Shown here: positions 1 to 64,000 of the stretch, piece after piece
How positions within the stretch are numbered: the first letter of the stretch is position 1
How the letters are laid out: each line of letters opens with the position of its first letter
Assembly: GCA_963827755.1 (NCBI GenBank)
Contig: CAWHCQ010000004.1
Coordinates: forward strand, 1 to 64,000
DNA length: 64,000 nucleotides
Direction: 5' to 3'
Source of the DNA: an uncultured Gammaproteobacteria bacterium
GTDB lineage: Bacteria > Pseudomonadota > Gammaproteobacteria > UBA9214
Notes under the pieces: model-generated
What the model was told of the DNA's origin: nothing
Databases searched by the model: none
The model's input: only the letters and a program-made list of their open reading frames with translations
Made by a program: the position numbers and the translations under genes

Positions 1-224
1 TAACCTGGTTGATTTGCTTTCCGGGTACAATGCGAGGACACTGCGCCTAGCACCTCGTCTGTCTGTACGCATGTCTCTCTTTTGCACAACTTTGACTGAA
101 CGGTCATTGTTGCCCGACATACCCGCTTCCAACGGGACACGATCAGCCTCCAGCTTTGTGCAACTACTGCTACTGGCAAAACAGGCACGACGAACCGGTT
201 GCTCTACTCATCCAGGAAAACCCC

Positions 225-407
225 ATGACTCAATTCACACAAAACGCCCAGGATACGGAGTCTTCCAGTCAATATGCCGGGATTCGCCTGCCGGGATTTG
301 CCAGGACAACGGCCCGGGCCCTTAACAAACAATTTGCTGCCCAGGGCACAAACAAGTATCTCTATAGCCTGTTTGCCGGCGGCCCGCTCACGGAAGGATC
401 TCAATGA
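225..407 (+). CDS. Possible small hypothetical protein (60 aa) upstream of hflK
   Basis: ATG at 225 after AGGA; its TGA overlaps the hflK ATG (ATGA 404-407); no recognisable motif. Confidence 0.25.
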   Translation: MTQFTQNAQDTESSSQYAGIRLPGFARTTARALNKQFAAQGTNKYLYSLFAGGPLTEGSQ

Positions 408-1465
408 CATCACAGCACGGTAACGGCGGTCAGGGTGGCCCCTGGGGCAGCGGGGGTACACCCCCCGATCTCGAGGTGCTGGTCCGGCAGGGACGTGACC
501 GCCTCGGGCAGCTGCTGCCGGGTGGCGGCTCGCGCGGCCTCATCGTCCTGGCATTGCTGGCGTTGGCCGTTCTTGGCGCATGGACGGCTTATTACACCGT
601 GCCGAGCGACTCGGTCGCTGTTGTGCAACGCTTCGGCAAGTATCTCAAGGAAGTCCCGCCGGGTCTGCATTTCAAGCTGCCACTGGGCATCGATACGGCG
701 ACCATCGTTCCCGTCAAACGGCAGTTGAAGCAGGAATTCGGGTTCACCACGCCCGGTGCCAGCGATCCCTACCAGAGTCCTCGCGACAACAACCGGCAAA
801 AGCGGGAAACCGAGATGGTGACAGGTGACCTGAACGCCGCACTGGTTGAATGGGTGGTGCAATATCGCATCTCGGACCCTGTTAAATTCCTGTTCGAGGT
901 GCGTGAGCCGAGTGAAACCCTGCGCTATGTTTCCGAATCCGTCATGCGGGAAGTTGTCGGCGATCGCACCGTGGACGAGGTCATTACCATCGGCCGCCAG
1001 GAAATCGAAACAGAAGCGCTGACCAAGATGCAGGCGCTTTCCACCAAATACGCCATGGGGATCAGCATCGATCAGGTGCAATTGAAGAACATCAATCCGC
1101 CCGGGCCGGTACAGGAATCGTTCAACGAGGTTAACCAGGCTCAGCAGGAGAAAGAGAAGCTCATTAACGAAGCCCGGCGTGATTACAACAAGGTGATCCC
1201 GCTGGCCGAGGGCGAGAAGGACCAGCGCATCCGCGAGGCCGATGGTTACCGGCTCAAACGGGTTAATGAAGCGGAAGGCGACGTCGCCCGATTCAGCGCC
1301 TTGCTGGCGGAATACCGCAAGGCCCCGGAGGTCACCCGCCGCCGCATCTATATCGAGACCCTGCAGGACGTCATGCCGGGTATACGCTCCAAGATCATTA
1401 TCGATGAACAGGCGCGCAGCATCCTGCCGCTACTGAATCTCGATGCCCGCAAGGTGGCACCATGA
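404..1465 (+). CDS. hflK: FtsH protease modulator HflK (SPFH domain)
   Basis: N-terminal GPWG..PPDLE, TM helix, SPFH motifs (VVQRFGKY, PGLHFKLP, MVTGDLN, VQYRISDP), EAEGDVARF..EYRKAPEVTRRRIYIET. Confidence 0.93.
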   Translation: MTSQHGNGGQGGPWGSGGTPPDLEVLVRQGRDRLGQLLPGGGSRGLIVLALLALAVLGAWTAYYTVPSDSVAVVQRFGKYLKEVPPGLHFKLPLGIDTATIVPVKRQLKQEFGFTTPGASDPYQSPRDNNRQKRETEMVTGDLNAALVEWVVQYRISDPVKFLFEVREPSETLRYVSESVMREVVGDRTVDEVITIGRQEIETEALTKMQALSTKYAMGISIDQVQLKNINPPGPVQESFNEVNQAQQEKEKLINEARRDYNKVIPLAEGEKDQRIREADGYRLKRVNEAEGDVARFSALLAEYRKAPEVTRRRIYIETLQDVMPGIRSKIIIDEQARSILPLLNLDARKVAP

Positions 1466-2457
1466 ACAAACAACTGGCCATGCTGGCGGCACTGGGCATC
1501 CTGGCGTACGTGCTGATGAGTTCGATCTACACGGTTAACGAAGTCGAGCAAATGATCATTACCCAGTTCGGCAAACCGGTCGGAGAACCTGTGACGTCTG
1601 CCGGCCTGAAGGTCAAGGTGCCCTTCATCCAGGAAGTCAACCCGATCGACAAGCGGGTACTCGAGTGGGACGGCAATCCGTCGGATATGCCCACCAAGGA
1701 CAAGCTCTACATCTCGGTCGATTTATTCGCCCGCTGGCGGATTACCGATCCGCTGCAGTACTTCCTGCGCCTGCGCGATGAACGCAGCGCCCAGTCCCGC
1801 CTCGACGATATCCTGGGCAGTGAGACCCGCAACGCGGTTGCCAAGCATGAGCTGATCGAGATTATTCGCACCACAAAGGATCGCGTGCCGCTGCGCGACG
1901 CGCTGTTGACGGAGGCGGAACGGGATATGGGTTCGCTGGTGCCGATCCAGAAGGGACGCAAGCTGGTCGAGCAGGAGATCTTCACCGCGGCGGCCGAAAA
2001 GGTGCGGGTGTTTGGTATCGAGTTGCTCGATATCCGCTTCAAGCGCATCAACTACAACGAAAGTGTGCGCCCGAAGATCTACGATCGCATGATCAGCGAA
2101 CGCCGCCAGATCGCGGAACGCTTCCTGTCGGAAGGCAACGGCGAGGCCGCCAGGATCCGCGGCAACCGGGTGCGCGACCTGAACAAGATCCAGTCCGAGG
2201 CCTACCGGCAGGTCGAGGAGATCCGCGGTGTGGCGGATGCCAAAGCCACCGAAATCTACGCACGGGCCTACAACCAGAGCCCCGAAGCGGTGGCGTTCTA
2301 TGAATTCACGCGCACCATGCAGTCCTACAAGTCCATTATCGCCGAAAACACGACCCTGGTGCTGTCCACGGACAGCGACCTGTTCAAATTTCTGAAAGGC
2401 ATGAGTCCGGATGGCGACAGTCCTTCGGCCCGGATGGCTGCCGGTGACCGGCGATGA
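1462..2457 (+). CDS. hflC: FtsH protease modulator HflC (SPFH domain)
   Basis: TQFGKPV, TKDK, ARWRITDPL.YF, FGIELLDIRFKRIN, IYDRMISER; ATGA overlap with hflK. Confidence 0.93.
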   Translation: MNKQLAMLAALGILAYVLMSSIYTVNEVEQMIITQFGKPVGEPVTSAGLKVKVPFIQEVNPIDKRVLEWDGNPSDMPTKDKLYISVDLFARWRITDPLQYFLRLRDERSAQSRLDDILGSETRNAVAKHELIEIIRTTKDRVPLRDALLTEAERDMGSLVPIQKGRKLVEQEIFTAAAEKVRVFGIELLDIRFKRINYNESVRPKIYDRMISERRQIAERFLSEGNGEAARIRGNRVRDLNKIQSEAYRQVEEIRGVADAKATEIYARAYNQSPEAVAFYEFTRTMQSYKSIIAENTTLVLSTDSDLFKFLKGMSPDGDSPSARMAAGDRR

Positions 2458-2723
2458 AGTTGAGCTATCCGAACCCGTGCCGCAGTTTCGATGCCAGCAG
2501 CAACCGTGTCTGCTTCTGGGGGTATGACAGCACGATCGAGATCTCATTCTTTGTGGGAATAGACGCGCTCAAACGGCTGTGTCCGGATATGGGTGACGCA
2601 GAGTCGGGGTTTCTGCAGGCATTCGATGCCGCGCTGACCCGGATCCATGAGGTTGCAGACAGGGTGTATGCACGCGGCGGCAAAGGAACTTGTGCCTACA
2701 TTCTGGCAGCAGAGGATTTTTGA
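2454..2723 (+). CDS. DUF1488-like small protein
   Basis: FWGYD..EISFFV..DAL and F....RIHEVA..Y pattern recalled from DUF1488; ATGA overlap with hflC. Confidence 0.7.
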   Translation: MKLSYPNPCRSFDASSNRVCFWGYDSTIEISFFVGIDALKRLCPDMGDAESGFLQAFDAALTRIHEVADRVYARGGKGTCAYILAAEDF

Positions 2724-2795
2724 AGTCTGGTTCGTGCGCCGCCTGTGACAGCGCGTGCACGTTTTGGCGGAGTTCCATCACGCGACTGTATATCC

Positions 2796-3455
2796 TCAAT
2801 TGACTTCTATCAGTACTTCATTGCGACGAAAAAATGGTAGCGTCCAGGGAGGATCGTATCTTGCTGAAACCGGGTCTGATACTTTTGTTAATTGCCGGCC
2901 TTGAATCCATTTCGTCAACTCCCGGGTTTTCAGATTCATTTTTTTCTCACCGGTTGAACCTGCATAAGTAATAGCGGCCATTTTTTTACCGGGAATCAAT
3001 TTCAGCTTCACAAGGGGATCAGCAGGCAGGGGCGCCGATTCCAGATCCGGAAACCCGGCCGGCAGAACAAAAGCATACACCCATCCCGAAGCGGTTCTTT
3101 CTGCAACGACCGGGGCTGTCATTTCAATTTCAACACCGACAGGCGCGTTCTGCCTCTGTGCAATCACCGGTGCGGTCATTGATATCTCCCGATCACCCTG
3201 ATTCTTTCCCGAGATATATGCAAAGAGTCTGCGAAACCCAAGACTTCCCGCTTCGTCATAATCCTTGTTATTGACCAGGGTTTCCGCTATCACATAAGGC
3301 TCATATTCACGAATCTGAATGGCACCCTCTTGCACAAGAACCTTATACCTGGCTTCTTCACCTGTACGTATACCCACTGCAGAACATCCAGTTATTAAAA
3401 AAAGAGCAGACACTGCCACCAGTGCGAGAAAAAATTTGTTCATGCGGTTTTTCAT
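2796..3455 (-). CDS. SOUL family heme-binding lipoprotein
   Basis: Lipobox ITGC; GFRRLFAYISGKN, ISMTAPV, ARYDPPWTLPFFRRNEV. Confidence 0.92.
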   Translation of the reverse strand: MKNRMNKFFLALVAVSALFLITGCSAVGIRTGEEARYKVLVQEGAIQIREYEPYVIAETLVNNKDYDEAGSLGFRRLFAYISGKNQGDREISMTAPVIAQRQNAPVGVEIEMTAPVVAERTASGWVYAFVLPAGFPDLESAPLPADPLVKLKLIPGKKMAAITYAGSTGEKKMNLKTRELTKWIQGRQLTKVSDPVSARYDPPWTLPFFRRNEVLIEVN

Positions 3456-3481
3456 TCGTCTCCAGGTCTCTGTTTAGAACA

Positions 3482-3542
3482 AAAGGGTGTCAGAGCACAT
3501 TTTCTCCTGGTATAAGCGAGAAATGTGCTCTGACACTTTTTT
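3482..3542. repeat. REP/MITE-like palindrome, family A copy 1
   Basis: Perfect 16-bp inverted repeat GTGTCAGAGCACATTT (3487-3502) / AAATGTGCTCTGACAC (3521-3536) with A and T tract flanks. Confidence 0.8.
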
Positions 3543-3552
3543 ATTTCTCATC

Positions 3553-4290
3553 TCAGGCGTCCTTCAGCCAATCCGGTAAATACCGTCGTCCGTCATTCAG
3601 GCGCTTCTCCTGTGCCCTGTAATTCGGGGCAAAGCGACTGACGAGTTGCCAGAATCGCGCCGAGTGATTCATGTGACGTGTGTGGCACAACTCGTGAATG
3701 AAGAGATAGTCGGCCAGGTCGGCGGGCACGAATAACAGGCAATAGTTGATGCTGAGCGTGCCGTTGGACGAATAGCTGCCCCAACGCGTGCGCTGACCGC
3801 GCACCTGGACCTGGCGGTACGACGTGTCCATGGCCTGCGCCCGTTGCGCAAGCCGCGGAATCAGAATCTCCCGGCCTTTGTGGCGCAGCCAGTCGCGCAG
3901 TACACGGCGGCCCATGGTGTAGTTCGCCCGCTGATACGACAGCTCCAGCCGGCCCGGCCCGGTCTCCTGCCAGCCCCTGCGTGGTGTCTTGTGCCCGTAG
4001 CTGACCGAGTATGCCTCGCCGTTGATGCGTAACGCTATGTGGTCAGGAAGAAACAACAGCGGTGGCGGCCCGGTGACGTCAAGCTCGTCACGGGCGTGCT
4101 GTATCCAGTCGCGGTGCGCCTCGACAAACTGGCGCACCGCATGGGGCCTGGTGCGTGGCGGCACGACAACTTCGACGCCCTTTGATTCGCTTACCTGAAT
4201 GCTCAGGTGACGCGCGCGTTTGCTCTCGCGAATGTGTATGTCCGGTCTGGCCTGCGGCTGCTGAAAGAGATCGAGTTGGTGGTTTGGCAT
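3553..4290 (-). CDS. YgjP/DUF45-type (M48/SprT-like) zinc metallohydrolase
   Basis: RESKRARHLSI, QRTRWGSYS, YLFIHELCH (HExxH), NHSARFW. Confidence 0.9.
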   Translation of the reverse strand: MPNHQLDLFQQPQARPDIHIRESKRARHLSIQVSESKGVEVVVPPRTRPHAVRQFVEAHRDWIQHARDELDVTGPPPLLFLPDHIALRINGEAYSVSYGHKTPRRGWQETGPGRLELSYQRANYTMGRRVLRDWLRHKGREILIPRLAQRAQAMDTSYRQVQVRGQRTRWGSYSSNGTLSINYCLLFVPADLADYLFIHELCHTRHMNHSARFWQLVSRFAPNYRAQEKRLNDGRRYLPDWLKDA

Positions 4291-4320
4291 GTTGGTGGAT
4301 TATAATCTCGCGAATAAAGG

Positions 4321-4383
4321 AATAAAGGGTGTCGGAGCACATTTTCTGCTTATATTAGAGAGAAATGTGCTCCGACACCTTTT
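4321..4383. repeat. REP/MITE-like palindrome, family A copy 2
   Basis: Perfect 17-bp inverted repeat GGTGTCGGAGCACATTT (4328-4344) / AAATGTGCTCCGACACC (4363-4379). Confidence 0.8.
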
Positions 4384-4441
4384 GTTGTAAATCCACCTTC
4401 TGGTGGGTCCATACAGACTGTCGCATACAAGGAGTAAACCA

Positions 4442-5248
4442 ATGTCCCACGGGGTTCTGCAAGGCCAACGCGCCCTCGTCACCGGCGCGAATTCAGGTAT
4501 CGGCAAAGCGGTCGCGATCGCATTCGGCGAGGCCGGTGCAAAAGTGGTCGTGAACTACATCAGCAGCGAAGAACGCGCGAACGAAGTCGTGGAAACGATA
4601 AAATCGAACGGCAGCGATGCAATGGCGATCCGGGCCGACGTGAGCAAGGAGGACCAGGTCCAGGCAATGGTCAAACAGATGATCGATGCCTGGGGCAGTA
4701 TCGACATCATGGTGGCAAACGCGGGCGTTCAGCGTGATGCGGATTTCACCGAGATGACGCTGGAAGACTGGCAGTTTGTTATCGACGTAAACCTTACCGG
4801 CCAGTTTCTGTGCGCTCGCGAGGCCGCGCGTGAATTTGTCCGCCGCGGTGTCGTCCCTGAACTGTCACATGCCGCGGGCAAGATCATTTGCATGTCGTCG
4901 GTGCACGAGGTCATCCCCTGGGCGGGCCATGTCAATTACGCCACCTCAAAAGGCGGGGTAAACATGATGATGCAGAGCATCGCCCAGGAAATGGCCGCCA
5001 AAAAGATTCGCGTCAACAGCATCGCACCGGGAGCGATCCGCACACCGATCAACACCGCCGCGTGGAGCACGCCGGAAGCAGAAGCGGAACTTCTTGAACT
5101 GATCCCCTACCAGCGTATTGGCAACCCGGAAGACATTGCCCGCGCTGCTGTGTGGCTTGCCTCGGATGATTCCGAGTACATTACCGGCACCAGTCTGTTC
5201 GTCGATGGCGGCATGACCCTGTACCCCGGTTTCAGGGAAGGCGGATGA
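4442..5248 (+). CDS. gdh: Glucose 1-dehydrogenase (SDR family)
   Basis: TGANSGIG, ANAG, SSVHEVIPW, YATSKGG (YxxxK), PGAIRTPIN, FVDGGMTLYPGF; start placed at ATG 4442 after AAGGAG. Confidence 0.88.
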   Translation: MSHGVLQGQRALVTGANSGIGKAVAIAFGEAGAKVVVNYISSEERANEVVETIKSNGSDAMAIRADVSKEDQVQAMVKQMIDAWGSIDIMVANAGVQRDADFTEMTLEDWQFVIDVNLTGQFLCAREAAREFVRRGVVPELSHAAGKIICMSSVHEVIPWAGHVNYATSKGGVNMMMQSIAQEMAAKKIRVNSIAPGAIRTPINTAAWSTPEAEAELLELIPYQRIGNPEDIARAAVWLASDDSEYITGTSLFVDGGMTLYPGFREGG

Positions 5249-5375
5249 TCCGCGCCGGCCGGGCAAATCGCGGCGCCCACTCGCCAGCCCCGGTCCGTGG
5301 CCACAGGGCTGCAAGCCCGGCGGCCTGTCTGGAACGCACATGCGTGGATGCCGGCCTCGTCTTGAATCGAAAATC

Positions 5376-8054
5376 ATGAACAAGCACAAAACCTTTGACC
5401 CCGGGCCCGGTGCAGAGCGCGAACGTCTCAATGATCGGGACTGGCAGTTATGGGGGCCGTACCTGGCCGAACGCGCCTGGGGCACGGTGCGCGAGGACTA
5501 CAGTGAAAAAGGCACGCCCTGGGAGTATTTCCCGCATGACCATGCCCGTTCCCGCGCCTATCGCTGGAGCGAAGACGGTCTCGGCGGCCTCTGTGACCTG
5601 GAGCAGCGCCTGTGCCTGGCGCTGGCGCTCTGGAATGGCCGCGACCCGATCCTGAAGGAGCGCGCATTCGGCCTGACCGGCAAGCAGGGCAACCATGGTG
5701 AGGACGTCAAGGAAGTCTATTTTTATGCCGACGCCACGCCGACGCACAGCTACCTGGACTATCGCTACTGCTACCCGCAGGCCGCCTATCCCTATGCCGG
5801 CCTGGTCGAGGAAAACCAGCGTCGTTCGCGCACAGATCCACCGTACAATCTGGTCGATACCGGCGTATTCGGGCAGGACCGCTACTGGGATGTGCGCATG
5901 GTATACGCCAAGCAATCCCCCGGCATCATCCATCTGCGCATCAGCGCGACCAATCGCGGCGACCGGCCCGATGAGATCTGGCTGCTGCCGCAACTGTGGT
6001 TTCGCAACGACTGGTCGTGGGGTGACGAGTCGCCGCGCCCGGAGATTACGCCGAACCCGGACACACCTGCCGGTCTGTGGAGTGTCATCGCCGATCACCG
6101 CAGCCTGGGGAAGCAGTACCTGTACGGTCAGGGCGAGGCTGAGCTGCTGTTCACCGAAAACGAATCCAATCACGAACGCCTGTCGGGTACGGCCAGCCCA
6201 TCGCCCTGGGTCAAGGATGCCTTTCACCGCTACCTGGTTGAGGGCGAAAGGCAGGCCGTTAACCCGGCACGGCGGGGCAGCAAGTTTGCCGCGGCCCGGC
6301 ATCTGTCTGCCGCGGCTGGCGAGACTGTCAGCATCGAACTTGTGCTGAGCGCCAGCGCCCTGGACAAGCCGTTTGCAGACAGTGCGGCCGTGTTCGAACA
6401 ACGCCGTGAAGAGGCCGGGCAGTTTTATTCCGCGCTGCTGCCAAACGCCGCACCCGAGGACCATGCCATCATGCGCCAGGCCTTTGCCGGCATGGTGTGG
6501 AGCAAACAGTTCTTCCATTTCGACGTGGAACGCTGGCTGCAGGGCGACCGCTTGCCGGCGCCGTCCAGCCGCAGAAATGGCCGCAATTCGCAGTGGAAAC
6601 ACTTCAAGTCTGCCGACATCATCTCGATGCCGGACTGCTGGGAATATCCCTGGTTTGCCTCCTGGGATCTCGCCTTCCAGGCCGCCACACTGGCGCATAT
6701 CGATCTCGATTTCGCCAAGGCGCAGATTGAACTCATGGTCAACGAACGTTATCTGCATCCGAACGGCCAGATCCCGGCCTACGAATGGGACTTCGGCGAC
6801 ACCAATCCGCCGGTGCATGCCTGGGGCGCACTGAAGGTGTTTCGTGCCTCACAGGTACAGAACGGGGAGGGCGATACCGGTTTCCTGCAGCGCGTCTTCC
6901 ACAAGCTGCTGCTCAACTTCTCCTGGTGGATCAACCGCAAGGATCACAGTGGCAACAATCTGTTCGAGGGTGGCTTTCTCGGCCTGGACAATATCTCGGT
7001 ATACGACCGCTCCCGCGACCTGCCGCCCGGCTATACGCTGAAACAGGCCGACGCCACCGGCTGGATGGCGATGTTTTCGGCAAATCTTGTTGTCATGGCG
7101 CTGGAGATCAATCGCGTTAACCGGGAATACGAGGATATCGCCATCCAGTGCTATCAGCAGTTTCTCGCCATTGCCAACACCATTGCCGGCAGTGACGACG
7201 GTGGCGTATCGCTGTGGGATTTTGACGCGGGATTTTTCAAGGACCTGCTCATCACGCCACAGGGCGAGACTCACCATATCGATGTGTATTCCTGGGTCGG
7301 ACTGATCCCTTTGTTTGCCTGCGAAGTTATCGACCAGCGCCTGCTCGAGGCCGCGCCACGCTTTCGCGAACTGCTGCGCGGGCACAAGGGTGGACTGTTT
7401 CGCGGCAATTACATCTGCGCCTGCCCCGAGTGGGAGAACGATCGCGGGGAACACCTGCTCGCCCTGGTCGATCACTCACAACTGCCGCGTATCCTGAAAC
7501 GCTTGCTGAACGAGGATGAATTCTTCTCGCCCTACGGCATCCGCAGTGTCAGCAAGGTGCATCAGCGGCATCGCGACCTGGGTGATATACCCGGACTCGG
7601 CAAGACACAGATCGAATACGTCCCCGGCGAATCCAATTCTTTCATGTTCGGCGGCAACTCGAACTGGCGCGGACCCATCTGGATGCCGACCAACTATGCG
7701 CTGATCCAGGCACTGGAGAAGTATCACCGCTTTCTCGGCGATGATTTCACGGCACCCGTGCCGCAGCTCAACGGCCAGGCACTCAATATGCGCCAGATCG
7801 CGACGATGATCGCCGACCGGCTGGTCTCGCTGTATCGGCGCGATGCGAACGGCTCTATTCCGGCGATGCGAGGCGATGCCCCGTTTGCCGGCAGTGACGA
7901 GCCCTTGTACAACTTCTACGAATATTTTCACGCCGAGAACGGCCAGGGTCTCGGCGCGGCTCACCAGACCGGCTGGACCGGCCTGCTTGCCAATCTGGTC
8001 ATGCGCGAGTATCAACGGGACATCCCGGTACGCGGCACGGGCCATGAAAAATGA
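5376..8054 (+). CDS. MGH1-like/GH63-related glucosidase
   Basis: WGPYLAERAWGTVREDYS, SMPDCWEYPWFASWDLAF, FEGGFLGLDNI, GGNSNWRGPIW, EYFHAENGQGLGAAHQTGWT. Confidence 0.88.
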   Translation: MNKHKTFDPGPGAERERLNDRDWQLWGPYLAERAWGTVREDYSEKGTPWEYFPHDHARSRAYRWSEDGLGGLCDLEQRLCLALALWNGRDPILKERAFGLTGKQGNHGEDVKEVYFYADATPTHSYLDYRYCYPQAAYPYAGLVEENQRRSRTDPPYNLVDTGVFGQDRYWDVRMVYAKQSPGIIHLRISATNRGDRPDEIWLLPQLWFRNDWSWGDESPRPEITPNPDTPAGLWSVIADHRSLGKQYLYGQGEAELLFTENESNHERLSGTASPSPWVKDAFHRYLVEGERQAVNPARRGSKFAAARHLSAAAGETVSIELVLSASALDKPFADSAAVFEQRREEAGQFYSALLPNAAPEDHAIMRQAFAGMVWSKQFFHFDVERWLQGDRLPAPSSRRNGRNSQWKHFKSADIISMPDCWEYPWFASWDLAFQAATLAHIDLDFAKAQIELMVNERYLHPNGQIPAYEWDFGDTNPPVHAWGALKVFRASQVQNGEGDTGFLQRVFHKLLLNFSWWINRKDHSGNNLFEGGFLGLDNISVYDRSRDLPPGYTLKQADATGWMAMFSANLVVMALEINRVNREYEDIAIQCYQQFLAIANTIAGSDDGGVSLWDFDAGFFKDLLITPQGETHHIDVYSWVGLIPLFACEVIDQRLLEAAPRFRELLRGHKGGLFRGNYICACPEWENDRGEHLLALVDHSQLPRILKRLLNEDEFFSPYGIRSVSKVHQRHRDLGDIPGLGKTQIEYVPGESNSFMFGGNSNWRGPIWMPTNYALIQALEKYHRFLGDDFTAPVPQLNGQALNMRQIATMIADRLVSLYRRDANGSIPAMRGDAPFAGSDEPLYNFYEYFHAENGQGLGAAHQTGWTGLLANLVMREYQRDIPVRGTGHEK

Positions 8055-9361
8055 TCATCGTGCTGATTGGGGTTTCCGGTACCGGCAAGAGCACCATCGG
8101 CAAACTCCTCGCCGGGCAACTTGGCTGGCCGTTTCTGGATGCAGACGATTTTCACCCGCCGCATAACATCACCAGGATGGCCGAAGGCCTGCCGCTTGAC
8201 GATGATGACCGCCGGCCGTGGCTGGACAGGCTGCGTGACGAACTGCATCAGTATATCGGCCGGCGCGAATCCGCCGTGCTCGCCTGCTCGGCATTAAAAC
8301 AGTCCTATCGCCGGCGCCTTGACCCCGATTCGGCCAACGTGCACTTCGTCCATTTGCAAGGCGATTACGAAGTGGTCCATGCACGCCTTGCACGGCGCAC
8401 CGGGCACTTCATGCCGGCCGGATTGCTGCGCAGCCAGTTTGCCGACCTGGAGCCTTTGACCAGCGGGTTGGTCGTCAGCGTCGACCAGACACCTGCGGCT
8501 ATTGTCGATGAGATCACAAGCGGCCTTGCACTGAAGAAGATATTACACACAACCACGATTGCCGACGGCCTGATGTTCCCCGAAGCCCCGCGCTGGCATG
8601 AGGGCGAACTGTGGTTTACCGACCAGCACGCCCGGCGCGTGCTGCGCATGCGCCCGGACGGCGGCATGACCGAAGTCATCAAGACCGCGGACCTGCCCGG
8701 CGGTCTCGGGTGGCTGCCGGATGGCACGCCACTGGTCGTGCTGATGACCGAACGGCGTGTATGCCGAATCAGGAAGGGCCGGCTTGAGGATTATGCCGAT
8801 CTGTCCGGACTCGCCGGTTTTCATTGCAACGACATGCTCGTTGACAACACGGGACGCGCATGGGTTGGCAACTTCGGCTACGACCTGCATGGCGGTGAAC
8901 CGGTCAAAGAGACCGGGATTATCCTGATTCCGGCTGACGGACCGCCGCGCATCGCGGCGCGTCACCTCATCTTCCCGAACGGCATGGCGATCACGCCCGA
9001 CGGCAACACCCTGATCGTCGCCGAGACCTTCGCCGCCCGCATCAGCGCCTTTGACATCGGCGCAGACGGTCAACTCTGTGAGCGACGTACCTGGGCTGAC
9101 CTTGATGGCGCCTGTCCCGACGGCCTGTGCCTGGCACCCGATTTGACCTTGTGGGTTGCCGCCCCGAATATCGGCCAGGTTTTGCGACTGCGCGAAGGCG
9201 GGGAAGTCCTCAGTCGTGTCATCACCAGGGGCCGCCCCTACGCCTGCATGCTAACTGGTGACGCCGGGCAGCTGTATATCACCACCTCGGAAACCGACGA
9301 CCCGCAAGAGGCAAAAACCCGGCGCAGCGGCCGCATCGAAATGACCAGGGTAGAAAAATAA
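8051..9361 (+). CDS. Gluconokinase (GntK/IdnK type) fused to SMP-30/gluconolactonase domain
   Basis: N-terminal GVSGTGKS P-loop, DADDFHP, LACSALKQSYR, HFMP..LL.SQF..LE; C-terminal FPEAPRW, CNDM, FPNGMAITPDG, PDGLC. Confidence 0.88.
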   Translation: MIIVLIGVSGTGKSTIGKLLAGQLGWPFLDADDFHPPHNITRMAEGLPLDDDDRRPWLDRLRDELHQYIGRRESAVLACSALKQSYRRRLDPDSANVHFVHLQGDYEVVHARLARRTGHFMPAGLLRSQFADLEPLTSGLVVSVDQTPAAIVDEITSGLALKKILHTTTIADGLMFPEAPRWHEGELWFTDQHARRVLRMRPDGGMTEVIKTADLPGGLGWLPDGTPLVVLMTERRVCRIRKGRLEDYADLSGLAGFHCNDMLVDNTGRAWVGNFGYDLHGGEPVKETGIILIPADGPPRIAARHLIFPNGMAITPDGNTLIVAETFAARISAFDIGADGQLCERRTWADLDGACPDGLCLAPDLTLWVAAPNIGQVLRLREGGEVLSRVITRGRPYACMLTGDAGQLYITTSETDDPQEAKTRRSGRIEMTRVEK

Positions 9362-9388
9362 AGGGTGTCTATGCACATCTTCTGCTTA
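9357..9388. repeat. Family A element, degenerate single arm (copy 3)
   Basis: AATAAAGGGTGTCtatGCACATcTTCTGCTTA matches 4321-4352 with 4 mismatches; contains the stop codon of the upstream gene. Confidence 0.7.
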
Positions 9389-9413
9389 CACTGGTTCATG
9401 ATGTAAACAGACA

Positions 9414-10427
9414 TTGTTAAACGAACAAGAGATGGAGGTGTTGGAAATGATATCCAAGCGCGTGTTTCAACCTGGACTGCTCGTTCTCATAGCAGGAGTT
9501 TTCCTCCTGATGGCCCAGCCTGCTGCGGCGAAAAATGTGAAGATTACGCCACTCGGTAGTCACGATGGCGAATTCTGCGTGTTTGACCGGGCGATGGTTC
9601 TGGAAGATCCGGACGGCACGCGGCTTCTCTATGATGCAGGCCGCACGGTTGCCGGGGCGAGCGATCCCCGTCTCGGCAAGGTCGATGTGGTGCTGGTCAG
9701 TCATATGCACGGCGACCATGTCGGCGACCGCCATGTCAAACGCGTCAATGCCGGTGAGTGCGGCAAGCCCGAAATATCAGAACTCGACACACCGAATACC
9801 AACAGCGTCAACATCGCCCTGGCCACGAAGGCTGCGATCATTACCGGCAGCGAGATGCCGAAGTTCTTCGCGGCCAAACTCAAGTCGCTGGGTGGTGATC
9901 CGAAGGCCGCTCAGCTGGTGCGGTTCGGCGCATCACGCAAGGTCGCTGGTGTCACGATTGCCACGGTGCCGGCGGTGCACTCCAATGGCATTGCGGGTGC
10001 GATGATCGGCGGTGAACTTGGCGAAATGCTCGAAGCGGCGGGGCTCAGCGCTTCTGCCGGGCCGCCGACGGGCTATGTGCTCACATTTTCGAATGGCCTG
10101 GTTGTTTACCTGTCGGGCGACACGGGTATCACCGCGGAGCAGGACCTTGTGGTTCGCGGCCACTATGGTGCAAAGCTGGTGGTCATGAATATCGGTGATA
10201 CCTATACAACGGGTCCGAATGAAGCCGCCTATGTCGTTAATGAGCTGATCAGGCCCGCCGCGGTTATCCCGTCGCACGCCAATGAAGCGGCGACGCAGGG
10301 CGGCAAGGTCATCGCGGGCACGCGTACGGATACCTTTATCAAGGCAACGCGTGTTCCTGTCCATCTCCCGCTGAGCGGCCGCACGCTGGAATTCGACAGT
10401 CAGGGGCTGTGCGTCGCGGGTTGCTGA
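9414..10427 (+). CDS. Secreted MBL-fold metallohydrolase (start uncertain, possibly 9447)
   Basis: Signal peptide ending AQPAAA; SHMHGDH (HxHxDH), YLSGDTG, VIPSH. Confidence 0.85.
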   Translation: MLNEQEMEVLEMISKRVFQPGLLVLIAGVFLLMAQPAAAKNVKITPLGSHDGEFCVFDRAMVLEDPDGTRLLYDAGRTVAGASDPRLGKVDVVLVSHMHGDHVGDRHVKRVNAGECGKPEISELDTPNTNSVNIALATKAAIITGSEMPKFFAAKLKSLGGDPKAAQLVRFGASRKVAGVTIATVPAVHSNGIAGAMIGGELGEMLEAAGLSASAGPPTGYVLTFSNGLVVYLSGDTGITAEQDLVVRGHYGAKLVVMNIGDTYTTGPNEAAYVVNELIRPAAVIPSHANEAATQGGKVIAGTRTDTFIKATRVPVHLPLSGRTLEFDSQGLCVAGC

Positions 10428-10455
10428 AACGAATTATGGGTGACCCCTTCAAGGA

Positions 10456-12432
10456 TTATTCCAGGCGGTGTAATTCAACGCGCCGGTTCTTGCGCAAACC
10501 TTCTCTTGTCGAATTATCCGCAATGGGTCGTTGACCACCGTAGCCGGCCGCGCCGAGGTGATCCGCATTCACGCCTCTTGCAACCAGATAATCCCTGACG
10601 GTTTCCGCGCGTTTCAGAGATAACCATTTATTGTAGGCCGGGTTGCCCTGCGCGTCGGTGTGGCCGGCAACTTCCAGGCGAAGGCCGGGTTGCTGGACGA
10701 GGATGCCGGCGACACGGTTGAGAATGCCCCGCGCCTTATCGGTAAGTTGATGCGAGTTAAAGAGGAAGTTCACATCTTCCAGGTTGATCGCCACGCCGGC
10801 GGCACAACCGGTTGAATCCACGACAATGCCTCGCGGTGTCCCGAGGCACAGGTCACGGCTGTCGGCTACGCCGTCCGCATCCGCGTCCGTGGCTGCAATC
10901 TGCGGCGGAGCGACTGTAACAGTGCCCGCGACGAGTTCTTTGCTGGTTGGGGGCTTGACCTTGTCAGATCCAGGTGGGGCGACTGCCGGGGCCACGCTGA
11001 CCCTGGTGGTCGCCGGCCTTGTCCGGCCAAGCGCGTCTGCCTCTGACCGGGCTGTCGTCAGGGCGTCCCGGGCCCGGGTCCGCTCCCGGCTGCAAGCGGC
11101 CAGGTCTGCCTGCAGGTCATCGCGCTCGGCAGTCATGGCGGTAAGCGTCTGTTCTGTATCCTGCAGTATGGTCTTGTGGTTCATCAGCTGGTTCATGACC
11201 CTGTTCAGCCTGTTCTTGAACATCTGCGTCTGCACCCTGGTTTCGTTGAGAAGCTGGCCGGATCCGGTGGCCTCGGACCTGGCCTGCTCCAGGGTCTGCG
11301 TGACACTCTGCAGTTCAGCCTGCAGCGCGGCCAGCTGCTCGTCACGGCTGGCGAGATCGCTGCGCAGGCTGTCGCGCTCTGCAGTCAGGGGTTGCACATC
11401 TCGCAGCAGCGCGGTCTTCTGGCTTTCCAGTCGGGTTGTAAGTTCGCTCAGCTTGTTATTGAGCATTCCGGCCTGTGCCCGGGTTTCTTCGAGCAACTGC
11501 CTGGCCGTGGTGGCTTCGGACCTGGTCTGCTCCAGGGTCTGCGTGGCTGCTTGCAGTTCAGTCTGCAACGTGGCCAGCTGCTTGTCCCGGCCGGCAAGAT
11601 CGCTGTGTAGCCGATCGCGTTCTTCAGTCAACATCCGGTATTGCTGCTGATCGTTGCTGATTTGCCGGCGATTCTGTTCAAGTGTGGCGCTGGTGGTGTT
11701 CAGTTCCGTGGTCAGTTCAGTCACGTGCGCCTGCAAGGCCAGTTGCTCGCTGGTGATGTTCGCCAGCTTTTCATTGAGTGCGAGTTCTGCTTCAAAACGC
11801 TGCTGAAGTTTTTCCCTTGACTGCTCAAGCGCTGCATGTGTCTTGTCCAGTTCTGTACTTTTCGCGATCAATTGTTCCTGCGTTTGCTCAAGTTCGGCGC
11901 GGAGTGATTTATCACTGGTTGCCGGCGCAGCGGGAACGATTCGGGATTGTCCGCGCGGCGGTATCCGGGTGTAATTCCGCGGAGGTGCAGGCCACTGTAG
12001 CGCTTGTTGCCGGGGTTGTGCGTAGCCACCCCGGCCGGATGGTGGCGCATACGGGCCCGGCACAAAACCGGTCATGGGCGCAGGCGTTCGCATGGCCGGT
12101 GCGGCAGGCCTGTACTGTGACGCTTGTTGCCGGGGTTGAGCATAGCCACTCCGGCCAGTCTGCGGCGCATACGGGCCCGGCACAAAACCGGTCATGGGCG
12201 CAGGCGTTCGCATGGCCGGTGCGGCAGGCCTGTACTGTGCCGGATATTGCCAGGGTTGCGCGTATCCACCCCGGCCGGGCGGCGGATAACGGCCCGCTGC
12301 AGAACCGGTTACGGGCACAGGTGTTTGTCGGGCAGACCGGTCCGGCCATGCTTCATTCGACCATGCACTTTCGGCCGCGATAGCGATCAGCGCGGCTGTA
12401 ACCAGTGCGGCAATAGACGATAATTTTTTCAT
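10456..12432 (-). CDS. Secreted OmpA-C domain protein with Pro/Gly/Tyr repeats, long coiled coil and DxDxDG repeat
   Basis: Signal peptide; C-terminal VAGHTD, N..LS..RAETV..YL, GYG...P, NRRVE; DADADGVADSRDLC; heptad-rich central region; no beta-barrel. Confidence 0.85.
   Translation of the reverse strand: MKKLSSIAALVTAALIAIAAESAWSNEAWPDRSARQTPVPVTGSAAGRYPPPGRGGYAQPWQYPAQYRPAAPAMRTPAPMTGFVPGPYAPQTGRSGYAQPRQQASQYRPAAPAMRTPAPMTGFVPGPYAPPSGRGGYAQPRQQALQWPAPPRNYTRIPPRGQSRIVPAAPATSDKSLRAELEQTQEQLIAKSTELDKTHAALEQSREKLQQRFEAELALNEKLANITSEQLALQAHVTELTTELNTTSATLEQNRRQISNDQQQYRMLTEERDRLHSDLAGRDKQLATLQTELQAATQTLEQTRSEATTARQLLEETRAQAGMLNNKLSELTTRLESQKTALLRDVQPLTAERDSLRSDLASRDEQLAALQAELQSVTQTLEQARSEATGSGQLLNETRVQTQMFKNRLNRVMNQLMNHKTILQDTEQTLTAMTAERDDLQADLAACSRERTRARDALTTARSEADALGRTRPATTRVSVAPAVAPPGSDKVKPPTSKELVAGTVTVAPPQIAATDADADGVADSRDLCLGTPRGIVVDSTGCAAGVAINLEDVNFLFNSHQLTDKARGILNRVAGILVQQPGLRLEVAGHTDAQGNPAYNKWLSLKRAETVRDYLVARGVNADHLGAAGYGGQRPIADNSTREGLRKNRRVELHRLE
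12001..12290. repeat. 120-bp tandem repeat, about 2.4 copies, inside the OmpA-domain gene
   Basis: 12001-12120 and 12121-12240 nearly identical, partial third copy to ~12290; encodes 40-aa units. Confidence 0.92.
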
Positions 12433-12453
12433 GACATGCTCCAGGTCGAACTA

Positions 12454-13272
12454 TCAGAGTAAGTTTCTTTTATTCGATTTAGCCTGCTGAATACCCAGCC
12501 ACCCCGTCCACTCCCGGTACAGTCTTTCATCGACAGCTGCTACCGAGGAACGCGGCGTGAGCGAGTGGGTAAAGACCGGTTCACCGTCCAGCGTGCAGGC
12601 GAAGCCCCCGGCTTTCTGGAAAATGAATTCACCCGCTGCGTAGTCCCAGAGGTTCGAGCGGCCATGCAGGTAGACATGGCAACGACCTGCGGCCATCCAG
12701 CACCAGTCCAGCGCAACGGAGCCGAAGCTGCGTTGCGAGGCATACGGGATCTCCGTCGCCAGGCGGGTCGCCAACGGTGCATCGAGCCGCTTGAAATCGA
12801 TCAGTGCCGTGGTCTGTTTAAGTTCCAGTCCGCTTGAGGTGAGAGAAAGGGTTTCATTGTTGAGCACCGCACCCTGTGTGTCGCTTGCCGCGAAGAATTC
12901 GCCGCGCACCGGGTCATAGACCAGGCCGAGCGATACCGAACCGTTCTGCAGCAGTGCCAGTGAGATGCAAAAGTAGGGGATGCCGGTGGCAAAATTACGG
13001 GTACCGTCCAGCGGGTCGAGACACCAGACCGGTTGATCGGATGTCAGCATGGCCAGTTGTTCGTCCGCGGACATTTCCTCACCCAGGAATACTGTCTCCG
13101 GCCAGTGTTCCTGCAACTGCCTTGCCACGCACGTCTGTACGGCGAGGTCGGCCTCGGTAAGTACGCTGCCATCGGCCTTGTGTGCACGCGCTACTTGCGC
13201 AAACCGCGGCAGCAGTTCTTCGATACCCGCCGAAACGATGATCTCCTGCAGTTCTTTCAGGTCATATGGCAT
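12454..13272 (-). CDS. Inositol monophosphatase family protein
   Basis: TEAD, GEE, WCLDPLDGTRNF, RSFGSVALD, WDYAAG. Confidence 0.92.
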   Translation of the reverse strand: MPYDLKELQEIIVSAGIEELLPRFAQVARAHKADGSVLTEADLAVQTCVARQLQEHWPETVFLGEEMSADEQLAMLTSDQPVWCLDPLDGTRNFATGIPYFCISLALLQNGSVSLGLVYDPVRGEFFAASDTQGAVLNNETLSLTSSGLELKQTTALIDFKRLDAPLATRLATEIPYASQRSFGSVALDWCWMAAGRCHVYLHGRSNLWDYAAGEFIFQKAGGFACTLDGEPVFTHSLTPRSSVAAVDERLYREWTGWLGIQQAKSNKRNLL

Positions 13273-13384
13273 GCCTGATAATAATATCTGTAGCTCACGG
13301 AATACAAGCGGTCAGGGTGCTTAAAACATAATGATTCTCATAGGATTTCAGGAGCGGGGACAGGCCAGGTCTTCGGCTGGCCAG

Positions 13385-13437
13385 GGGGGCGGACTTGTTT
13401 GCTGTAAACCTGAAAAATAAATCTGTCCCCTTTTTTT
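13385..13437. repeat. Degenerate REP-like palindrome, family B (GGGGACAGATTTATTT type)
   Basis: GGGGGCGGACTTGTTT (13385-13400) pairs with AAATAAATCTGTCCCC (13415-13430), with three G.U pairs and one mismatch, followed by T7. Confidence 0.5.
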
Positions 13438-13484
13438 GTACAGGTAACATAGAATATAACTTGTACCTGCAGCAGGAGTTTTCG

Positions 13485-13826
13485 ATGAGTGAAGAAACAC
13501 CACCTTCACACAATGGTCCGGAAGACAGGCAACAGCCACCCATATCTGTGAAAGAAAACCTGAAAACACGTTCCACCTGGCTGCGACTGTTTTTTATGTT
13601 TGTGATGGTTTTGTTGTACTCGGTTTCAAGAGTGGTCGTTAGTGTGGTTGTTCTGTTGCAATTTTTCTGGGTACTGTTCACAGCAGAGACCAACAAGCCG
13701 CTTGAAAGATTTGGCCAGTCACTCGCAACCTACACCTACCAGATCATCCGTTACCTGACATTCAACACCGAGGCGCGGCCATTTCCTTTCGATCTCGACT
13801 GGCCGATCGGGCCACCAGGGTACTGA
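13485..13826 (+). CDS. DUF4389 family membrane protein
   Basis: STWLRLFFM, QF..LFT...N..L..FG.SL..Y......YLTFNTE.RPFPF..WP; AGGAG upstream of ATG 13485. Confidence 0.85.
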   Translation: MSEETPPSHNGPEDRQQPPISVKENLKTRSTWLRLFFMFVMVLLYSVSRVVVSVVVLLQFFWVLFTAETNKPLERFGQSLATYTYQIIRYLTFNTEARPFPFDLDWPIGPPGY

Positions 13827-13853
13827 CACCCTTATAATCGAGGAGGCAAGCCT

Positions 13854-15056
13854 ATGTCGGCACCGGCAAGTGTCACGCGCTACGAACCCGGGGTGGTCAT
13901 CCCTGCATTGCTTGGCGTCACGGCCCTGGCATTATTCATCAATTATGATGTTTCCAACCGCCAGGCACTGCTGCTGCTGATCGGCAGCGGTCTGGGTTTC
14001 AGCCTGTTCCACGCCGCCTTCGGATTTGCCGGCGGCTGGCGGCAGTTTATACGTGAGCGGCGCAGTGCGGCGATCCGCGCCCAGCTGCTGCTGGCAGCCC
14101 TGATATCGCTGGCCTTTTTTCCGTTGCTGGCGGGCACGGTACCCGGGTTGTCCCTGCACGGCGCCTACGCCCCGGTGGGGATATCTGTTCTGGCAGGCGC
14201 TTTTCTGTTCGGCATCGGTATGCAGCTTGGGGGCGGCTGCGGTTCCGGCACCCTGTACACCGTTGGTGGCGGGCATATAAAGATGCTGGTTACACTGGTC
14301 TTTTTTATTGCCGGCTCGGTCATCGGCTCGATCCATTTGCCCTGGTGGACACAGCTGCCCTCCCTGGGTAAGGTTTCCTTGCTTGATACCTTCAGCTGGC
14401 CCCTGGCGCTCAGCCTGCAATTGCTGGTACTGGCGACCCTCTATCTATTGGTCACCCGCGTCGAACGGCGGCGCTATGGCAGCCGTGAAACTCTGACCCG
14501 GTGCCGGGGGCAGTACTCCCTGTTACAGCGACTGGTGTCCGGGCCGTGGCCGGTATTGTGGGGCGCAGTGGGACTGGCACTGCTCAGCCTGGCAACGCTG
14601 CTGGTCGCAGGGCATCCCTGGTCGATCACATTCGCCTTCGGTCTCTGGGGTACCAAGCTGTGGGCCGCGCTGGGCGGCGACATCAGCAGCTGGAGCTACT
14701 GGAGCCATGGCTATGCCGCAACCGCACTCGGGCGCAGTGTACTTGCCGACGCCACGTCGATCATGGACATCGGCATCATCCTGGGTGCCATCCTGGCGGC
14801 CGGCCTGGCCGGCCGTTTTGCGCCCGTCGACTCGATCAGGCTGCGTGATATTCTCACTGCCGTTGCCGGGGGGCTGTTACTGGGTTACGGCGCACGCCTG
14901 GCCTTCGGCTGCAATATCGGTGGTCTGCTTGCCGGCCTGGGATCCGGCAGCCTGCATGGCTGGCTATGGCTCGCCAGCGGTTTCATCGGCAGCATCATCG
15001 GGGTTCACCTCAGACAGCGCTTCGGCGTTGATAAAGCGGTAAAGCAAGTCACATGA
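13854..15056 (+). CDS. yeeE: YeeE/YedE family sulfur-compound transporter (copy 1)
   Basis: Polytopic membrane protein; FGIGMQLGGGCGSG and GYGARLAFGCNIG motifs; first-Cys position reads FGFAG. Confidence 0.9.
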   Translation: MSAPASVTRYEPGVVIPALLGVTALALFINYDVSNRQALLLLIGSGLGFSLFHAAFGFAGGWRQFIRERRSAAIRAQLLLAALISLAFFPLLAGTVPGLSLHGAYAPVGISVLAGAFLFGIGMQLGGGCGSGTLYTVGGGHIKMLVTLVFFIAGSVIGSIHLPWWTQLPSLGKVSLLDTFSWPLALSLQLLVLATLYLLVTRVERRRYGSRETLTRCRGQYSLLQRLVSGPWPVLWGAVGLALLSLATLLVAGHPWSITFAFGLWGTKLWAALGGDISSWSYWSHGYAATALGRSVLADATSIMDIGIILGAILAAGLAGRFAPVDSIRLRDILTAVAGGLLLGYGARLAFGCNIGGLLAGLGSGSLHGWLWLASGFIGSIIGVHLRQRFGVDKAVKQVT

Positions 15057-15340
15057 AAGACATTCGAAACAGAAATCGCTGGATTATGGGAGCCTTTGTG
15101 GGCACCGCCGCGATAGCCGTGGCCATTGACCACACCCGCCATCGGCTGCCGGCACCGGCGCAGCCTGATGAACAGTCCCGGAGCCAGACCGACGTTGTCG
15201 TTATCGACGAAGACGACGATTACGACGAATATGACGAATCCCCCTGCGGCCTGGACGACTCACCCTGCTCGATGGATGACAGCCCGTGTTCGCTGGACGA
15301 AATGGACGATACCGAGGACGAGTCACCATGCAGCCTGTAG
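15053..15340 (+). CDS. Small membrane-anchored acidic protein with four SPC heptad repeats
   Basis: ATGA overlap with yeeE; basic N-terminus plus hydrophobic helix; DESPCGL/DDSPCSM/DDSPCSL/DEMDDTE/DESPCSL; synonymous codon variation between repeats. Confidence 0.8.
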   Translation: MKDIRNRNRWIMGAFVGTAAIAVAIDHTRHRLPAPAQPDEQSRSQTDVVVIDEDDDYDEYDESPCGLDDSPCSMDDSPCSLDEMDDTEDESPCSL

Positions 15341-15342
15341 CG

Positions 15343-15975
15343 ATGCATTGCCACCTCGAATGCCCGCCGGCGGCGCTGTTGTTCGAGTGCATTCAGGAAA
15401 TGGGCGCACACCGCAGCAACCCGGTACTTGAACTACTGCGGGACATACCGGTTTTTGAACAGGGTAGCAAATACCCGCAACCTGCACTGGCATTCGGGGA
15501 TGAAGGCTGGCGTAGCTATTATCACAGTCATTCCACCGCTGACGCCGACGTCAGGGAACATGGCCATTTTCACCTGTTTACCCGCACAGGACAGGACTGG
15601 GCGCACCTGGCCGCACTGGCAATGGATCTGGAAGGACAGCCGTTGCGCTGGGTTATGACCAATCGCTGGGTTACGGGTGGCAGCGACTGGCACGACCGTA
15701 ACAGCCTGCTGGCGGCCGTTGATGCACTTATCCCCTCGAAAGAACCGGATGTCCTGCGCCAGTGGCTGGCGTGTCTGTTAAAACTTTATCAGCCTGAGTT
15801 GGGCGACTTGCTCGACGCACGCGATGCGCAGGTTGCCTGCCTTCTCCAGGGGCGCTGCAAAGAAGAAGTTCTCGACGATCGTACCCTGTATGAACTGGCC
15901 AGCATGCCGATCGACCTGACTGCAAAACTGGCTTCACAGCTGACAGGGGAAAACTCATATGACAGCTGGTTGTAA
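15343..15975 (+). CDS. His-motif hypothetical protein (DUF6969-like)
   Basis: YYHSH, EHGHFHLF, HLAALAMD..G.P, TNRWVTG; ATG 2 bp after the upstream stop; family name recalled, not verified. Confidence 0.7.
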   Translation: MHCHLECPPAALLFECIQEMGAHRSNPVLELLRDIPVFEQGSKYPQPALAFGDEGWRSYYHSHSTADADVREHGHFHLFTRTGQDWAHLAALAMDLEGQPLRWVMTNRWVTGGSDWHDRNSLLAAVDALIPSKEPDVLRQWLACLLKLYQPELGDLLDARDAQVACLLQGRCKEEVLDDRTLYELASMPIDLTAKLASQLTGENSYDSWL

Positions 15976-16003
15976 CACGGCCCGGCATGTCTGCCGGGCC
16001 GTG
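15976..16003. terminator. Hairpin between convergent genes
   Basis: 12-bp perfect stem CACGGCCCGGCA/TGCCGGGCCGTG, 4-nt loop; weak U-tract. Confidence 0.55.
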
Positions 16004-16014
16004 AATACACCTGC

Positions 16015-17214
16015 TCAGTAAGCCGGCGCGTCGGCTTCGTAGGACATGCCCAGTTTTCCGGCCTGTTCGCGCACGGCACGGTAGATCTTGTCATCCAGGG
16101 AGTCCGTGGCGCCACCGGCTTCTTCCACTTTCTTGCCGAGGTAATCCGCGCGTTCTTTTGTCAGTTCACTGATCTGGCGCTTCAGTTCGTTGCGGCGCTC
16201 GGCGGTCTCGCTGATGACTTTCGCCTGTTCTTCCGGTGCCATGGCCTGCATGGGTTCCGGTAACTTGTCCTTGTCGATGCTGGAAAGATCGACGCGTCCG
16301 CTGGTTACTTCGTCCACCAGTTCACCCTCACCGAGGAAGTTGGCGCTGCCGCTTTTCGAGGCATTGAACGTCGCCCGTCTTGCCCGGGACTCGACCGATG
16401 AGGCCGCATGCAGTTTGTCGGATGCTGCCAGCTTGCGGCGCTGTTTTTCCTTCTCTTCCCTTGTTCCGTAGTAAAGGCGTGTGTCATCCATCTTTGCAGA
16501 CAGCCTTGCGATTTTCTCGTCAAAGGGAGTGGTGATCGCGACGGCGTTGCCGGCCTGTTCCACCTGGAAGTATTCGCCGGCACCCAGTTTGGCAATCTGC
16601 TGCCAGGCGGGGGTGGTGCTGCCCATCTGGCCGGCCTGGATTGCATTGACCACGATGCCTTTCTCTTTTGCCACCCTGAGGGTAACCGGGTATTTGACGT
16701 CGTTCGGGTAATCCATGTGCGGCGGGGCGTCACCGACCAGGAACACGACCTTGTAGGTCCCGTTCTGCTGGTTCCAGTCCATCTTGTGGACGGCATCATG
16801 CAGCGCCTGGTTGACGCTTTCCGGTCCGTCGCCGCCGCCGCTGGCCTGAAAATCCATTAATCTTGCGTAGATGGAATCCAGGTCACTGGACAGGTCCACC
16901 ACTTGAGTGACATAGGCATCACCCCTGTCGCGGTAGGCGACCAGCCCCATCCTGATTTCGGGCGCGGATTGCGCCGAAGCCAGGGTGGTGGCGATGGACC
17001 AGATCTTTTCCCTGGCGGCCTGGATCAGGCCCCCCATGCTGCCGGTGGTGTCCAGTACGAACACCACGTCGATGCGCGACCGCTCGTTGGTCAACGGGTC
17101 GACATAGGGCGGGTCGGCAGGGGTGATACCCCCGACGCTGTGGTAGGCCGGCAGGAAGGCAACCGTGGCCGTGGTAGCGGCAAATAATGCCAGTGCGATG
17201 AGTTTTGATTTCAT
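16015..17214 (-). CDS. Secreted VWA domain protein
   Basis: Signal-like N-terminus; VVFVLDTTGSM (MIDAS), MGLVAYRD, GGGDGPE, FLVGDAPPH. Confidence 0.88.
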   Translation of the reverse strand: MKSKLIALALFAATTATVAFLPAYHSVGGITPADPPYVDPLTNERSRIDVVFVLDTTGSMGGLIQAAREKIWSIATTLASAQSAPEIRMGLVAYRDRGDAYVTQVVDLSSDLDSIYARLMDFQASGGGDGPESVNQALHDAVHKMDWNQQNGTYKVVFLVGDAPPHMDYPNDVKYPVTLRVAKEKGIVVNAIQAGQMGSTTPAWQQIAKLGAGEYFQVEQAGNAVAITTPFDEKIARLSAKMDDTRLYYGTREEKEKQRRKLAASDKLHAASSVESRARRATFNASKSGSANFLGEGELVDEVTSGRVDLSSIDKDKLPEPMQAMAPEEQAKVISETAERRNELKRQISELTKERADYLGKKVEEAGGATDSLDDKIYRAVREQAGKLGMSYEADAPAY

Positions 17215-17234
17215 GTGCGTGTCTCCTTGCAAGT

Positions 17235-17804
17235 TCAATGATTGGACGAGAGTTTGCGCACCGCGGTTTCTGCAACGCGGTAGGCGTGATGAAAGCGGTC
17301 TTCGCGATCAACACTTTCCCGGGCAGCATCAGGCTTTTGCCTGATGCTTTTCGGAATGATGACAAACAGCGCCTGCACCAGGAAAAAACACCAGATGCCG
17401 AGAAACACGCTGCCCGTTTGCGTAAGTGCCCAGATGCCTGCTGCCAGGCCAAGGCCGTTCAGTCCCATGTCGGCGAGTGCGGACAGCGCGCTGGAATAGA
17501 AGTAGAGCGAGCGGATCAGCCAGATCACACCCAGATGGATGCACACGTAGAGCAGCAGGGGAGGTTGCATGAACCAGAGCACGCCCGCGACCAGTAACCA
17601 GGCCGCGGCCGCCGTGACCCGGCCAACACGCTCGGGGCTGCGGCCCAGCAGGTAGACGACATAGGCGAGGCCGATGGCGGCGATCAACAGGCGCAATACC
17701 GGGAAGCCGGGAAACGCCGTGTCCATGGCGGTGTACAACACGCCACCGGCCAGGCTGATAGCAATGGCGACGCTGACGCCTTCAAGGAATGTGGGCTGTT
17801 TCAT
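17235..17804 (-). CDS. Hypothetical multi-pass membrane protein
   Basis: About 6 hydrophobic segments; overlaps the pspA-like stop; C-terminal DRF..A...AE.A.R.L. Confidence 0.75.
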   Translation of the reverse strand: MKQPTFLEGVSVAIAISLAGGVLYTAMDTAFPGFPVLRLLIAAIGLAYVVYLLGRSPERVGRVTAAAAWLLVAGVLWFMQPPLLLYVCIHLGVIWLIRSLYFYSSALSALADMGLNGLGLAAGIWALTQTGSVFLGIWCFFLVQALFVIIPKSIRQKPDAARESVDREDRFHHAYRVAETAVRKLSSNH

Positions 17805-18337
17805 GACCCGCTCCTCTGCTGTTTTTCGCGAAGAAAGGCCACTTCCACCTCCTCATCGCGGACGCTGATATTCGGGATGCTCCAGTTGTCGGCGGGTTGG
17901 GCGCGAGTGTTTTCCCCGGCCAGCAGTTCGGCCTTCTGCCGCATGCTTTCCAGGCGTGACTGGTTCTCTTTCAGTCGTATGTTGAGGTCATCAAGCGTTT
18001 CTGCGAGCGCGCTGCGTTTGCGGCTAAGATTTTTGCCAAAGCGTTGCGTCTCCAGCCTGCGCTTGATACAGCTGCGCGCCAGCTCGTCATTGCCGGATGC
18101 AAAACAGGTGTCAAGTTCCTCTTCAATATCATGCAGTGACTGTTCAAGGTCGGATTCGCGGGTAGTGAGCTGTCGCAGTTCGTGGTGCAACAGTTTGTGG
18201 CGCTGCTCGTCGCGGGCCAGATCCTCTTCCATCTCCCGGACCGCCTGGCGGAGCAGCACCCCGGGTTCCTCGATGCGGTCGAGCACGGCATGGAAATCGG
18301 CCTGGAACAGTCGCGAGACGCGTGTGATAAGTGCCAT
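17801..18337 (-). CDS. pspA: PspA/IM30 family protein
   Basis: MALITRVSRLFQADFHAVLDRIEEP..LL.Q..REME, G..ELAR, coiled coil; GGAGG upstream. Confidence 0.85.
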   Translation of the reverse strand: MALITRVSRLFQADFHAVLDRIEEPGVLLRQAVREMEEDLARDEQRHKLLHHELRQLTTRESDLEQSLHDIEEELDTCFASGNDELARSCIKRRLETQRFGKNLSRKRSALAETLDDLNIRLKENQSRLESMRQKAELLAGENTRAQPADNWSIPNISVRDEEVEVAFLREKQQRSGS

Positions 18338-18435
18338 GATTGTTACCTCCTGCAGGTTTCTCTGAATGTGCATCCAGTCTGGATGAACGGGCGGCGGGCT
18401 TGTAGACAGGCTTTGGTAAAACCTGTGGCCGGGGT

Positions 18436-18452
18436 TTTACAAAAGATTTACA
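18436..18452. promoter_or_regulatory. Candidate OmpR-family tandem operator
   Basis: TTTACA-N5-TTTACA (11-bp period) between the pspA operon and the divergent OmpR-type regulator. Confidence 0.4.
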
Positions 18453-18663
18453 TGCCGGGAGGAGGGCGAACTGGTAGGCTCTGATAGAGTTATGTCTGAA
18501 GGGGAAAGCAGTGTGAGACCTCATGTCTTGCGTATAAAACAGTATGTATAAATATTTTTACTCATCATGTTACGGACAACGCAGTAATCTTTTACTGAAT
18601 ATCAGTGGTAGATACTGATTAATCATTGGCTGCCAAACATGGGCCGGCCGGGACAACAAACGC

Positions 18664-19365
18664 ATGCAACGCAAGATTCGACTGCTGGTCGTTGAAGACG
18701 AGGCGGCCATCCGTGCCGGGCTGATCGATGTGCTTGTCTACCACGGTTACGACGTGGAGTTTGCGGCCGACGGACCAATGGGCCTGGACATGGCGCTGAG
18801 CGGACGTTTCGACCTGATCCTGCTGGACGTCATGCTGCCGGGCATGAATGGCTTCGAGATCTGCAACCGTATCCGTGCAAAGGACCGCGACCAGCCGGTC
18901 ATCATGCTGACGGCCAAGGACACGGATGAGGACATCATCCAGGGTTTGTCGCTGGGCGCCGACGATTATGTGGCCAAGCCATTCTCGGTGGCGCAACTGG
19001 TGCTGCGGGTGCAGGCCGTGCTGCGCCGCTCACGTATCGGTGCAGAACAGAATGCCACGCTCCGGCTGGGTGAAGACGTCGAGGTCGATTGCCGTAACCT
19101 CCAGGGCCAGCGGGGTGATGAGGTCTTGTCATTTACCCGCCGCGAGGTGGAGATGCTGCAGTACCTGCACATGAATTCCGACCGGCCGGTTTCCCGCAAC
19201 GAGTTGCTGACGAAGGTCTGGGGTTATGGACGCAATCTCGATATTGAAACCCGGACTGTTGATATTCATATTGCGAAGCTGCGGCGCAAGATTGAACCGG
19301 ACCCGGCCAGGCCGCGTTACCTGGTCACCGTGCGCGGTGCGGGCTATCGGCTGCTGGCGGAATGA
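18664..19365 (+). CDS. OmpR-family response regulator
   Basis: LVVEDE, LLDVMLP, MLTAK, GADDYVAKPF, TRTVDIHIAKLRRKIE, TVRGAGY. Confidence 0.95.
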   Translation: MQRKIRLLVVEDEAAIRAGLIDVLVYHGYDVEFAADGPMGLDMALSGRFDLILLDVMLPGMNGFEICNRIRAKDRDQPVIMLTAKDTDEDIIQGLSLGADDYVAKPFSVAQLVLRVQAVLRRSRIGAEQNATLRLGEDVEVDCRNLQGQRGDEVLSFTRREVEMLQYLHMNSDRPVSRNELLTKVWGYGRNLDIETRTVDIHIAKLRRKIEPDPARPRYLVTVRGAGYRLLAE

Positions 19366-19389
19366 CCGGCATTAATAGACAGTGCGGCT

Positions 19390-21537
19390 ATGTTTAGCAC
19401 CCCGCTCACAGGACTTGACCGGAAAAGTCTGCGGCGCTGGCTGGTGTTGTTTTTTCTTGCGCTGGCCGTGCCGACCGGGATCCTCGTCTACCAGGCCTAC
19501 AGCCAGTTGAAGTGGGAGGTCTTTCACCAGCACCGGCTACTGGCCGAAGAACTGGTCGCGCGCATCGATGCCCGACTCGTTGACTTGATCAATGTCGAAG
19601 AGGCGCGCTCGTTTGCCGATTATGCCTTCCTCAATGTTGCCGGTGATCCGGCCGCCAACTTTCTGCAGCGCTCACCGCTGTCGGCCTATCCGCATGGCTC
19701 ATCCATTCCCGGGCTGGTCGGTTACTTTCAGGTCGACACCGATGGTGAATTCACCACACCGCTGCTGCCGCCGGCGGGAACAGCGGCGTCGAGCTACGGT
19801 ATTTCTGCCGCGGAACTGGAAAAGCGACTGGCCCTGCAGCTGAAAATAGAGCAGATCCTCAGTCGCAACGCCCTGGTGCAGGAGGGCAAGACCGGGAGGG
19901 TAACGGGCGGGAAGGCTGTTACGGATGCACTGCATGCAAGCGAAACACGCCGGGACAGGCAAGCGGGTCGGGTCGCCCCGTTGGTTACCGGGGACAAGGA
20001 CGCAACGCAGCCGCGCGCACTGGATGACCGTACCGTCATGGCGAGTGCTGAAATGGCGGAAGAACAGGTTGCGGGTCAGGCCGCCTTCGACCGGCTCAAC
20101 AAGGCCGCTGCCCCCCGTGAACCGGAGAGGAAACCGCAGGCCGCCAGCACCCTTGGGCGTGTCAAGGACCTGAAACTGGATTACCGCTATCAGTCCGGGT
20201 CAGTCGATGAAGTCCAGCGCCAGGCGGGCAGGGTACCCGTCGCCGGCAAACGCGCGCGCAAGGAACGTGCTGCCTTGCCGGAAACGGCGGATGAATCCGG
20301 CGCCGCGTTTTTCGAAGGCATGCGCGAGGCCGATGCCCCGGCGCTAACACGACCCAAAAGCGACATCCGCATCCGTACCTTTGAGAGCGAGATCGATCCG
20401 TTCGAATTCAGCATGCTGGACAGCGGTCAATTTGTACTGTTCCGCAAGGTCTGGCGTGACGGACAGCGTTACATACAGGGTGCATTGATCGAGCAGCAGC
20501 CGTTTATCCAGGGCCTGATCGAAACGATGTTCCTCGACACCGCGCTGTCAGGCATGAGCGACCTGCTGGTCGCCTGGCGGGGTGACGTGTTCTCGGCCTA
20601 CAGTGGACGGGCGGCGCGCGACTATCTCGCCAGCACCGAGGCATTGCGCGGCACGCTGCTCTACCAGGGGCGCCTGTCCGCGCCGTTGAGTGATATGGAG
20701 TTGATCCTGAGCATCAAGCAGCTGCCGGCAGGGCCCGGCGGGCGGGTGATCAGCTGGCTTGCGGCTATATTGTTACTGGTGTTGTGTGGCGGCTTTTACC
20801 TGATGTACCGGCTGGGAGCAGGGCAGATCGACCTGACGCGCCAGCAGCAGGACTTCGTCTCCGCCGTCAGTCACGAACTGAAGACCCCGCTGACCTCGAT
20901 CCGCATGTACGGCGAGATGCTGCGCGAGGGCTGGGCCAGTGAAGAAAAGAAAAAGACCTACTACGATTATATCTTTGATGAAAGTGAGCGCCTGTCACGC
21001 CTGATCAGCAATGTACTTCAGCTGGCGCGCATGACCCGCAACAAGCTGCAGGTCGAGACCAAACCGGTGAGCGTGGCCGAGCTGATGGATGGCATCCGCT
21101 CCAGGGTTGCTTCACAGATCGAACGTGCGGGCTTTGAACTGAACATGCGCTGCGACCCGCAAGCAGGGCAGGCCATCATCCAGGCCGATCCGGACGGCTT
21201 TACCCAGATATTTATCAACCTGGTGGACAACGCCATCAAGTTCTCCGCCAGTGCAGAACAAAAAGTCATCGACATCGGCTGTGAGCGGCTGCGCGACGGC
21301 AGTGTGCAGTTCAGCGTGCGGGATTACGGCCCCGGGATACCCGCGGACCAGATGAAAAAGATTTTCAAATTGTTCTACCGTTCGGAAAATGAACTCACCC
21401 GCGAGACCGTTGGTACCGGTATCGGCCTGGCACTGGTGCATCAGCTTGCCCGGGCCATGGGTGGCCGGGTGGATGTTGTCAACCGCGAACCCGGCGCGGA
21501 ATTCCGGGTGAGCATCGACGGGGCCAGGCACGATTGA
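19390..21537 (+). CDS. Sensor histidine kinase with large periplasmic domain
   Basis: Two TM helices; SHELKTPLTSIR (H box), NLVDNAIKF, DYGPGI, GTGIGL. Confidence 0.93.
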   Translation: MFSTPLTGLDRKSLRRWLVLFFLALAVPTGILVYQAYSQLKWEVFHQHRLLAEELVARIDARLVDLINVEEARSFADYAFLNVAGDPAANFLQRSPLSAYPHGSSIPGLVGYFQVDTDGEFTTPLLPPAGTAASSYGISAAELEKRLALQLKIEQILSRNALVQEGKTGRVTGGKAVTDALHASETRRDRQAGRVAPLVTGDKDATQPRALDDRTVMASAEMAEEQVAGQAAFDRLNKAAAPREPERKPQAASTLGRVKDLKLDYRYQSGSVDEVQRQAGRVPVAGKRARKERAALPETADESGAAFFEGMREADAPALTRPKSDIRIRTFESEIDPFEFSMLDSGQFVLFRKVWRDGQRYIQGALIEQQPFIQGLIETMFLDTALSGMSDLLVAWRGDVFSAYSGRAARDYLASTEALRGTLLYQGRLSAPLSDMELILSIKQLPAGPGGRVISWLAAILLLVLCGGFYLMYRLGAGQIDLTRQQQDFVSAVSHELKTPLTSIRMYGEMLREGWASEEKKKTYYDYIFDESERLSRLISNVLQLARMTRNKLQVETKPVSVAELMDGIRSRVASQIERAGFELNMRCDPQAGQAIIQADPDGFTQIFINLVDNAIKFSASAEQKVIDIGCERLRDGSVQFSVRDYGPGIPADQMKKIFKLFYRSENELTRETVGTGIGLALVHQLARAMGGRVDVVNREPGAEFRVSIDGARHD

Positions 21538-21657
21538 GTCGATGATCGTTTGAGGTATCAATGGTTGTCTTTTATGCCGACTTTCTTCTGTAAATCACAC
21601 CGCCACATGAATACAATGATCCGACCCCTGAAAAACCGGCACCTGCGTTTTTACAGC

Positions 21658-22665
21658 ATGAATAGAAACCTCATATCATTCCTCTTCCTCCTGCTTGCGA
21701 TTGCAGCAAGCCCCGTCCTGCGTGCTGCTTCCATTGATGAGGTCAGGCAATCTGCCGAACAGGGAGATGCTGAAAGCCAGTTCACCCTGGCGCAGAAGTA
21801 CGCAGCGGGCAAAGATGTCAAACAGGACTTCACCAGGGCTGCGGACTGGTTTCGCAAGGCGGCGCAGCAGGGGCATCAAAAGGCGCAGACGAACCTGGGC
21901 AATCTCTACCGGACGGGCACGGGCGTTGACAGGGACTACGGTGCGGCGATGCGCTGGTACCGCAAGGCGGCCGACCAGGGAGACACCCGGGCACAGATCA
22001 ACGTTGCCATGATGTACGCCCGCGGCACGGGCGTGGACAAGGATGAGGCCGAAGGCCTGAAATGGCTGCAGAAGGCGGCCACTGCGGGCGACACCCGGGC
22101 CATGGTCCACCTGGGAACCATGTACAGGGCGGGCAAGGGCGTCGGGAAAGACCATGGAAAGTCTATCCAGTGGTTTCAGCTGGCCGCCGCCAAGGGCGAT
22201 ACGGTTGCCCAGCATAACCTGGGTCTCGGTTATTTCAGTGGCAAGGGCACCCGCAAGGATGACGCCGAGTCGGTCCGCTGGCACCGCAAGGCCGCGCAGA
22301 AGAATTATCCACCCGCCGAGTACAGCATGGGTCTGCGCTATGCCGGGGGCAACGGTGTCGGGCAGGACTACAGCGAGGCGGCGAAGTGGTACGGCAAGGC
22401 GGCCGGGCACGGCCATGCCAGTGCGCAGAACAACCTGGGCCTGCTGTACCGCAAAGGCCAGGGTGTCGGCCAGGATTATGGCGAGGCAATGCAGTGGTTT
22501 CGCAAGGCCGCGGAGCGCGGCCATCCCCGGGCCCAGTACAACCTGGGAAACATGTACCTGAAGGGGCAGGGCGTCAACAAAGATCCGGAGAAGGCCAGGC
22601 AATGGTTTTCCCGGGCGGCGAAGGCCGGGCACAAGGCTTCCATCAAGGCGCTGGATGCACTCTAG
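21658..22665 (+). CDS. Secreted Sel1-like repeat protein
   Basis: Signal peptide; about 8 repeats of AQ.NLG.MY..G.GV..D...A..W..KAA.QG. Confidence 0.93.
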   Translation: MNRNLISFLFLLLAIAASPVLRAASIDEVRQSAEQGDAESQFTLAQKYAAGKDVKQDFTRAADWFRKAAQQGHQKAQTNLGNLYRTGTGVDRDYGAAMRWYRKAADQGDTRAQINVAMMYARGTGVDKDEAEGLKWLQKAATAGDTRAMVHLGTMYRAGKGVGKDHGKSIQWFQLAAAKGDTVAQHNLGLGYFSGKGTRKDDAESVRWHRKAAQKNYPPAEYSMGLRYAGGNGVGQDYSEAAKWYGKAAGHGHASAQNNLGLLYRKGQGVGQDYGEAMQWFRKAAERGHPRAQYNLGNMYLKGQGVNKDPEKARQWFSRAAKAGHKASIKALDAL

Positions 22666-22723
22666 GCAATCACACTTATAGCGGCCGGCAAGAATTGCGT
22701 ACGATAACGGGTGATAGCGTTTT

Positions 22724-23612
22724 TTAACGTGAAAGCGCTCGCATGCGCGTCATTCTTTTTTTGCGACTGTCCGCCAGTTCGCGTTGCGTGCTGACCTCTT
22801 GTTCAGACAGTCGATTGAAGGTCTGCAGGTATTCCTTGTATTTTTCGGAGTCGGTGTCCATCTCGAACACAAGCTGCCCGTTCGACACCTCGTAGGGCGT
22901 GCGCTCCAGGAATTCGAGATATTCGACGCCCTGCTGCGATACCTCGATCACGATGTCGAAATATTCCCGGGACAAGGCCCCGTCGATTTCATAGGTGTTA
23001 TTGAATTCCTGAACGGCCTGCCGTCTTTCATCCTGCGGCAGATCGAGTTGCTCAACCCCGGACTTCATTTTCGCGAGTATCTCCGTTTGCTTCTTCTTGT
23101 GCTCCCGAAACAGTTGACCGTAATCCTCGAGTTGGACAATGGCGGCAGGAAAATGTGATTTGTCTTCCAGGAATTCAGTATCGAACAGGGGTGGAATTCG
23201 AACCGTGGCAACCTTGCTGGCCAGTTCCGTGTCCAGTTGCCGGGAGTCCCTCACGAACCGGGACTGCAGTGTCAGGATTGCAGAGGGTCTGCCCGGTTCG
23301 TCTTGCAACCAGGTATGCCTGATCGATCCGCGCCTCCTTCTGGTTCTGATAGTTCCCGAAGAAATTAACGCCGGCCACGAGCACCCAGATGCCCCACATG
23401 ACCTGAAACAGGTTCGGCATGTCTTTGCGCGTATATACGTGGTGGATTCCCGCCACGACCAGCGTAAGGATACCGGTGAAGACCACCACCGGGACTACGA
23501 TCCCCAGCAGGTACCCGACCAGGAAGGGTAGTGTGAACGGACCGTCATTCAGCATGGCCGTGGCTATGGCAAGCATGAAACTGGCGACGATAAGGGGTAC
23601 GATGTGCTTCAT
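22724..23612 (-). pseudogene. Hypothetical membrane protein split by a frameshift near 23310 (error or pseudogene)
   Basis: TM-rich ORF from ATG 23612 (to ...EARIDQAYL) continues in another frame as the helical ORF 22724-23308, which has only a TTG start. Confidence 0.55.
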
Positions 23613-23838
23613 CTGTAATCCAGTCAGTGACGGGTGACCGCTGTATACGTACTCAACAACACGCACGTGTCCTGTGTCAAGCGTGCTACCGCCCGGTCCC
23701 GTCGAATGAAACCGGGCTGGTAAACCGATTATTGACCGGACGCAGGCACAAACCTCTGGAAGACTGGAAAAGCCTGAAGCCGGCTTTACTCCCGGCCGGG
23801 TACTGTAATCCAGTCATTGGGAAACGATTATCGGACCG

Positions 23839-25995
23839 ATGCGCAGGCTTTGCTTTCTATTGCTGGCAACATTGTTGTTGCCCCTTTCTGTTTATGGCGC
23901 CACTGAAGAAGAAATTCGGATCGGCGTCCTCAGTCACCGGGGGGAGACCTCTACCTTCTTCGTCTGGAACCCTACGGCGGATTACCTCTCTGCCACGCTG
24001 GACGGCTATAAATTCACGATCGTACCGCTTGCCTTTGACCGGGTGAATGGAACGGTGGATACCGGCGCCGTCGATTTCATCCTGGTGAACCCCGGAATCT
24101 ACGTTAATCTCGAGGTACAGTACCGGGTCTCGCGTATTGCCACCATGAACAACAGACGCGGGAGCAACGTCCCATACAACATCTTCGGCGGGGTAATATT
24201 CTCGCGCCGGGACCGGCTCGACCTGAAGAGCCTGGAGTCTCTTCGCAACAAGCGCTTCATGGCGGTCGATGAAACGTCGCTGGGTGGATTTCAGATGGCC
24301 TGGCGGGAACTCAACGCCAGCGGCATCAATCCGTATAAGGATTTCTCCGCACTGATATTCGGCGGCATCCACGATGATGTGGTCCTTGCCGTGCTCAACG
24401 GGGATGTCGATGCCGGTACGGTGCGGACCGATATCCTGGAACGTATGGCCGCAGCCGGTACCGTGCAACTGGACGATTTTCGCATCATCAACCCGCAAAC
24501 CGACACCGAATTTCCCTTTGCCCACAGCACGCGCCTGTATCCCGAATGGCCGTTCAGCAAGGTCCGGCATACGTCGAATGATCTCGCCCAGCAGGTGGCG
24601 ATCGCCCTGCTGCAGATGCCGGGCGATCACCCGGCGGCGCTGACGGGTAACTATGCGGGCTGGACCATCCCGCTGGATTACGAGCCCGTGCACGAGTTGT
24701 TTCGCGAACTGAATCTGCCGCCGTATCATCTCCCCACGAGGTTCACTCTGTGGGACGCAGTCAAGCGTTACTGGTACTGGTTGGTATTCGGGACAGCCGT
24801 CCTGCTCTTCCTGGGGATCGTGACCTTGTGGGAGACGCGGCTTAACAAACGCCTGAAGATGGCCAAGCTGCAACTGGAACTGCGGCATGAACTGATCCTG
24901 AATTCGGTAGCCGACGGAATCTATGGCGTGGATCTGTCCGGAAATTCCACTTTCGTCAACCGGGCGATGGAGAAAATCACCGGCTGGCAGGCAGAAGAGA
25001 TCATCGGTAAAAACCAGCATAAAATTCTGCACCATACCCGCGCGGACGGTAGCCGTCATCCCGCGGAGGATTGTCCGGTGTACGCCACCTTTCGGGACAA
25101 TTCCCCGCGTTTTGTCGAGGATGACCTGTTCTGGAAAAAGGACGGAACCAGCTTTCCGGTAGAGTACACTTGTACACCCATGCGCACCGAAAACGGGACC
25201 GTCATTGGAAGTGTGGTCGTGTTTCGGGATATTACGGAACGCAAGGATGCGGAGGAAAGGACCCTGCAACACCAGCTGCAACTGTCCCATGTTGCGCGCC
25301 TCAGCACCCTGGGTGAAATGGCCTCGGGTATCGCCCACGAATTAAATCAGCCGCTCACCGCCATTGCGATGAACGCCCGCGCCTGTGTACGCATGCTCGA
25401 CTCCAGCCAGGGGGCGGTCGAAGCCTGTCCCGATGTGATGGAGACGATCGCCAATGAGGCGCAGCGCGCGGGGGAGGTAATCCGCCAGATCCGCCACTTT
25501 ATTCGCAAGGATCAACCGGAACGCCTGCCGGTACGCGTCAGCGACATGGTGCGCGAAGTGCTGTTGCTGATACGGGCCGACGTCCGGCAGGCGGGCGTTC
25601 AGGTGAAGCTCGAGCTGGATCCGACTGCGGACCGGGTGCTCGCCCAGGACATCCAGATCGAACAGGTTATGCTTAATCTGGTGCTCAATGCAATCGAGGC
25701 CATGGCCGAGATGGCACCGGGAGTCCGGCGGCTGGTCATCGGCAGTAAATTGAAAGGCCCGGATATGGTGGAAATCAGCGTCAGCGATACTGGTCCCGGG
25801 CTGAGTGATGATGTAAGTCAGCGCCTTTTTACGCCATTTGTCACCACCAAGCCACAGGGGCTCGGGCTCGGCCTTTCAATCAGCAGCGGAATCATCGAGG
25901 CGCACGACAGCACGCTGACGGTGAAATCCAGGTCGGGCAAGGGGGCGACATTCAGTTTCACTTTGCCGTTGTACAGAGGGGAGAAGGAGGTATGA
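23839..25995 (+). CDS. TtrS-like sensor kinase: PhnD-type periplasmic binding domain, PAS, histidine kinase
   Basis: IGVLSHRG, W.PTADYL, SLGGF, HDDVV.AV, VRTDILERM, LYPEWPF, WTIPLDY; PAS (KDGTSFPVEY); AHELNQPL. Confidence 0.88.
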   Translation: MRRLCFLLLATLLLPLSVYGATEEEIRIGVLSHRGETSTFFVWNPTADYLSATLDGYKFTIVPLAFDRVNGTVDTGAVDFILVNPGIYVNLEVQYRVSRIATMNNRRGSNVPYNIFGGVIFSRRDRLDLKSLESLRNKRFMAVDETSLGGFQMAWRELNASGINPYKDFSALIFGGIHDDVVLAVLNGDVDAGTVRTDILERMAAAGTVQLDDFRIINPQTDTEFPFAHSTRLYPEWPFSKVRHTSNDLAQQVAIALLQMPGDHPAALTGNYAGWTIPLDYEPVHELFRELNLPPYHLPTRFTLWDAVKRYWYWLVFGTAVLLFLGIVTLWETRLNKRLKMAKLQLELRHELILNSVADGIYGVDLSGNSTFVNRAMEKITGWQAEEIIGKNQHKILHHTRADGSRHPAEDCPVYATFRDNSPRFVEDDLFWKKDGTSFPVEYTCTPMRTENGTVIGSVVVFRDITERKDAEERTLQHQLQLSHVARLSTLGEMASGIAHELNQPLTAIAMNARACVRMLDSSQGAVEACPDVMETIANEAQRAGEVIRQIRHFIRKDQPERLPVRVSDMVREVLLLIRADVRQAGVQVKLELDPTADRVLAQDIQIEQVMLNLVLNAIEAMAEMAPGVRRLVIGSKLKGPDMVEISVSDTGPGLSDDVSQRLFTPFVTTKPQGLGLGLSISSGIIEAHDSTLTVKSRSGKGATFSFTLPLYRGEKEV

Positions 25996-26600
25996 ATGCA
26001 GAGCTGACAGTCTTTGTGGTGGATGACGACGAAGAGGTCCGTAATGCCATGAAGCTGTTAATGAATTCAGTCGGACTCGCGGTGGAAACTTTCGCATCAG
26101 CAGAGGAATATCTCGCCCAGTTTGATCCTGCACGGCCTGGCTGTCTGCTGCTGGATATCCGTATGAAAGGCATGAGTGGCCTTGAGGTGCAGGAGCGGCT
26201 CGCCCTCGAGGAAATTCAGCCGCCGATTATTATCATCACCGGCCACGGCGATGTTCCGATGGCAGTACGCACCGTCAAGGCGGGAGCGGTCGACTTCATC
26301 GAGAAACCGTTCAACGAACAGGTGCTGCTGGACAGTGTCCATCGCGCCATCGAGCTGGATGGGGAACATCGTGGCCGGGTAATGCAACTGGCAGATATCA
26401 GCGCCCGTCTGGAATGCCTGACGCCGCGGGAACGCGAGATTCTCGAGCTGGTGGTTGCCGGCAAACGCAACAAGGTGATTGCCGGCGAGTTGGGCATCAG
26501 CCAGTCCACGGTGGAAGCCCACCGGTCCAAGGTCATGGAAAAGATGCAGGCCAAGTCGCTGTCCGATCTGATGCGGATGATGTTGTCCCTGCAGGCCTAG
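25992..26600 (+). CDS. FixJ/TtrR-family response regulator
   Basis: VVDDD, LLDIRM, ITGHGDVPMAV, GAVDFIEKP, LTPRE, NKVIA..LGIS..TVE.HR; ATGA overlap. Confidence 0.93.
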   Translation: MNAELTVFVVDDDEEVRNAMKLLMNSVGLAVETFASAEEYLAQFDPARPGCLLLDIRMKGMSGLEVQERLALEEIQPPIIIITGHGDVPMAVRTVKAGAVDFIEKPFNEQVLLDSVHRAIELDGEHRGRVMQLADISARLECLTPREREILELVVAGKRNKVIAGELGISQSTVEAHRSKVMEKMQAKSLSDLMRMMLSLQA

Positions 26601-26850
26601 CCCGCCGGAAACCCGGGCTGGAAGGGTGGTGTTTTGTCTATAATTGTTCTCTAATCCACCCTGTCCTCCGATTGAGTGCAGTTTTTACTACACTGATGCA
26701 AAGTTCGCATATGGGTGATATTGTCAGCAGCCAGGAGCCGCTGGTGGACGGAAAAATTGTGCACGCGCGGGAGACTCTCGGCAAAGCCGCTCTTGTGGAG
26801 AAAAAAACCGTTATTAATGAATTAACGATCAGTTTAATCAGGAGACCGTC

Positions 26851-27417
26851 ATGAGAAATATTGTTCTGTCGATTATTGGATTGAGCCTCGTCGCCTGCCA
26901 GCCGGCATCAACCGAAGATCTCGACCAGCGCACAGCCGAGAGCCGTGCGGTCACCATGGAATTCATGACGATGCTGAAAGGTGAGCTCCAGTCCGCGATG
27001 AAGGCCGGCGGACCCGTAAATGCGATTCAGGTCTGCAACACGCGTGCGCCGGAGATCGCAGCCGGCTTCTCTGCGCAAAAGGGCTGGACGGTTGCACGGA
27101 CCAGTCTCAAATACCGCAATCCGGACAATGCACCGGACGCATGGGAGCGCACGGTCCTGGAACAGTTTGAGGAGCGCAAGGCCAACGGTGAGGACCCGAA
27201 ACAGATGGTCTACGCCGACGTGGTCAAGGAAGGCGGGACGAAAAAATTTCGTTTTATGAAAGCCATCCCCACCGGCCCCGTCTGCCTGGCCTGTCATGGT
27301 GAAACAATCGATACCGCCGTCGAGGCCAGGATTCAGGAACTCTATCCGGAGGATCGTGCTCGTGGCTACAATGCCGGCGACATTCGCGGTGCCTTCACCA
27401 TCACACAACCGATGTGA
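26851..27417 (+). CDS. DUF3365/Tll0287-like c-type heme lipoprotein
   Basis: Lipobox LVAC; AIQVC, RTSLKYRNPDNAPD.WE, FMKAIP, CLACH, YP.D.A.GY..GDIRGAF. Confidence 0.88.
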   Translation: MRNIVLSIIGLSLVACQPASTEDLDQRTAESRAVTMEFMTMLKGELQSAMKAGGPVNAIQVCNTRAPEIAAGFSAQKGWTVARTSLKYRNPDNAPDAWERTVLEQFEERKANGEDPKQMVYADVVKEGGTKKFRFMKAIPTGPVCLACHGETIDTAVEARIQELYPEDRARGYNAGDIRGAFTITQPM

Positions 27418-27449
27418 TGTTCGGCCCGTTGCAAGCGATGACAAAGATT

Positions 27450-27473
27450 GCCCGGCACTGCCGGGCTTTTTTT
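27450..27473 (+). terminator. Intrinsic terminator
   Basis: GCCCGGC/GCCGGGC stem followed by T7. Confidence 0.75.
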
Positions 27474-27944
27474 ATTCTGCTACTGCGCCTGGTCAGCGGG
27501 ACGGCGGCAGGTATGAAATGGATGAAGGTTGCGCCATTCCAATGTCGTATGTCAGGCATTAGAAAAACAGCAAATTACTATAGTCCAATAAACTGAAAAC
27601 GCCGCTTCAATACCTGCATCACCGCCTGTGTGAGAACAACAAGCGGGGTGGCGTCGCGCACCATGCCCATTGACACTCAATACTCTCCCTGATTTTTATA
27701 ACCATTTACCCCAATTGATTGTCGGGAACAAGTGGCGTAAAAGTTACATCTATCCTGCTGTAATAAATTTGTAATAATTCAACTAGGATAAGTCCAGGGA
27801 TACAGAGGTACCGGAAGATCCGATAAAAAACAGATTTGCATTACGTAGGGGGCACGCGTAACGACAGGGCGTCACACCGGGTAAATGATGTGACAAACAG
27901 AAGTGCGGGGGCGTGAAGAAAAAATCAACTGGAGGATGTGTGAA

Positions 27945-28955
27945 ATGAAACGATCAATAATGTATGTCGTGCGCTGTGTCGTGGTCGCATTGTTCGCCTG
28001 GGGCGGTACTGCCGTGGCGGCGCAATGGGCAAACCCCGAGCTTCTTGTCAGTGCCGATGAACTCAAGAAGGGTATGGAACAGGGCAATTGGGTGGCAGTC
28101 GACTGCCGTGGTCTGAAAGACTATATCGCAGGCCATATACAGGGGGCGATCAGTTTCGGAAATCGCTGCAAGAAGGCACTTCGGGACCCCACCTCGCGGC
28201 TCTTTCGGGACATCTCGAAGTATGAAAAGCTGTTCGGCAAGGTGGGTATCAGTAACGACACCCACGTGGTCTTCTACTATGACGGGCTGGGTACGATGAA
28301 CGATGCCACCATAGGCTTCTGGGTCATGGAGTATCTCGGCCATGACAAGGCGCATGTCCTCAATGGCGGCGTTGACGCCTGGCGCAAGGCCGGCAACCGG
28401 CTGGATAACAAACCAGTCAAGTTGCAGGCAGCCACTTTCAAGGCCAATGTCATGCATAACCGTTACGCCGGCACGGATGAGATACTCGAGATTGCCAACG
28501 GCGAGAAGCCGGACACGCAACTCCTCGACTCAAGATCAGAGAAAGAGCATCAAGGCAAGGACATCCGTGCGCTACGCGGCGGCCATGTGGCGAACACGGC
28601 GCTTAACGTCTCGCACAAAGATACGCTGCTCAAGGAAAAAAACAAAAAGACAGGCAAGATGGAGGTCGTTGCCTACCTCGATGCAGATGCCGCCGCGAAG
28701 GCGTTTGCGCCACTGGACAAGAACAAGCGCGTAGTGGCCCACTGCCAGACAGGTACCCGCTCGACCCTGACTTACCTGCAGCTGCGGGCCCTCGGCTTCA
28801 AGGACCCGGCCAACTGGGATGATTCATGGCGCATATACGGCTCCACGCTGGATTTTCCGGTCGAGGACGAGCAGTGGTACAACTTCGACGGCGTGAACAA
28901 GAAGATCAAGAGCCTGGAGAAAAAGGTCACGGCGCTGGAAAAGGCCAAAAAATAG
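27945..28955 (+). CDS. Secreted tandem-domain rhodanese/sulfurtransferase
   Basis: Signal peptide (..GTAVAA); Y..GHI.GA, VLNGG..AW, LDSRS..E, RGGH, active-site HCQTGTRS, WDDSW. Confidence 0.9.
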   Translation: MKRSIMYVVRCVVVALFAWGGTAVAAQWANPELLVSADELKKGMEQGNWVAVDCRGLKDYIAGHIQGAISFGNRCKKALRDPTSRLFRDISKYEKLFGKVGISNDTHVVFYYDGLGTMNDATIGFWVMEYLGHDKAHVLNGGVDAWRKAGNRLDNKPVKLQAATFKANVMHNRYAGTDEILEIANGEKPDTQLLDSRSEKEHQGKDIRALRGGHVANTALNVSHKDTLLKEKNKKTGKMEVVAYLDADAAAKAFAPLDKNKRVVAHCQTGTRSTLTYLQLRALGFKDPANWDDSWRIYGSTLDFPVEDEQWYNFDGVNKKIKSLEKKVTALEKAKK

Positions 28956-28990
28956 ACCTTGTTCATTTTCGTATAGCATCACAAGTCCGG

Positions 28991-29022
28991 GGCCAGGCGG
29001 GATAAATGCATCCCGCCTGGCC
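28991..29022 (+). other. Strong intergenic hairpin without U-tract
   Basis: 13-bp perfect stem GGCCAGGCGGGAT/ATCCCGCCTGGCC just after the rhodanese gene. Confidence 0.6.
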
Positions 29023-29060
29023 AGTGCGGGCCTGGTGCGCCAAATTCCCGGGGGTAAGTT

Positions 29061-30917
29061 TTGAGCGCAGTCTTGCAAGGCATATGCCACAGGAAGCAAT
29101 GGTCTGTCGCATCACCGAATATCCGGGCTGCGGATTCACAATCATGCAGTCCCGTTGCACACAAACATGCGCTGGCCTGGCGACGTCCTTCATTTGACGC
29201 CTTCGCGGATCTGCCGGGAAAAAGCGGCGGGTGGCTTGGGTTAAAGCGAAAAGAAGACCCGCTCTGGGTGGTGTTGATTACGCTGTGCACGCTGGGCACC
29301 TTGCTTGGCCTGTACAATCTGCGCACCCTGGATGATAACCGTCTGACCAGTTGGTGGTGGGTCTTTAACGACATTGCGCCGGTTGCATTTTTCCTGATGA
29401 TCGTGGCCGGTATTGCTCTGGCCTACGGGATTTCGAGGCTGTCTTTTCGTGGCCGGGCTGCGGTGCCGGCACTCTTCATGGCGGCGTTCCTTATTACTGC
29501 GGGCCTGTGGCAGCAACCGGAGGTGATCGTTGACGCTGCAAGACACTTCATGCAGGCCAAGTACCTCGAACTTCACGGAATCTGGTATTTCCTGTCAGCG
29601 TGGGGCAATGACATCCCGGCATGGACAGACCTGCCTCTGGCCCCGCTGATCTACGGGGTAATCTTCCAGGTCTTCGGCGAAAGCCGGCTCGCCATACAAA
29701 TTTTCACCAGCTTGCTGTTCTCGGCTACGGTGGTACTGACCTGCCTCATCGGCAAGACCTTGTGGTCCAGAGACCTCGGCTTGTTTGCCGGCATGCTGCT
29801 GCTCGGCATGCCCTATCTCCTGGTTCAGGTGCCACTGGTGATGGTCGATGTGGCAGCGATGTTCTTTCTGACACTGGCCGTGTTCGCAACTATCCTGGCC
29901 ATAACCCGCGGCGGTACGCTGTTCTGCGTGATGGCAGCGATAGCGATAACGCTGGCAATGCTGGCGAAATACTCGAACTGGCTGATGCTCAGCGTTGCGC
30001 CCATTATCGTACTGGCCCATGCGCGACTGGGCTGGAAGGTCGTTCTCCTGCGAGCGGCGTCAGTGGCGGCAGGCCTGCTGCTGCTTATGGGCACCTTCGT
30101 GTACCTGAAGTTTGACGTCGTTGCCGGGCAGATAAGTCTGCTGCACAGCTTTCAGGTGCCCGCTCTCGGACGCTGGGGGGAATCCCTGTTGTCCATGTTC
30201 TTTTTCCAGATTCATCCGTTTATAACCATATCTGCCGTGCTCTCCGTGTACCTCGCCGTAAAGAAGAGAGACGTAAAATACGCGATCATCGGCTGGATGT
30301 TGCTCGTCGTGATGGTTCTGGAGTTGCGGCGGATCCGCTACATGCTGGTTTTATTGCCCATGCTGGCACTGATGGCCGCATACGGACTGGAAGCACTAAA
30401 GCATGTCCAGTACAGGAAATTCATTGCGGCCAATACGGCGATCACTGCTGTCCTGATTGTCGTTGTTGGTTATCTCCCGTTTTCCCAGCGTACGAGCGCA
30501 AGCAACATCAAGCAGGCCGGTGAGTACCTCGATTCGATCCGGGCGGGCACGGCTGAAGTCTATGTACTTCCCCAGACAAACTCTTCGGTAAATCCTGCTG
30601 TGGCAGTGCCCATGCTGGATTTATTCACTGATCAGCAACTCGTCTACTACGCGGATGCAGGTACCGGGCCTGCCGCAGAGACGATTGCAAAGCTGCCCTG
30701 GCGATGGACCTGGGAGGTGGGCAGTCCGGAGTATCTGTCGCCAGTCGGCACATCCGGCGCGGTGTCGACCATTGTGGTTATTCAAAGCGAGGCGGAACAG
30801 GCGGTTCCGGATTCACTGGCGGAGCGTATTTACGGTTATCAGCTGAAGAAAGAATTCGCCGGGACGACTCGCGTATTCAGGTATCAAACAATTGTGAGAA
30901 TTTATCAGCGGGCATGA
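29061..30917 (+). CDS. GT-C fold glycosyltransferase (GT39/ArnT/PMT-like); start uncertain
   Basis: Many TM helices; D..RH..QA, DLPL.P.IYG..F..FGE, lumenal D (MVDV), LAKYS, RY....LP.LA; periplasmic C-terminal domain. Confidence 0.8.
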   Translation: MSAVLQGICHRKQWSVASPNIRAADSQSCSPVAHKHALAWRRPSFDAFADLPGKSGGWLGLKRKEDPLWVVLITLCTLGTLLGLYNLRTLDDNRLTSWWWVFNDIAPVAFFLMIVAGIALAYGISRLSFRGRAAVPALFMAAFLITAGLWQQPEVIVDAARHFMQAKYLELHGIWYFLSAWGNDIPAWTDLPLAPLIYGVIFQVFGESRLAIQIFTSLLFSATVVLTCLIGKTLWSRDLGLFAGMLLLGMPYLLVQVPLVMVDVAAMFFLTLAVFATILAITRGGTLFCVMAAIAITLAMLAKYSNWLMLSVAPIIVLAHARLGWKVVLLRAASVAAGLLLLMGTFVYLKFDVVAGQISLLHSFQVPALGRWGESLLSMFFFQIHPFITISAVLSVYLAVKKRDVKYAIIGWMLLVVMVLELRRIRYMLVLLPMLALMAAYGLEALKHVQYRKFIAANTAITAVLIVVVGYLPFSQRTSASNIKQAGEYLDSIRAGTAEVYVLPQTNSSVNPAVAVPMLDLFTDQQLVYYADAGTGPAAETIAKLPWRWTWEVGSPEYLSPVGTSGAVSTIVVIQSEAEQAVPDSLAERIYGYQLKKEFAGTTRVFRYQTIVRIYQRA

Positions 30918-30980
30918 GCCCCGGGTTTCCTGGTACGTAGAAATTACGTGCAGAAAATATAAGGTGAGGAGGAAAAGTCC

Positions 30981-32471
30981 ATGCAACAGCAAGTCGCAAG
31001 TGCAGCAACTGCCGATGCAGCAGTGGCAAAGATGACACTGGAAGAAGAGGCGAAAAGAAAAAAACGGTTCTGGGCAAACAGTCTGCTGGCATTTTTTGCA
31101 TTCATCAGCGTCGGGACCTATGTCTACAACGAGTACTACATCTATCTTTCGGTATACCTGTGGTTCGGAATGATTTACGGCATGTGCCTGCAGTACGGGA
31201 AATTCTGTTTCTCGTCGGCATTCAGGGACCTGTTTGCCATCAGGGTCCCGAGAATGCTGGTCGGCATCGTCATCGCAACGGTGCTGTTCGGGGTAGTATC
31301 GGCGCCGATCACAGCGATGGGGCTGAGCACCTTCCATGCTGCACCGGTCAGCAGTCATGCGATCATCGCCGGCGTGTTCTTCGGAATTGGCATGGTCATA
31401 GCCGGCGGCTGTGCATCGAGTTCCCTGTACAAGACCGGCGAGGGGAACATGAACGCGCTCATCGTGATTCTGTCCCTCAGCCTCACGCAGGCGTTGTTTG
31501 CCGACGTCGGCGGATGGGCCAACTATTTCGTACCGGAGGCCTGGGCACAGTCGGCGGCCGAGAAGGGTCTGCCTGCGTCAATCAATGTTACCGATGGCTG
31601 GGTCGACCAGTATCTCGCCGGCTACGTCTGGAACCAGCCGGCGCTGACCTATGCGAATGTACTGGGTTTGCAGACGGATTCGGTATCTGGCGCATTCGTG
31701 GGTAACTTGCTGGTGGGTATTCTCATTCCCGCAGCACTGCTGCTCGCCCTGGTCTACGCTATTTACTGGCGCAAGGGATACCGCAACAAACAGAAAAAGG
31801 CAGGCAAGGAGGTCAGTGGTCTCAGTGGCGAACTGGCCGGCTACTGGTCGATGATTATCGCAAACAAGCGGACCGCCATTGCCGGACTGATCCTGGGTAT
31901 CGCCTGTGCACTGCATATGCTTGTCATGCAGGGCTTGCGAGTGAAATTCGGCTTCAAAAATGCCGGGGTGTTGCTGGAGCGTATCGGCTGGGACTTCGGC
32001 CTGTCGGTACAGGGGACTGTCTTCGATCCGGGCTACTGGTATGTGACAACCCAGGAGGCACAATGGGTCGGCTGGACGCTGCAGAAAATGGGTATCAATA
32101 ACCTGGACAATATCTATTTCGGATTCGTCAATGGCATCCCGAACCCGGCGATCAATCCTGCCGACTGGATGTCCTTTGCGCTGATCGGCGGAGCGGCAAT
32201 CATCGCGCTCTACCACGACGAATTCAAGTTCAAGAAGCCCACCTGGGAGACCGCCATGTGGTCGGTTATCGGCGGATTTTTCATGGGCATCGGTGCGCGA
32301 CTTGGACTCGGGTGCAACGTGGGCGCCTTCTTCGTACGGGTCGCCAACGGCGACTGCTCGGGCTGGTTGTTCGGCCTGGGGATGGCGGGCGGGGCCTATC
32401 TGGGCGTCAAGTTCTTCAACTGGTGGACCGAGAAAAAGCTTGCCAAGGAAATGGAAGCGTGTGGTTTTTAA
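30981..32471 (+). CDS. yeeE: YeeE/YedE family sulfur-compound transporter (copy 2, long form)
   Basis: GKFCFSSAFRD, GIGMVIAGGCASS, GIGARLGLGCNVG (three conserved Cys); GAGGAGG RBS. Confidence 0.9.
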   Translation: MQQQVASAATADAAVAKMTLEEEAKRKKRFWANSLLAFFAFISVGTYVYNEYYIYLSVYLWFGMIYGMCLQYGKFCFSSAFRDLFAIRVPRMLVGIVIATVLFGVVSAPITAMGLSTFHAAPVSSHAIIAGVFFGIGMVIAGGCASSSLYKTGEGNMNALIVILSLSLTQALFADVGGWANYFVPEAWAQSAAEKGLPASINVTDGWVDQYLAGYVWNQPALTYANVLGLQTDSVSGAFVGNLLVGILIPAALLLALVYAIYWRKGYRNKQKKAGKEVSGLSGELAGYWSMIIANKRTAIAGLILGIACALHMLVMQGLRVKFGFKNAGVLLERIGWDFGLSVQGTVFDPGYWYVTTQEAQWVGWTLQKMGINNLDNIYFGFVNGIPNPAINPADWMSFALIGGAAIIALYHDEFKFKKPTWETAMWSVIGGFFMGIGARLGLGCNVGAFFVRVANGDCSGWLFGLGMAGGAYLGVKFFNWWTEKKLAKEMEACGF

Positions 32472-32500
32472 CTTAGTCAGTACATAACGGGGTATCTAAA

Positions 32501-32752
32501 ATGGGTATGAAATTCGAGAAGACCGACGATGGGCGTTATCGCCTGAACGTCAACGGGTATGTGTGTCCGCATCCGCAGATATACACAAAAAAGGCCCTGG
32601 AGAAGCTGGCCTCGGGCGAAGTCCTGGAGCTGATTTTTGACAATCCCTCATCTGGCGAATCCATTCAGCAAATGGTAGAGAATGACGGCAACGAGATGCT
32701 GGACCAGAAAAAAGAGAGTGGCCAGTTTATTTGGCAAATTCAGAAAGTATAG
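32501..32752 (+). CDS. tusA: TusA/YeeD-family sulfur carrier
   Basis: LNVNGYVCPHP (CPxP), KKAL..L..GEVLE...DNP.S..SI. Confidence 0.9.
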   Translation: MGMKFEKTDDGRYRLNVNGYVCPHPQIYTKKALEKLASGEVLELIFDNPSSGESIQQMVENDGNEMLDQKKESGQFIWQIQKV

Positions 32753-32860
32753 TTCCGTGGAGTTATCGCAGACTGTGTGATTGCCGGGTGGCGCCTGTCG
32801 TCGTTGAATGAGCAAACGATGAGAGTCATCCGATGGATAAGCGGATATAGAGGGGGCGTT

Positions 32861-33055
32861 ATGAAAAGTGATCTTTGGTTTGTATTTGCAGTGACTGCCG
32901 GGTTTCTGGGTTTTCTCATGGGCTACGGCGTGCCGCCGATGCAGGAGGTCGGTATCGCTGCCGTCGGTGGACACGGCGGCCCGGCGGTCGAGAGCGCCGC
33001 CGAGACCGACGCCGCGATGGAACAGTTCAGGGAACTGCAGAAGCTCACTGAATGA
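32861..33055 (+). CDS. Small single-pass membrane protein 1 (64 aa)
   Basis: GAGGGGG RBS then ATG; TM helix ending GFLMGYGVPP; acidic tail. Confidence 0.7.
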   Translation: MKSDLWFVFAVTAGFLGFLMGYGVPPMQEVGIAAVGGHGGPAVESAAETDAAMEQFRELQKLTE

Positions 33056-33152
33056 ATGCTGCGTGGGCCAGAGGTTCCGGGCAGCGTGTGCCCGGGCCGT
33101 GAAAGATGGCCCCGCTTGTATTGATGGTATAGCGAAACAAGAGGACAAAAAA

Positions 33153-33368
33153 TTGTCGAATATATATCTTCGAACAGCGATAACAGGCGGCGCGTTTATC
33201 GTGGCCTTTCTGCTGGGTTATAGCATCTCGGCGCGCACCGGGGTGGAACCCGGGTATTTTTCAGCGGTGGAGGTTGGCTCCTACGGCGCGCCGGAGGGGG
33301 AGAGTAAAATCGAAGGCCTGTCGGATCAGGATGCGGACTACTACAAGTCCCTGATGAACGAAGAATAG
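33153..33368 (+). CDS. Small single-pass membrane protein 2 (71 aa)
   Basis: GAGGA RBS then TTG; TM helix ending AFLLGYSIS; TGVEPGYF...GSYG; acidic tail. Confidence 0.7.
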   Translation: MSNIYLRTAITGGAFIVAFLLGYSISARTGVEPGYFSAVEVGSYGAPEGESKIEGLSDQDADYYKSLMNEE

Positions 33369-33524
33369 TCCAGTGCGATTGGCCAAAAGAGAAAAGCCTG
33401 TCGCGCGGATCGGTAGGGCTTGTTCGGTTGACGCCATGTCAGGAATCCAGCACAACGGCGCTTCGGGAAAGCCCGTTGCGCCGGTCATGCGATGGTCGAG
33501 ATGTAGCAGACCAGGCAAACCGCT

Positions 33525-34952
33525 ATGGATGTTCTGAATACGCAGTTCAATTACGCTGTGATCCTCGGGGGCGGGCCCTCGGGCCTGGCCGCGGGGCATG
33601 TGCTGTCTGAATCCGGGTGCAATGTCCTTGTCATCGAGCGCCAGGCGCGCGTCGGCGGTCTCGCCAAGACCCTCGAGCACCATGGCTTCAGATTCGACCT
33701 GGGCGGTCACCGCTTTATCACCGGCAACAAACAGCTGGAGAGCCTGGTAAGGGAAATTCTCGGGGGTGAACTGTTGACGGTCGAGCGTTCGAGCAAGATC
33801 CTGCTCGATGGCAAGCTCTATGACTACCCCATAACTGTTCGCAATGCCCTTTCCCGGCTCGGTTTGCGCAAGTCGATCAGGATAGGTGCGGACTATTTAC
33901 TGGAACAGATGCGCAAACGCTTTAGAAAGACCCCGATCATCTCGCTGGAAGACTGGGTCGTGCAGCACTTCGGGCGTTCCCTGTTCGAGTTGTTTTTCAA
34001 GGAATACAGCGAGAAGGTCTGGGGTATACCCTGTAACAGAATTGCCAGGGAGTGGGTCGCCGCGAGGATAAAGGGCCTGTCCCTCGGGGTGGCCATCAAG
34101 GCAGCATTCTCGCGCACCGGGTCGCGACGCCCGCGGACACTGGCGAATCAGTTTCTGTATCCGCCGCTTGGTATCGGACAGATCTGCGACGGCCTCAAAG
34201 CGCGGATAGACGAGATCGGTCAGGTAATGACGGATACGCGTGTGATCGGCATCAACCATGCGGATAACCGGATCCAGAGCATCATCGTAAAGGATGCCGG
34301 CGGCGTTCAGGGGTATACGGGCTACGAATTCATCTCCAGCATTCCATTGACGCTGGTCGTCCAGCTGCTTAATCCACAACCGCCCGCAGAGATCCTCCAG
34401 GCGGCGGCCAGCCTTCGATTCAGGGATCTCATCGTGGTGACCGTAATGATCAACCGGGAACATGTCACCGACCAAACCTGGATATACGTACCTGACTCGA
34501 CGGTACCCTTCGGCCGAATCCACGAACCGAAGAACTGGAGCGCCCGAATGGCGCCCGAGGGCAAGACTCACCTTGTGGTCGAGTATTTCTGCTTCAGGGA
34601 AGATGCTATCTGGGCGGAGACAGATACGATGCTTGCACAGCGCACAGTCCGTGAACTCGGCAAGCTCGGGATAATCGAAGTGGAAGAGGTTTACGACAGT
34701 GTAGTAATGAAGATACCAAACGCCTATCCGCTGTTCGAGGTGGACTATATCGAGAAACAGAAATGTATTGTTGATTATCTCGAGCGGTTCACGAACCTTG
34801 AGCTGGTCGGGCGGGGAGGCCAGTTCGAATACTACAATACCGATCACGCCATGGAGTCCGGTATCGCTGCGGCGGAGGCCATTCTTGCGCGAATCGATGG
34901 CACGGTCGCCGTGCGAACACCGGTGCTGGCAAGAGGCCGGGTATGCCCATGA
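33525..34952 (+). CDS. FAD-dependent oxidoreductase (protoporphyrinogen oxidase/UDP-galactopyranose mutase-like)
   Basis: GGGPSGL, VGGL..T, FDLGGHRF, YSEKVWG, FLYP..G.GQ, GRIHEPKNWS, AYP, GRGGQFEYYNTDHAM. Confidence 0.85.
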   Translation: MDVLNTQFNYAVILGGGPSGLAAGHVLSESGCNVLVIERQARVGGLAKTLEHHGFRFDLGGHRFITGNKQLESLVREILGGELLTVERSSKILLDGKLYDYPITVRNALSRLGLRKSIRIGADYLLEQMRKRFRKTPIISLEDWVVQHFGRSLFELFFKEYSEKVWGIPCNRIAREWVAARIKGLSLGVAIKAAFSRTGSRRPRTLANQFLYPPLGIGQICDGLKARIDEIGQVMTDTRVIGINHADNRIQSIIVKDAGGVQGYTGYEFISSIPLTLVVQLLNPQPPAEILQAAASLRFRDLIVVTVMINREHVTDQTWIYVPDSTVPFGRIHEPKNWSARMAPEGKTHLVVEYFCFREDAIWAETDTMLAQRTVRELGKLGIIEVEEVYDSVVMKIPNAYPLFEVDYIEKQKCIVDYLERFTNLELVGRGGQFEYYNTDHAMESGIAAAEAILARIDGTVAVRTPVLARGRVCP

Positions 34953-36439
34953 AGTGTGTGCTGATACATCCCGCGTGGTCCCCGGAGGAAATCTTCCCTG
35001 CCGGGACGGTCACGTCGCAGATCAACTACTGGCAGCCACTCGGCACCCTCTACGTGGGCGCCGCGATGCTCGAGGCGGGGCATGAGGTTGAGTTTTTGAA
35101 TGGTGCATTCATGACCCATGAGGCGATCATGGCGCGAGTTGCGGAGATCCGCCCGGAGTTCGCCGGCCTTTACTCGACGACCTTTGGCTTTTCGAAGGCG
35201 GTCCATACGGCGAACGCGCTCAAACAGTTCGACAGGGACATGTTCGTGTGTGTTGGCGGCCCCTATCCCATGGCCATGAAGTATCAGTGTCTCGAGGGGG
35301 AGGGGGCGAACTTCGATGCGGTGGTCACCGGCGAGGCCGAATTGGCGATCGTTGAGCTGCTCGAACGACTGGCGGGGGATATGGGTCTCACAGGTCTGGC
35401 GGGGGTGGATTTCAGGGTGGGCGGCGAGATTATCCGCAACCCGCCCCGCGCGCTGCTCGAAGACCTCGATTCACTGCCATTCCCGGCCCGGCACCTGCTG
35501 GGCGAGAAGGCGCACTACATCCCGCCGCCGGGTCAGTACCGGCGCAAGCCGGTCACGATCCTGATTACGTCGCGGGGCTGCGACAGACGCTGCATTTTCT
35601 GTTTTCAGGTCGACAAAGAGCGCCAGTATGGCAGCCGCGGAGTCCGGTTCCGCAGCGTCGAGAATGTCCTGCAGGAGATCGAGCTGTGCCTCGCCCAGGG
35701 CTATCGGGAGATCAAGTTCATCGACGACACGTTTGCCGCCAACTACGACCGGGCCATGGATATCTGCCGGGAGATAAAGCGACGCAAGCTCGATTTCACC
35801 TGGTTTGCCTCGGCCTGCGTGAACCAGGTCGACCCGCCGCTGCTGCAGGCCATGAAAGACGCCGGCTGCTGGGCGATCCTGTTCGGGGCGGATAGCGGCG
35901 TGCAGAAGACACTCAATTCACTGCGCAAGGCGACCACGCTCGAGATGATCCGGCGCGATGTCGCGTGGGCGAAACAGGCCGGTATCCGTGTGAGTACCCC
36001 GTTTATCTTCGGTGCGCCCGGCGAGACCTTCGAGGACGGACTGAAGACGATCGAATTCGCCGTGGAGCTCGATGCCGATCTGGCCAACTTCCATTCGCTC
36101 ACGCCGTTTCCGGGTACGCCGTTGCACGACAACCTGGAGAAATACGGGAGCGTCTCGGAGAATCTCTCGGATCGTACCTATCAGTCAGCTGCGTTCGTGC
36201 CCTATACGATGACGCGCGATGAAATCCTCAACTTGCGCCAGATTGCGTTCCGGCGTTTTTACACCCGGCCGAAGTTCCTGTTGCGCCGGTTACTGCAGAT
36301 GCGTTCCTGGAATGACCTGCGGGTCAATTTTCAGGGTCTGCGAAGCCTCTACCAGCTTTGGGCCACGCGTAATTTATTTCACGGCTGGAAAGGCAAGGCG
36401 GGAACGCCTGAAATCGCCGGGCGGAGCGCTGAGGAATGA
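34949..36439 (+). CDS. Cobalamin-binding radical SAM enzyme
   Basis: PLGTLYVGA, VGGPY, GEAE (B12 domain); TSRGCDRRCIFC (CxxxCxxC); FIDDTF; FIFGAPGET; PFPGTPL; ATGA overlap. Confidence 0.92.
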   Translation: MKCVLIHPAWSPEEIFPAGTVTSQINYWQPLGTLYVGAAMLEAGHEVEFLNGAFMTHEAIMARVAEIRPEFAGLYSTTFGFSKAVHTANALKQFDRDMFVCVGGPYPMAMKYQCLEGEGANFDAVVTGEAELAIVELLERLAGDMGLTGLAGVDFRVGGEIIRNPPRALLEDLDSLPFPARHLLGEKAHYIPPPGQYRRKPVTILITSRGCDRRCIFCFQVDKERQYGSRGVRFRSVENVLQEIELCLAQGYREIKFIDDTFAANYDRAMDICREIKRRKLDFTWFASACVNQVDPPLLQAMKDAGCWAILFGADSGVQKTLNSLRKATTLEMIRRDVAWAKQAGIRVSTPFIFGAPGETFEDGLKTIEFAVELDADLANFHSLTPFPGTPLHDNLEKYGSVSENLSDRTYQSAAFVPYTMTRDEILNLRQIAFRRFYTRPKFLLRRLLQMRSWNDLRVNFQGLRSLYQLWATRNLFHGWKGKAGTPEIAGRSAEE

Positions 36440-36490
36440 CGCTGCGGCGACTTGATTGTTCTCATCCATGAAAACAGGAGACCTGATACG

Positions 36491-36781
36491 ATGAACATTC
36501 TATTTGAGATATCATCGGGCGATGCGTCCAGTGTACTGGTGCCGCTGGCCCGGGCCTGCGATCGCAACGGGGTGACATGGAGCTGCTTTTTTACCGGCGA
36601 CGGCGTCAAGACCCTCGCGCGTGACGATGTCCGTGCAACAATCGCGGGGGCAGCGAGCGCGGCGGCCTGTGAAGTTTCCTGGGAACGCTACATGGGAGAC
36701 CAGCCCTGTCCCGTGGAGATAGGCAGCCAGACCAACAACAGCGCCATGGTCGGTGATGTCGACAAAATCGTCAGCCTTTAG
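36491..36781 (+). CDS. DsrE-like sulfur relay protein
   Basis: FFTGDGV and ACEVS (DsrE-type Cys), D.IVSL end; AGGAG RBS. Confidence 0.78.
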   Translation: MNILFEISSGDASSVLVPLARACDRNGVTWSCFFTGDGVKTLARDDVRATIAGAASAAACEVSWERYMGDQPCPVEIGSQTNNSAMVGDVDKIVSL

Positions 36782-36793
36782 GAGGGCATTCAA

Positions 36794-37066
36794 ATGGCAC
36801 AGAATAAATCAATCCTCATGCTTGGACGTCGGGACCCGACAGAGACCATGCGCGTTGCTGCGGGTCTGACGATTTTCAATCATACGCCGAGCATAGTGTT
36901 TCTGGTGCCGGTACCGGATACGCCCGAGAATGCCGAGATGGCGGAGTTGCTGGAGTTCTCGGATATCGAATCGAAGACCACGGTAGAAAATCAATCGCTT
37001 CCGCATATCGGGGCAGATGCCCTTGCTGCCGCCATCCTCGCAGCAGACGAGGTCATCAACATCTAG
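36794..37066 (+). CDS. DsrF-like protein
   Basis: E.MRVAAGL, ADEVINI end typical of the DsrEFH fold; follows dsrE-like gene; no Cys. Confidence 0.6.
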   Translation: MAQNKSILMLGRRDPTETMRVAAGLTIFNHTPSIVFLVPVPDTPENAEMAELLEFSDIESKTTVENQSLPHIGADALAAAILAADEVINI

Positions 37067-37092
37067 TCACAACAGCAAGAGGAGGCACCGGC

Positions 37093-37275
37093 ATGAAGAT
37101 CGTTGTTCTGAACACAGGAATGTTTCCCGAGAAAGGTGCGCTTGAGGACGCACTTGCGCAGCTTGGGTCTGACCACGAGGTTTCCCGGCATGATGCGGAG
37201 GGCGAGCACGCTGATGACGACTGGGACCGCACCGTGCAGGCAATCGTGTCCGCCGATCGGGTCATAACCCTCTGA
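37093..37275 (+). CDS. DsrH-like small protein
   Basis: GAGGAGG RBS; WD..V..I..ADRVITL end; third gene of the trio. Confidence 0.55.
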   Translation: MKIVVLNTGMFPEKGALEDALAQLGSDHEVSRHDAEGEHADDDWDRTVQAIVSADRVITL

Positions 37276-37439
37276 CGGACAACAGCCGCGTCCACGCGGG
37301 CACATCCGCCGGTCGCCCCTGCACGCCGAGGGAGAGAATCAGTTTGTACGAATCGCGCGTTGAGCCCCTGTGGTTTCCATTCCACCGGCCACGGCACAGC
37401 ACCACCATGTCATAACAATCGAATAAACAGGAGTGAAGC

Positions 37440-37886
37440 ATGAAGACACAACGTATTCTCGCACCGGTTGATGGTTCAAAATTGTGTCATTTCGCTCTCG
37501 ACGAGGCAGACAGGCTGGCTTCGCAGAGCGGTGGCGAATTGACCCTGATGTTCGTTCATGAGCCGGCAACGGTCCATCTCATGGATGATGATTTTCCGGA
37601 GCCTGCGGAGACGACAGAGTTATTGGCGGCGGCGGCGAAAAATATCATGGAAAAATGTGCTGGTGCGTGCATCACGCCCGAGAAACACCGGCACATTGTC
37701 ATCGAGCGCGGCTCACCGGCACAGACCATTATCGAACACTCGGGGGAGTACGACCTGATCGTCATGTCAACGCACGGGCACTCGGGAATGAAACACTTCC
37801 ATCTTGGCTCGGTGGCGGAGCGTGTGGTCCGCGGTTCGCACTGCGACGTGCTTGTGGTAAAACAGCCAAGTGACAGAAGCGATTGA
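37440..37886 (+). CDS. Universal stress protein (UspA family)
   Basis: RILAPVDGS, GSP...I, DLIVMSTHG.SG...LGSVAERVVR...C.VLVVK. Confidence 0.93.
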   Translation: MKTQRILAPVDGSKLCHFALDEADRLASQSGGELTLMFVHEPATVHLMDDDFPEPAETTELLAAAAKNIMEKCAGACITPEKHRHIVIERGSPAQTIIEHSGEYDLIVMSTHGHSGMKHFHLGSVAERVVRGSHCDVLVVKQPSDRSD

Positions 37887-37982
37887 GCTGACTGGCAGCG
37901 ATCCGCTGTGCCTGAATGCGCGGGCAACAGGAAAATGATGTGCATCGCGGGCGAATGCAGGACTGTATATCGATAGCCGCGC

Positions 37983-38987
37983 ATGAATGAACTCGTCTCG
38001 ATCATCATCCCCGTTCGAAACGGAGAAGCTACAATCGCACGTTGCCTGGAAGCGGCACTCGCATCGCGCTATGAGCGCTTCGAGGTGATCGTCGTCAATG
38101 ATGGCTCGGACGATCGTTCAGCCGAGATAATAAAGACCTTCCCATGCACCCTCGTTCAGCTGCCCGGGCACTCCGGGACGTCGACTGCACGCAATACCGG
38201 CGCTTGCCACAGTCACGGGGATATCCTGTTTTTCACCGATGCGGACTGCCTGTTGAACGAGGATACCCTCGCGATTGCCGTCGCCACACTGACGGCTGCG
38301 GGCCGGGACGTGGTACTGGGCGGAACCTATACGGCGCAGCCGGCTGACGATCGTTTCTTCAGTGCATTCCAGTCGGTCTTCGTCAATCACGCCGAAAGCC
38401 GTGATCGCGACAACCCCGACTACATTGCGGCACATGCCATGGTGCTGTACGCAGATACATTCGAGAAAAGCGGAGGGTTTGTCGAAGACTTTCTGCCTAT
38501 ACTCGAGGATGTCGACTTCAGTCACCGGTTGCGAAGTAGCGGGTATCGACTCGTTATGAATCCCGGGATTCAGGTCCGGCACCTGTTCGACTATTCCCTT
38601 CTGGGGTCGGCCTGCAATGGTTTCAGAAAATCCAAATACTGGACTATCTATTCCATACATCACAGGGATTTGCTTGCGGACTCCGGCACGGCATCGCGGG
38701 CATTGAAGCTTGATGTGATAGCCCTGTTCGGCAGTGTCCTTGCAGCAGCGCTCGTCCTGGGTACCGGGAATGCGTGGTTCTCCGTTCTTATCGCAGTGCT
38801 GATGGCGCTGAACATCACTGTAAATCGCGAGCTACTGCAGGGGTTCTACCGTGCACGCGGGATGGCTTTTGCGCTCGCGGCTTCGGCCTACTACCTCCTG
38901 GTCTACCCCCTGGTGGTCGGCGCGGGTGGCCTCGCCGGGTTGCTGGGCTACCGCCGGTACGCCGGGTTACTGGAGGCTGCCGGCTGA
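37983..38987 (+). CDS. Family 2 glycosyltransferase with C-terminal TM helices
   Basis: VSIIIP.RN, VVNDGSDD, ARN.G, FTDAD (DxD), GGF, EDVDF..RL. Confidence 0.92.
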   Translation: MNELVSIIIPVRNGEATIARCLEAALASRYERFEVIVVNDGSDDRSAEIIKTFPCTLVQLPGHSGTSTARNTGACHSHGDILFFTDADCLLNEDTLAIAVATLTAAGRDVVLGGTYTAQPADDRFFSAFQSVFVNHAESRDRDNPDYIAAHAMVLYADTFEKSGGFVEDFLPILEDVDFSHRLRSSGYRLVMNPGIQVRHLFDYSLLGSACNGFRKSKYWTIYSIHHRDLLADSGTASRALKLDVIALFGSVLAAALVLGTGNAWFSVLIAVLMALNITVNRELLQGFYRARGMAFALAASAYYLLVYPLVVGAGGLAGLLGYRRYAGLLEAAG

Positions 38988-40075
38988 TGTCCTCGATGGT
39001 GCGGCATGCAGGCTCGATCTTCTGGAAACGGCGGCCCGTTCATCTGACGTTTTTTCTGACCCGCAAGTGTAATGCCCACTGTCCGTTCTGTTTTTACCTG
39101 AAGAGTCCGGATAACCCGCAGACCGGGGCAGCGGAGTTGTCTCTCGATGAGATTGAGCGCATCTCCCGGTCCCTGGGCAGGTTGTTGTGGCTTGCCTTCT
39201 CGGGCGGCGAGGTCTATCTGAGGAAGGACCTGGTCGAGATAAGCAAGCTTTTCTACGATCGAAACAGGCCCGCCGTCATGCTGTACCCGAGCAACGGCAT
39301 GCTGCCCGATCTGATCCGGGATCAAACGGAGCGGATTGCAGCGCACTGCCGCAGCAGTGTCGTCGTCGTCAAGCTCTCGCTCGATGGTATCGGCACTGAC
39401 CATGACACGCTACGCAATACCCCAGGCAATTTTGACAGGACCATGCAGACCTATGCACACCTTCAAGGCCTCCTCGATGTCTATCCTAATTTCGAACTCG
39501 GCTTTAATACCGTGCTCACTGCGCAGAACCAGGACAAGATCGAAGCGCTCATCGATTATGTCGCTGGCCTGGACAGGCGCACAACGCACACCATCTCGAT
39601 GGTGCGCGGGAACCTGCTGGACAACGGATTCAAGCAGGTCGATCCTGAGAATTACCGCCGCGCCGCAGAAATACTGGCAACCCGCCTCCGGGAGCGGACC
39701 TCCGGCATTAACCGGTTCAGGGGAGCGCGTCTCAAGGCGGCGCAGGACGTACTGCAGCGCCGGTTTATTCACCAGACACTGACCGGACAGGACCGGTCAC
39801 TGCCCTGTTACGCGGGGAAGCTCAACCTGGTGCTGACCGAATCGGGCGAGGTGTACCCCTGCGAGATTCTTCCGCAGAGTCTCGGCAACGTGCGGGACCA
39901 TGATTACGACATCATGCAGGTGACCCGCACCGGGAAGGCGCGCGAGGTCCTGCATTCAATATCCGCCGGTAACCCGCACTGCCGGACCTGCACGCACGAA
40001 TGCAACTACATCACGAATATCCTGTTCAACCCCGCGATGTATCCCGCATTGATGAAGGAGTATCTTCGACTATAA
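38987..40075 (+). CDS. Radical SAM protein with SPASM/twitch domain
   Basis: CNAHCPFC, SGGE, SNG, SLDG..HD..R; CYAG...GEVYPC...CRTCTHEC; TGATG overlap with GT2. Confidence 0.9.
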   Translation: MSSMVRHAGSIFWKRRPVHLTFFLTRKCNAHCPFCFYLKSPDNPQTGAAELSLDEIERISRSLGRLLWLAFSGGEVYLRKDLVEISKLFYDRNRPAVMLYPSNGMLPDLIRDQTERIAAHCRSSVVVVKLSLDGIGTDHDTLRNTPGNFDRTMQTYAHLQGLLDVYPNFELGFNTVLTAQNQDKIEALIDYVAGLDRRTTHTISMVRGNLLDNGFKQVDPENYRRAAEILATRLRERTSGINRFRGARLKAAQDVLQRRFIHQTLTGQDRSLPCYAGKLNLVLTESGEVYPCEILPQSLGNVRDHDYDIMQVTRTGKAREVLHSISAGNPHCRTCTHECNYITNILFNPAMYPALMKEYLRL

Positions 40076-40181
40076 CGGTACAGCAGCGACCCGCTTGCCC
40101 GTAAAAGAACGTGCCCGGGCAGGACCGGCACCCGGGCGGGAATGACGGATTTCCGGTCGTTCGGGTTCAGGCAACAGGAAG

Positions 40182-41447
40182 CTAGCCCCGGCTATCCAGC
40201 AATTTGTCACGCACGAGGCCGATATGCAGGCGCAGGCTGTAGAGTTCATCCGTATAGGACAGGGGTACGTTGACCTTGCGCACTTCTTCTTCCAGCTTGT
40301 CGAGTTTTTGCAGCAGTGATTCCAGGGCCTCGGCGGAATGTGTTGCGGGGTTTTCGGTATCCAGTGCCTGCAGTTCACGGTACCAGCGATAGATCTTCTT
40401 GCGTACCTGCCAGCGGTAGGTCGGCGGCGTGATTTTGGCCAGCGGCAGCAACAGCGTCAGCAGCGGCACCAGCATGATCTTGAGACGGTCGATCAGGCTG
40501 GCCGTCCAGAAGGGCAGGTAGCGCTGCAGGAAGGGTGGTCCGTGTTTGTAGAAGCGGCGCGCGTCATCGTTCAGCGGAAATTCCAGGTTCTTGCTGTTGG
40601 GAAAGACGCCGGGCTTCTCGAACAGGCCGCTGGTCTCGTGCACGCGGCTGGCGGCCTGTAACAGCAGGCTGACCAGTGCGGGGTGGAAATCCTTGTCTGC
40701 GACGAGGTTCGCAGTCGCCGCCAGCAGAATGGTGTCGTGCGCGGGAATGTTTGCCTGCAGGTCGATGACGCCCTCGGACAGGGTGACGGCAGAGAGAAAG
40801 TGGTGCATCCGCGTGTAGGCGGTGGCGCGTGCAAAGGACATCAGGCGAATATCCCGCCGCTGCAGCAGCTGCTGCACCAGCGGTGCGGCGGGTGCGGCGA
40901 CCAGGAAGAGGGCGTCGATACGGCCCTGTAACAGGGCCTGCGCGGCGCCGGCGCCGCCGATGGGCTGAATATTGTCATTCCCGGCATCGATGAAATTGTC
41001 CGCCAGCAGCTGGCTGGCGATGGCGTGGGTGCCGCTGCCGCGCTCACCGATGGCGACACGCATGTCCTGCAGTTCGCCCAGCCGGGTCAGCGTTTGCTCG
41101 CCGCGGTAAAAAACCCACAGGGGCTCGTAATACAGGCTGCCCAGGCTGGTGAGGGTGCCGCCATCCGCTTGAGTGCCGGTACCGCCCTGCACGAATGCGA
41201 GGTCAACCTCGCCGCGCTGCAGTAATTCGAGATTCTCGATAGAGCCCGCCGTATTGCGGATTAGCAGCTCGACACCGTTCTGCGCCAGCCATTCCCGGTA
41301 GCGCCGGGCGAACAGGTAGTACGCGCCATCCGTGTGACCGGTAGCGATGGTCAGGGTGCGCGGTGGTGCGGGATTCACGAACTGCCAGGCGATGAAGAAG
41401 CCGATGAGCGTGAGCAGCAAGGTTATGCCTATTGTCAGCAGACGCAT
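40182..41447 (-). CDS. Membrane-anchored TAXI family TRAP solute-binding protein
   Basis: IATG..DGAY, TAGS.ENL, DLAFVQGG, LYYEPLWVF, GSGT, GPPFLQRYLPFW. Confidence 0.88.
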   Translation of the reverse strand: MRLLTIGITLLLTLIGFFIAWQFVNPAPPRTLTIATGHTDGAYYLFARRYREWLAQNGVELLIRNTAGSIENLELLQRGEVDLAFVQGGTGTQADGGTLTSLGSLYYEPLWVFYRGEQTLTRLGELQDMRVAIGERGSGTHAIASQLLADNFIDAGNDNIQPIGGAGAAQALLQGRIDALFLVAAPAAPLVQQLLQRRDIRLMSFARATAYTRMHHFLSAVTLSEGVIDLQANIPAHDTILLAATANLVADKDFHPALVSLLLQAASRVHETSGLFEKPGVFPNSKNLEFPLNDDARRFYKHGPPFLQRYLPFWTASLIDRLKIMLVPLLTLLLPLAKITPPTYRWQVRKKIYRWYRELQALDTENPATHSAEALESLLQKLDKLEEEVRKVNVPLSYTDELYSLRLHIGLVRDKLLDSRG

Positions 41448-41736
41448 GGGGGTTGCCTTTTGTTCAGGTGGTTAATACCGGCCGGCTTATTCTACACGCA
41501 TACAGGGAAACCAGACCCGGTTCTGACAGATTGCCGGGGAGTTGCGTCGTGACAGGCGAGGCAACAGGATCTTGCGTTTCCCGCCGGGCAGCCGGGTTGG
41601 TATTGTGGTGTATATTTTCACTCGACACACGGGTTTGCACGTTTGCCGGGGCGATCGGGCCGCCTTTTTTACAGGAAACGGGGTAAAATAAGCCAGGGTC
41701 TCGTCAAAATAATGATGCAGGACGGGGGGATACATC

Positions 41737-43551
41737 ATGCAGGTACGCTTCTGGGGCACGCGCGGCTCACTGGCAAAGCCGGGGCCGGGGACTGTCCGTT
41801 ACGGCGGCAATACCTCCTGTGTCGAGGTGCGCTCGGCCTCGGGGACGCTGGTCGTCATCGATTGCGGAACCGGGGCCCATGGTCTCGGCGAGGCGCTGAT
41901 GGCGGAGCCGGTTCAGCCCGTGCACGGTCACCTGTTGATCAGCCACACGCACTGGGATCACATCCAGGGAATCCCTTTCTTCGCGCCGCTGTTCGCGCCC
42001 GAGAACGAGTGGGACATCTACGGGCCAAACAGCCTGAGCCAGTCGATCCAGGAGACGCTCTCGGGACAAATGCAGTACACCTACTTCCCGGTGACCCTCG
42101 ATGCGCTCGATGCGAAGATCAGGTATCACGACCTGGTAGAGGGTGAGTTCAGGGTCGGGGACATCACCATCCGCTCCCACTACCTGAATCACCCGGCCCT
42201 GACGCTCGGCTACCGGCTTGAAGCCGACGGTCATTCGGTGGTCTATTCCTGCGATCACGAACCTTATGCCCGCTCGCCGTCGACCGACAGTGGCGGACTC
42301 GGCGACCAGGACCTGCAGCATGCAAATTTTTTACGCGGTGCTGATCTTGTTATTCACGATGCGCAGTACACCGAAGCGGAATATCCCGGCAAGATCGGCT
42401 GGGGTCACAGCACGGCCGAGTATGCGGTCGATATCTGTAATGCCGTTGGCGTAAAGCAACTGGCGTTGACCCACCATGACCCGATGCGGGATGACGACGC
42501 CGTCGACCGGATTGTCGCTGCCATGAGAAGCCGCCAGGGTTCGTCCGGGCAGTCGCTGTACGTATTTGCGGCCTCGGAGGGCGAGACGGTTGACCTGGGC
42601 ACGGGCATCGATTCAGAGGTTACGCACAGCAGAACAGCCTTCTCTGCCGTGACAAAGGTTAAACCGGCGATGTCGGATTTCCTGATAGTGCTGGGTGCCA
42701 CCGACGCGCACACGGCCGGGGTGATCAAGAGTGCCGCGGCCGCCGAGAATGTGCGGCTCATTGCCGCGGCGAGTACCGAAGCCGCGCTGCAAGCCATAGC
42801 CACGGAGCGACCTTCTCTGGTGATTGTGGACGCGCAGGCGGCGGGCGATGATGCGCTTGCAATAGGCCGCAGGCTGAAAGAAGCAGCGACGCCGGGCACT
42901 GCGCAGCCGGATCTCGTGGTTATCGCCGACAGGGACCACCCGGCCCCGGCACTGGCCGGGTTCGATCCCGTCTGGATTAGCAGGCCCTTTTCCCGGGAGT
43001 ATGCACGCACGCGCATACGCGCGTGGATTCTGCGCACGACCTGTCGATGGGTGCGCGCACAGATTCCGCCAGGCGAAGAGGCGCGGCTGGCGGCGCTCGA
43101 TGAACTGCACATACTGGATAGCGAGCCGGAAGAACGTTTCGATCGTATCGTACGAATCGCTGCGGAAGTCTTCGATGTCCCGATCGCCCTGGTCAGTCTT
43201 GTCGACCGCGAGCGCCAGTGGTTCAAATCCTGTTTCGGCCTGGACGTGAAAGAGACCTCGCGTGACATGGCGTTCTGTGCGCATGCAATCCTCAAGGACG
43301 AGGTGATGATTGTCCCTGACGCCCTGCTGGACCCGCGGTTTGCCGACAACCCGCTGGTGACCGGCGAGCCGCATGTTCGCTTCTATGCCGGTTGTCCGCT
43401 GAAACTGCCCGACGGGAACTTTATGGGCACCCTCTGCCTGATCGATACGCGGCCCCGCCAGATCGACGACAGGAAAGTCAGGCTGCTGCAGGACCTCGGG
43501 AAACTTGCCGAGCTGGAGCTTGCGAGAGGGCCCGGCCCGGCCGGGTCATGA
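41737..43551 (+). CDS. MBL-fold hydrolase with receiver-like and GAF domains
   Basis: FWGTRGS, YGGNTSC, DCGTG, SHTHWDH, HDAQY, GWGHS, HHDP; C-terminal E.RL.AL..., DRQWFKS, FCAHAI, RFYAG.PL. Confidence 0.88.
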   Translation: MQVRFWGTRGSLAKPGPGTVRYGGNTSCVEVRSASGTLVVIDCGTGAHGLGEALMAEPVQPVHGHLLISHTHWDHIQGIPFFAPLFAPENEWDIYGPNSLSQSIQETLSGQMQYTYFPVTLDALDAKIRYHDLVEGEFRVGDITIRSHYLNHPALTLGYRLEADGHSVVYSCDHEPYARSPSTDSGGLGDQDLQHANFLRGADLVIHDAQYTEAEYPGKIGWGHSTAEYAVDICNAVGVKQLALTHHDPMRDDDAVDRIVAAMRSRQGSSGQSLYVFAASEGETVDLGTGIDSEVTHSRTAFSAVTKVKPAMSDFLIVLGATDAHTAGVIKSAAAAENVRLIAAASTEAALQAIATERPSLVIVDAQAAGDDALAIGRRLKEAATPGTAQPDLVVIADRDHPAPALAGFDPVWISRPFSREYARTRIRAWILRTTCRWVRAQIPPGEEARLAALDELHILDSEPEERFDRIVRIAAEVFDVPIALVSLVDRERQWFKSCFGLDVKETSRDMAFCAHAILKDEVMIVPDALLDPRFADNPLVTGEPHVRFYAGCPLKLPDGNFMGTLCLIDTRPRQIDDRKVRLLQDLGKLAELELARGPGPAGS

Positions 43552-43596
43552 AGACCCGGGTGAAGAAGGTGGCGATAGCCGGAGGGCTGCAAGCTT

Positions 43597-46318
43597 TTAC
43601 TGCACCAGTGTCAGGCCCGGTTTTGCAGAAGACAGCAATTCATCAATCTCGTCGACAGGCAGCGGCCGGCTGAACAAATAACCCTGCATGACATCACAGC
43701 CATGTTCGGTCAGGAAGATGCGCTGTTCATCCGTCTCGACACCCTCGGCAACAATGGTCAGGTTGAGCGTGTGGCCGAGGGCGAGAATCGCCTCGACTAT
43801 GGCTGCATCGTTGTTGTCTGCCGGAATGTCGCGCACAAAGGAACGGTCGATTTTCAGGGTATTGATCGGCAGACGTTTCAGGTAACTCATCGATGAATAG
43901 CCGGTGCCGAAGTCATCGATGGCCAGCTGCACGCCGAGATTGCGCAGTGCGCGCAGGTTACCGATAGTGGTGGCGGCCTGGCTCATGATGCAGCTCTCGG
44001 TGATCTCCAGTTCGAGATAGCGCGGCTCAAGGCCGGTGGCATCCAGGACTTCACCGACTGCCTGTACCAGTCTGTCAGTGATCTGCTGGCCTGACACATT
44101 CACTGCAACGGGAATCCTGATCCCCGTTGCATCCTGCCATGCCCTGTTTTGCTCACAGGCGGTCCGCATCACCCACTCACCCAACGGCTCGATCAGCCCG
44201 GATTCCTCCGCTACCGGTATGAACATGTTCGGCGGTACCAGTCCATGCTGCGGATGATGCCAGCGCAGCAGCGCCTCCAGTCCCACGATCCGGTCAGTCT
44301 CGAGCGACACCTGTGGCTGGTAGTGCACCTCAAATTCATCTCTTTCCAGGGCCTTGCGCAAATCTGTTTCCAGGGCCAGCCGTTCGTCGGCGGCGACGGT
44401 CATGTCTGCCAGGTAGAACTGGAACTTGTTACCGCCGTCTTTCTTCGCATGGAACATGGCAATGTCAGCATGCTTCATGAGGGTGGTGACATCATTGCCG
44501 TCCTGCGGGTACATGCTGATGCCGATACTGGCACCGAGGAATACTTCCCGGCCGGACACCTCGAACGGCCTGGCAAGGGCATCCAGGATCCGCTGCGCGA
44601 CTTCCGGCACGCTGTCCTGTGTATCCATGTCCTCGAGAATAATTGTAAACTCATCGCCGCCGAGGCGTGCAACGGTGTCATCCTCGCGTGCAGCTCAGCA
44701 GCAGGCGTTTGGCAACCTGCTGCAGCAGGTCGTCGCCGGCCGGGTGGCCCAGCGTGTCATTGATTTTCTTGAACCCGTCCAGGTCCATGAACAGCAACGC
44801 CAGCTGGCGCCGGGCACGGCGTTGATGCTGCAGGGCATGTGCGAGGCGGTCGCCGAACAGCAACCGGTTGGGCAGGTCGGTGAGCGCATCATGATGCGCC
44901 AGGTGGTCGAGTTTTTCCTGCGTGAGATGGCGCTCGGTAATATCGAGAATGATCGCTACAAATACCTGCGCGGTGCCCGGCCCGGCGAGTTGCAGGTTGA
45001 CCTCGACCGGGTAATGGGAGCCATCCTTGCGTCTGTGTACCGCCTCAAACCGCAGGCGCCGGGTGGTGCCGTTCAGCAGGGGTTCGATAATCCCGATAAA
45101 TGACTCCCGGGTATGCTCCGGTTTGATATCCACGGGGGTCAATTGCAGCAGTTCCTCCATGGAGTAGCCGAGATTGTCACGCGCCCCCTGGTTGACGTTG
45201 ACAAATTTCAGTGTCTGCGTATCGAACATGTAGATCTCGTTGAGCGAATGCTCGAGGATCTCCCCAAGGCTGTTGGCCTTGTCCTCGTGATGCTGGTCAA
45301 GCAGTCGCCGGGTCTGCCTGCGCTCGTTGAGGCTTGCGGCAAATAACAGGGTGAAAAGCGTTGTGACCGCCATGAACAGCTGCAACAGCAGCAGCGATTC
45401 ATTCATGTCGGTACGCATGAAGGGCCCGCTGCCGCCGATTGTCCCCCAGACTGCACTTGCCGCGACCACGGTCAGGCAGATAGTGGCACCGTGTTTGCCG
45501 AAACGCATGGCGGCCCAGGCGAGCGGGGTTATAGGCAGGAAAGCCAGCGGGACATGATTGATAGCCAGCCCCGAGTTGCGTCCGAATACCAGTTGCGCGA
45601 TCAGCAGTGTGCACATCAGCAGCGCTGCCGCTTCAAGCGCGCGTATTACGGACCAGTTTTTTTCAGGCAGCTGTTTCCACGCCAGCAGTAGCGGCGCAAT
45701 CATAAGAACGCCTCCGCTATCACCCAGCCACCAGGTAAGCCAGACGGAGTTATAGAGTGATTTTGCGATCAGTCCTGCTTCCAGCAGGGTGACGGTGCCG
45801 ATGGTTGCACTGATTAATGTTGCCAGCATCCCGCCACCAGCGATCAGGATCAGCACCCCGCGCATGGTATCCAGCGGGTTCCGGGTCCTGGCCAGGGATT
45901 GCACCAGCAGTGCCCCTGCGATGGCTGCCAGGGTATTGCCTGTTGCAATACCCAGACATGCGCTGACGGGCATGCTGGCCGTGATATTCACAATAAATGC
46001 GCCGGCCGTAATGGCGGGCCAGAGACGGATGCCGAAGATCAGCAGGGCTGCCAGGGCGAGGCCGCTGGGCGGCCACACGGCGGTGACGCTGCTGTGCACC
46101 ATGGCCAGCTGCAGGCCCAGTCTGGCTGACACCACGTAGAGAACGATAATGCCCAGGCCAACCAGAGTCAGCCGGGTCAGTTGCTGTGCGTCCATTCGAG
46201 TATGCAGCGGGTGTGTGGCCATGGCGTCGATTTCACAAAATGAGCGAATTTGAGGGACAACCTCACATTCCTGTTGCCTGAACCATGAAATCGGCCGCAG
46301 GCTGTTGATCTTGAACAT
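43597..46318 (-). pseudogene. MASE1-PAS-GGDEF-EAL protein with one frameshift near 44685
   Basis: MASE1 (WPPSG, WWLGD), PAS, HDALTDLPNR, DLDGFKKINDTLGH; after the shift the other frame reads EDDTVARLGGDEF into EAL (LEALLRW, IDDFGTGYSS). Confidence 0.85.
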
Positions 46319-46365
46319 GCACCCGGCCCCGGTTTTGAATAGAATGGACTCAACTCCAGACTTTA

Positions 46366-47565
46366 TTGATTATCAGCGTGTTATCTCTTAAGACATCCTC
46401 GCGTCTGTATATTCTGCTGGCCCTTCTCGGGGTCGCGGTCCTGCTTGTAATGACGCGGCCCGACAGGGATCCCGGGCTGCAGCAGGCGGTTGCCCCCAGG
46501 GTCGTCGTCGCGGCGGTCGGCCTGCACGAGCTGTTGCCCGTCGAGTCCGTCAGCGGGCGGCTGGAGCCGGCGCGCAAGACCTCGCTGCGCTTCGAATTGC
46601 CGGGGCAGGTGCAGGCGCGTGCCGTTGATCCCGGCCAAGTGGTGGAGCAGGGCGCCCTGCTACTGTCTCTTGGTGCAGGGGATTACGAGGATGCCGTGAT
46701 CGAGGCCAGGGCGCAGCTTGCGCAGGAGTCGCGCAATATCCAGCGCGACCGTGAACTGCTGGCACTCGCGAAGCGCAATTTCAGCCTGCAGCAAAACGAG
46801 CTCGAACGCCTCGAGAAGCTGGGGGCGGACTCGCTGGTTTCAAAATCGCGTCTCGATGAGGCCCGCATCAGGCTGATCCAGCTTGAAGCGGAGATGGCGG
46901 AGCTTGATGCCAGGGTAAGCTCGGCAAGTTCACGGCTGTCACTGAAGCAGGCGGCCAGCAACCGGGCGGCACGTAATCTTGAGAGAACGCGGCTGCTTGC
47001 ACCGTTTGCAGGTAGCGTCAATGCGGTGGACGTCCAGGTCGGTGACTATGTCACCTCGAACCAGGCGGTGGTGGACCTGATCGATGCAAGCCGGCTCGAA
47101 CTCTATGTTGAAGTGCGCGGCGATGTCGCACAATCACTCTCGCCGGGACAGGCGGTGGATATCGAGGTCAATAACACGACCCTGCCGGGAGAGATCGTGG
47201 CACTGCAGCCTGATCCCGACCCGGTAACCTTCACGCATGCACTGCGCGTGCGCCTTGCCGGCGATACTGCGAGACCAGGGCAGATCGCCCGTGCGCGGCT
47301 GCCGATGCGGCCGCTGCACGCCGTCAAGGCCGTCCCGGCAACGGCGCTGCTCCATGATGAGGGCAGGACGTTTGTTTTCCGCTATAAAGACGGCCTGCTG
47401 GAGAAAACAGAGGTGCAGCCGGGCAGCCGCGTGGGTGACCTGACGGTGGTCCTGCAGGGTATTGAAGCAAGCGACCTGGTGGTCATGCGTGATGTGGCCG
47501 CTCTCAGCGATGGACAGTCAGTCGAGGCCGTCGCCGTGACCGGTGCGGCTGCCCCGGAACAATGA
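46366..47565 (+). CDS. RND efflux membrane fusion protein (start uncertain)
   Basis: N-terminal TM; G.V......PGQ.V..G..L, alpha hairpin, APFAGSV....V.VGDYV. Confidence 0.9.
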   Translation: MIISVLSLKTSSRLYILLALLGVAVLLVMTRPDRDPGLQQAVAPRVVVAAVGLHELLPVESVSGRLEPARKTSLRFELPGQVQARAVDPGQVVEQGALLLSLGAGDYEDAVIEARAQLAQESRNIQRDRELLALAKRNFSLQQNELERLEKLGADSLVSKSRLDEARIRLIQLEAEMAELDARVSSASSRLSLKQAASNRAARNLERTRLLAPFAGSVNAVDVQVGDYVTSNQAVVDLIDASRLELYVEVRGDVAQSLSPGQAVDIEVNNTTLPGEIVALQPDPDPVTFTHALRVRLAGDTARPGQIARARLPMRPLHAVKAVPATALLHDEGRTFVFRYKDGLLEKTEVQPGSRVGDLTVVLQGIEASDLVVMRDVAALSDGQSVEAVAVTGAAAPEQ

Positions 47566-47662
47566 TGCGGCAGCCGGTTCCTTGCCCGGTTTACTCATAC
47601 AGTCTGCCGCGCGTTAACAGCAGGCACTGCACCTTGCGGGTGCGTGGCGTGATGAAGCTGTC

Positions 47663-50600
47663 ATGTCGCTGATCCGATTCTCCATCAGTAATCCCCTGGT
47701 AACCAACCTGCTGCTCGGGATCGTGGTGATCCTCGGGGTGCTGGCGTGGCGTTCCATGCCGCAGGAGATGTTTCCCACCGTCGAGCTGGATGCGGTCAGC
47801 ATCTCTGTCGTGTTCGAAGGTGCATCACCCGAAGAGGTGGAACGCCAGGTCAGTATCCCGCTGGAAGAGGAATTCGAGGGCATGGCCGACATCGATGTGC
47901 TCACATCGACCAGTAATGAAGGGCTTGCCACGCTGATGATCAAGCTGAAGCCGGGTACCGACGTCGACCAGTACATGCGCGATGCGCAGACCGCGCTTGA
48001 CCAGGTTACGGATTTGCCGGAGGAAGCCGAGGAGCCGCAGCTGCTGCGGGTGAAGGCGCGCTTCCCGGTCATCAGCCTGAGCCTGTACGGTGATGTGGCA
48101 CGCGGTTATCTCTATGACCAGGCCGACTTGATCAAGCAGCGGATGGCGAAGATTGGAGGGGTTGCCAGCGTCGGTATTGCCGGTAACCGGGATTGGGAAA
48201 TCTGGATCGAGGTGAACCCGTTTGAGCTGGCGGCGCACACGGTTTCGCTCGGGCAGGTGCTGGCTGCCGTACGCGGTAACCTGCGTGATTTGCCGGGGGG
48301 CTCCCTGAAGGCGAACGAAGGTGACATCCTGTTGCGTGGCAAGGGTGTTGCGCCCGAGCCGGAACAGATTGCCGGGATTATCGTGCGCAGCAATGACAGG
48401 GGCGGACAGCTGCGTCTTGGCGAAATCGCACAGATCGAGTTGCGCCTGGAAGAGGCGCGTACCCTGGGGCGTTTCAACGGCCGGCCTTCCGTCAACCTCA
48501 CCGTGACCAAGACAGTCGAATCCTCGACCATCGATGTCGCCGATGCGGTGCGCGAGTTTGCGGCGGACCTGAGGAACGAATTACCCGCCACCATCGAGGT
48601 CGGTATCTTCAACGATCTGTCGACCTATGTGAGAACCCGTCTGAATACAGTGAAATCATCCGGACTGGTGGGTCTCTGTCTGGTGCTGTTATCGCTTTAC
48701 CTGTTTCTGAGTTTCCGGGTTGCCCTGATAACCGCCATGGGTATACCGGTGTCCTTCCTGGTGGCGACGGCCGTGATTTTTTACCTTGGCTACACCATCA
48801 ACATGGTATCGCTGTTCGCATTCCTGATTGCGCTGGGCCTGATTGTCGACGATGCCATTATCGTCACCGAGAATATTTACCGTCACATGGAAATGGGCAA
48901 GTCGGCGCAGCAGGCGGCAGAAACGGGTTCCCGCGAGGTAATGTGGCCGGTAGTTGCGAGTACGGCAACCACCATCGCGGCGTTCATGCCTATGTTCGCC
49001 ATCGAGGGCATTATGGGGGCCTTTATTGCCGTGATTCCCGTGGTCGTCAGCGCCGCGCTGGCGGGCTCCCTGTGGGAGGCCTTTGGCGTATTGCCGTCAC
49101 ATTGTGCCGAGTTGCTGCACGTGGCCAGCAAGAAGTCACATGAACACAGCGTTGACTGGAGTCGATTGCTGAATCACTACATCGGCTGGCTGCGCTGGGC
49201 CCTGCATAACCGTTATTTTGTGGCGCTGTTCAGTATCGGTGTGCTACTGGTGACGATCGTGTTTGCCGTGACCCGTATTCCCTTCATGCTGTTCGATGAT
49301 GTCGATGTCGGGCAGTTTTTTATCAATGCCGAGGCGCCCAACACCTACAGCCTGGAAGACACGGCAAGGCTGGCAGAGCAGATGGAAGAGATCGTAATGA
49401 CGTCGCTGGCCGAGGATGAACTCGATACCCTGTTGACCAATGTCGGTGTGAGCTTCATCGATTTCAACCGTTTTCAGCTCGGCAGCCAGTACATCCAGCT
49501 GGTTGTTGACCTGAAGAAGGCGCGTCCGGAAGGCTTTATTGAACGTTTTATCTCGCCCCTGGTGAGCCTGAAGTTCGAGTGGCAGGGCAGCCGCACCCGG
49601 GCCACGGAGGATATTATCAACGAGTTGCGTGCAAAGCTGCAGACCATCGCCGGGGTGCGGCGTATTGCCATCCAGCGGCCGCAGGGTGGTCCTGCCGGCG
49701 CCGACCTCGAGGTCGGCGTCAGCGGTCCGGATATCCAGGTCCTGCGCGAACAGGCCAGTCGCATGGTCGGCTACCTGCAACGCCTGCCCGGTGTGCATGA
49801 CGTACGCCATAATCTCGAGACCGGCAAGCTCGAATACCGGTATTCACTGAATGACCGTGGCAGGGAACTTGGTATTCGCCAGAATGATCTTGCCGATGCC
49901 GTGCGCACCGGCTTTCTCGGCGTTGAGGCCGTGCATGTCACCCTCGGCAACAAGCGCGTGCCGGTGCGGGTGATCTATTCCGATGCAATACGCCATACCA
50001 GTGACCTTGGCCGACTGCCGATAGTGCTCGCCGACGGGCGCCTGGTATATCTCGGTGATGTCGCGGATATCATTCCCGGGCGCGGTATGAGTACCATCAA
50101 CCGCCGTGATACCCGGCGCCTTGGGCTGGTAACGGCGGAAGTGGATGACCAGGTGACCACGCCGCTGGAAGTTGCCGAACTGGTACGCCGTGAGTTTGCG
50201 GGTTTCAATGATGATTTACCCGGCTATGAACTGGTATTCCTCGGCGAAAAGAAAGATGCATCGGAATCTTTCCAGGGTATGCGTGATGCCCTGGTGATCT
50301 CCGGCGCAATCATATTCTTTATCCTGGCGGCCCTGTTCCGCTCCCTGCTGGATCCGCTGGTGGTGATGTTCGCCATTCCTTTCGGCGTCATCGGCGTGGT
50401 GTTCGGGCACATGCTGTTTGGTTACCATCTGCAGTTTCTGTCAGCCATCGGCTTTCTTGCCCTGACCGGTATCGTCGTCAACGATTCACTGATCCTGGTG
50501 GATTTTGCACGGCGCCTGCGCATCGGGGGCATGGACAGAATTGATGCCATGGTTGAGGCCGGACGGGTGCGGGTGCGTCCCATCCTGCTGACCAGTATCA

Positions 50601-50851
50601 CCACCTTCCTGGGAATCTCGCCCCTGATTTTCTTTGCCACCGGCCAGACCGCGTTTCTTTCGCCGATGGCCGTCAGCCTCGGTTTCGGCCTGTTGTTCGC
50701 GACCCTGATCGTGCTCATATCCATTCCCTGCTTTTACCTGATTGCCGATGACCTGCGTGAATATGTACGTGCAAAACTGCGCGCACTAACGGGGTCACAG
50801 CACAATCCTGTCCCAGGTCCAGTAGAGACCGATGATGGCAATGACCAGTGA
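47663..50851 (+). CDS. RND efflux transporter permease
   Basis: GASPEEVE, ALGLIVDDAIIVTENI, TTIAAFMP, GIVVNDSL, RVRPILLTSITT. Confidence 0.95.
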   Translation: MSLIRFSISNPLVTNLLLGIVVILGVLAWRSMPQEMFPTVELDAVSISVVFEGASPEEVERQVSIPLEEEFEGMADIDVLTSTSNEGLATLMIKLKPGTDVDQYMRDAQTALDQVTDLPEEAEEPQLLRVKARFPVISLSLYGDVARGYLYDQADLIKQRMAKIGGVASVGIAGNRDWEIWIEVNPFELAAHTVSLGQVLAAVRGNLRDLPGGSLKANEGDILLRGKGVAPEPEQIAGIIVRSNDRGGQLRLGEIAQIELRLEEARTLGRFNGRPSVNLTVTKTVESSTIDVADAVREFAADLRNELPATIEVGIFNDLSTYVRTRLNTVKSSGLVGLCLVLLSLYLFLSFRVALITAMGIPVSFLVATAVIFYLGYTINMVSLFAFLIALGLIVDDAIIVTENIYRHMEMGKSAQQAAETGSREVMWPVVASTATTIAAFMPMFAIEGIMGAFIAVIPVVVSAALAGSLWEAFGVLPSHCAELLHVASKKSHEHSVDWSRLLNHYIGWLRWALHNRYFVALFSIGVLLVTIVFAVTRIPFMLFDDVDVGQFFINAEAPNTYSLEDTARLAEQMEEIVMTSLAEDELDTLLTNVGVSFIDFNRFQLGSQYIQLVVDLKKARPEGFIERFISPLVSLKFEWQGSRTRATEDIINELRAKLQTIAGVRRIAIQRPQGGPAGADLEVGVSGPDIQVLREQASRMVGYLQRLPGVHDVRHNLETGKLEYRYSLNDRGRELGIRQNDLADAVRTGFLGVEAVHVTLGNKRVPVRVIYSDAIRHTSDLGRLPIVLADGRLVYLGDVADIIPGRGMSTINRRDTRRLGLVTAEVDDQVTTPLEVAELVRREFAGFNDDLPGYELVFLGEKKDASESFQGMRDALVISGAIIFFILAALFRSLLDPLVVMFAIPFGVIGVVFGHMLFGYHLQFLSAIGFLALTGIVVNDSLILVDFARRLRIGGMDRIDAMVEAGRVRVRPILLTSITTFLGISPLIFFATGQTAFLSPMAVSLGFGLLFATLIVLISIPCFYLIADDLREYVRAKLRALTGSQHNPVPGPVETDDGNDQ

Positions 50852-51982
50852 TCCGCCCCGTACAATGACCGGGCGATACCAGGGTTTTTTCGAGAACCAC
50901 AGGCCGACTGCGAGGAATCCCAGGGAGATAACGGCCAGTTGACCCAGTTCGACGCCGATATTGAAGCTGATCAATGCGGTAAGAAACGCATTATCGGGCA
51001 TGCCGAAATCATTCAGTACCTGCGCAAACCCCATGCCATGCAACAGGCCGAAACAAAAAACGATGAGCAGGCGGCTCTTGTGCAGCGAGCGGGCAAATAT
51101 ATTTTCAATACCGATGTAGGCGATCGAGAGTGCAATCAGCGGCTCGACGATGCGTGACGGCAGGCTGATGACATCGGCCATCGAGAGTCCGAGGGTGATG
51201 GAGTGGGCGAGGGTGAACATGGTGACCTGCCACAAGAGCGGGCGCATCCTGACGCTCAGCAGGAAGATGCCGAGGATAAACATGATGTGATCAAGTCCCT
51301 TCGGCAGGATGTGTTCAAAACCTGCAACGATGTAGGTAATGATGACGGCAGGGAGCGGTCGTGCGGTGAACACCTCGGTGAGTGAAAAGGGCTCGCTCGG
51401 CTGGTCCTTGCGCAGCCACTGCCAGTCTGACCAGTGCCACTTGCCGTTGGCCTCGTCGATCTGGCGGACACGGACGGCGTTATCACCAAAGCGGGCCGGG
51501 TAGTACCAGCCGACCGTTTCGACTTTGCGTGCGATATCTCCTTCCAGGTAGATGACACTGATCCTGGGGACCTTGGTGTAGCCCGGTTCCGGAATCTCGA
51601 CACGGCTTAAGTTCAAATCGGCCTGTTGATTGTCAAACAGCAGTTTTACTTCAGCGATGAAACGGCTGTGAAAGGGTTTGAAGGCCAGCTCCAGTGCCTC
51701 GGCCGGCAATACCCGCAGTTCATCATAGGCCGCGGCATTCGGGGCATCCTGTGTGTTTTTGTAGCGGGCGTTAATGCCTGTCAGCAGGGCCTCGATGCTG
51801 GCGCGCACCTCGACCCGGTAGGTGCCATTGGTATTCACGCTGATCTCGACCAGGGCGGGTTTTACGATGTCTGCCGGCACCGGCCCGGCCGGGACAAACA
51901 GCATGAGCAGCCAGATCATCCGTAGCCATGCCGGGCAGGGCCGGGTGGCGCAGGCGGGGAGACGCGGTGCCTGAAGTCCCAT
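50795..51982 (-). CDS. HupE/UreJ family membrane protein
   Basis: GFEHI..GLDH..F, TMFTLAHSITL, VEPLIALSI, FGLLHGMGFA, FNIGVELGQ. Confidence 0.88.
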   Translation of the reverse strand: MGLQAPRLPACATRPCPAWLRMIWLLMLFVPAGPVPADIVKPALVEISVNTNGTYRVEVRASIEALLTGINARYKNTQDAPNAAAYDELRVLPAEALELAFKPFHSRFIAEVKLLFDNQQADLNLSRVEIPEPGYTKVPRISVIYLEGDIARKVETVGWYYPARFGDNAVRVRQIDEANGKWHWSDWQWLRKDQPSEPFSLTEVFTARPLPAVIITYIVAGFEHILPKGLDHIMFILGIFLLSVRMRPLLWQVTMFTLAHSITLGLSMADVISLPSRIVEPLIALSIAYIGIENIFARSLHKSRLLIVFCFGLLHGMGFAQVLNDFGMPDNAFLTALISFNIGVELGQLAVISLGFLAVGLWFSKKPWYRPVIVRGGSLVIAIIGLYWTWDRIVL

Positions 51983-52237
51983 GTCAGTTACCGGGAGGTC
52001 GCGAACCAGGCGGGATAGTGGTTGGTTTTCATTAGTATTTCACCATATATGAAACATAGGCCATTATTTACTGCCTGTAATTCACGGCATTGGTGTTTTA
52101 TTATAATTGTGCAAACCATAGTCGCATGCTGCCCTGCAGATTGTCGCAGCCTGGCCTGGCCGCCCGAGGGCCATCGGTTGTGTAACATGCTATGGTAATG
52201 CCAACACCTTTATAAACATAACTGACACAGGTGACCT

Positions 52238-54181
52238 ATGCCTCCGTTTGACCGAAGAGAGTTCCTCAAGATCCTTGGTATTGGCGCGGCTGCAACAACA
52301 ATTCCCGGACTGACCGCGTGCAGCAAATCCGAAGACGCCGCCACTGAAGCGATGCCTGCTTCGCAGGCCGGCAACCCGCTGGAAAGTTTCTATGACCTGC
52401 CAATGCAGGGCAATGCCCGGATCCTGCATATTACCGATGTGCACGGCCAGTTGAACCCGGTGTATTTCCGCGAGCCCAATGTCAACCTGGGCGTGGGCGA
52501 TGCCTACGGCCGCCCGCCTCATATCGTCGGCAAGGGTTTTCTGGATTACATGGGATTGAGTGCGGATTCACCCGAGGCCTATGCCTACACCTATCTGGAT
52601 TTCGAGAAAGCGGCCCGCCGCTACGGCAAAACAGGTGGGTATGCCTACATGAAAACCCTGTTGAATCGTCTGCGCGAGCAGGCCGGTGGCAAGGGCAATA
52701 CCCTGACGCTGGATGGAGGTGACCTGTGGCAGGGGTCGGGCACCTCGCTGTGGACCCGCGGCGTCGACATGGTGGAGGCCTCGAACCTGCTTGGCCTTGA
52801 TGTCATGGTCGGTCACTGGGAGTTTACCTACCGGGAGGATGAAGTCCTCAGTAACGTTGCCCTGTTCAAGGGTGATTTCATCGGGCAGAACGTCAGGATC
52901 AAGGAAGATGCCCTGTTTGGTGATGAATATACGGCCATGACCGAGAAGTACGATGGCAGAGGCCTGTATGACGAGGATACCGGGCATGCCTTTCAGCCCT
53001 ATGTCATAAAAAATGTGGGTGGTGCACGCATTTGTGTGGTCGGCCAGGCATTCCCCCGGACCGGCAACGCCAATCCGCAGGAATTTTTCCCGGACTGGTC
53101 TTTCGGGCTGCGTGAAGACGACATGATCGAACTTGTCACGAATATTCGTGCCGATGAGCAGCCGGATGCAATCGTGCTGTTGTCACATAACGGTATGGAT
53201 GTTGATATCAAGATGGCCGAGCGTGTGCCTGGTCTGAACGCCGTATTTGGAGGGCATACACATGACGGTATTCCCAGGCCCGTAAAGGTTAAAAACGTCG
53301 AGGGGCATACCTGCCTGGTTACCAATGCCGGTTCCAACTGCAAGTATATCGGCGTGATGGATTTTGATATCCAGGACGGGACGATAAAGGGAATGCATTA
53401 CAAGATGCTGCCGGTGATTGCCGAAATGCTGGCACCCGACAGTGAAATGCAGGCCTATATAGACCAGATGCGGCAAACGGTCTACGACGAGAACATTATC
53501 GAGAGCCGTGCCAGCAAGTTTTTCTTTAATCCATCGCGCGTCGGCAAGACCTTTGATGCCATCCTCAGCGAGAAGCTGGCGATTGCCGATCGCGTGCTCT
53601 ATCGCCGGGGTAACTTCATGGGGACCTGGGACCAGGTTTTGTGTAATGCCCTGCGCCATGAATACGGTGCGGATGTTGCCCTGTCGGCGGGTGTTCGCTG
53701 GGGTACGAGCACGCTGAAAGGGGAGTGGATCACCATGGAGGATGTCATGACCCAGTGTGCGATGACCTACGGTGAGACCTATGTATCCGAGATGAAGGGC
53801 CGTGACCTGATGAATATTCTCGAAGGCGTCGCGGACAACCTGTTTGACCCTGATCCCTATTTGCAGTCCGGTGGTGACATGGTGCGTGTCGGCGGTCTTG
53901 ACTACACGATTGACCCGTCAAAGCCCCTGTATGAACGCATCACCGATGCCCGACTCGATAACGGCCACATGATTGACCCGGAGGAAACCTACAAGGTTGC
54001 CGGCTGGGCTTCGGTGGGCAGGACACCGGAAGGGCGGCTGATGTGGGACGTGGTGCGTGATTATATTCTCGCAACCCGGGGCAAAGACAATGTCCTGGTA
54101 TTGCCCAAGATCAATCATCCGAAGCTGGTGGGGGTTGCCGCCAACCCGGGTATTGCAGACTACCCCGGCGAAATAGCCTGA
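52238..54181 (+). CDS. soxB: Thiosulfohydrolase SoxB
   Basis: Tat motif DRREFLK; LHITDVH.QL.PVYFREP.VNLG, DGGDLWQG, GHWEFTY, SHNGMDVD, GGHTHDG, LYRRGNF.G.WD, DPY.Q.GGDMVR. Confidence 0.95.
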   Translation: MPPFDRREFLKILGIGAAATTIPGLTACSKSEDAATEAMPASQAGNPLESFYDLPMQGNARILHITDVHGQLNPVYFREPNVNLGVGDAYGRPPHIVGKGFLDYMGLSADSPEAYAYTYLDFEKAARRYGKTGGYAYMKTLLNRLREQAGGKGNTLTLDGGDLWQGSGTSLWTRGVDMVEASNLLGLDVMVGHWEFTYREDEVLSNVALFKGDFIGQNVRIKEDALFGDEYTAMTEKYDGRGLYDEDTGHAFQPYVIKNVGGARICVVGQAFPRTGNANPQEFFPDWSFGLREDDMIELVTNIRADEQPDAIVLLSHNGMDVDIKMAERVPGLNAVFGGHTHDGIPRPVKVKNVEGHTCLVTNAGSNCKYIGVMDFDIQDGTIKGMHYKMLPVIAEMLAPDSEMQAYIDQMRQTVYDENIIESRASKFFFNPSRVGKTFDAILSEKLAIADRVLYRRGNFMGTWDQVLCNALRHEYGADVALSAGVRWGTSTLKGEWITMEDVMTQCAMTYGETYVSEMKGRDLMNILEGVADNLFDPDPYLQSGGDMVRVGGLDYTIDPSKPLYERITDARLDNGHMIDPEETYKVAGWASVGRTPEGRLMWDVVRDYILATRGKDNVLVLPKINHPKLVGVAANPGIADYPGEIA

Positions 54182-54204
54182 TCGTTTTGTATTGCAGGCA
54201 TTTC

Positions 54205-54330
54205 TGTAGGAGCGGATCTCATCCGCGATTGAGGGTCCATGGTGTGCGATCGCGGATGAGATCCGCTCCTACAATGAATGAATGAAAGGGGGGCATGGTG
54301 TTGTGATCGCGGATGAGATCCGCTCCTGCA
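54205..54330. repeat. GTAG-type REP cluster (BIME-like, three 25-bp units)
   Basis: TGTAGGAGCGGATCTCATCCGCGAT (54205-54229) and reverse-complement copies at 54249-54273 and 54306-54330. Confidence 0.88.
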
Positions 54331-54340
54331 AATGACAGGC

Positions 54341-54376
54341 ATAAAAAAAGCCCGGTATAAACCGGGCTTTTTTTAT
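54341..54376. terminator. Bidirectional intrinsic terminator between soxB and soxA
   Basis: A7-GCCCGGT-ATAA-ACCGGGC-T7. Confidence 0.9.
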
Positions 54377-54392
54377 GTGTTACAGATCCCCG

Positions 54393-55229
54393 TTACTTGC
54401 GTGCACCGGGGCCGTTCATTTCCAGTCCGTTACTCATGTAGGTATGGAAGTACTCCAGTGCCGTGTATTCAGGACCCTGCGGTTTGTAGGCCTTGGCACG
54501 TACCTGCTTGTTGCAACCGCCGTAGCGGCGATGCAGGGTACCCAGGCCGCCCCACTTGGAACGGTACACGGGAAAGTGCGTCACTTGACCAAGTCCCGGG
54601 CTCAGCAGGTCAGCGCGAATCTTGTTACCGGAGTTATAGACATGGCAGTCAGCACAGGCCATGTTCAACTGACCGCGTTTGGCATAGAAATGCGCCTTGC
54701 CTTGATTGTAAATCTCCAGTGCACGTGGATCATCCGGGATTTCTACATTGATGGTCTTGCCCCGGGATGTGTAGTGCATGTATGCAGAGATGTCGGCAAT
54801 TGCACCCTTCTGATACTTGAGGGGCTTTTCGCCATTCGCCTCCCGGCAGGCATTGATGGCGGCTTCCAGGGTGATTACCTTGCCTGAAGCCTTGTCAAAG
54901 AAAGGATAGCGGTGTGCAATGCCATCACCACCGTTTTCAAAGCAACTGGCATAGGTTTTGCCGTTGGCAAACGGCTTGTTGAATAATGTCTTGCCTTTTT
55001 CTATGTTCAGCTCATAGGGCGGAAACTCCTCGATATCCTCCCATTGCTCACGGGAAGCTGCGTCAATGGAATACACCCCATTGACGAAGTCATTGAAGGG
55101 CGTGCCCGGGAAGCGTTTTTGAAAGTAGGATCTGAATTTTTCCAGATCCTCTTGCGGTGTCGCCTGTGCCGTCGCTGCAAAGGTGCCAAACAGACCAATT
55201 ACCAGGAATGCTGTCAGGAGTTTTTTCAT
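54393..55229 (-). CDS. soxA: Sulfur oxidation c-type cytochrome SoxA (monoheme)
   Basis: FPPYE..IE.G, YASCF (degenerate first heme site), RGQLNMACADCH, FPVYRSKWG..TLHRRYGGC, ALEYFHTYMSNG. Confidence 0.95.
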   Translation of the reverse strand: MKKLLTAFLVIGLFGTFAATAQATPQEDLEKFRSYFQKRFPGTPFNDFVNGVYSIDAASREQWEDIEEFPPYELNIEKGKTLFNKPFANGKTYASCFENGGDGIAHRYPFFDKASGKVITLEAAINACREANGEKPLKYQKGAIADISAYMHYTSRGKTINVEIPDDPRALEIYNQGKAHFYAKRGQLNMACADCHVYNSGNKIRADLLSPGLGQVTHFPVYRSKWGGLGTLHRRYGGCNKQVRAKAYKPQGPEYTALEYFHTYMSNGLEMNGPGARK

Positions 55230-55269
55230 CGAGTGTTTCCCCTACTGTGTTGTTGTCCAGAAGTTCTGG

Positions 55270-55581
55270 TTAGCTAATGGTGGTTTCGCGGGAATCCTTT
55301 CCACCCTTGTTATCTACCCAGCTGAGTTTCACGGTATCACCGGCTGCGCCACCGGAAAACCGGAATGACAGGTAGGGATTTTTGGAGATCGCAGGACCCC
55401 AGTTTGCGGTCATGACCGCATTGCCCTTGTGTTCACAGATAACTTCCTGGATGAAGTGGGCAGGAATCTTCTCACCCGTTTTTTTGTCCTTGCGGGTGCC
55501 GGTCTCCATCGAGTGACTGATCAGCGCCTTGATCGTCGTTACGCCATCATCAACTTTTGCGCGCATTTTAATGCTTGCCAT
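55270..55581 (-). CDS. soxZ: Sulfur carrier complex protein SoxZ
   Basis: LISHSMETG.RKD..G..IPAHFI, SKNPYL.F, SWVDNKG. Confidence 0.96.
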   Translation of the reverse strand: MASIKMRAKVDDGVTTIKALISHSMETGTRKDKKTGEKIPAHFIQEVICEHKGNAVMTANWGPAISKNPYLSFRFSGGAAGDTVKLSWVDNKGGKDSRETTIS

Positions 55582-55635
55582 GTCAAATCCTCTTTGTACG
55601 CTGTATTTAGAATAAAGTTTGCAGCAGTGTCGGGC

Positions 55636-56109
55636 TTATCCGCCACAACCGCCGATTGTTACCTTGACTTCCTTGCCGGTGCTGTAGAGTTTCCCGTTGG
55701 CCTTTACAACAGCAATCACGCTGGAGGTCTTGCCCATCTTGATTCGGGTAGAGACATACCCCTCGGTGCCTTTGCCCAGAACGAAGCTGGCGGTCAGCGG
55801 GGTTGCGTTTTTCTCTGCAAGTATGCTGATGGATTCGGCGCCGCTGATGTCGGTCGTCACCGAAACCGGTACGACGGCTCCATTTTCAGCAATATCCGGC
55901 GCCTTGATCTTGATCTTGTCACTGCCATCCAGTTTGGAGCTGCCAAACAGGCCGCTGAGTGCTGAATTCACATCCTTGGCGTCAAATGCATCCTTGGACC
56001 AGGCGGCCAGCGAGGCGCGCGGGGTGAGCAGGCCGGCACTGGCAGCCATACCGATAGCACCGGTAGCCAGTGAGCCCTTCAGAAATATTCTGCGTTTCAT
56101 GCTTGTCAC
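55636..56109 (-). CDS. soxY: Sulfur carrier protein SoxY
   Basis: Tat signal KRRIFLK; PDIAENGAVVPV, STRIKM, C-terminal VKVTIGGCGG. Confidence 0.97.
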   Translation of the reverse strand: MTSMKRRIFLKGSLATGAIGMAASAGLLTPRASLAAWSKDAFDAKDVNSALSGLFGSSKLDGSDKIKIKAPDIAENGAVVPVSVTTDISGAESISILAEKNATPLTASFVLGKGTEGYVSTRIKMGKTSSVIAVVKANGKLYSTGKEVKVTIGGCGG

Positions 56110-56153
56110 GAGTGTTTCTCCTGAATAATGTGATGGTTAGTCACGTCTGTAAA

Positions 56154-56528
56154 TCAAAGGGTGTATACGTAATCAACAATCTGGTCAACTTCGCTTTCGC
56201 TCAGGACCCCCATTCTTCCAAACGGTATCATGATGGTGTTTGGATTATTGATGGTGGCATCCCAGATTTGAGCCCTGAGCTTGGCCTTGTCAGGGAAGCG
56301 CAGTTTCATGCTGATCAGGGGTGGGCCAATGTTTCCCGGCAGGTCACCGTTATCCATGGCATGACAGGCGAGGCAGTTTCCCTTTTTACGATCAAATGAC
56401 AGCGCCTTGCCTTTTGCGATGGCGGAATCTGCGGCCATGGCAGAAGGAACTGCGGTCAACATTAATGCCCCGGCCAAGACAGCAAGTGAACATGCTGAAA
56501 TGAAAATATTCCTAGCGGTTTGCAGCAT
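56154..56528 (-). CDS. soxX: Sulfur oxidation c-type cytochrome SoxX
   Basis: KKGNCLACH, PGNIGPPL, QIWD....P.TIM.PFG. Confidence 0.95.
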   Translation of the reverse strand: MLQTARNIFISACSLAVLAGALMLTAVPSAMAADSAIAKGKALSFDRKKGNCLACHAMDNGDLPGNIGPPLISMKLRFPDKAKLRAQIWDATINNPNTIMIPFGRMGVLSESEVDQIVDYVYTL

Positions 56529-56574
56529 TGTTTCTTTCTCCTGTTGGTCTGCGTGTTGAGTGGTTACCGGCATG

Positions 56575-56916
56575 TTACAGGCTGCGCGGGTTGGCTGTTT
56601 CGTAGTAATATTGTTTTACTGCGCTTTCGGCCTCGAATTTTGCCTTGTTAGCGAGTTTGACGGCAGTGTCGTTGTCGCCCTTGGCGGCGGCTGCCTGTGC
56701 CTCTTTCAGAAATTTTTCGGTGTCGCGCCATATCCAGTTGTTGGCCTTCGCGGCCTTGACGGCACTCTCGGCGCTGGCAATGGCCGCAGTTGCTGCGGGA
56801 CTGGCCATGGAGCCACTGCTGGCCACTGGTTTCATGGCCTGATCAGCACAGCCGTTGATCAGCCACATTGAGAGGATTGCAGCTATCAGTAACTTGACGT
56901 GAGAACGTATCTTCAT
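56575..56916 (-). CDS. soxK: SoxXA-binding protein SoxK-like lipoprotein
   Basis: Lipobox INGC; Ala-rich helices with WRDT..FL..A, GD...A..LA..A; adjacent to soxX. Confidence 0.8.
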   Translation of the reverse strand: MKIRSHVKLLIAAILSMWLINGCADQAMKPVASSGSMASPAATAAIASAESAVKAAKANNWIWRDTEKFLKEAQAAAAKGDNDTAVKLANKAKFEAESAVKQYYYETANPRSL

Positions 56917-57043
56917 ATTAGGTCTGACTCCGAAGTAATTAAAAAGTGCAAAAAATGACTGCCTGATTACCTGTTGGGAAGGTTAAGCTATCACCCGGAT
57001 TCTGGAAGCGCAAGTAGGGAAATTACTGCATTAGTATATGCAT

Positions 57044-58489
57044 TTATTCTAATTTTTCTGCCTCGAGGACGTTCTGCAGGTTCTTGATACCCGCTTGTAA
57101 ACCTGCAGTCTGGTAATCGCTGAGGCCTTTTTGTTTTTCTGCAAGTTTCAGCTGTTCTATTGCCTGTTTTGTATAGCCGTTGAGAAAATAATATTGCGAC
57201 ATAGCCGTATGTGTCTGGATGTTTCTGCCGGTTGCGCCCGCGGCCCGGGCAAGTAATTTATACATCTCCGGGTTGAGAGGATGCTTGTTGCTGCCGTCGG
57301 CAAGCAGTCTGAATGCCTTTTCAGCCTGGCCTGCGGACAGCAGGGTAGTGGCATAGGGCAGGATAATCTTCGGGCTGTCCGGATAGAGCGCAAGGCTGGA
57401 CGCGTAAATATCCAGTGCCGGTTCGAATTGTTTGCCCTGGTGCAGGATGCCGGCAAGTGACAGTCGATAGGCGATGCGGTCCGGGTCACTTTTATGCAGC
57501 TGTTCGAGTACTTTGCTGGCTTCTTCGGGTTTATTGTCCGCCGCAAGCAGCAGTGCAAATTCATAGCGCTCGACGGCTGTGTCACCGCCGCTATTGCCTT
57601 TATAGCGACGCACGTCGGCGAGCACCTGGCTGGCGTTATCGTAGCTGTCGACTCGCAGTTTTGCCTGTAACAGCAGGAAATCCGGGTCTGGCGCAGTATC
57701 AACCTTGGGATAGCTGGCCGCGCGTGAGATTGCTTCGGAAATCCGGTTGGTGGTAACCGGATGGGTGCTGAGAAATTCCGGTGGCCGGGCGCCATAGAGC
57801 CTGGAACTTTTCTGCAGGCGTTCAAAAAAACCGGCCATGCCGTACGGGTCGAAATCCGCATTCGCGAGCGTCTGGATACCGATGCGGTCGGCCTCCTGTT
57901 CGTTAGCACGGGTGAAATTGATCTGATATTGCAGACTGGCCGCGGATGCTGCGGTCAGCGCTGCCGCACCTGCCTCGCCATTCTGTGATCCGATAAGCAA
58001 AGCCGCTGCGAGGACGGCCAGGCTGGGTATGCTCATTTTGTCGGCAGCCTCAAACGACCGTGCGAGGTGGCGCTGGGTGACATGTGCGATTTCGTGGGCA
58101 AGGACGCCGGCAAGTTCGCTTTCGGATTTGGCGGCCAGGACCAGCCCGGTATTCACCCCGATGTGGCCCGCGGGGCCTGCGAAGGCGTTAATCCCGGAAT
58201 CGTTGATCAGGAAAAAGGTGAAGTCCGTTGTCGGGTTTTCGCTTCTTGCGACCAGCCGGCGGCCGAGGGCTTCCAGGTAGCTGCCGGCTTCCTGATCATC
58301 AAGTATCAACCCGGACTGGCGCAGCTCGCGCATGAAGGCGGCACCCAGTGCCTTGTCCTTTTGCGGCGATATAATACGGCCCGAGGCATCGCCAAGGCTG
58401 GGTAACTGGTCGGAATAGGTTTCGGCCGGGGCCGTTGCCGAGTAGATCAGTAGCAGGCTGCCAAGCAGTCCCCGGGAAAGTGGTTTCAT
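57044..58489 (-). CDS. bepA: M48 metalloprotease with TPRs (BepA/YfgC-like)
   Basis: LP.LG, INAFA.P.G.IGVNTGL, ESELAGVLAHEIAHVTQRH, FTRANEQEADRIG, PEFLSTHP. Confidence 0.9.
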   Translation of the reverse strand: MKPLSRGLLGSLLLIYSATAPAETYSDQLPSLGDASGRIISPQKDKALGAAFMRELRQSGLILDDQEAGSYLEALGRRLVARSENPTTDFTFFLINDSGINAFAGPAGHIGVNTGLVLAAKSESELAGVLAHEIAHVTQRHLARSFEAADKMSIPSLAVLAAALLIGSQNGEAGAAALTAASAASLQYQINFTRANEQEADRIGIQTLANADFDPYGMAGFFERLQKSSRLYGARPPEFLSTHPVTTNRISEAISRAASYPKVDTAPDPDFLLLQAKLRVDSYDNASQVLADVRRYKGNSGGDTAVERYEFALLLAADNKPEEASKVLEQLHKSDPDRIAYRLSLAGILHQGKQFEPALDIYASSLALYPDSPKIILPYATTLLSAGQAEKAFRLLADGSNKHPLNPEMYKLLARAAGATGRNIQTHTAMSQYYFLNGYTKQAIEQLKLAEKQKGLSDYQTAGLQAGIKNLQNVLEAEKLE

Positions 58490-58711
58490 AACGTGAGTGA
58501 TTGATATATTTACAATTAAAGCAACTAAGACAGGGAATCAACGCCCGGGTTCAACCTGAATGCGGGTGTTTTGCATACCTCCCCCTACAGGGGGCTTGCC
58601 TTACGGGGTGTGTTATCATAACGTCTTCCACGCATTATAAAATGTATTTCATCAGGATCCGTGCGATCGGGTCTTTAAAAGGCTGTAAATTTTAATATTA
58701 GGAGAGACGTA

Positions 58712-58942
58712 ATGGCGGATTTTGATGACGAACTTGACGCGACGGGCCTGAATTGCCCGCTGCCTATTTTACGAGCAAAGAAGGCCCTGAATAATCTGGA
58801 GACGGGCAAGATATTACACATCATTGCGACCGACCCGGGTTCGGTCAAGGACTTCGAGGCTTTCGCCAAGCAGACAGGCAATGAACTGATGTCATCTTCT
58901 GAAGAAGACGGAAAATTCATGTTCCTGATGAAGAAGGGCTGA
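58712..58942 (+). CDS. tusA: Sulfur carrier TusA
   Basis: LDATGLNCPLPILRAKKAL, ATDPGSVKDF..F; AGGAG RBS. Confidence 0.95.
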   Translation: MADFDDELDATGLNCPLPILRAKKALNNLETGKILHIIATDPGSVKDFEAFAKQTGNELMSSSEEDGKFMFLMKKG

Positions 58943-58970
58943 TACAGCCTGAAATTACAGGATTTTGGAC

Positions 58971-59005
58971 ATAAAAAACCCCGGTCAATGACCGGGGTTT
59001 TTTAT
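58971..59005. terminator. Bidirectional intrinsic terminator
   Basis: ATAAAAAACCCCGGTCA-A-TGACCGGGGTTTTTTAT. Confidence 0.9.
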
Positions 59006-59026
59006 TGTCCGGGTGTTTTGTCCGGC

Positions 59027-60425
59027 TTATCTGAACTTCCAGTTAAACCCGGCACTGAAGATATCGACCGCGGCATCGTATTTCGCATTCAGTGCATGGG
59101 TGCCGGTCAGGCCTGACGGGAAACGGTGCCGTCGGGTCATGGGCATCGGCGGTACCGCTGAGTTTCGGATCATCGACAAACAGGTGTGCATAGCCAAAGT
59201 CAAAGCTGATCTCCGGGGTGTACTTGTAGGTGGCGCCGAATGTCAGCCAGGTGCGGTCGTTGTCCGGGACGCGCGGGGTGCGCAGGGTTGAATTCGGAAC
59301 CGGTGTTTCATCAAGGGCCAGGCCGCCGCGGAAGATCCAGTTCCGGTTATGGGTATATTCGGCACCCACGGCAAACCGGGTGGTGTCTTCCCAGTTCAGC
59401 GGGGTCACGCTGAGTGAGCCATCGGCAAACTCTACCACCAGTGAATCCAGCTTGCTCCACTGGGTCCAGGTAACGTCTGCCATCACCGCCCATTGTGAAT
59501 TGATCCCGTGGTAGGCGCTGAGTGACAGGCTGTCCGGCAGGGTGACATCGAGACTTGGCATCCTGCTTTCTGTTACCAGCGGGCCGGAGATCTTGCTGCT
59601 CACCATCGAGTTCCAGCTCAATCTTGGAGCGGTAGTGCAGGCCAAGGCGGGTGTGGTCGGTCGGTTCCAGCAGTACACCCATGTTGAAGCCGAAGCCCCA
59701 GTCGTCGCCGGTAACTTTGCCTTGCTGTCAAACGTGCCGGTACCCAGCCCCGGAACCGGGTAGTGCTGGCTCCTCGCCAAGAAAATCTCCCAGGCCAACG
59801 TCGGCGGCCTGGGTCAGTTCACCGTCTGCATACATGGCGCTGACGCCAAAACCGACCGTTGCGTGCTCATCAATCTTGAAGGCAATGGACGGGTTCAGGT
59901 TATAGGTCAGCAATTCCGACTTGATGGCATGATAACGGCCGACCCAGTCATCGTCATACTCCGTCGTCAGTCCGAACGGTGCGAACACACCAATACCCAT
60001 CCAGATCCTGTCATTGTATTGATGGGAGATGTAGCCGCTCGGAACGGCGGCAATCAGGTCGGTATCGTCTTTTGTTTTACCCGTGATCGGCATCCCGCCA
60101 GGATAGGACCTGGTACCCAGCAATTGCAAGCGTTGTTCGGGTTGTAATAGCCGTCTGCCTCGACATCGGTATCGGCGCTGACGATTTGCAGGTTACCCGT
60201 AATCATTGAGCCGGGCAGGCGCGACATGCCGGCCGGGTTGAAGAAGATGGTGCTGGCATCATCGATGCCGGCCGACCCGATGGCGTAGGCGGTACCCATG
60301 CCGCTGACGCTTTGTTCAATCAAGGCAAAACCGGATGCAAAGGCGTTGGCGGATAGAAGCGATAAAAGCCCGGCAGTAGCGTATGCCTGGATAGCACGTA
60401 CAACTGGATGGTGTTTGGCCATCAT
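59027..60425 (-). pseudogene. fadL: FadL/OmpP1 family outer-membrane transporter, several frameshifts
   Basis: Fragments in different frames: ASGFALIEQS.SG.G.AYA, DDASTIFFNPAGM, PFGLTTEY..W.GRY, GLHYRS, RTPRVPD.DR.W, C-terminal FNWKFR. Confidence 0.85.
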
Positions 60426-60703
60426 CAGTCTCCTCTATTTGGCTGAATTATTTGGGGCGAAGACAGGGTAGCAGGCAGGACTTTGCGTGTTTCAAATGAC
60501 ATCGGATTTATCATCCCCCCAAAGATAATGTGAGCTCACACTACTTCACCTGAGGTAAAGAAACAACACCTGTTGTTGACAATGCCCTAAGCCTTTGACA
60601 CAGTTGCGGCACGTGCTGGTATTTTGATGTTGCATAAAAACAACCATCGGCATACAAGGGTATTTATTGATTCATACGATGTGCAAACCAGGGGGCGAGT
60701 AGT

Positions 60704-62194
60704 ATGAAGAAAATATTTCCGGGTGACTGAAAACCGCGTGCTGCTGCTTACCGCGCTGGTCTTTACATCAACCGCAATGGCAACCACCGGTTATTTCGGT
60801 CATCGGTTACGGTGCGAAGTCGATGGGCATGGCGGGGGCGACGGTCTCCAATCCGCAGGACTCCATTGCGGCTGCAACCAATCCTGCCGGCATGGCGCTG
60901 GTGGGTGAACGGGTCGATGTGAGCGTGCGTTTCTTCAGTCCCGAGAACGCAAAGCAGAACTGTAGACAACGGCCGCTGGGTGCCAGTTTTGATGTCAAGG
61001 ACAAGAGTCGCCGTGACCTGTTCATCATTCCAAACCTGGGTTTTACCCAACAGGCAAGGTAAATGACAAGCTGTGGTGGGGTATCAGTATCTACGGCAAC
61101 GGTGGCATGAACACGACCTATGACCGCAATCTTTATGACGAGGCCTTTGCCGTGGTGGTGCGTGCACAGCTTTGGCGTATCCCGTCCCGCCGGCGCCGGC
61201 ACCGTATCCCGCCAGGTCCGGCTGCGGCTGGCATTGTTCCGGCAAGGTACCTCTACCACGGATTTCGGGACTACCGGTATACCGAATGTCGGGACACTGG
61301 GTGTGGACCTTCTCCAGGCCCTGTTTGCCCCGACGATTTCCGTGAAGGTCAACGAGAAGCACACGCTCGGCGCTTCGCTTGTTGATTGGCGTGCAGCGTT
61401 TCAGTGCACGTGGCCTGGGTAACTTCCAGTGCTTCACCAACTCGGTCGCAACCAATCCGGCCAATCGGCCCAGGTCTGCAAGCTGCCCGGTGCGTTGCAG
61501 CCGTCCCATCCAATGGCTTGACCAATAACGACAGTGACTGGTCCTACGGTGCCGGTGTGCGGCTTGGCTGGATCGGTGACGTCAGCCCGCGGGTGACCCT
61601 GGGCCTGGCCGCGGCCAGCAAGGTCTACATGACCGAGTTCGATGACTATGATGAACTGTTTGCCGAGGACGGGGATTTCGATATCCCGGCCAATGTGCAC
61701 GGCGGGCATTACCTTCAAGGCAACACCGAAGCTGAACATTTCCTTCGACTTCCAGCGTATCTTTTACGAGGGGGTCAATTCCATCTCCAATGCCGGGCCA
61801 TCCGACACTCTCGGCACCGATCGACTACCGCCGGGCGGAGGTCCTGCTGGGTACGGGTAATGGCCTCGGCTTTGGCTGGGAAGACACCAATACCTACCGC
61901 CTGGCCGCGGACTACCGGCACAATGACCAGTGGACCTTGCGCGCCGGTGTCGCCATGCTTGACCAGCCGATACCGGATGACCAGGTGCTGTTCAATATCC
62001 TGGCACCGGCGGTGGTCGAAAAGCATGTCACGCTGGGCTTTACCTACCGCCCGAACAAGAGCAGTGAATGGAGCTTTGCCTACATGCATGCCTTCGAGGA
62101 AGAGGTTAAAAGCAACCTGACGGCCTTCGGGATTCCCGGGAGTATCCAGATGTACCAGAATTCAGTGGATATCGGTTACACGCTCAAGTTCTGA
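60704..62194 (+). pseudogene. FadL/TbuX/TodX-like outer-membrane transporter, many frameshifts
   Basis: Fragments: ATTGYF, GYGAKSMGMAG, NPAGM, YGNGGMNT.Y, LGVDL.Q, LFAE.GDFDIP, GFGWED, FNILAPAVV..H.TLG, C-terminal YTLKF. Confidence 0.85.
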
Positions 62195-62212
62195 GCATTG
62201 GCACCATGTCGT

Positions 62213-62245
62213 TAAAAAAGGCCGCGGAAACGCGGTCTTTTTTTA
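62213..62245. terminator. Bidirectional intrinsic terminator
   Basis: A6-GGCCGCG-GAAA-CGCGGTC-T7. Confidence 0.85.
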
Positions 62246-62328
62246 TGACCCGCAGGCCGATACCCGTCAGGATGATTGATCCCTGGAAGTTGACAACAGC
62301 TGACTGCGGACCGACAGCCGCTTGCGTG

Positions 62329-62880
62329 TTATTCCCTGACCGGACGCTTGGCAAGTTTTCGCTGCAGGGTGCGGCGGTGCATGTTGAGGGCGCGGGCGGC
62401 GGCAGAAATATTGCCCTCGTGTTCGGCCAGTACTTTCTGCAGGTGTTCCCATTCCAGTCGTTTTACCGAGAGCGGCTGTTCGGCAGGAGTGACGGAGGGA
62501 TCGCCTTCGATGCGCTGCAGTGCGGCAACGATTTCATCGGCAGTCGCCGGCTTGGTCAGGTAATGTACGGCACCGAGCTTGATGGATTCGACGGCCGTGG
62601 CGACGCTGGCATAACCGGTCAGCATCACAATGCGTGTATTTTCATCCAGGGCTGCGAGTTGCCTGACCAGTTCGAGTCCTGATTCGTTGCCGATACGCAG
62701 ATCCACCACGGCATATTCAGGGTCGATTTCCCTGGCCAGCTGTAATGCCGTTTCCAGGTTATGGGCAATCGACACGGCATAGTCCTGCCGCGTCAGTGCG
62801 TCACCCAGCACCTCGCAATAGACCTCGTCATCGTCAACCAGTAATAAGGACGGTTTGTCATGTGGTGTGCCTGCGGTCAT
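62329..62880 (-). CDS. regA: RegA/PrrA/ActR family redox response regulator
   Basis: VVDLR, LTGYASVATAVE.IKLGA..YL.KP, LEWEH.Q.VL....GNISA.AR.LNMHRRTLQRKLAKRP. Confidence 0.93.
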   Translation of the reverse strand: MTAGTPHDKPSLLLVDDDEVYCEVLGDALTRQDYAVSIAHNLETALQLAREIDPEYAVVDLRIGNESGLELVRQLAALDENTRIVMLTGYASVATAVESIKLGAVHYLTKPATADEIVAALQRIEGDPSVTPAEQPLSVKRLEWEHLQKVLAEHEGNISAAARALNMHRRTLQRKLAKRPVRE

Positions 62881-64000
62881 GGTTCAGTCCGGGTTCGTTC
62901 CTGTGAATGTGGTTCTGGTGCTGGTGGTGCGAGCAGGGGCAGGGTAATACGTACGGTTGTGCCGGCCCCGGTCCGGCTTTCTGCCAGCAGCGTGCCTCCC
63001 AGCCGCTGAATGGTTGCCTGTGCAAGGTACAGGCCAACACCAAGCCCCTCTGTCTTGGTGCTGACCGGTGTTTTTCCAAGCTGACTGTGTACCTCCCTGT
63101 TCAGTCCCGGTCCACGGTCGAATATTGCCAGTCTCAGTGCGGTTGCCGACCAGTCCGCTTCCAGTGTTACGTGATCCGGTGAGGCATCGGCGGCGTTATT
63201 CAGAAGATTGACCAGTGCCTGTGTCAGGGTACGCTCGGCGATGATTTCGCTGGCGGGGCCGGAGCGGTCTATAACTGACTCCAGTGTGGCCGCCTGCCCC
63301 TGGGTTTGCCATTGTGCAATGACCTCATCAAGATAACTGCCGACCGGCATGCGGTGGCCGGCTTCTGCGCGCCCGGCCCCGGCGGAGACGGAAATGACCG
63401 AGAGCGCTTCCTTGCAGCGCCTGATTTGCTCCTCCAGGATGCCAAGTTTTTTGTGCAGCTCGGGATGCGCTTCATCGGTGTATTGTTTTTCGAGTTCCGC
63501 AGTGAGGATTGCCATGGTGCCCAGCGGAGTACCCAGTTCGTGGGCCGCACCGGTTGCCAGTGTGCCCAGTGCGATCAGGCGTTCATTCTGCAGGGCGCTC
63601 TCGCGCGCCTCTGCGAGCTTGCGGTCGCGCTGTCGCAGGCTGTGTGCCATGCCGACAATAATGACGGCTACAATACCGGCGCTCATGACGAACCCCAGCC
63701 ACATGCCGAAGATATGCATCCGGAAGCCAGTCGCGTGGTGGGCGTGTTCGGTCCCGGGTGTGCCGATAAAGAACAGGGCCGAATAACTGGCTACGGTAAT
63801 GACCGCCATCATCCATGTATGGCTGCGCGGCAGAATGGTGGCGGCAATCATCAGTGGCAGCAGGTAAAACCATACAAACGGGTTGGATGCGCCACCCGTG
63901 AAAAAGAACACGCCGGTCAGCCCGGCGACGTCCAGCAACATTTGCACAAAGAGTTCACGGTCGCTAAATCGATGCCCGGTTTTCAGTCTGATCCAGGTGA
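62877..64000 (-). CDS. regB: RegB/PrrB family sensor kinase, 5-prime end outside window
   Basis: TGGASNPF quinone motif, H..GMW..F, AAHELGTPL.T, QI.RCK, NLLNNAADA, GLGVGL. Confidence 0.92.
   Translation of the reverse strand, partial: TWIRLKTGHRFSDRELFVQMLLDVAGLTGVFFFTGGASNPFVWFYLLPLMIAATILPRSHTWMMAVITVASYSALFFIGTPGTEHAHHATGFRMHIFGMWLGFVMSAGIVAVIIVGMAHSLRQRDRKLAEARESALQNERLIALGTLATGAAHELGTPLGTMAILTAELEKQYTDEAHPELHKKLGILEEQIRRCKEALSVISVSAGAGRAEAGHRMPVGSYLDEVIAQWQTQGQAATLESVIDRSGPASEIIAERTLTQALVNLLNNAADASPDHVTLEADWSATALRLAIFDRGPGLNREVHSQLGKTPVSTKTEGLGVGLYLAQATIQRLGGTLLAESRTGAGTTVRITLPLLAPPAPEPHSQERTRTEP

Follow-up and report, generated by a model that had tools for sequence, protein, structure and literature searches.

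A Pro-Cys repeat membrane protein encoded between a two-cysteine YeeE-type channel and a DUF6969 protein: a candidate periplasmic arm for sulfane sulfur import

The entry of extracytoplasmic sulfane sulfur into the cytoplasm, where the Dsr and sHdr enzymes act on it, is an acknowledged gap in knowledge; SoxT1A is presented as the only demonstrated importer and not as a general solution (Li et al. 2024, PMC11582611). An operon in a stretch of 64,000 nucleotides from an uncultured gammaproteobacterium (contig CAWHCQ010000004.1; called here the window) raises this question in a particular form: what is the role of a 95-aa protein with a cysteine-repeat tail that is encoded between a YeeE-type channel and a DUF6969 protein? 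A preliminary description of the locus had expected such proteins in sulfur oxidizers, and the genome of the window indeed carries dsrA and soxB, so that it needs sulfur import for cytoplasmic oxidation. Our main reading, to which we assign a probability of about one half, is that the 95-aa protein is a periplasmic thiol arm relaying sulfane sulfur into a two-Cys YeeE channel. The module may thus be a candidate route by which sulfur-oxidizing bacteria import reactive sulfur from outside the inner membrane.

The operon and the Pro-Cys protein family

The yeeE gene, the 95-aa ORF and the DUF6969 gene form one tight operon with conserved synteny (Table 1), in agreement with the three-gene unit proposed before. 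The overlap reported between the end of yeeE and the small ORF is also there, the TGA and the ATG sharing bases in ATGA at 15053-15056; the small ORF ends with TAG at 15338-15340. The third gene had been placed 2 bp behind this stop. An ATG does exist at 15343, but the upstream in-frame ATG at 15328 is the likelier start, because it is preceded by GAGGA at 15314-18, the close orthologues L006, L009 and L010 start at the same position and overlap the small ORF by about 10 nt, and a recorded DUF6969 protein with 96% identity (P0121) has 215 aa; in loci L003 and L011 the equivalent position holds GTG.

Table 1. Coordinates of the operon, of the parts of the 95-aa protein and of the adjacent inverted repeat (window positions)
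Feature	Position	Strand	Description
yeeE	13854-15056	+	YeeE/YedE-family (Sulf_transp) channel of a distinct two-cysteine clade, 400 aa; PF04143, E 4.1e-65, 220.8 bits (gathering cut-off 27), profile covered in full (1-310 of 310)
95-aa single-pass protein	15053-15340	+	ATGA overlap with yeeE, translational coupling; no Pfam/NCBIfam family
Residues 1-9 (basic N-terminus) and about 10-25 (transmembrane helix) of the 95-aa protein	15053-15127	+	K+R family mean 4.4 in the N-flank vs 1.9 in the C-flank
Juxtamembrane motif D-H-T-R-H-R-L-P (residues 26-33) of the 95-aa protein	15128-15151	+	Best-conserved part of the family
Variable linker (residues 34-60) of the 95-aa protein	15152-15232	+	Hydrophobic VVVI stretch, then acidic run; weak conservation in alignments
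Five tail heptads of the 95-aa protein	15233-15337	+	Four [D/E]-[D/E]-S-P-C-[G/S]-[L/M] and the degenerate DEMDDTE; final Cys 2 residues before the C-terminus
DUF6969 gene	15328-15975	+	215 aa from ATG 15328, 210 aa from ATG 15343; histidine-rich, without N-terminal hydrophobic segment; PF22308, E 2.8e-36, 125.4 bits (cut-off 27)
Inverted repeat	15978-16001	no strand	Perfect, 10 bp with 4-nt loop: CGGCCCGGCA tgtc TGCCGGGCCG; separates the operon from the convergent VWA gene

A scan of positions 13200-16200 identified no promoter-like sites and called no terminator at the operon end; two weak terminator-like sites were found inside yeeE, fewer than in shuffled sequences. The inverted repeat was not called because a T tract is absent after it. 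The DUF4389 gene at 13395-13826 was ruled out as a member of the module, being unmatched in all 35 related loci. At the RNA level, a 510-nt contig from one metatranscriptome study, differing from the window at nine positions, spans 14980-15489 and takes in the end of yeeE, the entire small ORF and the start of the DUF6969 gene, which is a hint of operon expression; the RNA contigs of the three runs leave 14512-14713 and 15522-16127 uncovered, which is uninformative either way.

The 95-aa ORF is a member of a real, conserved and unannotated family. Its tail reads DESPCGL DDSPCSM DDSPCSL DEMDDTE DESPCSL, that is, the four SPC heptads and the degenerate heptad described earlier, and the SPC codons (TCC-CCC-TGC, TCA-CCC-TGC, AGC-CCG-TGT and TCA-CCA-TGC) are as given there. 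Among 193 candidates, 185 were homologs at E<=0.01, and a profile search yielded 85 cluster representatives at E<=0.001, 54 of which include the N-terminal TM/DHT part; together with the motif statistics, these matches put the ORF far beyond chance. The basic N-terminus, the single TM helix and the acidic tail noted for the window protein are common to the family, which also shares a near-invariant AIDHTRHRLP motif and whose tail carries 2-10 [D/E]-S-P-C-[S/G/A]-[L/M] units. The homologs keep the PC motifs. In 146 unique family sequences, tail cysteines are preceded by Pro (position -1) in 99% of cases and followed by Leu or Met at +2 in 96%; Ser occupies -2 in 72% of tail cysteines family-wide and Ser, Gly or Ala stands at +1. 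Tails contain two to ten cysteines (mode 4), with the last one two residues from the end in 70 of 135, and average 10.7 acidic vs 0.6 basic residues; a two-Cys variant is present in the same genus. All DHT-motif tails retain at least one Pro-Cys unit, the sole exception among the 146 sequences being a chimeric entry. In the juxtamembrane motif, D26, T28, H30 and P33 are invariant and H27 and R29 are at least 90% conserved (45 sequences).

The 95-aa protein has no Pfam or NCBIfam match at E<=0.01, and family members are called only "hypothetical protein" where sources name them at all. The small Pro-Cys membrane proteins hence make up an unnamed family that is a conserved partner of a YeeE-type channel and DUF6969. 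Fused or longer forms scored in none of 124 candidates, which is weak evidence; upon inspection, ten of 11 longer profile matches were low-complexity repeats (MHHAPCT- or KKESPCG-like) without relation to the family, and the remaining one (P0238) was a chimeric fragment with a true tail. A CaaX-like C-terminal box was rejected for wrong spacing (Cys at -3) and a lipobox for absence of the L-x-x-C context; a heme CxxCH site does not occur in the 95-aa protein.

Partner genes and sister modules

The homologs are linked to YeeE, as had been expected: in 28 genome loci viewed from the small protein, yeeE is upstream in all 28, the DUF6969 gene is downstream in 26 of 26 loci holding downstream sequence, and a rhodanese gene directly follows DUF6969 in 15 of these 26. 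No other neighbor family occurs in more than three of the 28 loci, shadow ORFs aside. Viewed from DUF6969, 52 of 80 metagenome loci contain a YeeE-family channel. It is full-length and upstream in 32 loci, 31 of which have a DHT-anchored Cys protein in between; in the other 20 it is split into halves, accompanied by a PC-repeat peptide in 16 (strict filter) or 19 (looser count). A rhodanese is encoded downstream in 42 of the 80 loci.

The loci with split halves hold a parallel module of split YeeE, signal-peptide NPCGP-repeat peptide, DUF6969 and rhodanese. Judged by eye, its Pro-Cys peptides have a hydrophobic N-terminus resembling a Sec signal. Tails of the window-type module are acidic and those of the split-YeeE type Lys-rich, so that charge is no consistent guide to the ligand.

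The tandem rhodanese encoded with these modules looks secreted, judging from its sequence. In 19 of 20 N-termini a hydrophobic stretch visible by eye precedes a conserved (V/L)PGP(L/V)V...W block; the twentieth (L023) belongs to an over-extended alternative-frame ORF. Inspection by eye found the active-site loop YCNSG in 19 of 19 C-terminal parts. At the window locus the DUF6969 gene is followed by the convergent VWA gene and not by a rhodanese; the module rhodanese is absent from the window genome and its closest relatives, and the best match in the window genome is 31% identical and located elsewhere. Within the genus the module has a patchy distribution, being present in 8 of 25 genomes with that of the window counted; hence it is not essential for sulfur oxidation there.

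The YeeE protein belongs to the PF04143 family (Table 1) and represents a distinct two-cysteine clade of YeeE channels. Only two cysteines are invariant among 25 orthologs, C129 (GGGCGSG) and C353 (FGCNIGG). They align to C91 and C293 of TsuA (6LEO), while the third TsuA cysteine, C22, is replaced by Gly57. The protein scores below the TsuA cut-offs of NCBIfam (50.7 bits vs 645 for NF041049 and 55.7 bits vs 400 for NF052577) and below that of the YedE/FdhT selenium metabolism model (NF033796; 116.4 bits vs 350). In TsuA, C91 and C293 are essential; according to the reported topology the C-terminus is inside, C293 contacts the substrate at a periplasmic indentation and C91 is at the cytoplasmic side (PMC7449682).

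Predicted complex and the proposed relay

A complex model with YeeE, suggested earlier as a check, reached ipSAE values of 0.78, 0.80 and 0.79 in three runs vs 0.01 for the best of three controls, and supports binding of the small protein to YeeE as far as the model's own confidence goes. In the calibration of the prediction method, 58 of 80 solved complexes and two of 110 mismatched pairs came up to the mark used, counts that hold only roughly because our own alignments were used for the prediction. The runs agree in at least 50% of contacts; partner pLDDT is 56-60, with only moderate confidence for the tail. Residues 1-23 of the small protein are predicted to touch YeeE 138-145, 306-313 and 322-326, the last in an Arg-rich loop, and D26 and H27 to touch YeeE 268-272 (K268, A272) and 293-298 (S295-L297), which sit in a Trp/Tyr-rich loop with few positive charges.

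The tail had been placed in the periplasm by the positive-inside rule. This agrees with the family, where the N-flank has more Lys and Arg than the C-flank in 129 of 135 full-length members, as many in six and fewer in none. Most likely, the N-terminus is cytoplasmic and the tail lies at the periplasmic mouth of YeeE, because the charge count, the complex model, the signal peptides of the sister module and the secreted-looking rhodanese all point to the same orientation.

In the relay that we propose, the 95-aa protein would be a dedicated single-pass subunit of the two-cysteine YeeE clade. Its basic N-terminus would stay in the cytoplasm, its helix would pack on YeeE at about 140-145 and 306-313, and the DHTRH motif would dock on a periplasmic segment of the channel (K268-A272, S295-L297). 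The disordered acidic tail with its four Pro-Cys units would then sit at the outer channel mouth near C353, the equivalent of the substrate-contacting TsuA cysteine in the periplasmic indentation. The tail thiols would take up sulfane sulfur as persulfide or polysulfide, either from periplasmic zero-valent sulfur or from thiosulfate via the secreted rhodanese that is the fourth gene in most relatives, and would pass it to the channel cysteines for import. The cytoplasmic DUF6969 protein, in the genomic place of the TusA-like TsuB of TsuA systems, may receive or process the imported cargo, or may act on the tail before export. On the other hand, the exposed periplasmic cysteines of the tail could simply oxidize to disulfides.

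The acceptor step is where the sulfur-arm reading meets a difficulty. The 46 DUF6969 sequences aligned have no invariant cysteine, and to our knowledge every known cytoplasmic sulfur acceptor (TusA, DsrE, rhodanese) has a conserved one; the lack of it in the alignment argues against this reading. Identity of the third gene product with TusA, DsrE or rhodanese is contradicted by the same alignment and by PF22308 being its sole match (123.8 bits in the genome search). Pfam assigns no function to this family and our literature search returned no mention of DUF6969. The invariant residues are Y65, H66, H68, H78, G79, H80, F81, H82, H93, D100, N112 and W114; this invariant cluster of six histidines plus Asp/Glu is probably a metal site. 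The AF2 model is confident (pLDDT 92.1, pTM 0.88). Its best E in a Foldseek search of the PDB was 0.22, the top matches being E2 ubiquitin enzymes (E 0.2-1, rmsd >14 A); a wide VIA-align search over 48,161 chains reached Z 3.6 at best, with none at Z>=5, comparison of the DUF6969 profile with PDB sequences gave only a golgin fragment (E 0.87), and the ESM Atlas search produced no usable match. A cupin fold, considered for the HxH...E...H pattern, was unsupported in the Foldseek, VIA-align and PDB profile lists. With PF22308 as the only match and no solved relative, no enzymatic activity can be inferred, and the name "His-motif enzyme" in the preliminary description is unproven.

The operon may also be one version of an undescribed but widespread envelope system with four parts (YeeE or split YeeE, Pro-Cys arm or peptide, DUF6969 and secreted rhodanese) that would constitute the missing route of zero-valent sulfur to cytoplasmic rDsr/sHdr, with Pro-Cys repeats as a new kind of polysulfide carrier and DUF6969 as a metalloprotein at the TusA step; we consider this broader proposal possible, though somewhat doubtful. 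If it is true, the acceptor or processing step, which belongs to TusA in TsuA systems, would fall to DUF6969. Testable candidates are the channel clade with two essential cysteines and the predicted channel-bound multi-thiol arm, as well as a periplasmic sulfurtransferase without known acceptor and a histidine-cluster protein without solved structural relative. No published description of the YeeE/Pro-Cys/DUF6969 module was found: among the best matches of a literature search on YeeE and periplasmic rhodanese in sulfur oxidizers it is undescribed by title and abstract, and a search for the strings NPCGP, SPCSL, SPCGL and NPCAA gave nothing relevant among the best matches.

Alternative readings and related systems

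The strongest competitor of the sulfur arm, which we still regard as unlikely, assigns another role to DUF6969. It would be a cytoplasmic metalloenzyme that modifies the xPCx cysteines before export, as MNIO enzymes do with bufferin and oxazolin precursors. Once mature, the tail would chelate copper or some other thiophilic metal in the periplasm or serve as a redox-active group, with YeeE and the rhodanese providing or removing sulfur for it. As had been suggested before, DUF6969 could have the tail as its repeat-core substrate, since it also adjoins other exported Cys-repeat proteins without YeeE: this is so in five of 11 other genomes sampled, where YeeE is absent within 4.5 kb. This occurrence away from the module implies that DUF6969 may have to do with the cysteine peptide and not with the channel cargo. 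The proteins encoded next to DUF6969 include NPCGP peptides with signal peptides (L058 and many other loci), ANPCA repeats (L052), an NPC-repeat protein with a fused cytochrome c domain of the SoxA/TsdA type (L053, E 6.1e-10), another with a region weakly similar to cytochrome P460 (L051, 22.3 bits vs a cut-off of 27) and lipoprotein-like proteins with EGCCAA repeats (L055, L056). In two genomes an ECF sigma gene lies near DUF6969, next to a short Cys-motif gene, which we take to encode a ZAS-type anti-sigma factor; one genome has an FGE-sulfatase gene nearby. The association of DUF6969 with exported cysteine-repeat proteins across Proteobacteria provides a first functional context for this domain.

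Such neighborhoods resemble the clusters of bufferins and oxazolins, described as Sec-exported RiPP metallophores made by MNIO enzymes, whose precursors have Sec signals and repeated EGKCG motifs and whose clusters contain sigma/anti-sigma genes and fusions with cytochrome c or sulfatase domains (PMC12452194). As in these systems, the module combines an exported or anchored small protein (here with a TM anchor and 2-10 xPCx units), a low-complexity repeated Cys motif and an adjoining cytoplasmic protein rich in metal-ligand residues; the six-His plus Asp/Glu cluster and the obligate trio (26 of 26 loci) also speak for maturation of the tail by DUF6969. However, the MNIO (DUF692) and DUF2063 genes are absent: the operon consists of YeeE, the small protein and DUF6969 only, and the 28 loci add only the rhodanese as a conserved neighbor. 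The motif is xPCx instead of EGKCG, its number and spacing vary (two to ten cysteines, with the two-Cys variant in the same genus), and its constant companions are a sulfur channel and a rhodanese. The channel in 52 and the secreted rhodanese in 42 of the 80 DUF6969 loci indicate a context of sulfur trafficking and not of metals. Moreover, 16 of the 80 loci have no Cys-repeat gene nearby; most of the 16, which also lack YeeE, belong to a distant clade, one has a downstream rhodanese, and the other 15 are without detected YeeE, PC-repeat ORF or rhodanese, eight of these keeping more than 1.1 kb downstream.

We find it improbable that the unmodified Asp/Glu- and Cys-rich periplasmic tail serves as a buffer or trap for a thiophilic ion (Cu(I), Zn, Cd, Hg, As(III) or selenium species), with YeeE moving the ion or a sulfur ligand. 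The tail is indeed rich in carboxylates and thiols, and the DUF6969 His cluster is typical of metal sites; however, the sister peptides are Lys-rich, which disfavors cation binding, metal efflux or metal-sensor genes do not recur beside the module, and the rhodanese that constantly accompanies it has its active-site Cys loop intact. In one complete split-YeeE module (L058) the gene after the rhodanese encodes an ArsR-family regulator, but repressors of the ArsR type are reported to sense sulfane sulfur too (PMC11582611); likewise, the weak score of YeeE to the selenium-linked YedE/FdhT model (116 bits) is far under the cut-off.

An equally improbable option, a purely structural or regulatory subunit whose helix and DHT motif stabilize or gate YeeE and whose cysteines are a redox switch or plug reporting periplasmic sulfide or oxidant, fits the helix and DHT motif being far better conserved than the tail, the wide variation in tail length and Cys number down to two cysteines and the 56-aa single-pass protein without cysteines encoded at the SoxT1A locus (PMC11582611), but it is disfavored by the retention of Pro-Cys units in DHT-motif tails, by the Pro-Cys-small-Leu/Met context kept across large divergence and by the peptide of the split-YeeE module, which is soluble and has no anchor to gate anything.

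The sulfur-arm reading has partial parallels in known importers. Split YedE1E2 has been shown experimentally to import zero-valent sulfur directionally by means of two essential cysteines (PMC10812762); the window YeeE shares with YedE1E2 and PmpAB of Cupriavidus pinatubonensis and Sinorhizobium meliloti this two-cysteine logic, one essential Cys per half (PMC10812762). YedE1E2 works with persulfide dioxygenase and glutathione, and a peptide partner, DUF6969 and a secreted rhodanese are not mentioned in the available excerpt of that paper (PMC10812762). Unlike the split protein, the window YeeE is a fused 400-aa form; YedE1E2-like split halves form the sister module with DUF6969 and the PC-repeat peptide.

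The arm motif of SoxY is a single GGCGG. The small protein differs from SoxY in having several Pro-Cys units, in lacking a SoxY or any other Pfam domain and in its predicted anchoring to the channel itself. What it would have in common with the SoxYZ-SoxT1A pair of Hyphomicrobium denitrificans is the proposed offering of sulfane sulfur on a flexible periplasmic Cys arm to a YeeE-family channel (PMC11582611). The SoxT1A locus also encodes a short single-pass protein, although this Hyphomicrobium micro-protein is described as having no cysteine, and its neighbors are DsbA-like and Rhd442 proteins in contrast to DUF6969 and rhodanese in window-type loci (PMC11582611).

The TsuA-TsuB (YeeE-YeeD) system of E. 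coli and Spirochaeta thermophila (PDB 6LEO, 8J4C) is similar in that the channel belongs to PF04143, both essential cysteines are kept and a small partner gene lies directly 3' of the channel gene. In contrast to TsuA, the window YeeE has an extra N-terminal helix, lacks the C22 equivalent and scores only 33.5 bits to 6LEO; in contrast to TsuB with its cytoplasmic TusA fold, the partners are a membrane-anchored, predictedly periplasmic Pro-Cys tail and DUF6969. The absence of TusA from the operon, noted in the preliminary description, is confirmed, as the downstream genes have no TusA domain. A canonical three-Cys YeeE-TusA pair is encoded elsewhere in the same window (30981-32749), where TusA genes are located at 32522-32749 and 58700-58939.

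A conserved cassette around a small unannotated protein

An analysis of 28 loci, found by searching from the small-protein side in a collection with one genome per species, identified YeeE immediately upstream of the small protein in all 28 and DUF6969 (Pfam PF22308) immediately downstream in all 26 that hold downstream sequence, which confirms the linkage looked for in the preliminary description. A two-domain rhodanese was encoded directly after DUF6969 in 15 of the 26. Clustering of the remaining neighbour ORFs at the 28 loci, once shadow ORFs of the small gene (antisense or over-extended) were set aside, gave no other family in more than three loci; therefore, the cassette is self-contained. 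Eight of 25 genomes of the window's genus (the window's own included) have DUF6969, and the small ORF was present at all eight loci. The linkage of the small protein with DUF6969 and with the two-Cys clade of YeeE is obligate in these data, and that with a secreted rhodanese is frequent.

Direct reading of the sequence agreed with the tight packing described for the three genes (see the table), including the overlap of the yeeE stop with the following ATG. At 15233-15337 the small ORF encodes the tail DESPCGL DDSPCSM DDSPCSL DEMDDTE DESPCSL, whose four Ser-Pro-Cys units use differing codons exactly as had been noted. The third gene had been placed 2 bp after the small ORF; an ATG is indeed present there, at 15343, but we prefer the in-frame ATG at 15328, because it has GAGGA upstream (15314-18), close orthologues start at the equivalent position with an overlap of about 10 nt with the small ORF, and a recorded protein 96% identical to the window's DUF6969 is 215 aa long.

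Coordinates of the cassette and of other features in the window and at compared loci (L051-L059, other genomes)
Feature	Position	Strand	Remark
658-aa protein	10456-12432	-	
DUF4389 membrane-protein gene	13395-13826	+	28 bp upstream of yeeE, same direction
yeeE	13854-15056	+	direct sequence reading
Small ORF, 95 aa	15053-15340	+	ATG shares bases with yeeE stop (ATGA)
DUF6969 gene	15328-15975	+	preferred start
Convergent three-gene set	16015-18373	-	
Tandem rhodanese	27903-28955	+	12 kb from the operon
Second YeeE, 496 aa	30981-32471	+	
TusA	32522-32749	+	directly after second YeeE
soxB	52238-54181	+	711.7 bits over two pieces
SoxA/TsdA-type cytochrome c	54393-55229	-	
Third TusA	58700-58939	+	
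NPC-repeat protein, 364 aa, weak cytochrome P460-like region	L051:6744-7838	-	adjoins DUF6969
NPC-repeat protein, 282 aa, SoxA/TsdA cytochrome c domain	L053:8265-9113	-	adjoins DUF6969
ANPCA-repeat protein, 124 aa, signal peptide, 11 Cys	L052:9913-10287	+	
Secreted FGE-sulfatase-domain protein	L052:8778-9650	-	between DUF6969 and ANPCA-repeat protein
EGCCAA-repeat lipoprotein-like protein	L055:8679-8975	-	directly upstream of DUF6969
EGCCAA-repeat lipoprotein-like protein	L056:8735-9097	-	directly upstream of DUF6969
ECF sigma gene and short Cys-motif gene	L053:6136-7010	+	<1.5 kb from DUF6969
ECF sigma gene and short Cys-motif gene	L059:1031-1842	+	<1.5 kb from DUF6969

Metatranscriptome contigs from the runs of one study, 95-99% alike, were found over 13596-14111, 14152-14401, 14742-14965 and 14980-15489, the last taking in the yeeE end, the entire small ORF and the DUF6969 start. 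They are a hint of expression and no proof of a single transcript, DNA carry-over being possible. The first of these contigs spans the DUF4389/yeeE junction. The DUF4389 gene was rejected as a module member, as it had no match at 35 related loci.

The small protein had no match in Pfam or NCBIfam. A word-indexed search with 193 candidates found 185 homologues at E<=0.01; those among the 120 matches listed are 60-114 aa long, are unnamed or called 'hypothetical protein', and belong to Thiogranum, Thioalkalispiraceae, Kaarinaea lacus and gammaproteobacterial MAGs. When 1.84 billion cluster representatives were searched with a profile, 85 matched at E<=0.001, 54 of them with the N-terminal part; the longer matches inspected comprised ten low-complexity repeats unrelated to the family and a single chimeric fragment with a true tail. 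The family architecture comprises a basic N-terminus, one hydrophobic helix, the DHT block directly after it (near-invariant A-I-D-H-T-R-H-R-L-P; 45 sequences agree fully in D26, T28, H30 and P33), a variable linker and an acidic tail. On average, the tail has about 50 residues, 10.7 of them acidic and 0.6 basic. It contains 2-10 cysteines (mode 4). These follow a Pro in 99% of cases and have Ser at -2 in 72%; position +1 is taken by Ser, Gly or Ala, and position +2 by Leu or Met in 96%. Of 135 full-length members, 70 have their final Cys two residues away from the C-terminus. The small protein is real, conserved and unannotated.

Five loci of the same genus (L001, L002, L004, L005 and L008) encode a two-Cys variant with a (D/E/G)C(G/V/E)... 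motif, a basic stretch ahead of the last motif, and the second Cys in a terminal (S/A)PCSL. The secreted rhodanese is always downstream of this variant. There is no adjacent rhodanese in the window and its closest relatives, which have the four-repeat form.

Two loci stand apart. On the metagenome contig L081 (1-2532), a DHT-anchored protein and DUF6969 are encoded, and the 2.1 kb upstream of them gave no YeeE match. No other case of this kind has room upstream; it may be a genuine exception or reflect a fault of assembly or a frameshift. In a genome_contigs record titled Halobacteria archaeon (L011), the small protein shares 78% identity with that of the window, and the E values for YeeE and DUF6969 are 2e-92 and 2e-111, respectively; this contig is probably mis-binned.

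The YeeE clade and the predicted complex

The YeeE of the operon matches Pfam Sulf_transp (E 4.1e-65) and scores far below the NCBIfam cut-offs for TsuA (50.7 vs 645 and 55.7 vs 400) and for selenium-linked YedE/FdhT (116 vs 350). Its only cysteines invariant among 25 orthologues are C129 (GGGCGSG) and C353 (FGCNIGG). Pairwise alignment with TsuA of known structure (6LEO), which reaches only 33.5 bits, places these on C91 and C293, and Gly57 occupies the C22 position. According to the available text of Tanaka et al. 2020, C91 and C293 of TsuA are essential and C22 dispensable; thiosulfate is held in a periplasmic indentation lined by C293, the cytoplasmic side has C22 and C91, and the C-terminus is inside. 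The available part of another report (PMC10812762) describes directional zero-valent sulfur import in E. coli by YedE1E2, which is split, with one essential Cys per half. Known YeeE contexts in the accessible accounts are TsuAB, SoxT loci and the YTD cluster (PMC13047784); unlike the window operon, none of them includes DUF6969 or a Pro-Cys peptide. The second YeeE of the window has all three TsuA-type Cys motifs (GKFCF, AGGCAS, LGCNVG) and is followed by TusA; this is the canonical pairing, and it lies in the window alongside the TusA-less operon. Thus the genome keeps both kinds.

Modelling the small protein together with YeeE had been suggested in the preliminary description. One complex prediction, with alignments of 24 matched orthologue pairs, gave ipSAE of 0.78, 0.80 and 0.79 (about 0.79), and 0.01 for the best of three controls; the tool's mark is reached by 58 of 80 solved complexes and by 2 of 110 mismatched pairs, counts that are only rough with user-made alignments. 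For the partner, pLDDT was 56-60, and the runs shared at least 50% of their contacts. The prediction supports, but does not show, binding. Its confident contacts involve small-protein residues 1-32: residues 5, 8 and 9 are predicted to contact YeeE 322-326, the helix 138-145 and 306-313, and D26 and H27 K268, A272 and S295-L297.

Judging from charge and the TsuA description, YeeE 321-332 (RFAPVDSIRLRD) would be cytoplasmic, as would the loops 62-76 and 201-226, which are rich in Arg; 276-302, with many Trp/Tyr and little positive charge, would be periplasmic. Together with the predicted contacts, this mapping suggests a small protein with its N-terminus inside and a periplasmic tail, the DHT motif lying at the outer face. 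The positive-inside argument made earlier for a periplasmic tail holds across the family, with K+R in the N-flank above the C-flank in 129 of 135 members, equal in six and lower in none. The same location is indicated by the secreted-looking rhodanese and by the signal peptide on the peptides of the sister modules.

DUF6969, rhodanese and sister modules

The third protein matches DUF6969 at E 2.8e-36 and is without an NCBIfam name; a literature search found no publication mentioning the family. Among 46 sequences, Y65, H66, H68, H78, G79, H80, F81, H82, H93, D100, N112 and W114 are invariant, E77 is nearly so, and no cysteine is invariant. In an AlphaFold2 model (pLDDT 92.1, pTM 0.88) the histidines lie on consecutive beta strands (61-67, 79-87 and 90-99), and their cluster is a probable metal site. 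No solved structure was found to resemble DUF6969 by Foldseek (best E 0.22), by VIA-align against 48,161 chains (best Z 3.6), or by a profile search of PDB sequences (none below E 0.87), and the ESM Atlas gave no usable match. We take the protein to be cytoplasmic, because its N-terminus is without a hydrophobic segment.

By eye, 19 of 20 module rhodaneses begin with a hydrophobic Sec-like segment followed by a conserved (V/L)PGP(L/V)V...W block, the twentieth N-terminus being that of an over-extended ORF, and all 19 C-terminal parts have a YCNSG loop. The window genome has no orthologue of the module rhodanese (best match 31% identical). The tandem rhodanese of the window has a hydrophobic N-terminus and is likely secreted; its active-site loop reads HCQTGTRS. 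It shares only 28% identity with the relatives' module rhodanese but could serve the operon in trans.

DUF6969 was present in 12 of 401 Pseudomonadota genomes sampled. Of the 11 other than the window's, three had the full module, five another Cys-repeat neighbour, two neither, and one was cut by a contig end. In two of the three full modules YeeE is split into halves of the PmpB/PmpA kind, and one of these two also has an ArsR-family regulator. At the five, DUF6969 adjoins a different exported protein with Cys repeats, and no YeeE lies within 4.5 kb. Large exported proteins at L053, L051 and L133 (upstream of 4662) combine many NPC(A/S) repeats with a SoxA/TsdA-type cytochrome c or weak P460-like region, likewise next to DUF6969 and with no YeeE within 4.5 kb. 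The small L055 and L056 proteins have acidic EGCCAA / GACCAAAC repeats with 13-15 Cys, a different repeat next to the same DUF6969. At L053 and L059, without a YeeE module, an ECF sigma gene adjoins a short Cys-motif gene, which we take to be a ZAS-type anti-sigma; the sigma assignment was made by eye for these two and by family match for L126.

A metagenome scan with the DUF6969 alignment gave 574 matching stretches, of which the best 80 were kept; the sample is therefore biased towards the window clade. Full-length YeeE was upstream in 32 of the best 80, with a DHT-anchored protein between in 31 of the 32. Split halves were upstream in 20, with a Lys-rich NPCGP-type peptide bearing a signal peptide at 16 (strict filter) or 19 (looser count), and rhodanese was downstream in 42 of the 80. 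Fifteen had neither YeeE, PC-repeat ORF nor rhodanese, and a sixteenth without the first two had rhodanese; most of these 16 fall in a distant clade that shares 28-31% identity with the query. The metagenome and genome counts show that the pairing of DUF6969 with exported Pro-Cys-repeat proteins is wider than the YeeE link, yet not universal.

A putative role in sulfur import

Occurrence in genomes with sox and dsr genes had been expected, and the window genome agrees: in addition to soxB it has dsrA (635 bits, on another contig), and three TusA genes. The organism is therefore a Sox plus reverse-Dsr sulfur oxidiser, which must bring sulfane sulfur into the cytoplasm. In the available text of Li et al. 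2024 (PMC11582611), SoxT1A is the only importer demonstrated in dissimilatory sulfur oxidisers, and not a general one; a 56-aa single-pass protein without cysteines adjoins soxT1A.

We give a probability of about one half to the reading that the tail is a multi-thiol swinging arm, whose thiols would carry sulfane sulfur to the mouth of the YeeE channel; the rhodanese, where present, would load it, and DUF6969 would act as a cytoplasmic partner. In the main alternative, DUF6969 would modify the tail cysteines before export, by analogy with the MNIO enzymes that modify bufferin and oxazolin cysteines according to the accessible text of PMC12452194. The association of DUF6969 with diverse Cys-repeat proteins favours such a modification; the constant sulfur-trafficking partners and the absence of enzyme evidence for DUF6969 speak against it. 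We consider it rather unlikely. It is not mutually exclusive with the swinging arm. Two other readings rank below these and seem improbable: that the tail binds metal without being modified, and that the small protein serves only for structure or gating.

Further genes lie on either side of the operon. The convergent set encodes a secreted VWA-domain protein, a 189-aa multi-pass membrane protein without a family and a PspA/IM30 protein. The 658-aa protein has three near-identical Pro/Gln-rich N-terminal repeats, then a long repetitive coiled-coil region and, by eye only, an OmpA-like C-terminus.

Follow-up and report, generated by a model that had tools for sequence, protein, structure and literature searches.

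A conserved gene cluster joining a sulfur relay to radical SAM enzymes and membrane glycosyltransferases: a candidate furanose-based glycoconjugate pathway

The window, that is, the whole stretch of 64,000 nucleotides analyzed here, carries 14 consecutive + strand ORFs at 27945-40075, preceded by a regulatory gene pair and a Tll0287-like gene and bordered by hairpins. The features of the region are as follows.

23839-25995, + strand: sensor histidine kinase; periplasmic PhnD-type domain resembling that of TtrS, and a PAS domain (Pfam Phosphonate-bd, PAS, HisKA, and HATPase)
25992-26600, + strand: response regulator of the LuxR/FixJ type, partner of the kinase (Pfam Response_reg and GerE)
26851-27417, + strand: Tll0287-like protein, final gene of the upstream unit (PF11845, 105.7 bits)
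27450-27466, + strand: terminator-like hairpin, seven G-C pairs and then TTTTTTT; upstream cluster border
27945-28955, + strand: tandem-domain rhodanese (PF00581, 94.8 bits, two domains)
29061-30917, + strand: GT-C, a membrane glycosyltransferase of ArnT/PMT_2-like type whose C-terminal domain is soluble (PMT_2)
30981-32471, + strand: long YeeE/YedE-family sulfur transporter, 496 aa (PF04143, 134.5 bits)
32501-32752, + strand: TusA-family sulfur carrier (PF01206, 69.3 bits; CPHP motif)
32861-33055, + strand: sm1, small membrane-anchored Gly/Tyr peptide, 64 aa (alignment A1)
33153-33368, + strand: sm2, paralogue of sm1, 71 aa; TTG start behind GAGGA
33525-34952, + strand: FAD enzyme, PRK07208 family (NCBIfam PRK07208.1-4, 436 bits versus a cut-off of 389)
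34949-36439, + strand: B12-binding radical SAM enzyme (PF02310 and PF04055); its start overlaps the FAD enzyme stop (ATGA)
36491-36781, + strand: E1, DsrE-family protein with an invariant Cys60; relatives match PF02635
36794-37066, + strand: E2, DsrE/F/H-fold protein without the Cys, by its structure model
37093-37275, + strand: E3, 60 aa, confined to the 8 closest loci
37440-37886, + strand: universal stress protein (PF00582, 102.5 bits)
37983-38987, + strand: GT2, membrane integrated, with a minimal cellulose/hyaluronan-synthase-like fold by its model (PF00535, 104.6 bits)
38987-40075, + strand: radical SAM/SPASM enzyme (PF04055 and PF13186); its ATG and the GT2 stop have one base in common
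40113-40137, - strand: terminator-like hairpin, downstream border, between the cluster and a convergent TAXI-type binding-protein gene

An ORF check of the window recovered all 14 genes of the initial annotation at or near their earlier coordinates, and the start/stop overlaps placed at 34949 and 38987 are seen as ATGA (34949-34952) and TGATG (38985-38989). The sulfur and glyco genes do alternate, as had been described, the two halves being interleaved and not juxtaposed. With a single strand, the ATGA and TGATG overlaps, and hairpins at both flanks, the layout appears operon-like, and a hairpin search of the region found no comparably strong hairpin (at least 7 pairs and then a clean T-run) inside the block. 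RNA-library contigs map to six of the cluster genes, and none of them bridges a junction. Upstream, the histidine kinase has TtrS as its top NCBIfam match (294.8 bits versus a cut-off of 750, residues 24-339), and the response regulator scores 235 bits for FixJ (cut-off, 255) and 175 bits for TtrR (cut-off, 290). The kinase gene is found in locus L005 and lies colinearly in G364, the closest colinear carrier; it is common only to the closest relatives and is a context regulator. The Tll0287-like gene also lies 5' of the cluster in loci L001, L005, and L016.

The family assignments made earlier were confirmed by Pfam and NCBIfam, with corrections to the DsrEFH-like trio and to the type of the GT2. 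The rhodanese begins with a hydrophobic, signal-like segment, has CQTGTR as the active-site loop of its second domain, and, judging from its sequence, is probably exported. YeeE matches S. thermophila YeeE in the PDB (1e-17), carries Cys76, Cys144, and Cys445, and scores under the TsuA and YedE equivalog cut-offs of NCBIfam. The TusA gene is one of three in the window's genome, which has five further DsrE-family matches elsewhere. E1, E2, and E3 each gave zero matches when searched alone against Pfam, and of the three DsrE/F/H-like proteins proposed earlier, two stand. E1 does so through its relatives, 18/23 aligned members of alignment A2 matching PF02635 with C60 and S63 invariant, and E2 does so through its predicted fold (model pLDDT, 94.8), for which the best Foldseek matches are YchN, a DsrE/F-like protein, TusBCD, and DsrEFH. 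E3 shares with them a C-terminal motif only (hhalign, 7.8% to E2 and 30% to E1). A predicted E1-E2 complex is weakly supported, scoring 0.34 against 0.00 for the best control, a pass as low as those of 18/157 solved complexes and also of 2/2 passing mismatched pairs (of 215). A universal stress protein gene likewise lies 3' of the Gly/Tyr peptide gene in Nitrospirota loci L094, L098, L101, L102, L105, and L109, which are 6/6 of the loci among the TusA-FAD gaps listed. Cysteines are present in YeeE, TusA, E1, and the rhodanese, as are the motifs of the radical SAM enzymes.

Among the remaining enzymes, GT-C scores 29.9 bits for PMT_2 (cut-off, 26.1), has about 13 transmembrane segments and an acidic first loop with a conserved D-D-N, and falls in an Atlas "ArnT family" cluster with a score of 1.00; its real start is probably later than 29061, because homology begins near 29238. 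The FAD enzyme finds its best PDB sequence matches in eukaryote-type UGMs (6e-21), with which it aligns at the GGH loop and at the Arg/Tyr positions, and is newly recognized here as a UDP-galactopyranose-mutase-like enzyme. The B12-binding radical SAM enzyme has a CX3CX2C motif, matches AprD4 in the PDB (1e-25), and scores 186 bits for HpnJ (cut-off, 577.6) and 148 bits for BchE in NCBIfam; its best 120 relatives listed share 63-96% identity with it. The SPASM enzyme, with CX3CX2C and five C-terminal Cys residues, scores 75 bits for TIGR04053 (cut-off, 395) and gives weak PDB matches to SkfB and BlsE. In the NCBIfam search, none of the cluster enzymes scored above the cut-off for a characterized sulfur-inserting family. 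The GT2 model (pLDDT, 93.6) superposes over its full length, including the transmembrane helices, on Chlorella virus HAS (VIA Z 24.8, 309 residues, rmsd 3.2), PcManGT (Z 23.3), and BcsA (Z 22.7), and D40, D86, D88, E175, D176, and W220 are invariant in its alignment.

The two small membrane proteins are members of a family of Gly/Tyr peptides, newly recognized here, whose genes come after YeeE-TusA. Both have an N-terminal transmembrane anchor, and their tails probably lie on the periplasmic side, as suggested by the charge distribution. F18, G21, Y22, E29, and G31 are invariant in the sm1 family (alignment A1), and a Tyr, a Glu, and a Gly are invariant across both paralogues. A Pfam search with sm1 gave no match, and none of the 536 protein clusters of the family has a functional name ("hypothetical protein" where named). 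Matches of the sm1 HMM are limited to loci that also carry YeeE-TusA. In the Nitrospirota, where the peptides contain 4 to 13 GGYG repeats, they sit 3' of YeeE-TusA in 10/10 loci with TusA and in 0/10 without it, and they are absent from loci L006, L037, L046, L047, and L049, which carry only the trio of B12 radical SAM, GT2, and SPASM genes.

Conservation was assessed in 39 loci from alpha-, beta-, and gammaproteobacteria and Nitrospirota that have a B12 radical SAM orthologue at 54% identity or more, each gene being counted where the contig reaches far enough. Among such testable loci, GT-C is present in 20/20, YeeE in 25/26, TusA in 26/28, the small peptides in 28/30, E1 and E2 each in 18/19, the rhodanese in 15/17, the FAD enzyme in 28/34, GT2 in 31/34, and SPASM in 33/36. 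The possibility raised earlier that homologous glyco/radical SAM genes usually lack the sulfur genes is thus contradicted in Proteobacteria by the YeeE, TusA, E1, and rhodanese counts and holds in part in the Nitrospirota. There, 20 B12 loci have the FAD-B12 pair in 19/20, GT-C in 18/20, an adjacent YeeE-like gene in 14/20 (missing in 6/20), E1 in 11/20, and TusA and GT2 plus SPASM in 10/20 each, with SPASM missing nearby in 7/20. The gene set survives rearrangement, since distant loci have an E2-E1 pair upstream of GT-C and an inverted GT2/SPASM pair, and its recurrence in 39 related loci makes the arrangement far beyond chance. The sulfur and glyco/radical SAM genes form one conserved unit, and sulfur relay, radical enzymes, and membrane sugar transferases are held together in several bacterial phyla. 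In Actinomycetota loci and one archaeal locus, the trio stands without neighboring sulfur genes and therefore needs no adjacent relay.

Carriers of the B12 orthologue mostly possess dsrA as well. In counts that ignore kinship, dsrA is found in 8/8 carriers versus 13/301 genomes overall in Actinomycetota, in 5/6 carriers versus 124/401 in Gammaproteobacteria, and, as a weak contrast (Fisher p = 0.085), in 8/10 carriers versus 4/10 noncarriers in Nitrospirota. In the genomes of the Actinomycetota and the archaeon, dsrA is present although no sulfur gene adjoins the trio. G364, which belongs to another family and has the cluster in colinear form at 77-83% nucleotide identity, contains a canonical dsrABEFHC operon elsewhere in its genome, all genes being above cut-offs. 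This separate operon and the extra TusA and DsrE-family genes of the window's genome favor a dedicated relay in the cluster. Two genomes of the same genus do not have the cluster and share only the TAXI-type binding-protein gene at 40182-41447 with the region. The cluster is accessory and looks horizontally mobile from these comparisons; the host is a sulfur-oxidizing bacterium, and the unit supplements sulfur metabolism but lies outside the core Dsr pathway.

As a tentative explanation, we infer a furanose-based glycoconjugate pathway fed by the sulfur relay, in which relay sulfur may enter one or more radical SAM steps to give a sulfur-containing, furanose-derived sugar. The cluster would be one conserved, mobile accessory unit of bacteria running Dsr-type dissimilatory sulfur metabolism, with two protein lines. 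In the sulfur line, the families are those identified above, and the direction of flow is what we infer: the exported tandem rhodanese would pick up periplasmic sulfane sulfur, the long YeeE channel with the membrane-anchored Gly/Tyr peptides would import it, and TusA and the DsrE-like/E2 pair would carry it as persulfide. The sugar line would comprise the UGM-like flavoenzyme, translationally coupled to the HpnJ/AprD4-like B12 radical SAM enzyme, together with the SPASM radical SAM enzyme, the synthase-like membrane GT2, and the ArnT-like GT-C on the periplasmic side. The dedicated relay would hand sulfur to one or both radical SAM steps, and the thio-sugar would be polymerized or loaded by GT2 and then joined outside the membrane by GT-C. 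What stands of the earlier sulfur-sugar interpretation is the conserved unit and the statement that no pathway with this gene combination is described, which agrees with the literature searched; the type of GT2 and the occurrence of the trio without sulfur neighbors count against it.

In purple sulfur bacteria, the sulfur globule proteins are Gly/Tyr-rich repeat proteins, and this likeness, together with the peptides tracking YeeE-TusA in Nitrospirota and in 28/30 proteobacterial loci, favors an alternative that we nevertheless consider unlikely. The sugar line would build a sulfur-free envelope glycan or glycosylate a periplasmic acceptor such as the Gly/Tyr peptides or the rhodanese. The resulting structure would aid the rhodanese-YeeE-TusA-DsrE line by helping to bind or mobilize elemental sulfur or polysulfide, and that line would simply feed DsrC and DsrAB. 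It fits the presence of dsrA in most carriers and the periplasmic action of GT-C, where the peptide tails probably lie. In addition, type II DsrEFH relays with YeeE-TusA are reported to pass sulfur to DsrC (PMC13293266), so the relay would be explicable without a thio-sugar. However, G364 already has canonical DsrEFH for DsrC, which leaves the presence of a second relay to be explained; for an ordinary glycan, two radical SAM enzymes plus a mutase would be costly, and the peptides are missing from trio-only loci.

It is improbable that two unrelated modules, one for YTD-type sulfur uptake and the other for envelope glycosylation, share one mobile island with no biochemical link. The unit is accessory and by appearance transferred, the trio stands alone in other phyla, and each half resembles a self-sufficient kind of system, but the halves are interleaved and remain joined in two phyla and under at least two different gene orders, and dsrA occurs in the trio carriers even if the trio has no sulfur gene beside it (8/8 in Actinomycetota). 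Even less credible is a mycofactocin-like redox cofactor for sulfur metabolism, with the Gly/Tyr peptides as precursors whose Tyr/Gly cores the two radical SAM enzymes (SPASM and B12) would cross-link or methylate, the flavoenzyme would oxidize, and an MftF-like GT2 would glycosylate. GT2 has MftF as its top NCBIfam match (99 bits), and the SPASM matches include MftC, yet the Mft matches are far under their cut-offs (99 versus 280 and 40.9 versus 265). The invariant Tyr, Glu, and Gly of both paralogues and the GGYG repeats of the Nitrospirota, which resemble multicore precursors, suit such a product; the N-terminal anchor, the UGM-type residues retained by the flavoenzyme, and the lack of a conserved peptidase or RRE partner do not, and the peptides go with YeeE-TusA rather than with the radical SAM trio, being absent from the five trio-only loci and 10 Nitrospirota loci. 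Finally, the import of a metalloid by the YedE/YedF-like pair for a seleno- or arsenosugar, an alternative named in the initial annotation, is very improbable, because the matches that recall it (best NCBIfam matches of YeeE to selenium-associated YedE/FdhT, 138 versus 350 bits, and of TusA to YedF, 51.7 versus 79; and the second-best match of GT2, to the arsenosugar-associated TIGR04283, 86 versus 182) all fall under their cut-offs, the partners are of sulfur type (DsrE family and rhodanese), the carriers have dsrA, no ars or sel genes were found within the window, and ArsS is not among the best 25 matches of the SPASM enzyme.

For the preferred thio-sugar pathway, AbmM, as cited in PMC12691670, offers a precedent for a radical SAM enzyme that inserts sulfur in a furanose. 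The earlier view of GT2 as the enzyme that loads a sugar on polyprenyl phosphate was not borne out, the modeled fold not being that of an ArnC/GtrB-type loader, and the scheme in which GT2 loads and GT-C transfers is therefore an assumption. Unlike ArnC/GtrB, the GT2 of this cluster is predicted to have the membrane fold of hyaluronan and cellulose synthases.

Annotation with Pfam and NCBIfam places 14 consecutive plus-strand genes at positions 27945 to 40075, which encode, in order, a tandem rhodanese, a GT-C glycosyltransferase, YeeE, TusA, two small Gly/Tyr membrane peptides (sm1 and sm2), a flavoenzyme (FAD), a B12-binding radical SAM enzyme (B12-rSAM), three small ORFs (E1, E2, and E3), a USP, a GT2 glycosyltransferase, and a radical SAM/SPASM enzyme (SPASM). 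The start/stop overlaps claimed in the initial annotation are real, being ATGA at 34949 and TGATG at 38985-38989. Terminator-like hairpins lie at both borders of the cluster, with none comparably strong inside. The genes upstream of the first hairpin encode a kinase whose periplasmic domain is TtrS-like, a regulator of the FixJ/TtrR kind, and a Tll0287-like protein. A promoter scan was uninformative (3 sites seen versus 7.3 expected), and base composition does not distinguish the cluster. Contigs from one metatranscriptome run (X20) cover the kinase, rhodanese, FAD, B12-rSAM (1228 nt), USP, and SPASM genes at 90 to 95% identity; none of them spans two genes and DNA carry-over is possible, so they prove neither expression nor co-transcription.

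The host is a 2.85-Mb metagenome-assembled genome (MAG), 92% complete, and is a sulfur oxidizer, because dsrA is present in the genome and soxB lies within the same window. A 6-kb contig carries the host dsrA at its edge, and DsrE-family matches are scattered in the genome. Elsewhere in the window, the following features are found.

52238-55229 and 58730-58936: soxB (711.7 bits with in-frame neighbors), a SoxA/TsdA-type cytochrome c gene on the opposite strand, and another TusA gene, 12 to 19 kb downstream of the cluster
13854-15975: second YeeE-family gene, of ordinary length (400 aa, PF04143, 220.8 bits), followed by an ORF of 95 aa with no assigned family and then a DUF6969 protein gene
43597-46318, minus strand: MASE1-PAS-GGDEF ORF that stops within GGDEF (profile positions 1-67) and a next ORF with the remaining GGDEF (96-161) plus EAL, probably one frameshifted gene
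59043-60425, minus strand: FadL/TodX-type outer membrane protein gene in three ORFs of 251, 133, and 123 aa, spanning profile positions 258-404, 81-176, and 2-72, respectively, which points to a disrupted gene or to misassembly

The sulfur-handling proteins of the cluster retain the residues of their families. The rhodanese (Pfam, 94.8 bits in two stretches) has the active-site loop CQTGTR, and near its N-terminus is a hydrophobic, signal-like segment at residues 22 to 40 that probably directs export. YeeE matches PF04143 at 134.5 bits (cut-off, 27) over residues 73 to 474, which is the whole membrane part, and matches YeeE of S. thermophila in the PDB (1e-17). All three channel cysteines are present, namely, Cys76 (GKFC), Cys144 (AGGC), and Cys445 (GLGC), of which Cys76 and Cys144 correspond, by alignment offset, to the first two reference cysteines. 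YeeE falls below the TsuA/YedE equivalog cut-offs (87.6 versus 400, 69.8 versus 645, and 138 versus 350) and represents a separate, long subfamily (496 aa). TusA scores 69.3 bits (cut-off, 28.6) and carries its Cys-Pro-x-Pro motif as CPHP at residues 22 to 25.

E1, E2, and E3 each lack a Pfam match of their own. The family of E1 occurs in 27 places, 18 of its 23 aligned members match PF02635, and C60 and S63 are invariant in the 23 sequences, C60 being the single conserved active Cys of a DsrE-like subunit. E2 belongs to no family; its structure model (pLDDT, 94.8) has the DsrE/F/H fold and is closest to YchN, a DsrE/F-like protein, TusBCD, and DsrEFH. Profile comparison of E2 with E1 was blank (0.2%), and it is therefore the fold that links the two. 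Complex prediction for E1 and E2 (0.34 versus 0.00 for the best control; runs agreeing in at least 96% of contacts; partner pLDDT of at least 88) lends weak support to a modeled E1-E2 complex, given that passes this low came from 18 of 157 solved complexes and from both of the two mismatched pairs, of 215, that passed. E3 is confined to the eight closest loci, and profile comparison links it to E1 and E2 by just a C-terminal motif, which leaves a DsrH assignment unproven. The DsrEFH-like trio of the initial annotation thus holds for E1 and E2 as a DsrE-type pair, with E3 an unproven third member; most loci have two DsrE-type genes, not three. The closest colinear carrier (G364, from another family) holds a canonical dsrABEFHC operon elsewhere in its genome, from which it follows that the DsrE-type proteins of the cluster are a second relay.

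The remaining enzymes point to sugar and radical chemistry. GT-C has about 13 transmembrane segments, passes the PMT_2 cut-off narrowly (29.9 versus 26.1 bits), retains an acidic first outer loop (D32/D33/N34) in 20 sequences, and falls in an Atlas "ArnT family" cluster with a score of 1.00; a search against PDB sequences gave no match. The flavoenzyme belongs to PRK07208.1-4 (436 versus 389 bits), a family without an assigned function. Its best matches are eukaryote-type UDP-galactopyranose mutases (UGMs) (6e-21, one nearly full-length), with which it aligns at the GGH loop, two Arg residues, and two Tyr residues, which in UGM form the His loop at the flavin and bind the diphosphate; it scores 55.6 against the bacterial UGM equivalog TIGR00031 (cut-off, 303.75). 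A tetrapyrrole reading, raised by matches to BchE, AhbD/NirJ, and HemY, was rejected, as the similarity of the flavoenzyme to UGM is full-length, whereas that to HemY is limited to the dinucleotide-binding start. B12-rSAM combines PF02310 (57.7 bits) and PF04055 (78.3 bits) with a CX3CX2C motif, and its nearest families are HpnJ (186.3 versus 577.6 bits, full length) and BchE and, in the PDB, AprD4. SPASM likewise has CX3CX2C, with PF04055 (40.7 bits) and PF13186 (23.3 bits); nearest to it are TIGR04053 and heme-pathway enzymes, all far under cut-off, and, as weak matches in the PDB, SkfB and the sugar decarboxylase BlsE.

In the GT2 model (pLDDT, 93.6), 309 of 334 residues, the C-terminal transmembrane helices among them, superpose on hyaluronan synthase of a Chlorella virus (Z, 24.8; rmsd, 3.2), followed by PcManGT (Z, 23.3; 284 residues) and BcsA (Z, 22.7; 307 residues). 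The top 50 structure matches by Z do not include ArnC, and in Foldseek it reaches a TMq of 0.42 to 0.45 versus 0.68 to 0.72 for the best hyaluronan synthase/BcsA entries. Scores against polyprenyl-phosphate glycosyltransferase equivalogs are also low (ArnC, 29 versus 529 bits; PpgS, 29.9 versus 370 bits). D40, D86, D88, E175, D176, and W220 are invariant, with K-x-x-Y-W in place of QxxRW; this invariant set (D, DxD, ED, and a Trp) fits an inverting synthase-like enzyme, the kind to which MftF, the best family match of GT2, belongs.

B12-rSAM is very highly conserved, with 63 to 96% identity to the 120 best-listed database clusters and 60 to 91% identity from one proteobacterial class to another and to Nitrospirota. 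Scanning species genomes yielded 65 loci, of which 39 have at least 54% B12-rSAM identity; in these, the presence of the other genes was counted where the contig reached the expected place.

Presence of cluster genes at B12-rSAM loci (loci with the gene/testable loci)
YeeE: 25/26
TusA: 26/28
Small peptides: 28/30
FAD: 28/34
GT-C: 20/20
E1: 18/19
E2: 18/19
SPASM: 33/36
GT2: 31/34
Rhodanese: 15/17

The missing genes come mainly from two loci, L006, with just FAD, B12-rSAM, and SPASM, and L040, from Nitrospirota. Gene order varies among clades, most loci having E2-E1-GT-C-YeeE-TusA-sm1-sm2-FAD-B12-rSAM, inverted SPASM and GT2, and rhodanese. The chief reason to regard the genes as a functional unit is that the same set is kept despite rearrangement. 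Among 20 Nitrospirota neighborhoods of about 9 kb on each side, FAD is adjacent to B12-rSAM in 19, GT-C is present in 18, and a YeeE-like gene is adjacent in 14, with a fifteenth locus having a distant 30% match alone. TusA is present in 10 of these loci, E1 in 11, E2 in 8, and GT2 with SPASM in 10, and the full proteobacterial form is found in 3.

The peptides sm1 and sm2 are paralogs that share an N-terminal transmembrane helix and five invariant residues (F, G, Y, E, and G). Against Pfam, the Gly/Tyr peptides give sub-threshold low-complexity matches alone (prion octapeptide, 23.5 versus 32; mucin-like), and none of the 536 protein clusters of their family is functionally named. Matches to the sm1/sm2 HMM are limited to loci with YeeE-TusA, with none at L006, L037, L040, L046, L047, and L049. 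Both peptides are present in three Nitrospirota loci with a 63 to 67% identical YeeE. In seven others, with TusA and a 49 to 52% identical YeeE, the gene directly after TusA encodes the same transmembrane anchor followed by 4 to 13 GGYG repeats, and none of these peptides has a Pfam family.

L094:12653-13042, minus strand: GGYG-repeat peptide directly after TusA
L101:12924-13205, minus strand: GGYG-repeat peptide directly after TusA
L102:12523-12816, minus strand: GGYG-repeat peptide directly after TusA
L110:12440-12763, minus strand: GGYG-repeat peptide directly after TusA
L098, L105, and L109: GGYG-repeat peptide directly after TusA

The USP gene comes next after this peptide in all six of these loci for which the TusA-FAD gap was listed, and the 10 Nitrospirota loci without TusA have neither sm1/sm2 nor a GGYG-repeat peptide. 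The Gly/Tyr peptides therefore belong to the YeeE-TusA side and not to the trio of B12-rSAM, GT2, and SPASM, because their distribution follows YeeE-TusA. At four Nitrospirota loci with a distant YeeE-like gene (35 to 37%), a protein of 77 to 83 aa with a Cys-Gly-Cys tail is encoded between YeeE and the flavoenzyme gene, replacing TusA and the peptides.

L091:7772-8005: Cys-Gly-Cys-tail protein
L092:7269-7499: Cys-Gly-Cys-tail protein
L093:12221-12451, minus strand: Cys-Gly-Cys-tail protein
L040:8284-8535: Cys-Gly-Cys-tail protein

Carriers of the B12-rSAM ortholog tend to have dsrA. Among 301 sampled Actinomycetota genomes, 8 have the ortholog and 13 have dsrA, which is present in all 8 carriers. 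In the window's class, 400 genomes were scored and 6 are carriers, which represent five families in addition to that of the window; 5 of the 6 have dsrA (the sixth genome is 72% complete) versus 124 of 401 overall. Some carrier genomes, such as that of locus L106, consist of a single contig. For Nitrospirota, dsrA is present in 8 of 10 carriers versus 4 of 10 noncarriers, these being the first ten of each in handle order. One-sided Fisher tests gave 8.5e-13 for Actinomycetota, 0.012 for the window's class, and 0.085 for Nitrospirota, values that overstate the case as kin are nonindependent. The cluster is an accessory unit that looks mobile and was probably transferred whole: two genomes of the same genus (G517 and G672; 98% and 100% complete) have dsrA and lack the cluster, and in G364, of another family, the whole kinase-to-SPASM stretch is colinear at 77 to 83% nucleotide identity (G364:C7:77842-94345). 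G517 and G672 share with the region only the downstream TAXI-type binding-protein gene, at 69 to 72% nucleotide identity. This pattern suggests that the unit was transferred together with its regulator.

Taken together, we tentatively favor a reading in which the sulfur relay feeds a radical SAM step on a furanose and the product is exported by GT2 and GT-C. Sulfur would pass from the rhodanese through YeeE and its accompanying Gly/Tyr peptides to TusA and on to E1/E2, which would supply the radical SAM step on a furanose sugar formed by the mutase-like flavoenzyme; GT2 and GT-C would then place the product outside the membrane. The foremost alternative, itself rather unlikely, is that a sulfur-free glycan assists sulfur capture while the relay feeds DsrC; the co-occurrence with dsrA counts for this alternative as well as for the favored reading. 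Modules that merely hitch-hike together are improbable given the gene set kept through rearrangement, while Actinomycetota and one archaeal locus do have B12-rSAM, GT2, and SPASM without nearby sulfur genes. At one of the loci of this form, from Thermoleophilia (L046), the scanned neighbors show that the trio adjoins a corrinoid methyl-transfer kit, and further neighbors of the trio are as follows.

L046:11756-16873 and L046:4420-5640: second B12-rSAM, corrinoid protein, URO-D/MtaA-like methyltransferase, and RACo-type activase beside the trio
L049: same gene order as L046 and a second B12-rSAM
L037:666-2099 (Hydrothermarchaeota): IF-2B-family protein (ribose-bisphosphate/methylthioribose-phosphate isomerase family) just upstream of the trio

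A mycofactocin-like peptide cofactor, suggested by the MftF match of GT2, is very unlikely: scores fall short of the mycofactocin equivalog cut-offs (MftF, 99.2 versus 280 for GT2; MftC, 40.9 versus 265), and the cluster differs in that its peptides are membrane-anchored and, outside YeeE-TusA loci, do not co-occur with the trio. Selenium or arsenic handling is scarcely credible for a unit whose carriers mostly have dsrA.

The favored furanose reading has a more specific form, which we consider a long shot, in which a thiol- or thio-furanose glycoconjugate on the outer face is a nucleophilic carrier that opens S0 or polysulfide and passes sulfur to the rhodanese and YeeE. The UGM-type mutase would form the furanose, a radical SAM enzyme would insert sulfur from TusA and the DsrE-like pair, and the synthase-like GT2 and GT-C would put the product beside the Gly/Tyr peptides; sulfur would then go to Dsr-based oxidation or disproportionation, and the glycoconjugate would be the long-sought carrier. 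To our knowledge, the route of sulfane or elemental sulfur from capture to the cytoplasmic Dsr enzymes is just partly known. In sulfur-cycling bacteria of at least two phyla, sulfur import and relay are genetically joined to radical sugar chemistry and membrane glycosylation, and the radical core tracks dsrA in a third phylum. This points to an unstudied branch of sulfur metabolism, which may yield either a sugar that bears sulfur or a device in which a glycan assists sulfur capture. With the B12-rSAM ortholog present in 61 of the 301 Nitrospirota genomes sampled, the cluster is frequent enough to be relevant to sulfur cycling in sediments. The conserved B12-rSAM, the bacterial relative of eukaryote-type UGM, the minimal synthase-like GT2, and the unnamed Gly/Tyr peptide family provide handles for study.

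The component families are known, and the coupled system matches no known kind. The initial annotation knew no characterized pathway with this gene set, and none was found in the literature searched, nor was any published account joining a YeeE/TusA/DsrE relay to radical SAM and glycosyltransferase enzymes (subscription-only papers lay outside the search). Known systems resemble parts of it. Galactofuranose pathways, such as that of the mycobacterial cell wall, combine UDP-galactopyranose mutase with glycosyltransferases of the GT2 and GT-C types; the cluster likewise has a UGM-like flavoenzyme near GT2 and GT-C, with the motif positions of eukaryote-type UGM kept, but its flavoenzyme is under the bacterial UGM equivalog cut-off and translationally coupled to a radical SAM enzyme. 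The two-step periplasmic glycosylation pairs ArnC/ArnT, GtrB/GtrC, and Ppm1/Pmt are matched by the occurrence, in one gene cluster, of a membrane-bound GT2 with an ArnT/PMT_2-type GT-C, whereas the fold of GT2 here is HAS/PcManGT/BcsA-like (Z, 22.7 to 24.8), and no flippase gene was recognized.

HpnI/HpnK/HpnJ, which make the hopanoid cyclitol ether, and the archaeal calditol synthase Cds (PMC13459092) share with the cluster the pairing of a glycosyltransferase and a radical SAM enzyme with a B12 domain, which act on a sugar bound to the membrane. Of the named families, HpnJ scores highest for B12-rSAM, yet 186.3 bits is far under 577.6; GT2 barely matches HpnI (19 bits), the cluster further contains another radical SAM enzyme together with a mutase, GT-C, and a sulfur relay, and the window has no hpn or hopanoid genes. 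The likeness to AbmM of albomycin biosynthesis, a radical SAM enzyme that introduces sulfur into the ring of a furanose with an Fe-S cluster as the donor (as cited in PMC12691670), is one of logic alone, in that the cluster brings together an enzyme that would form a furanose, radical SAM enzymes carrying an auxiliary-cluster domain, and a supply line for sulfur.

Closest on the sulfur side is the yeeE-tusA-dsrEFH type II (YTD) cluster, whose small partners were recognized by structure alone and which is reported to pass sulfur to DsrC in vitro (PMC13293266; PMC9751629). By description rather than by sequence, the two share a YeeE-family transporter with TusA, a DsrE-like protein with one conserved Cys accompanied by small partners that are "hypothetical" by sequence and of DsrE/F/H fold by structure, and organisms with DsrAB. 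They differ in that YTD is a contiguous yeeE-tusA-dsrE-chp-chp, whereas GT-C, the peptides, the mutase, and B12-rSAM here lie between or beside these genes, with four genes between TusA and E1 in the window and E2-E1 upstream of GT-C in distant loci. The present cluster also adds an exported rhodanese and Gly/Tyr peptides and mostly has two DsrE-type genes, and the carriers examined here include sulfur oxidizers that already have DsrEFH type I.
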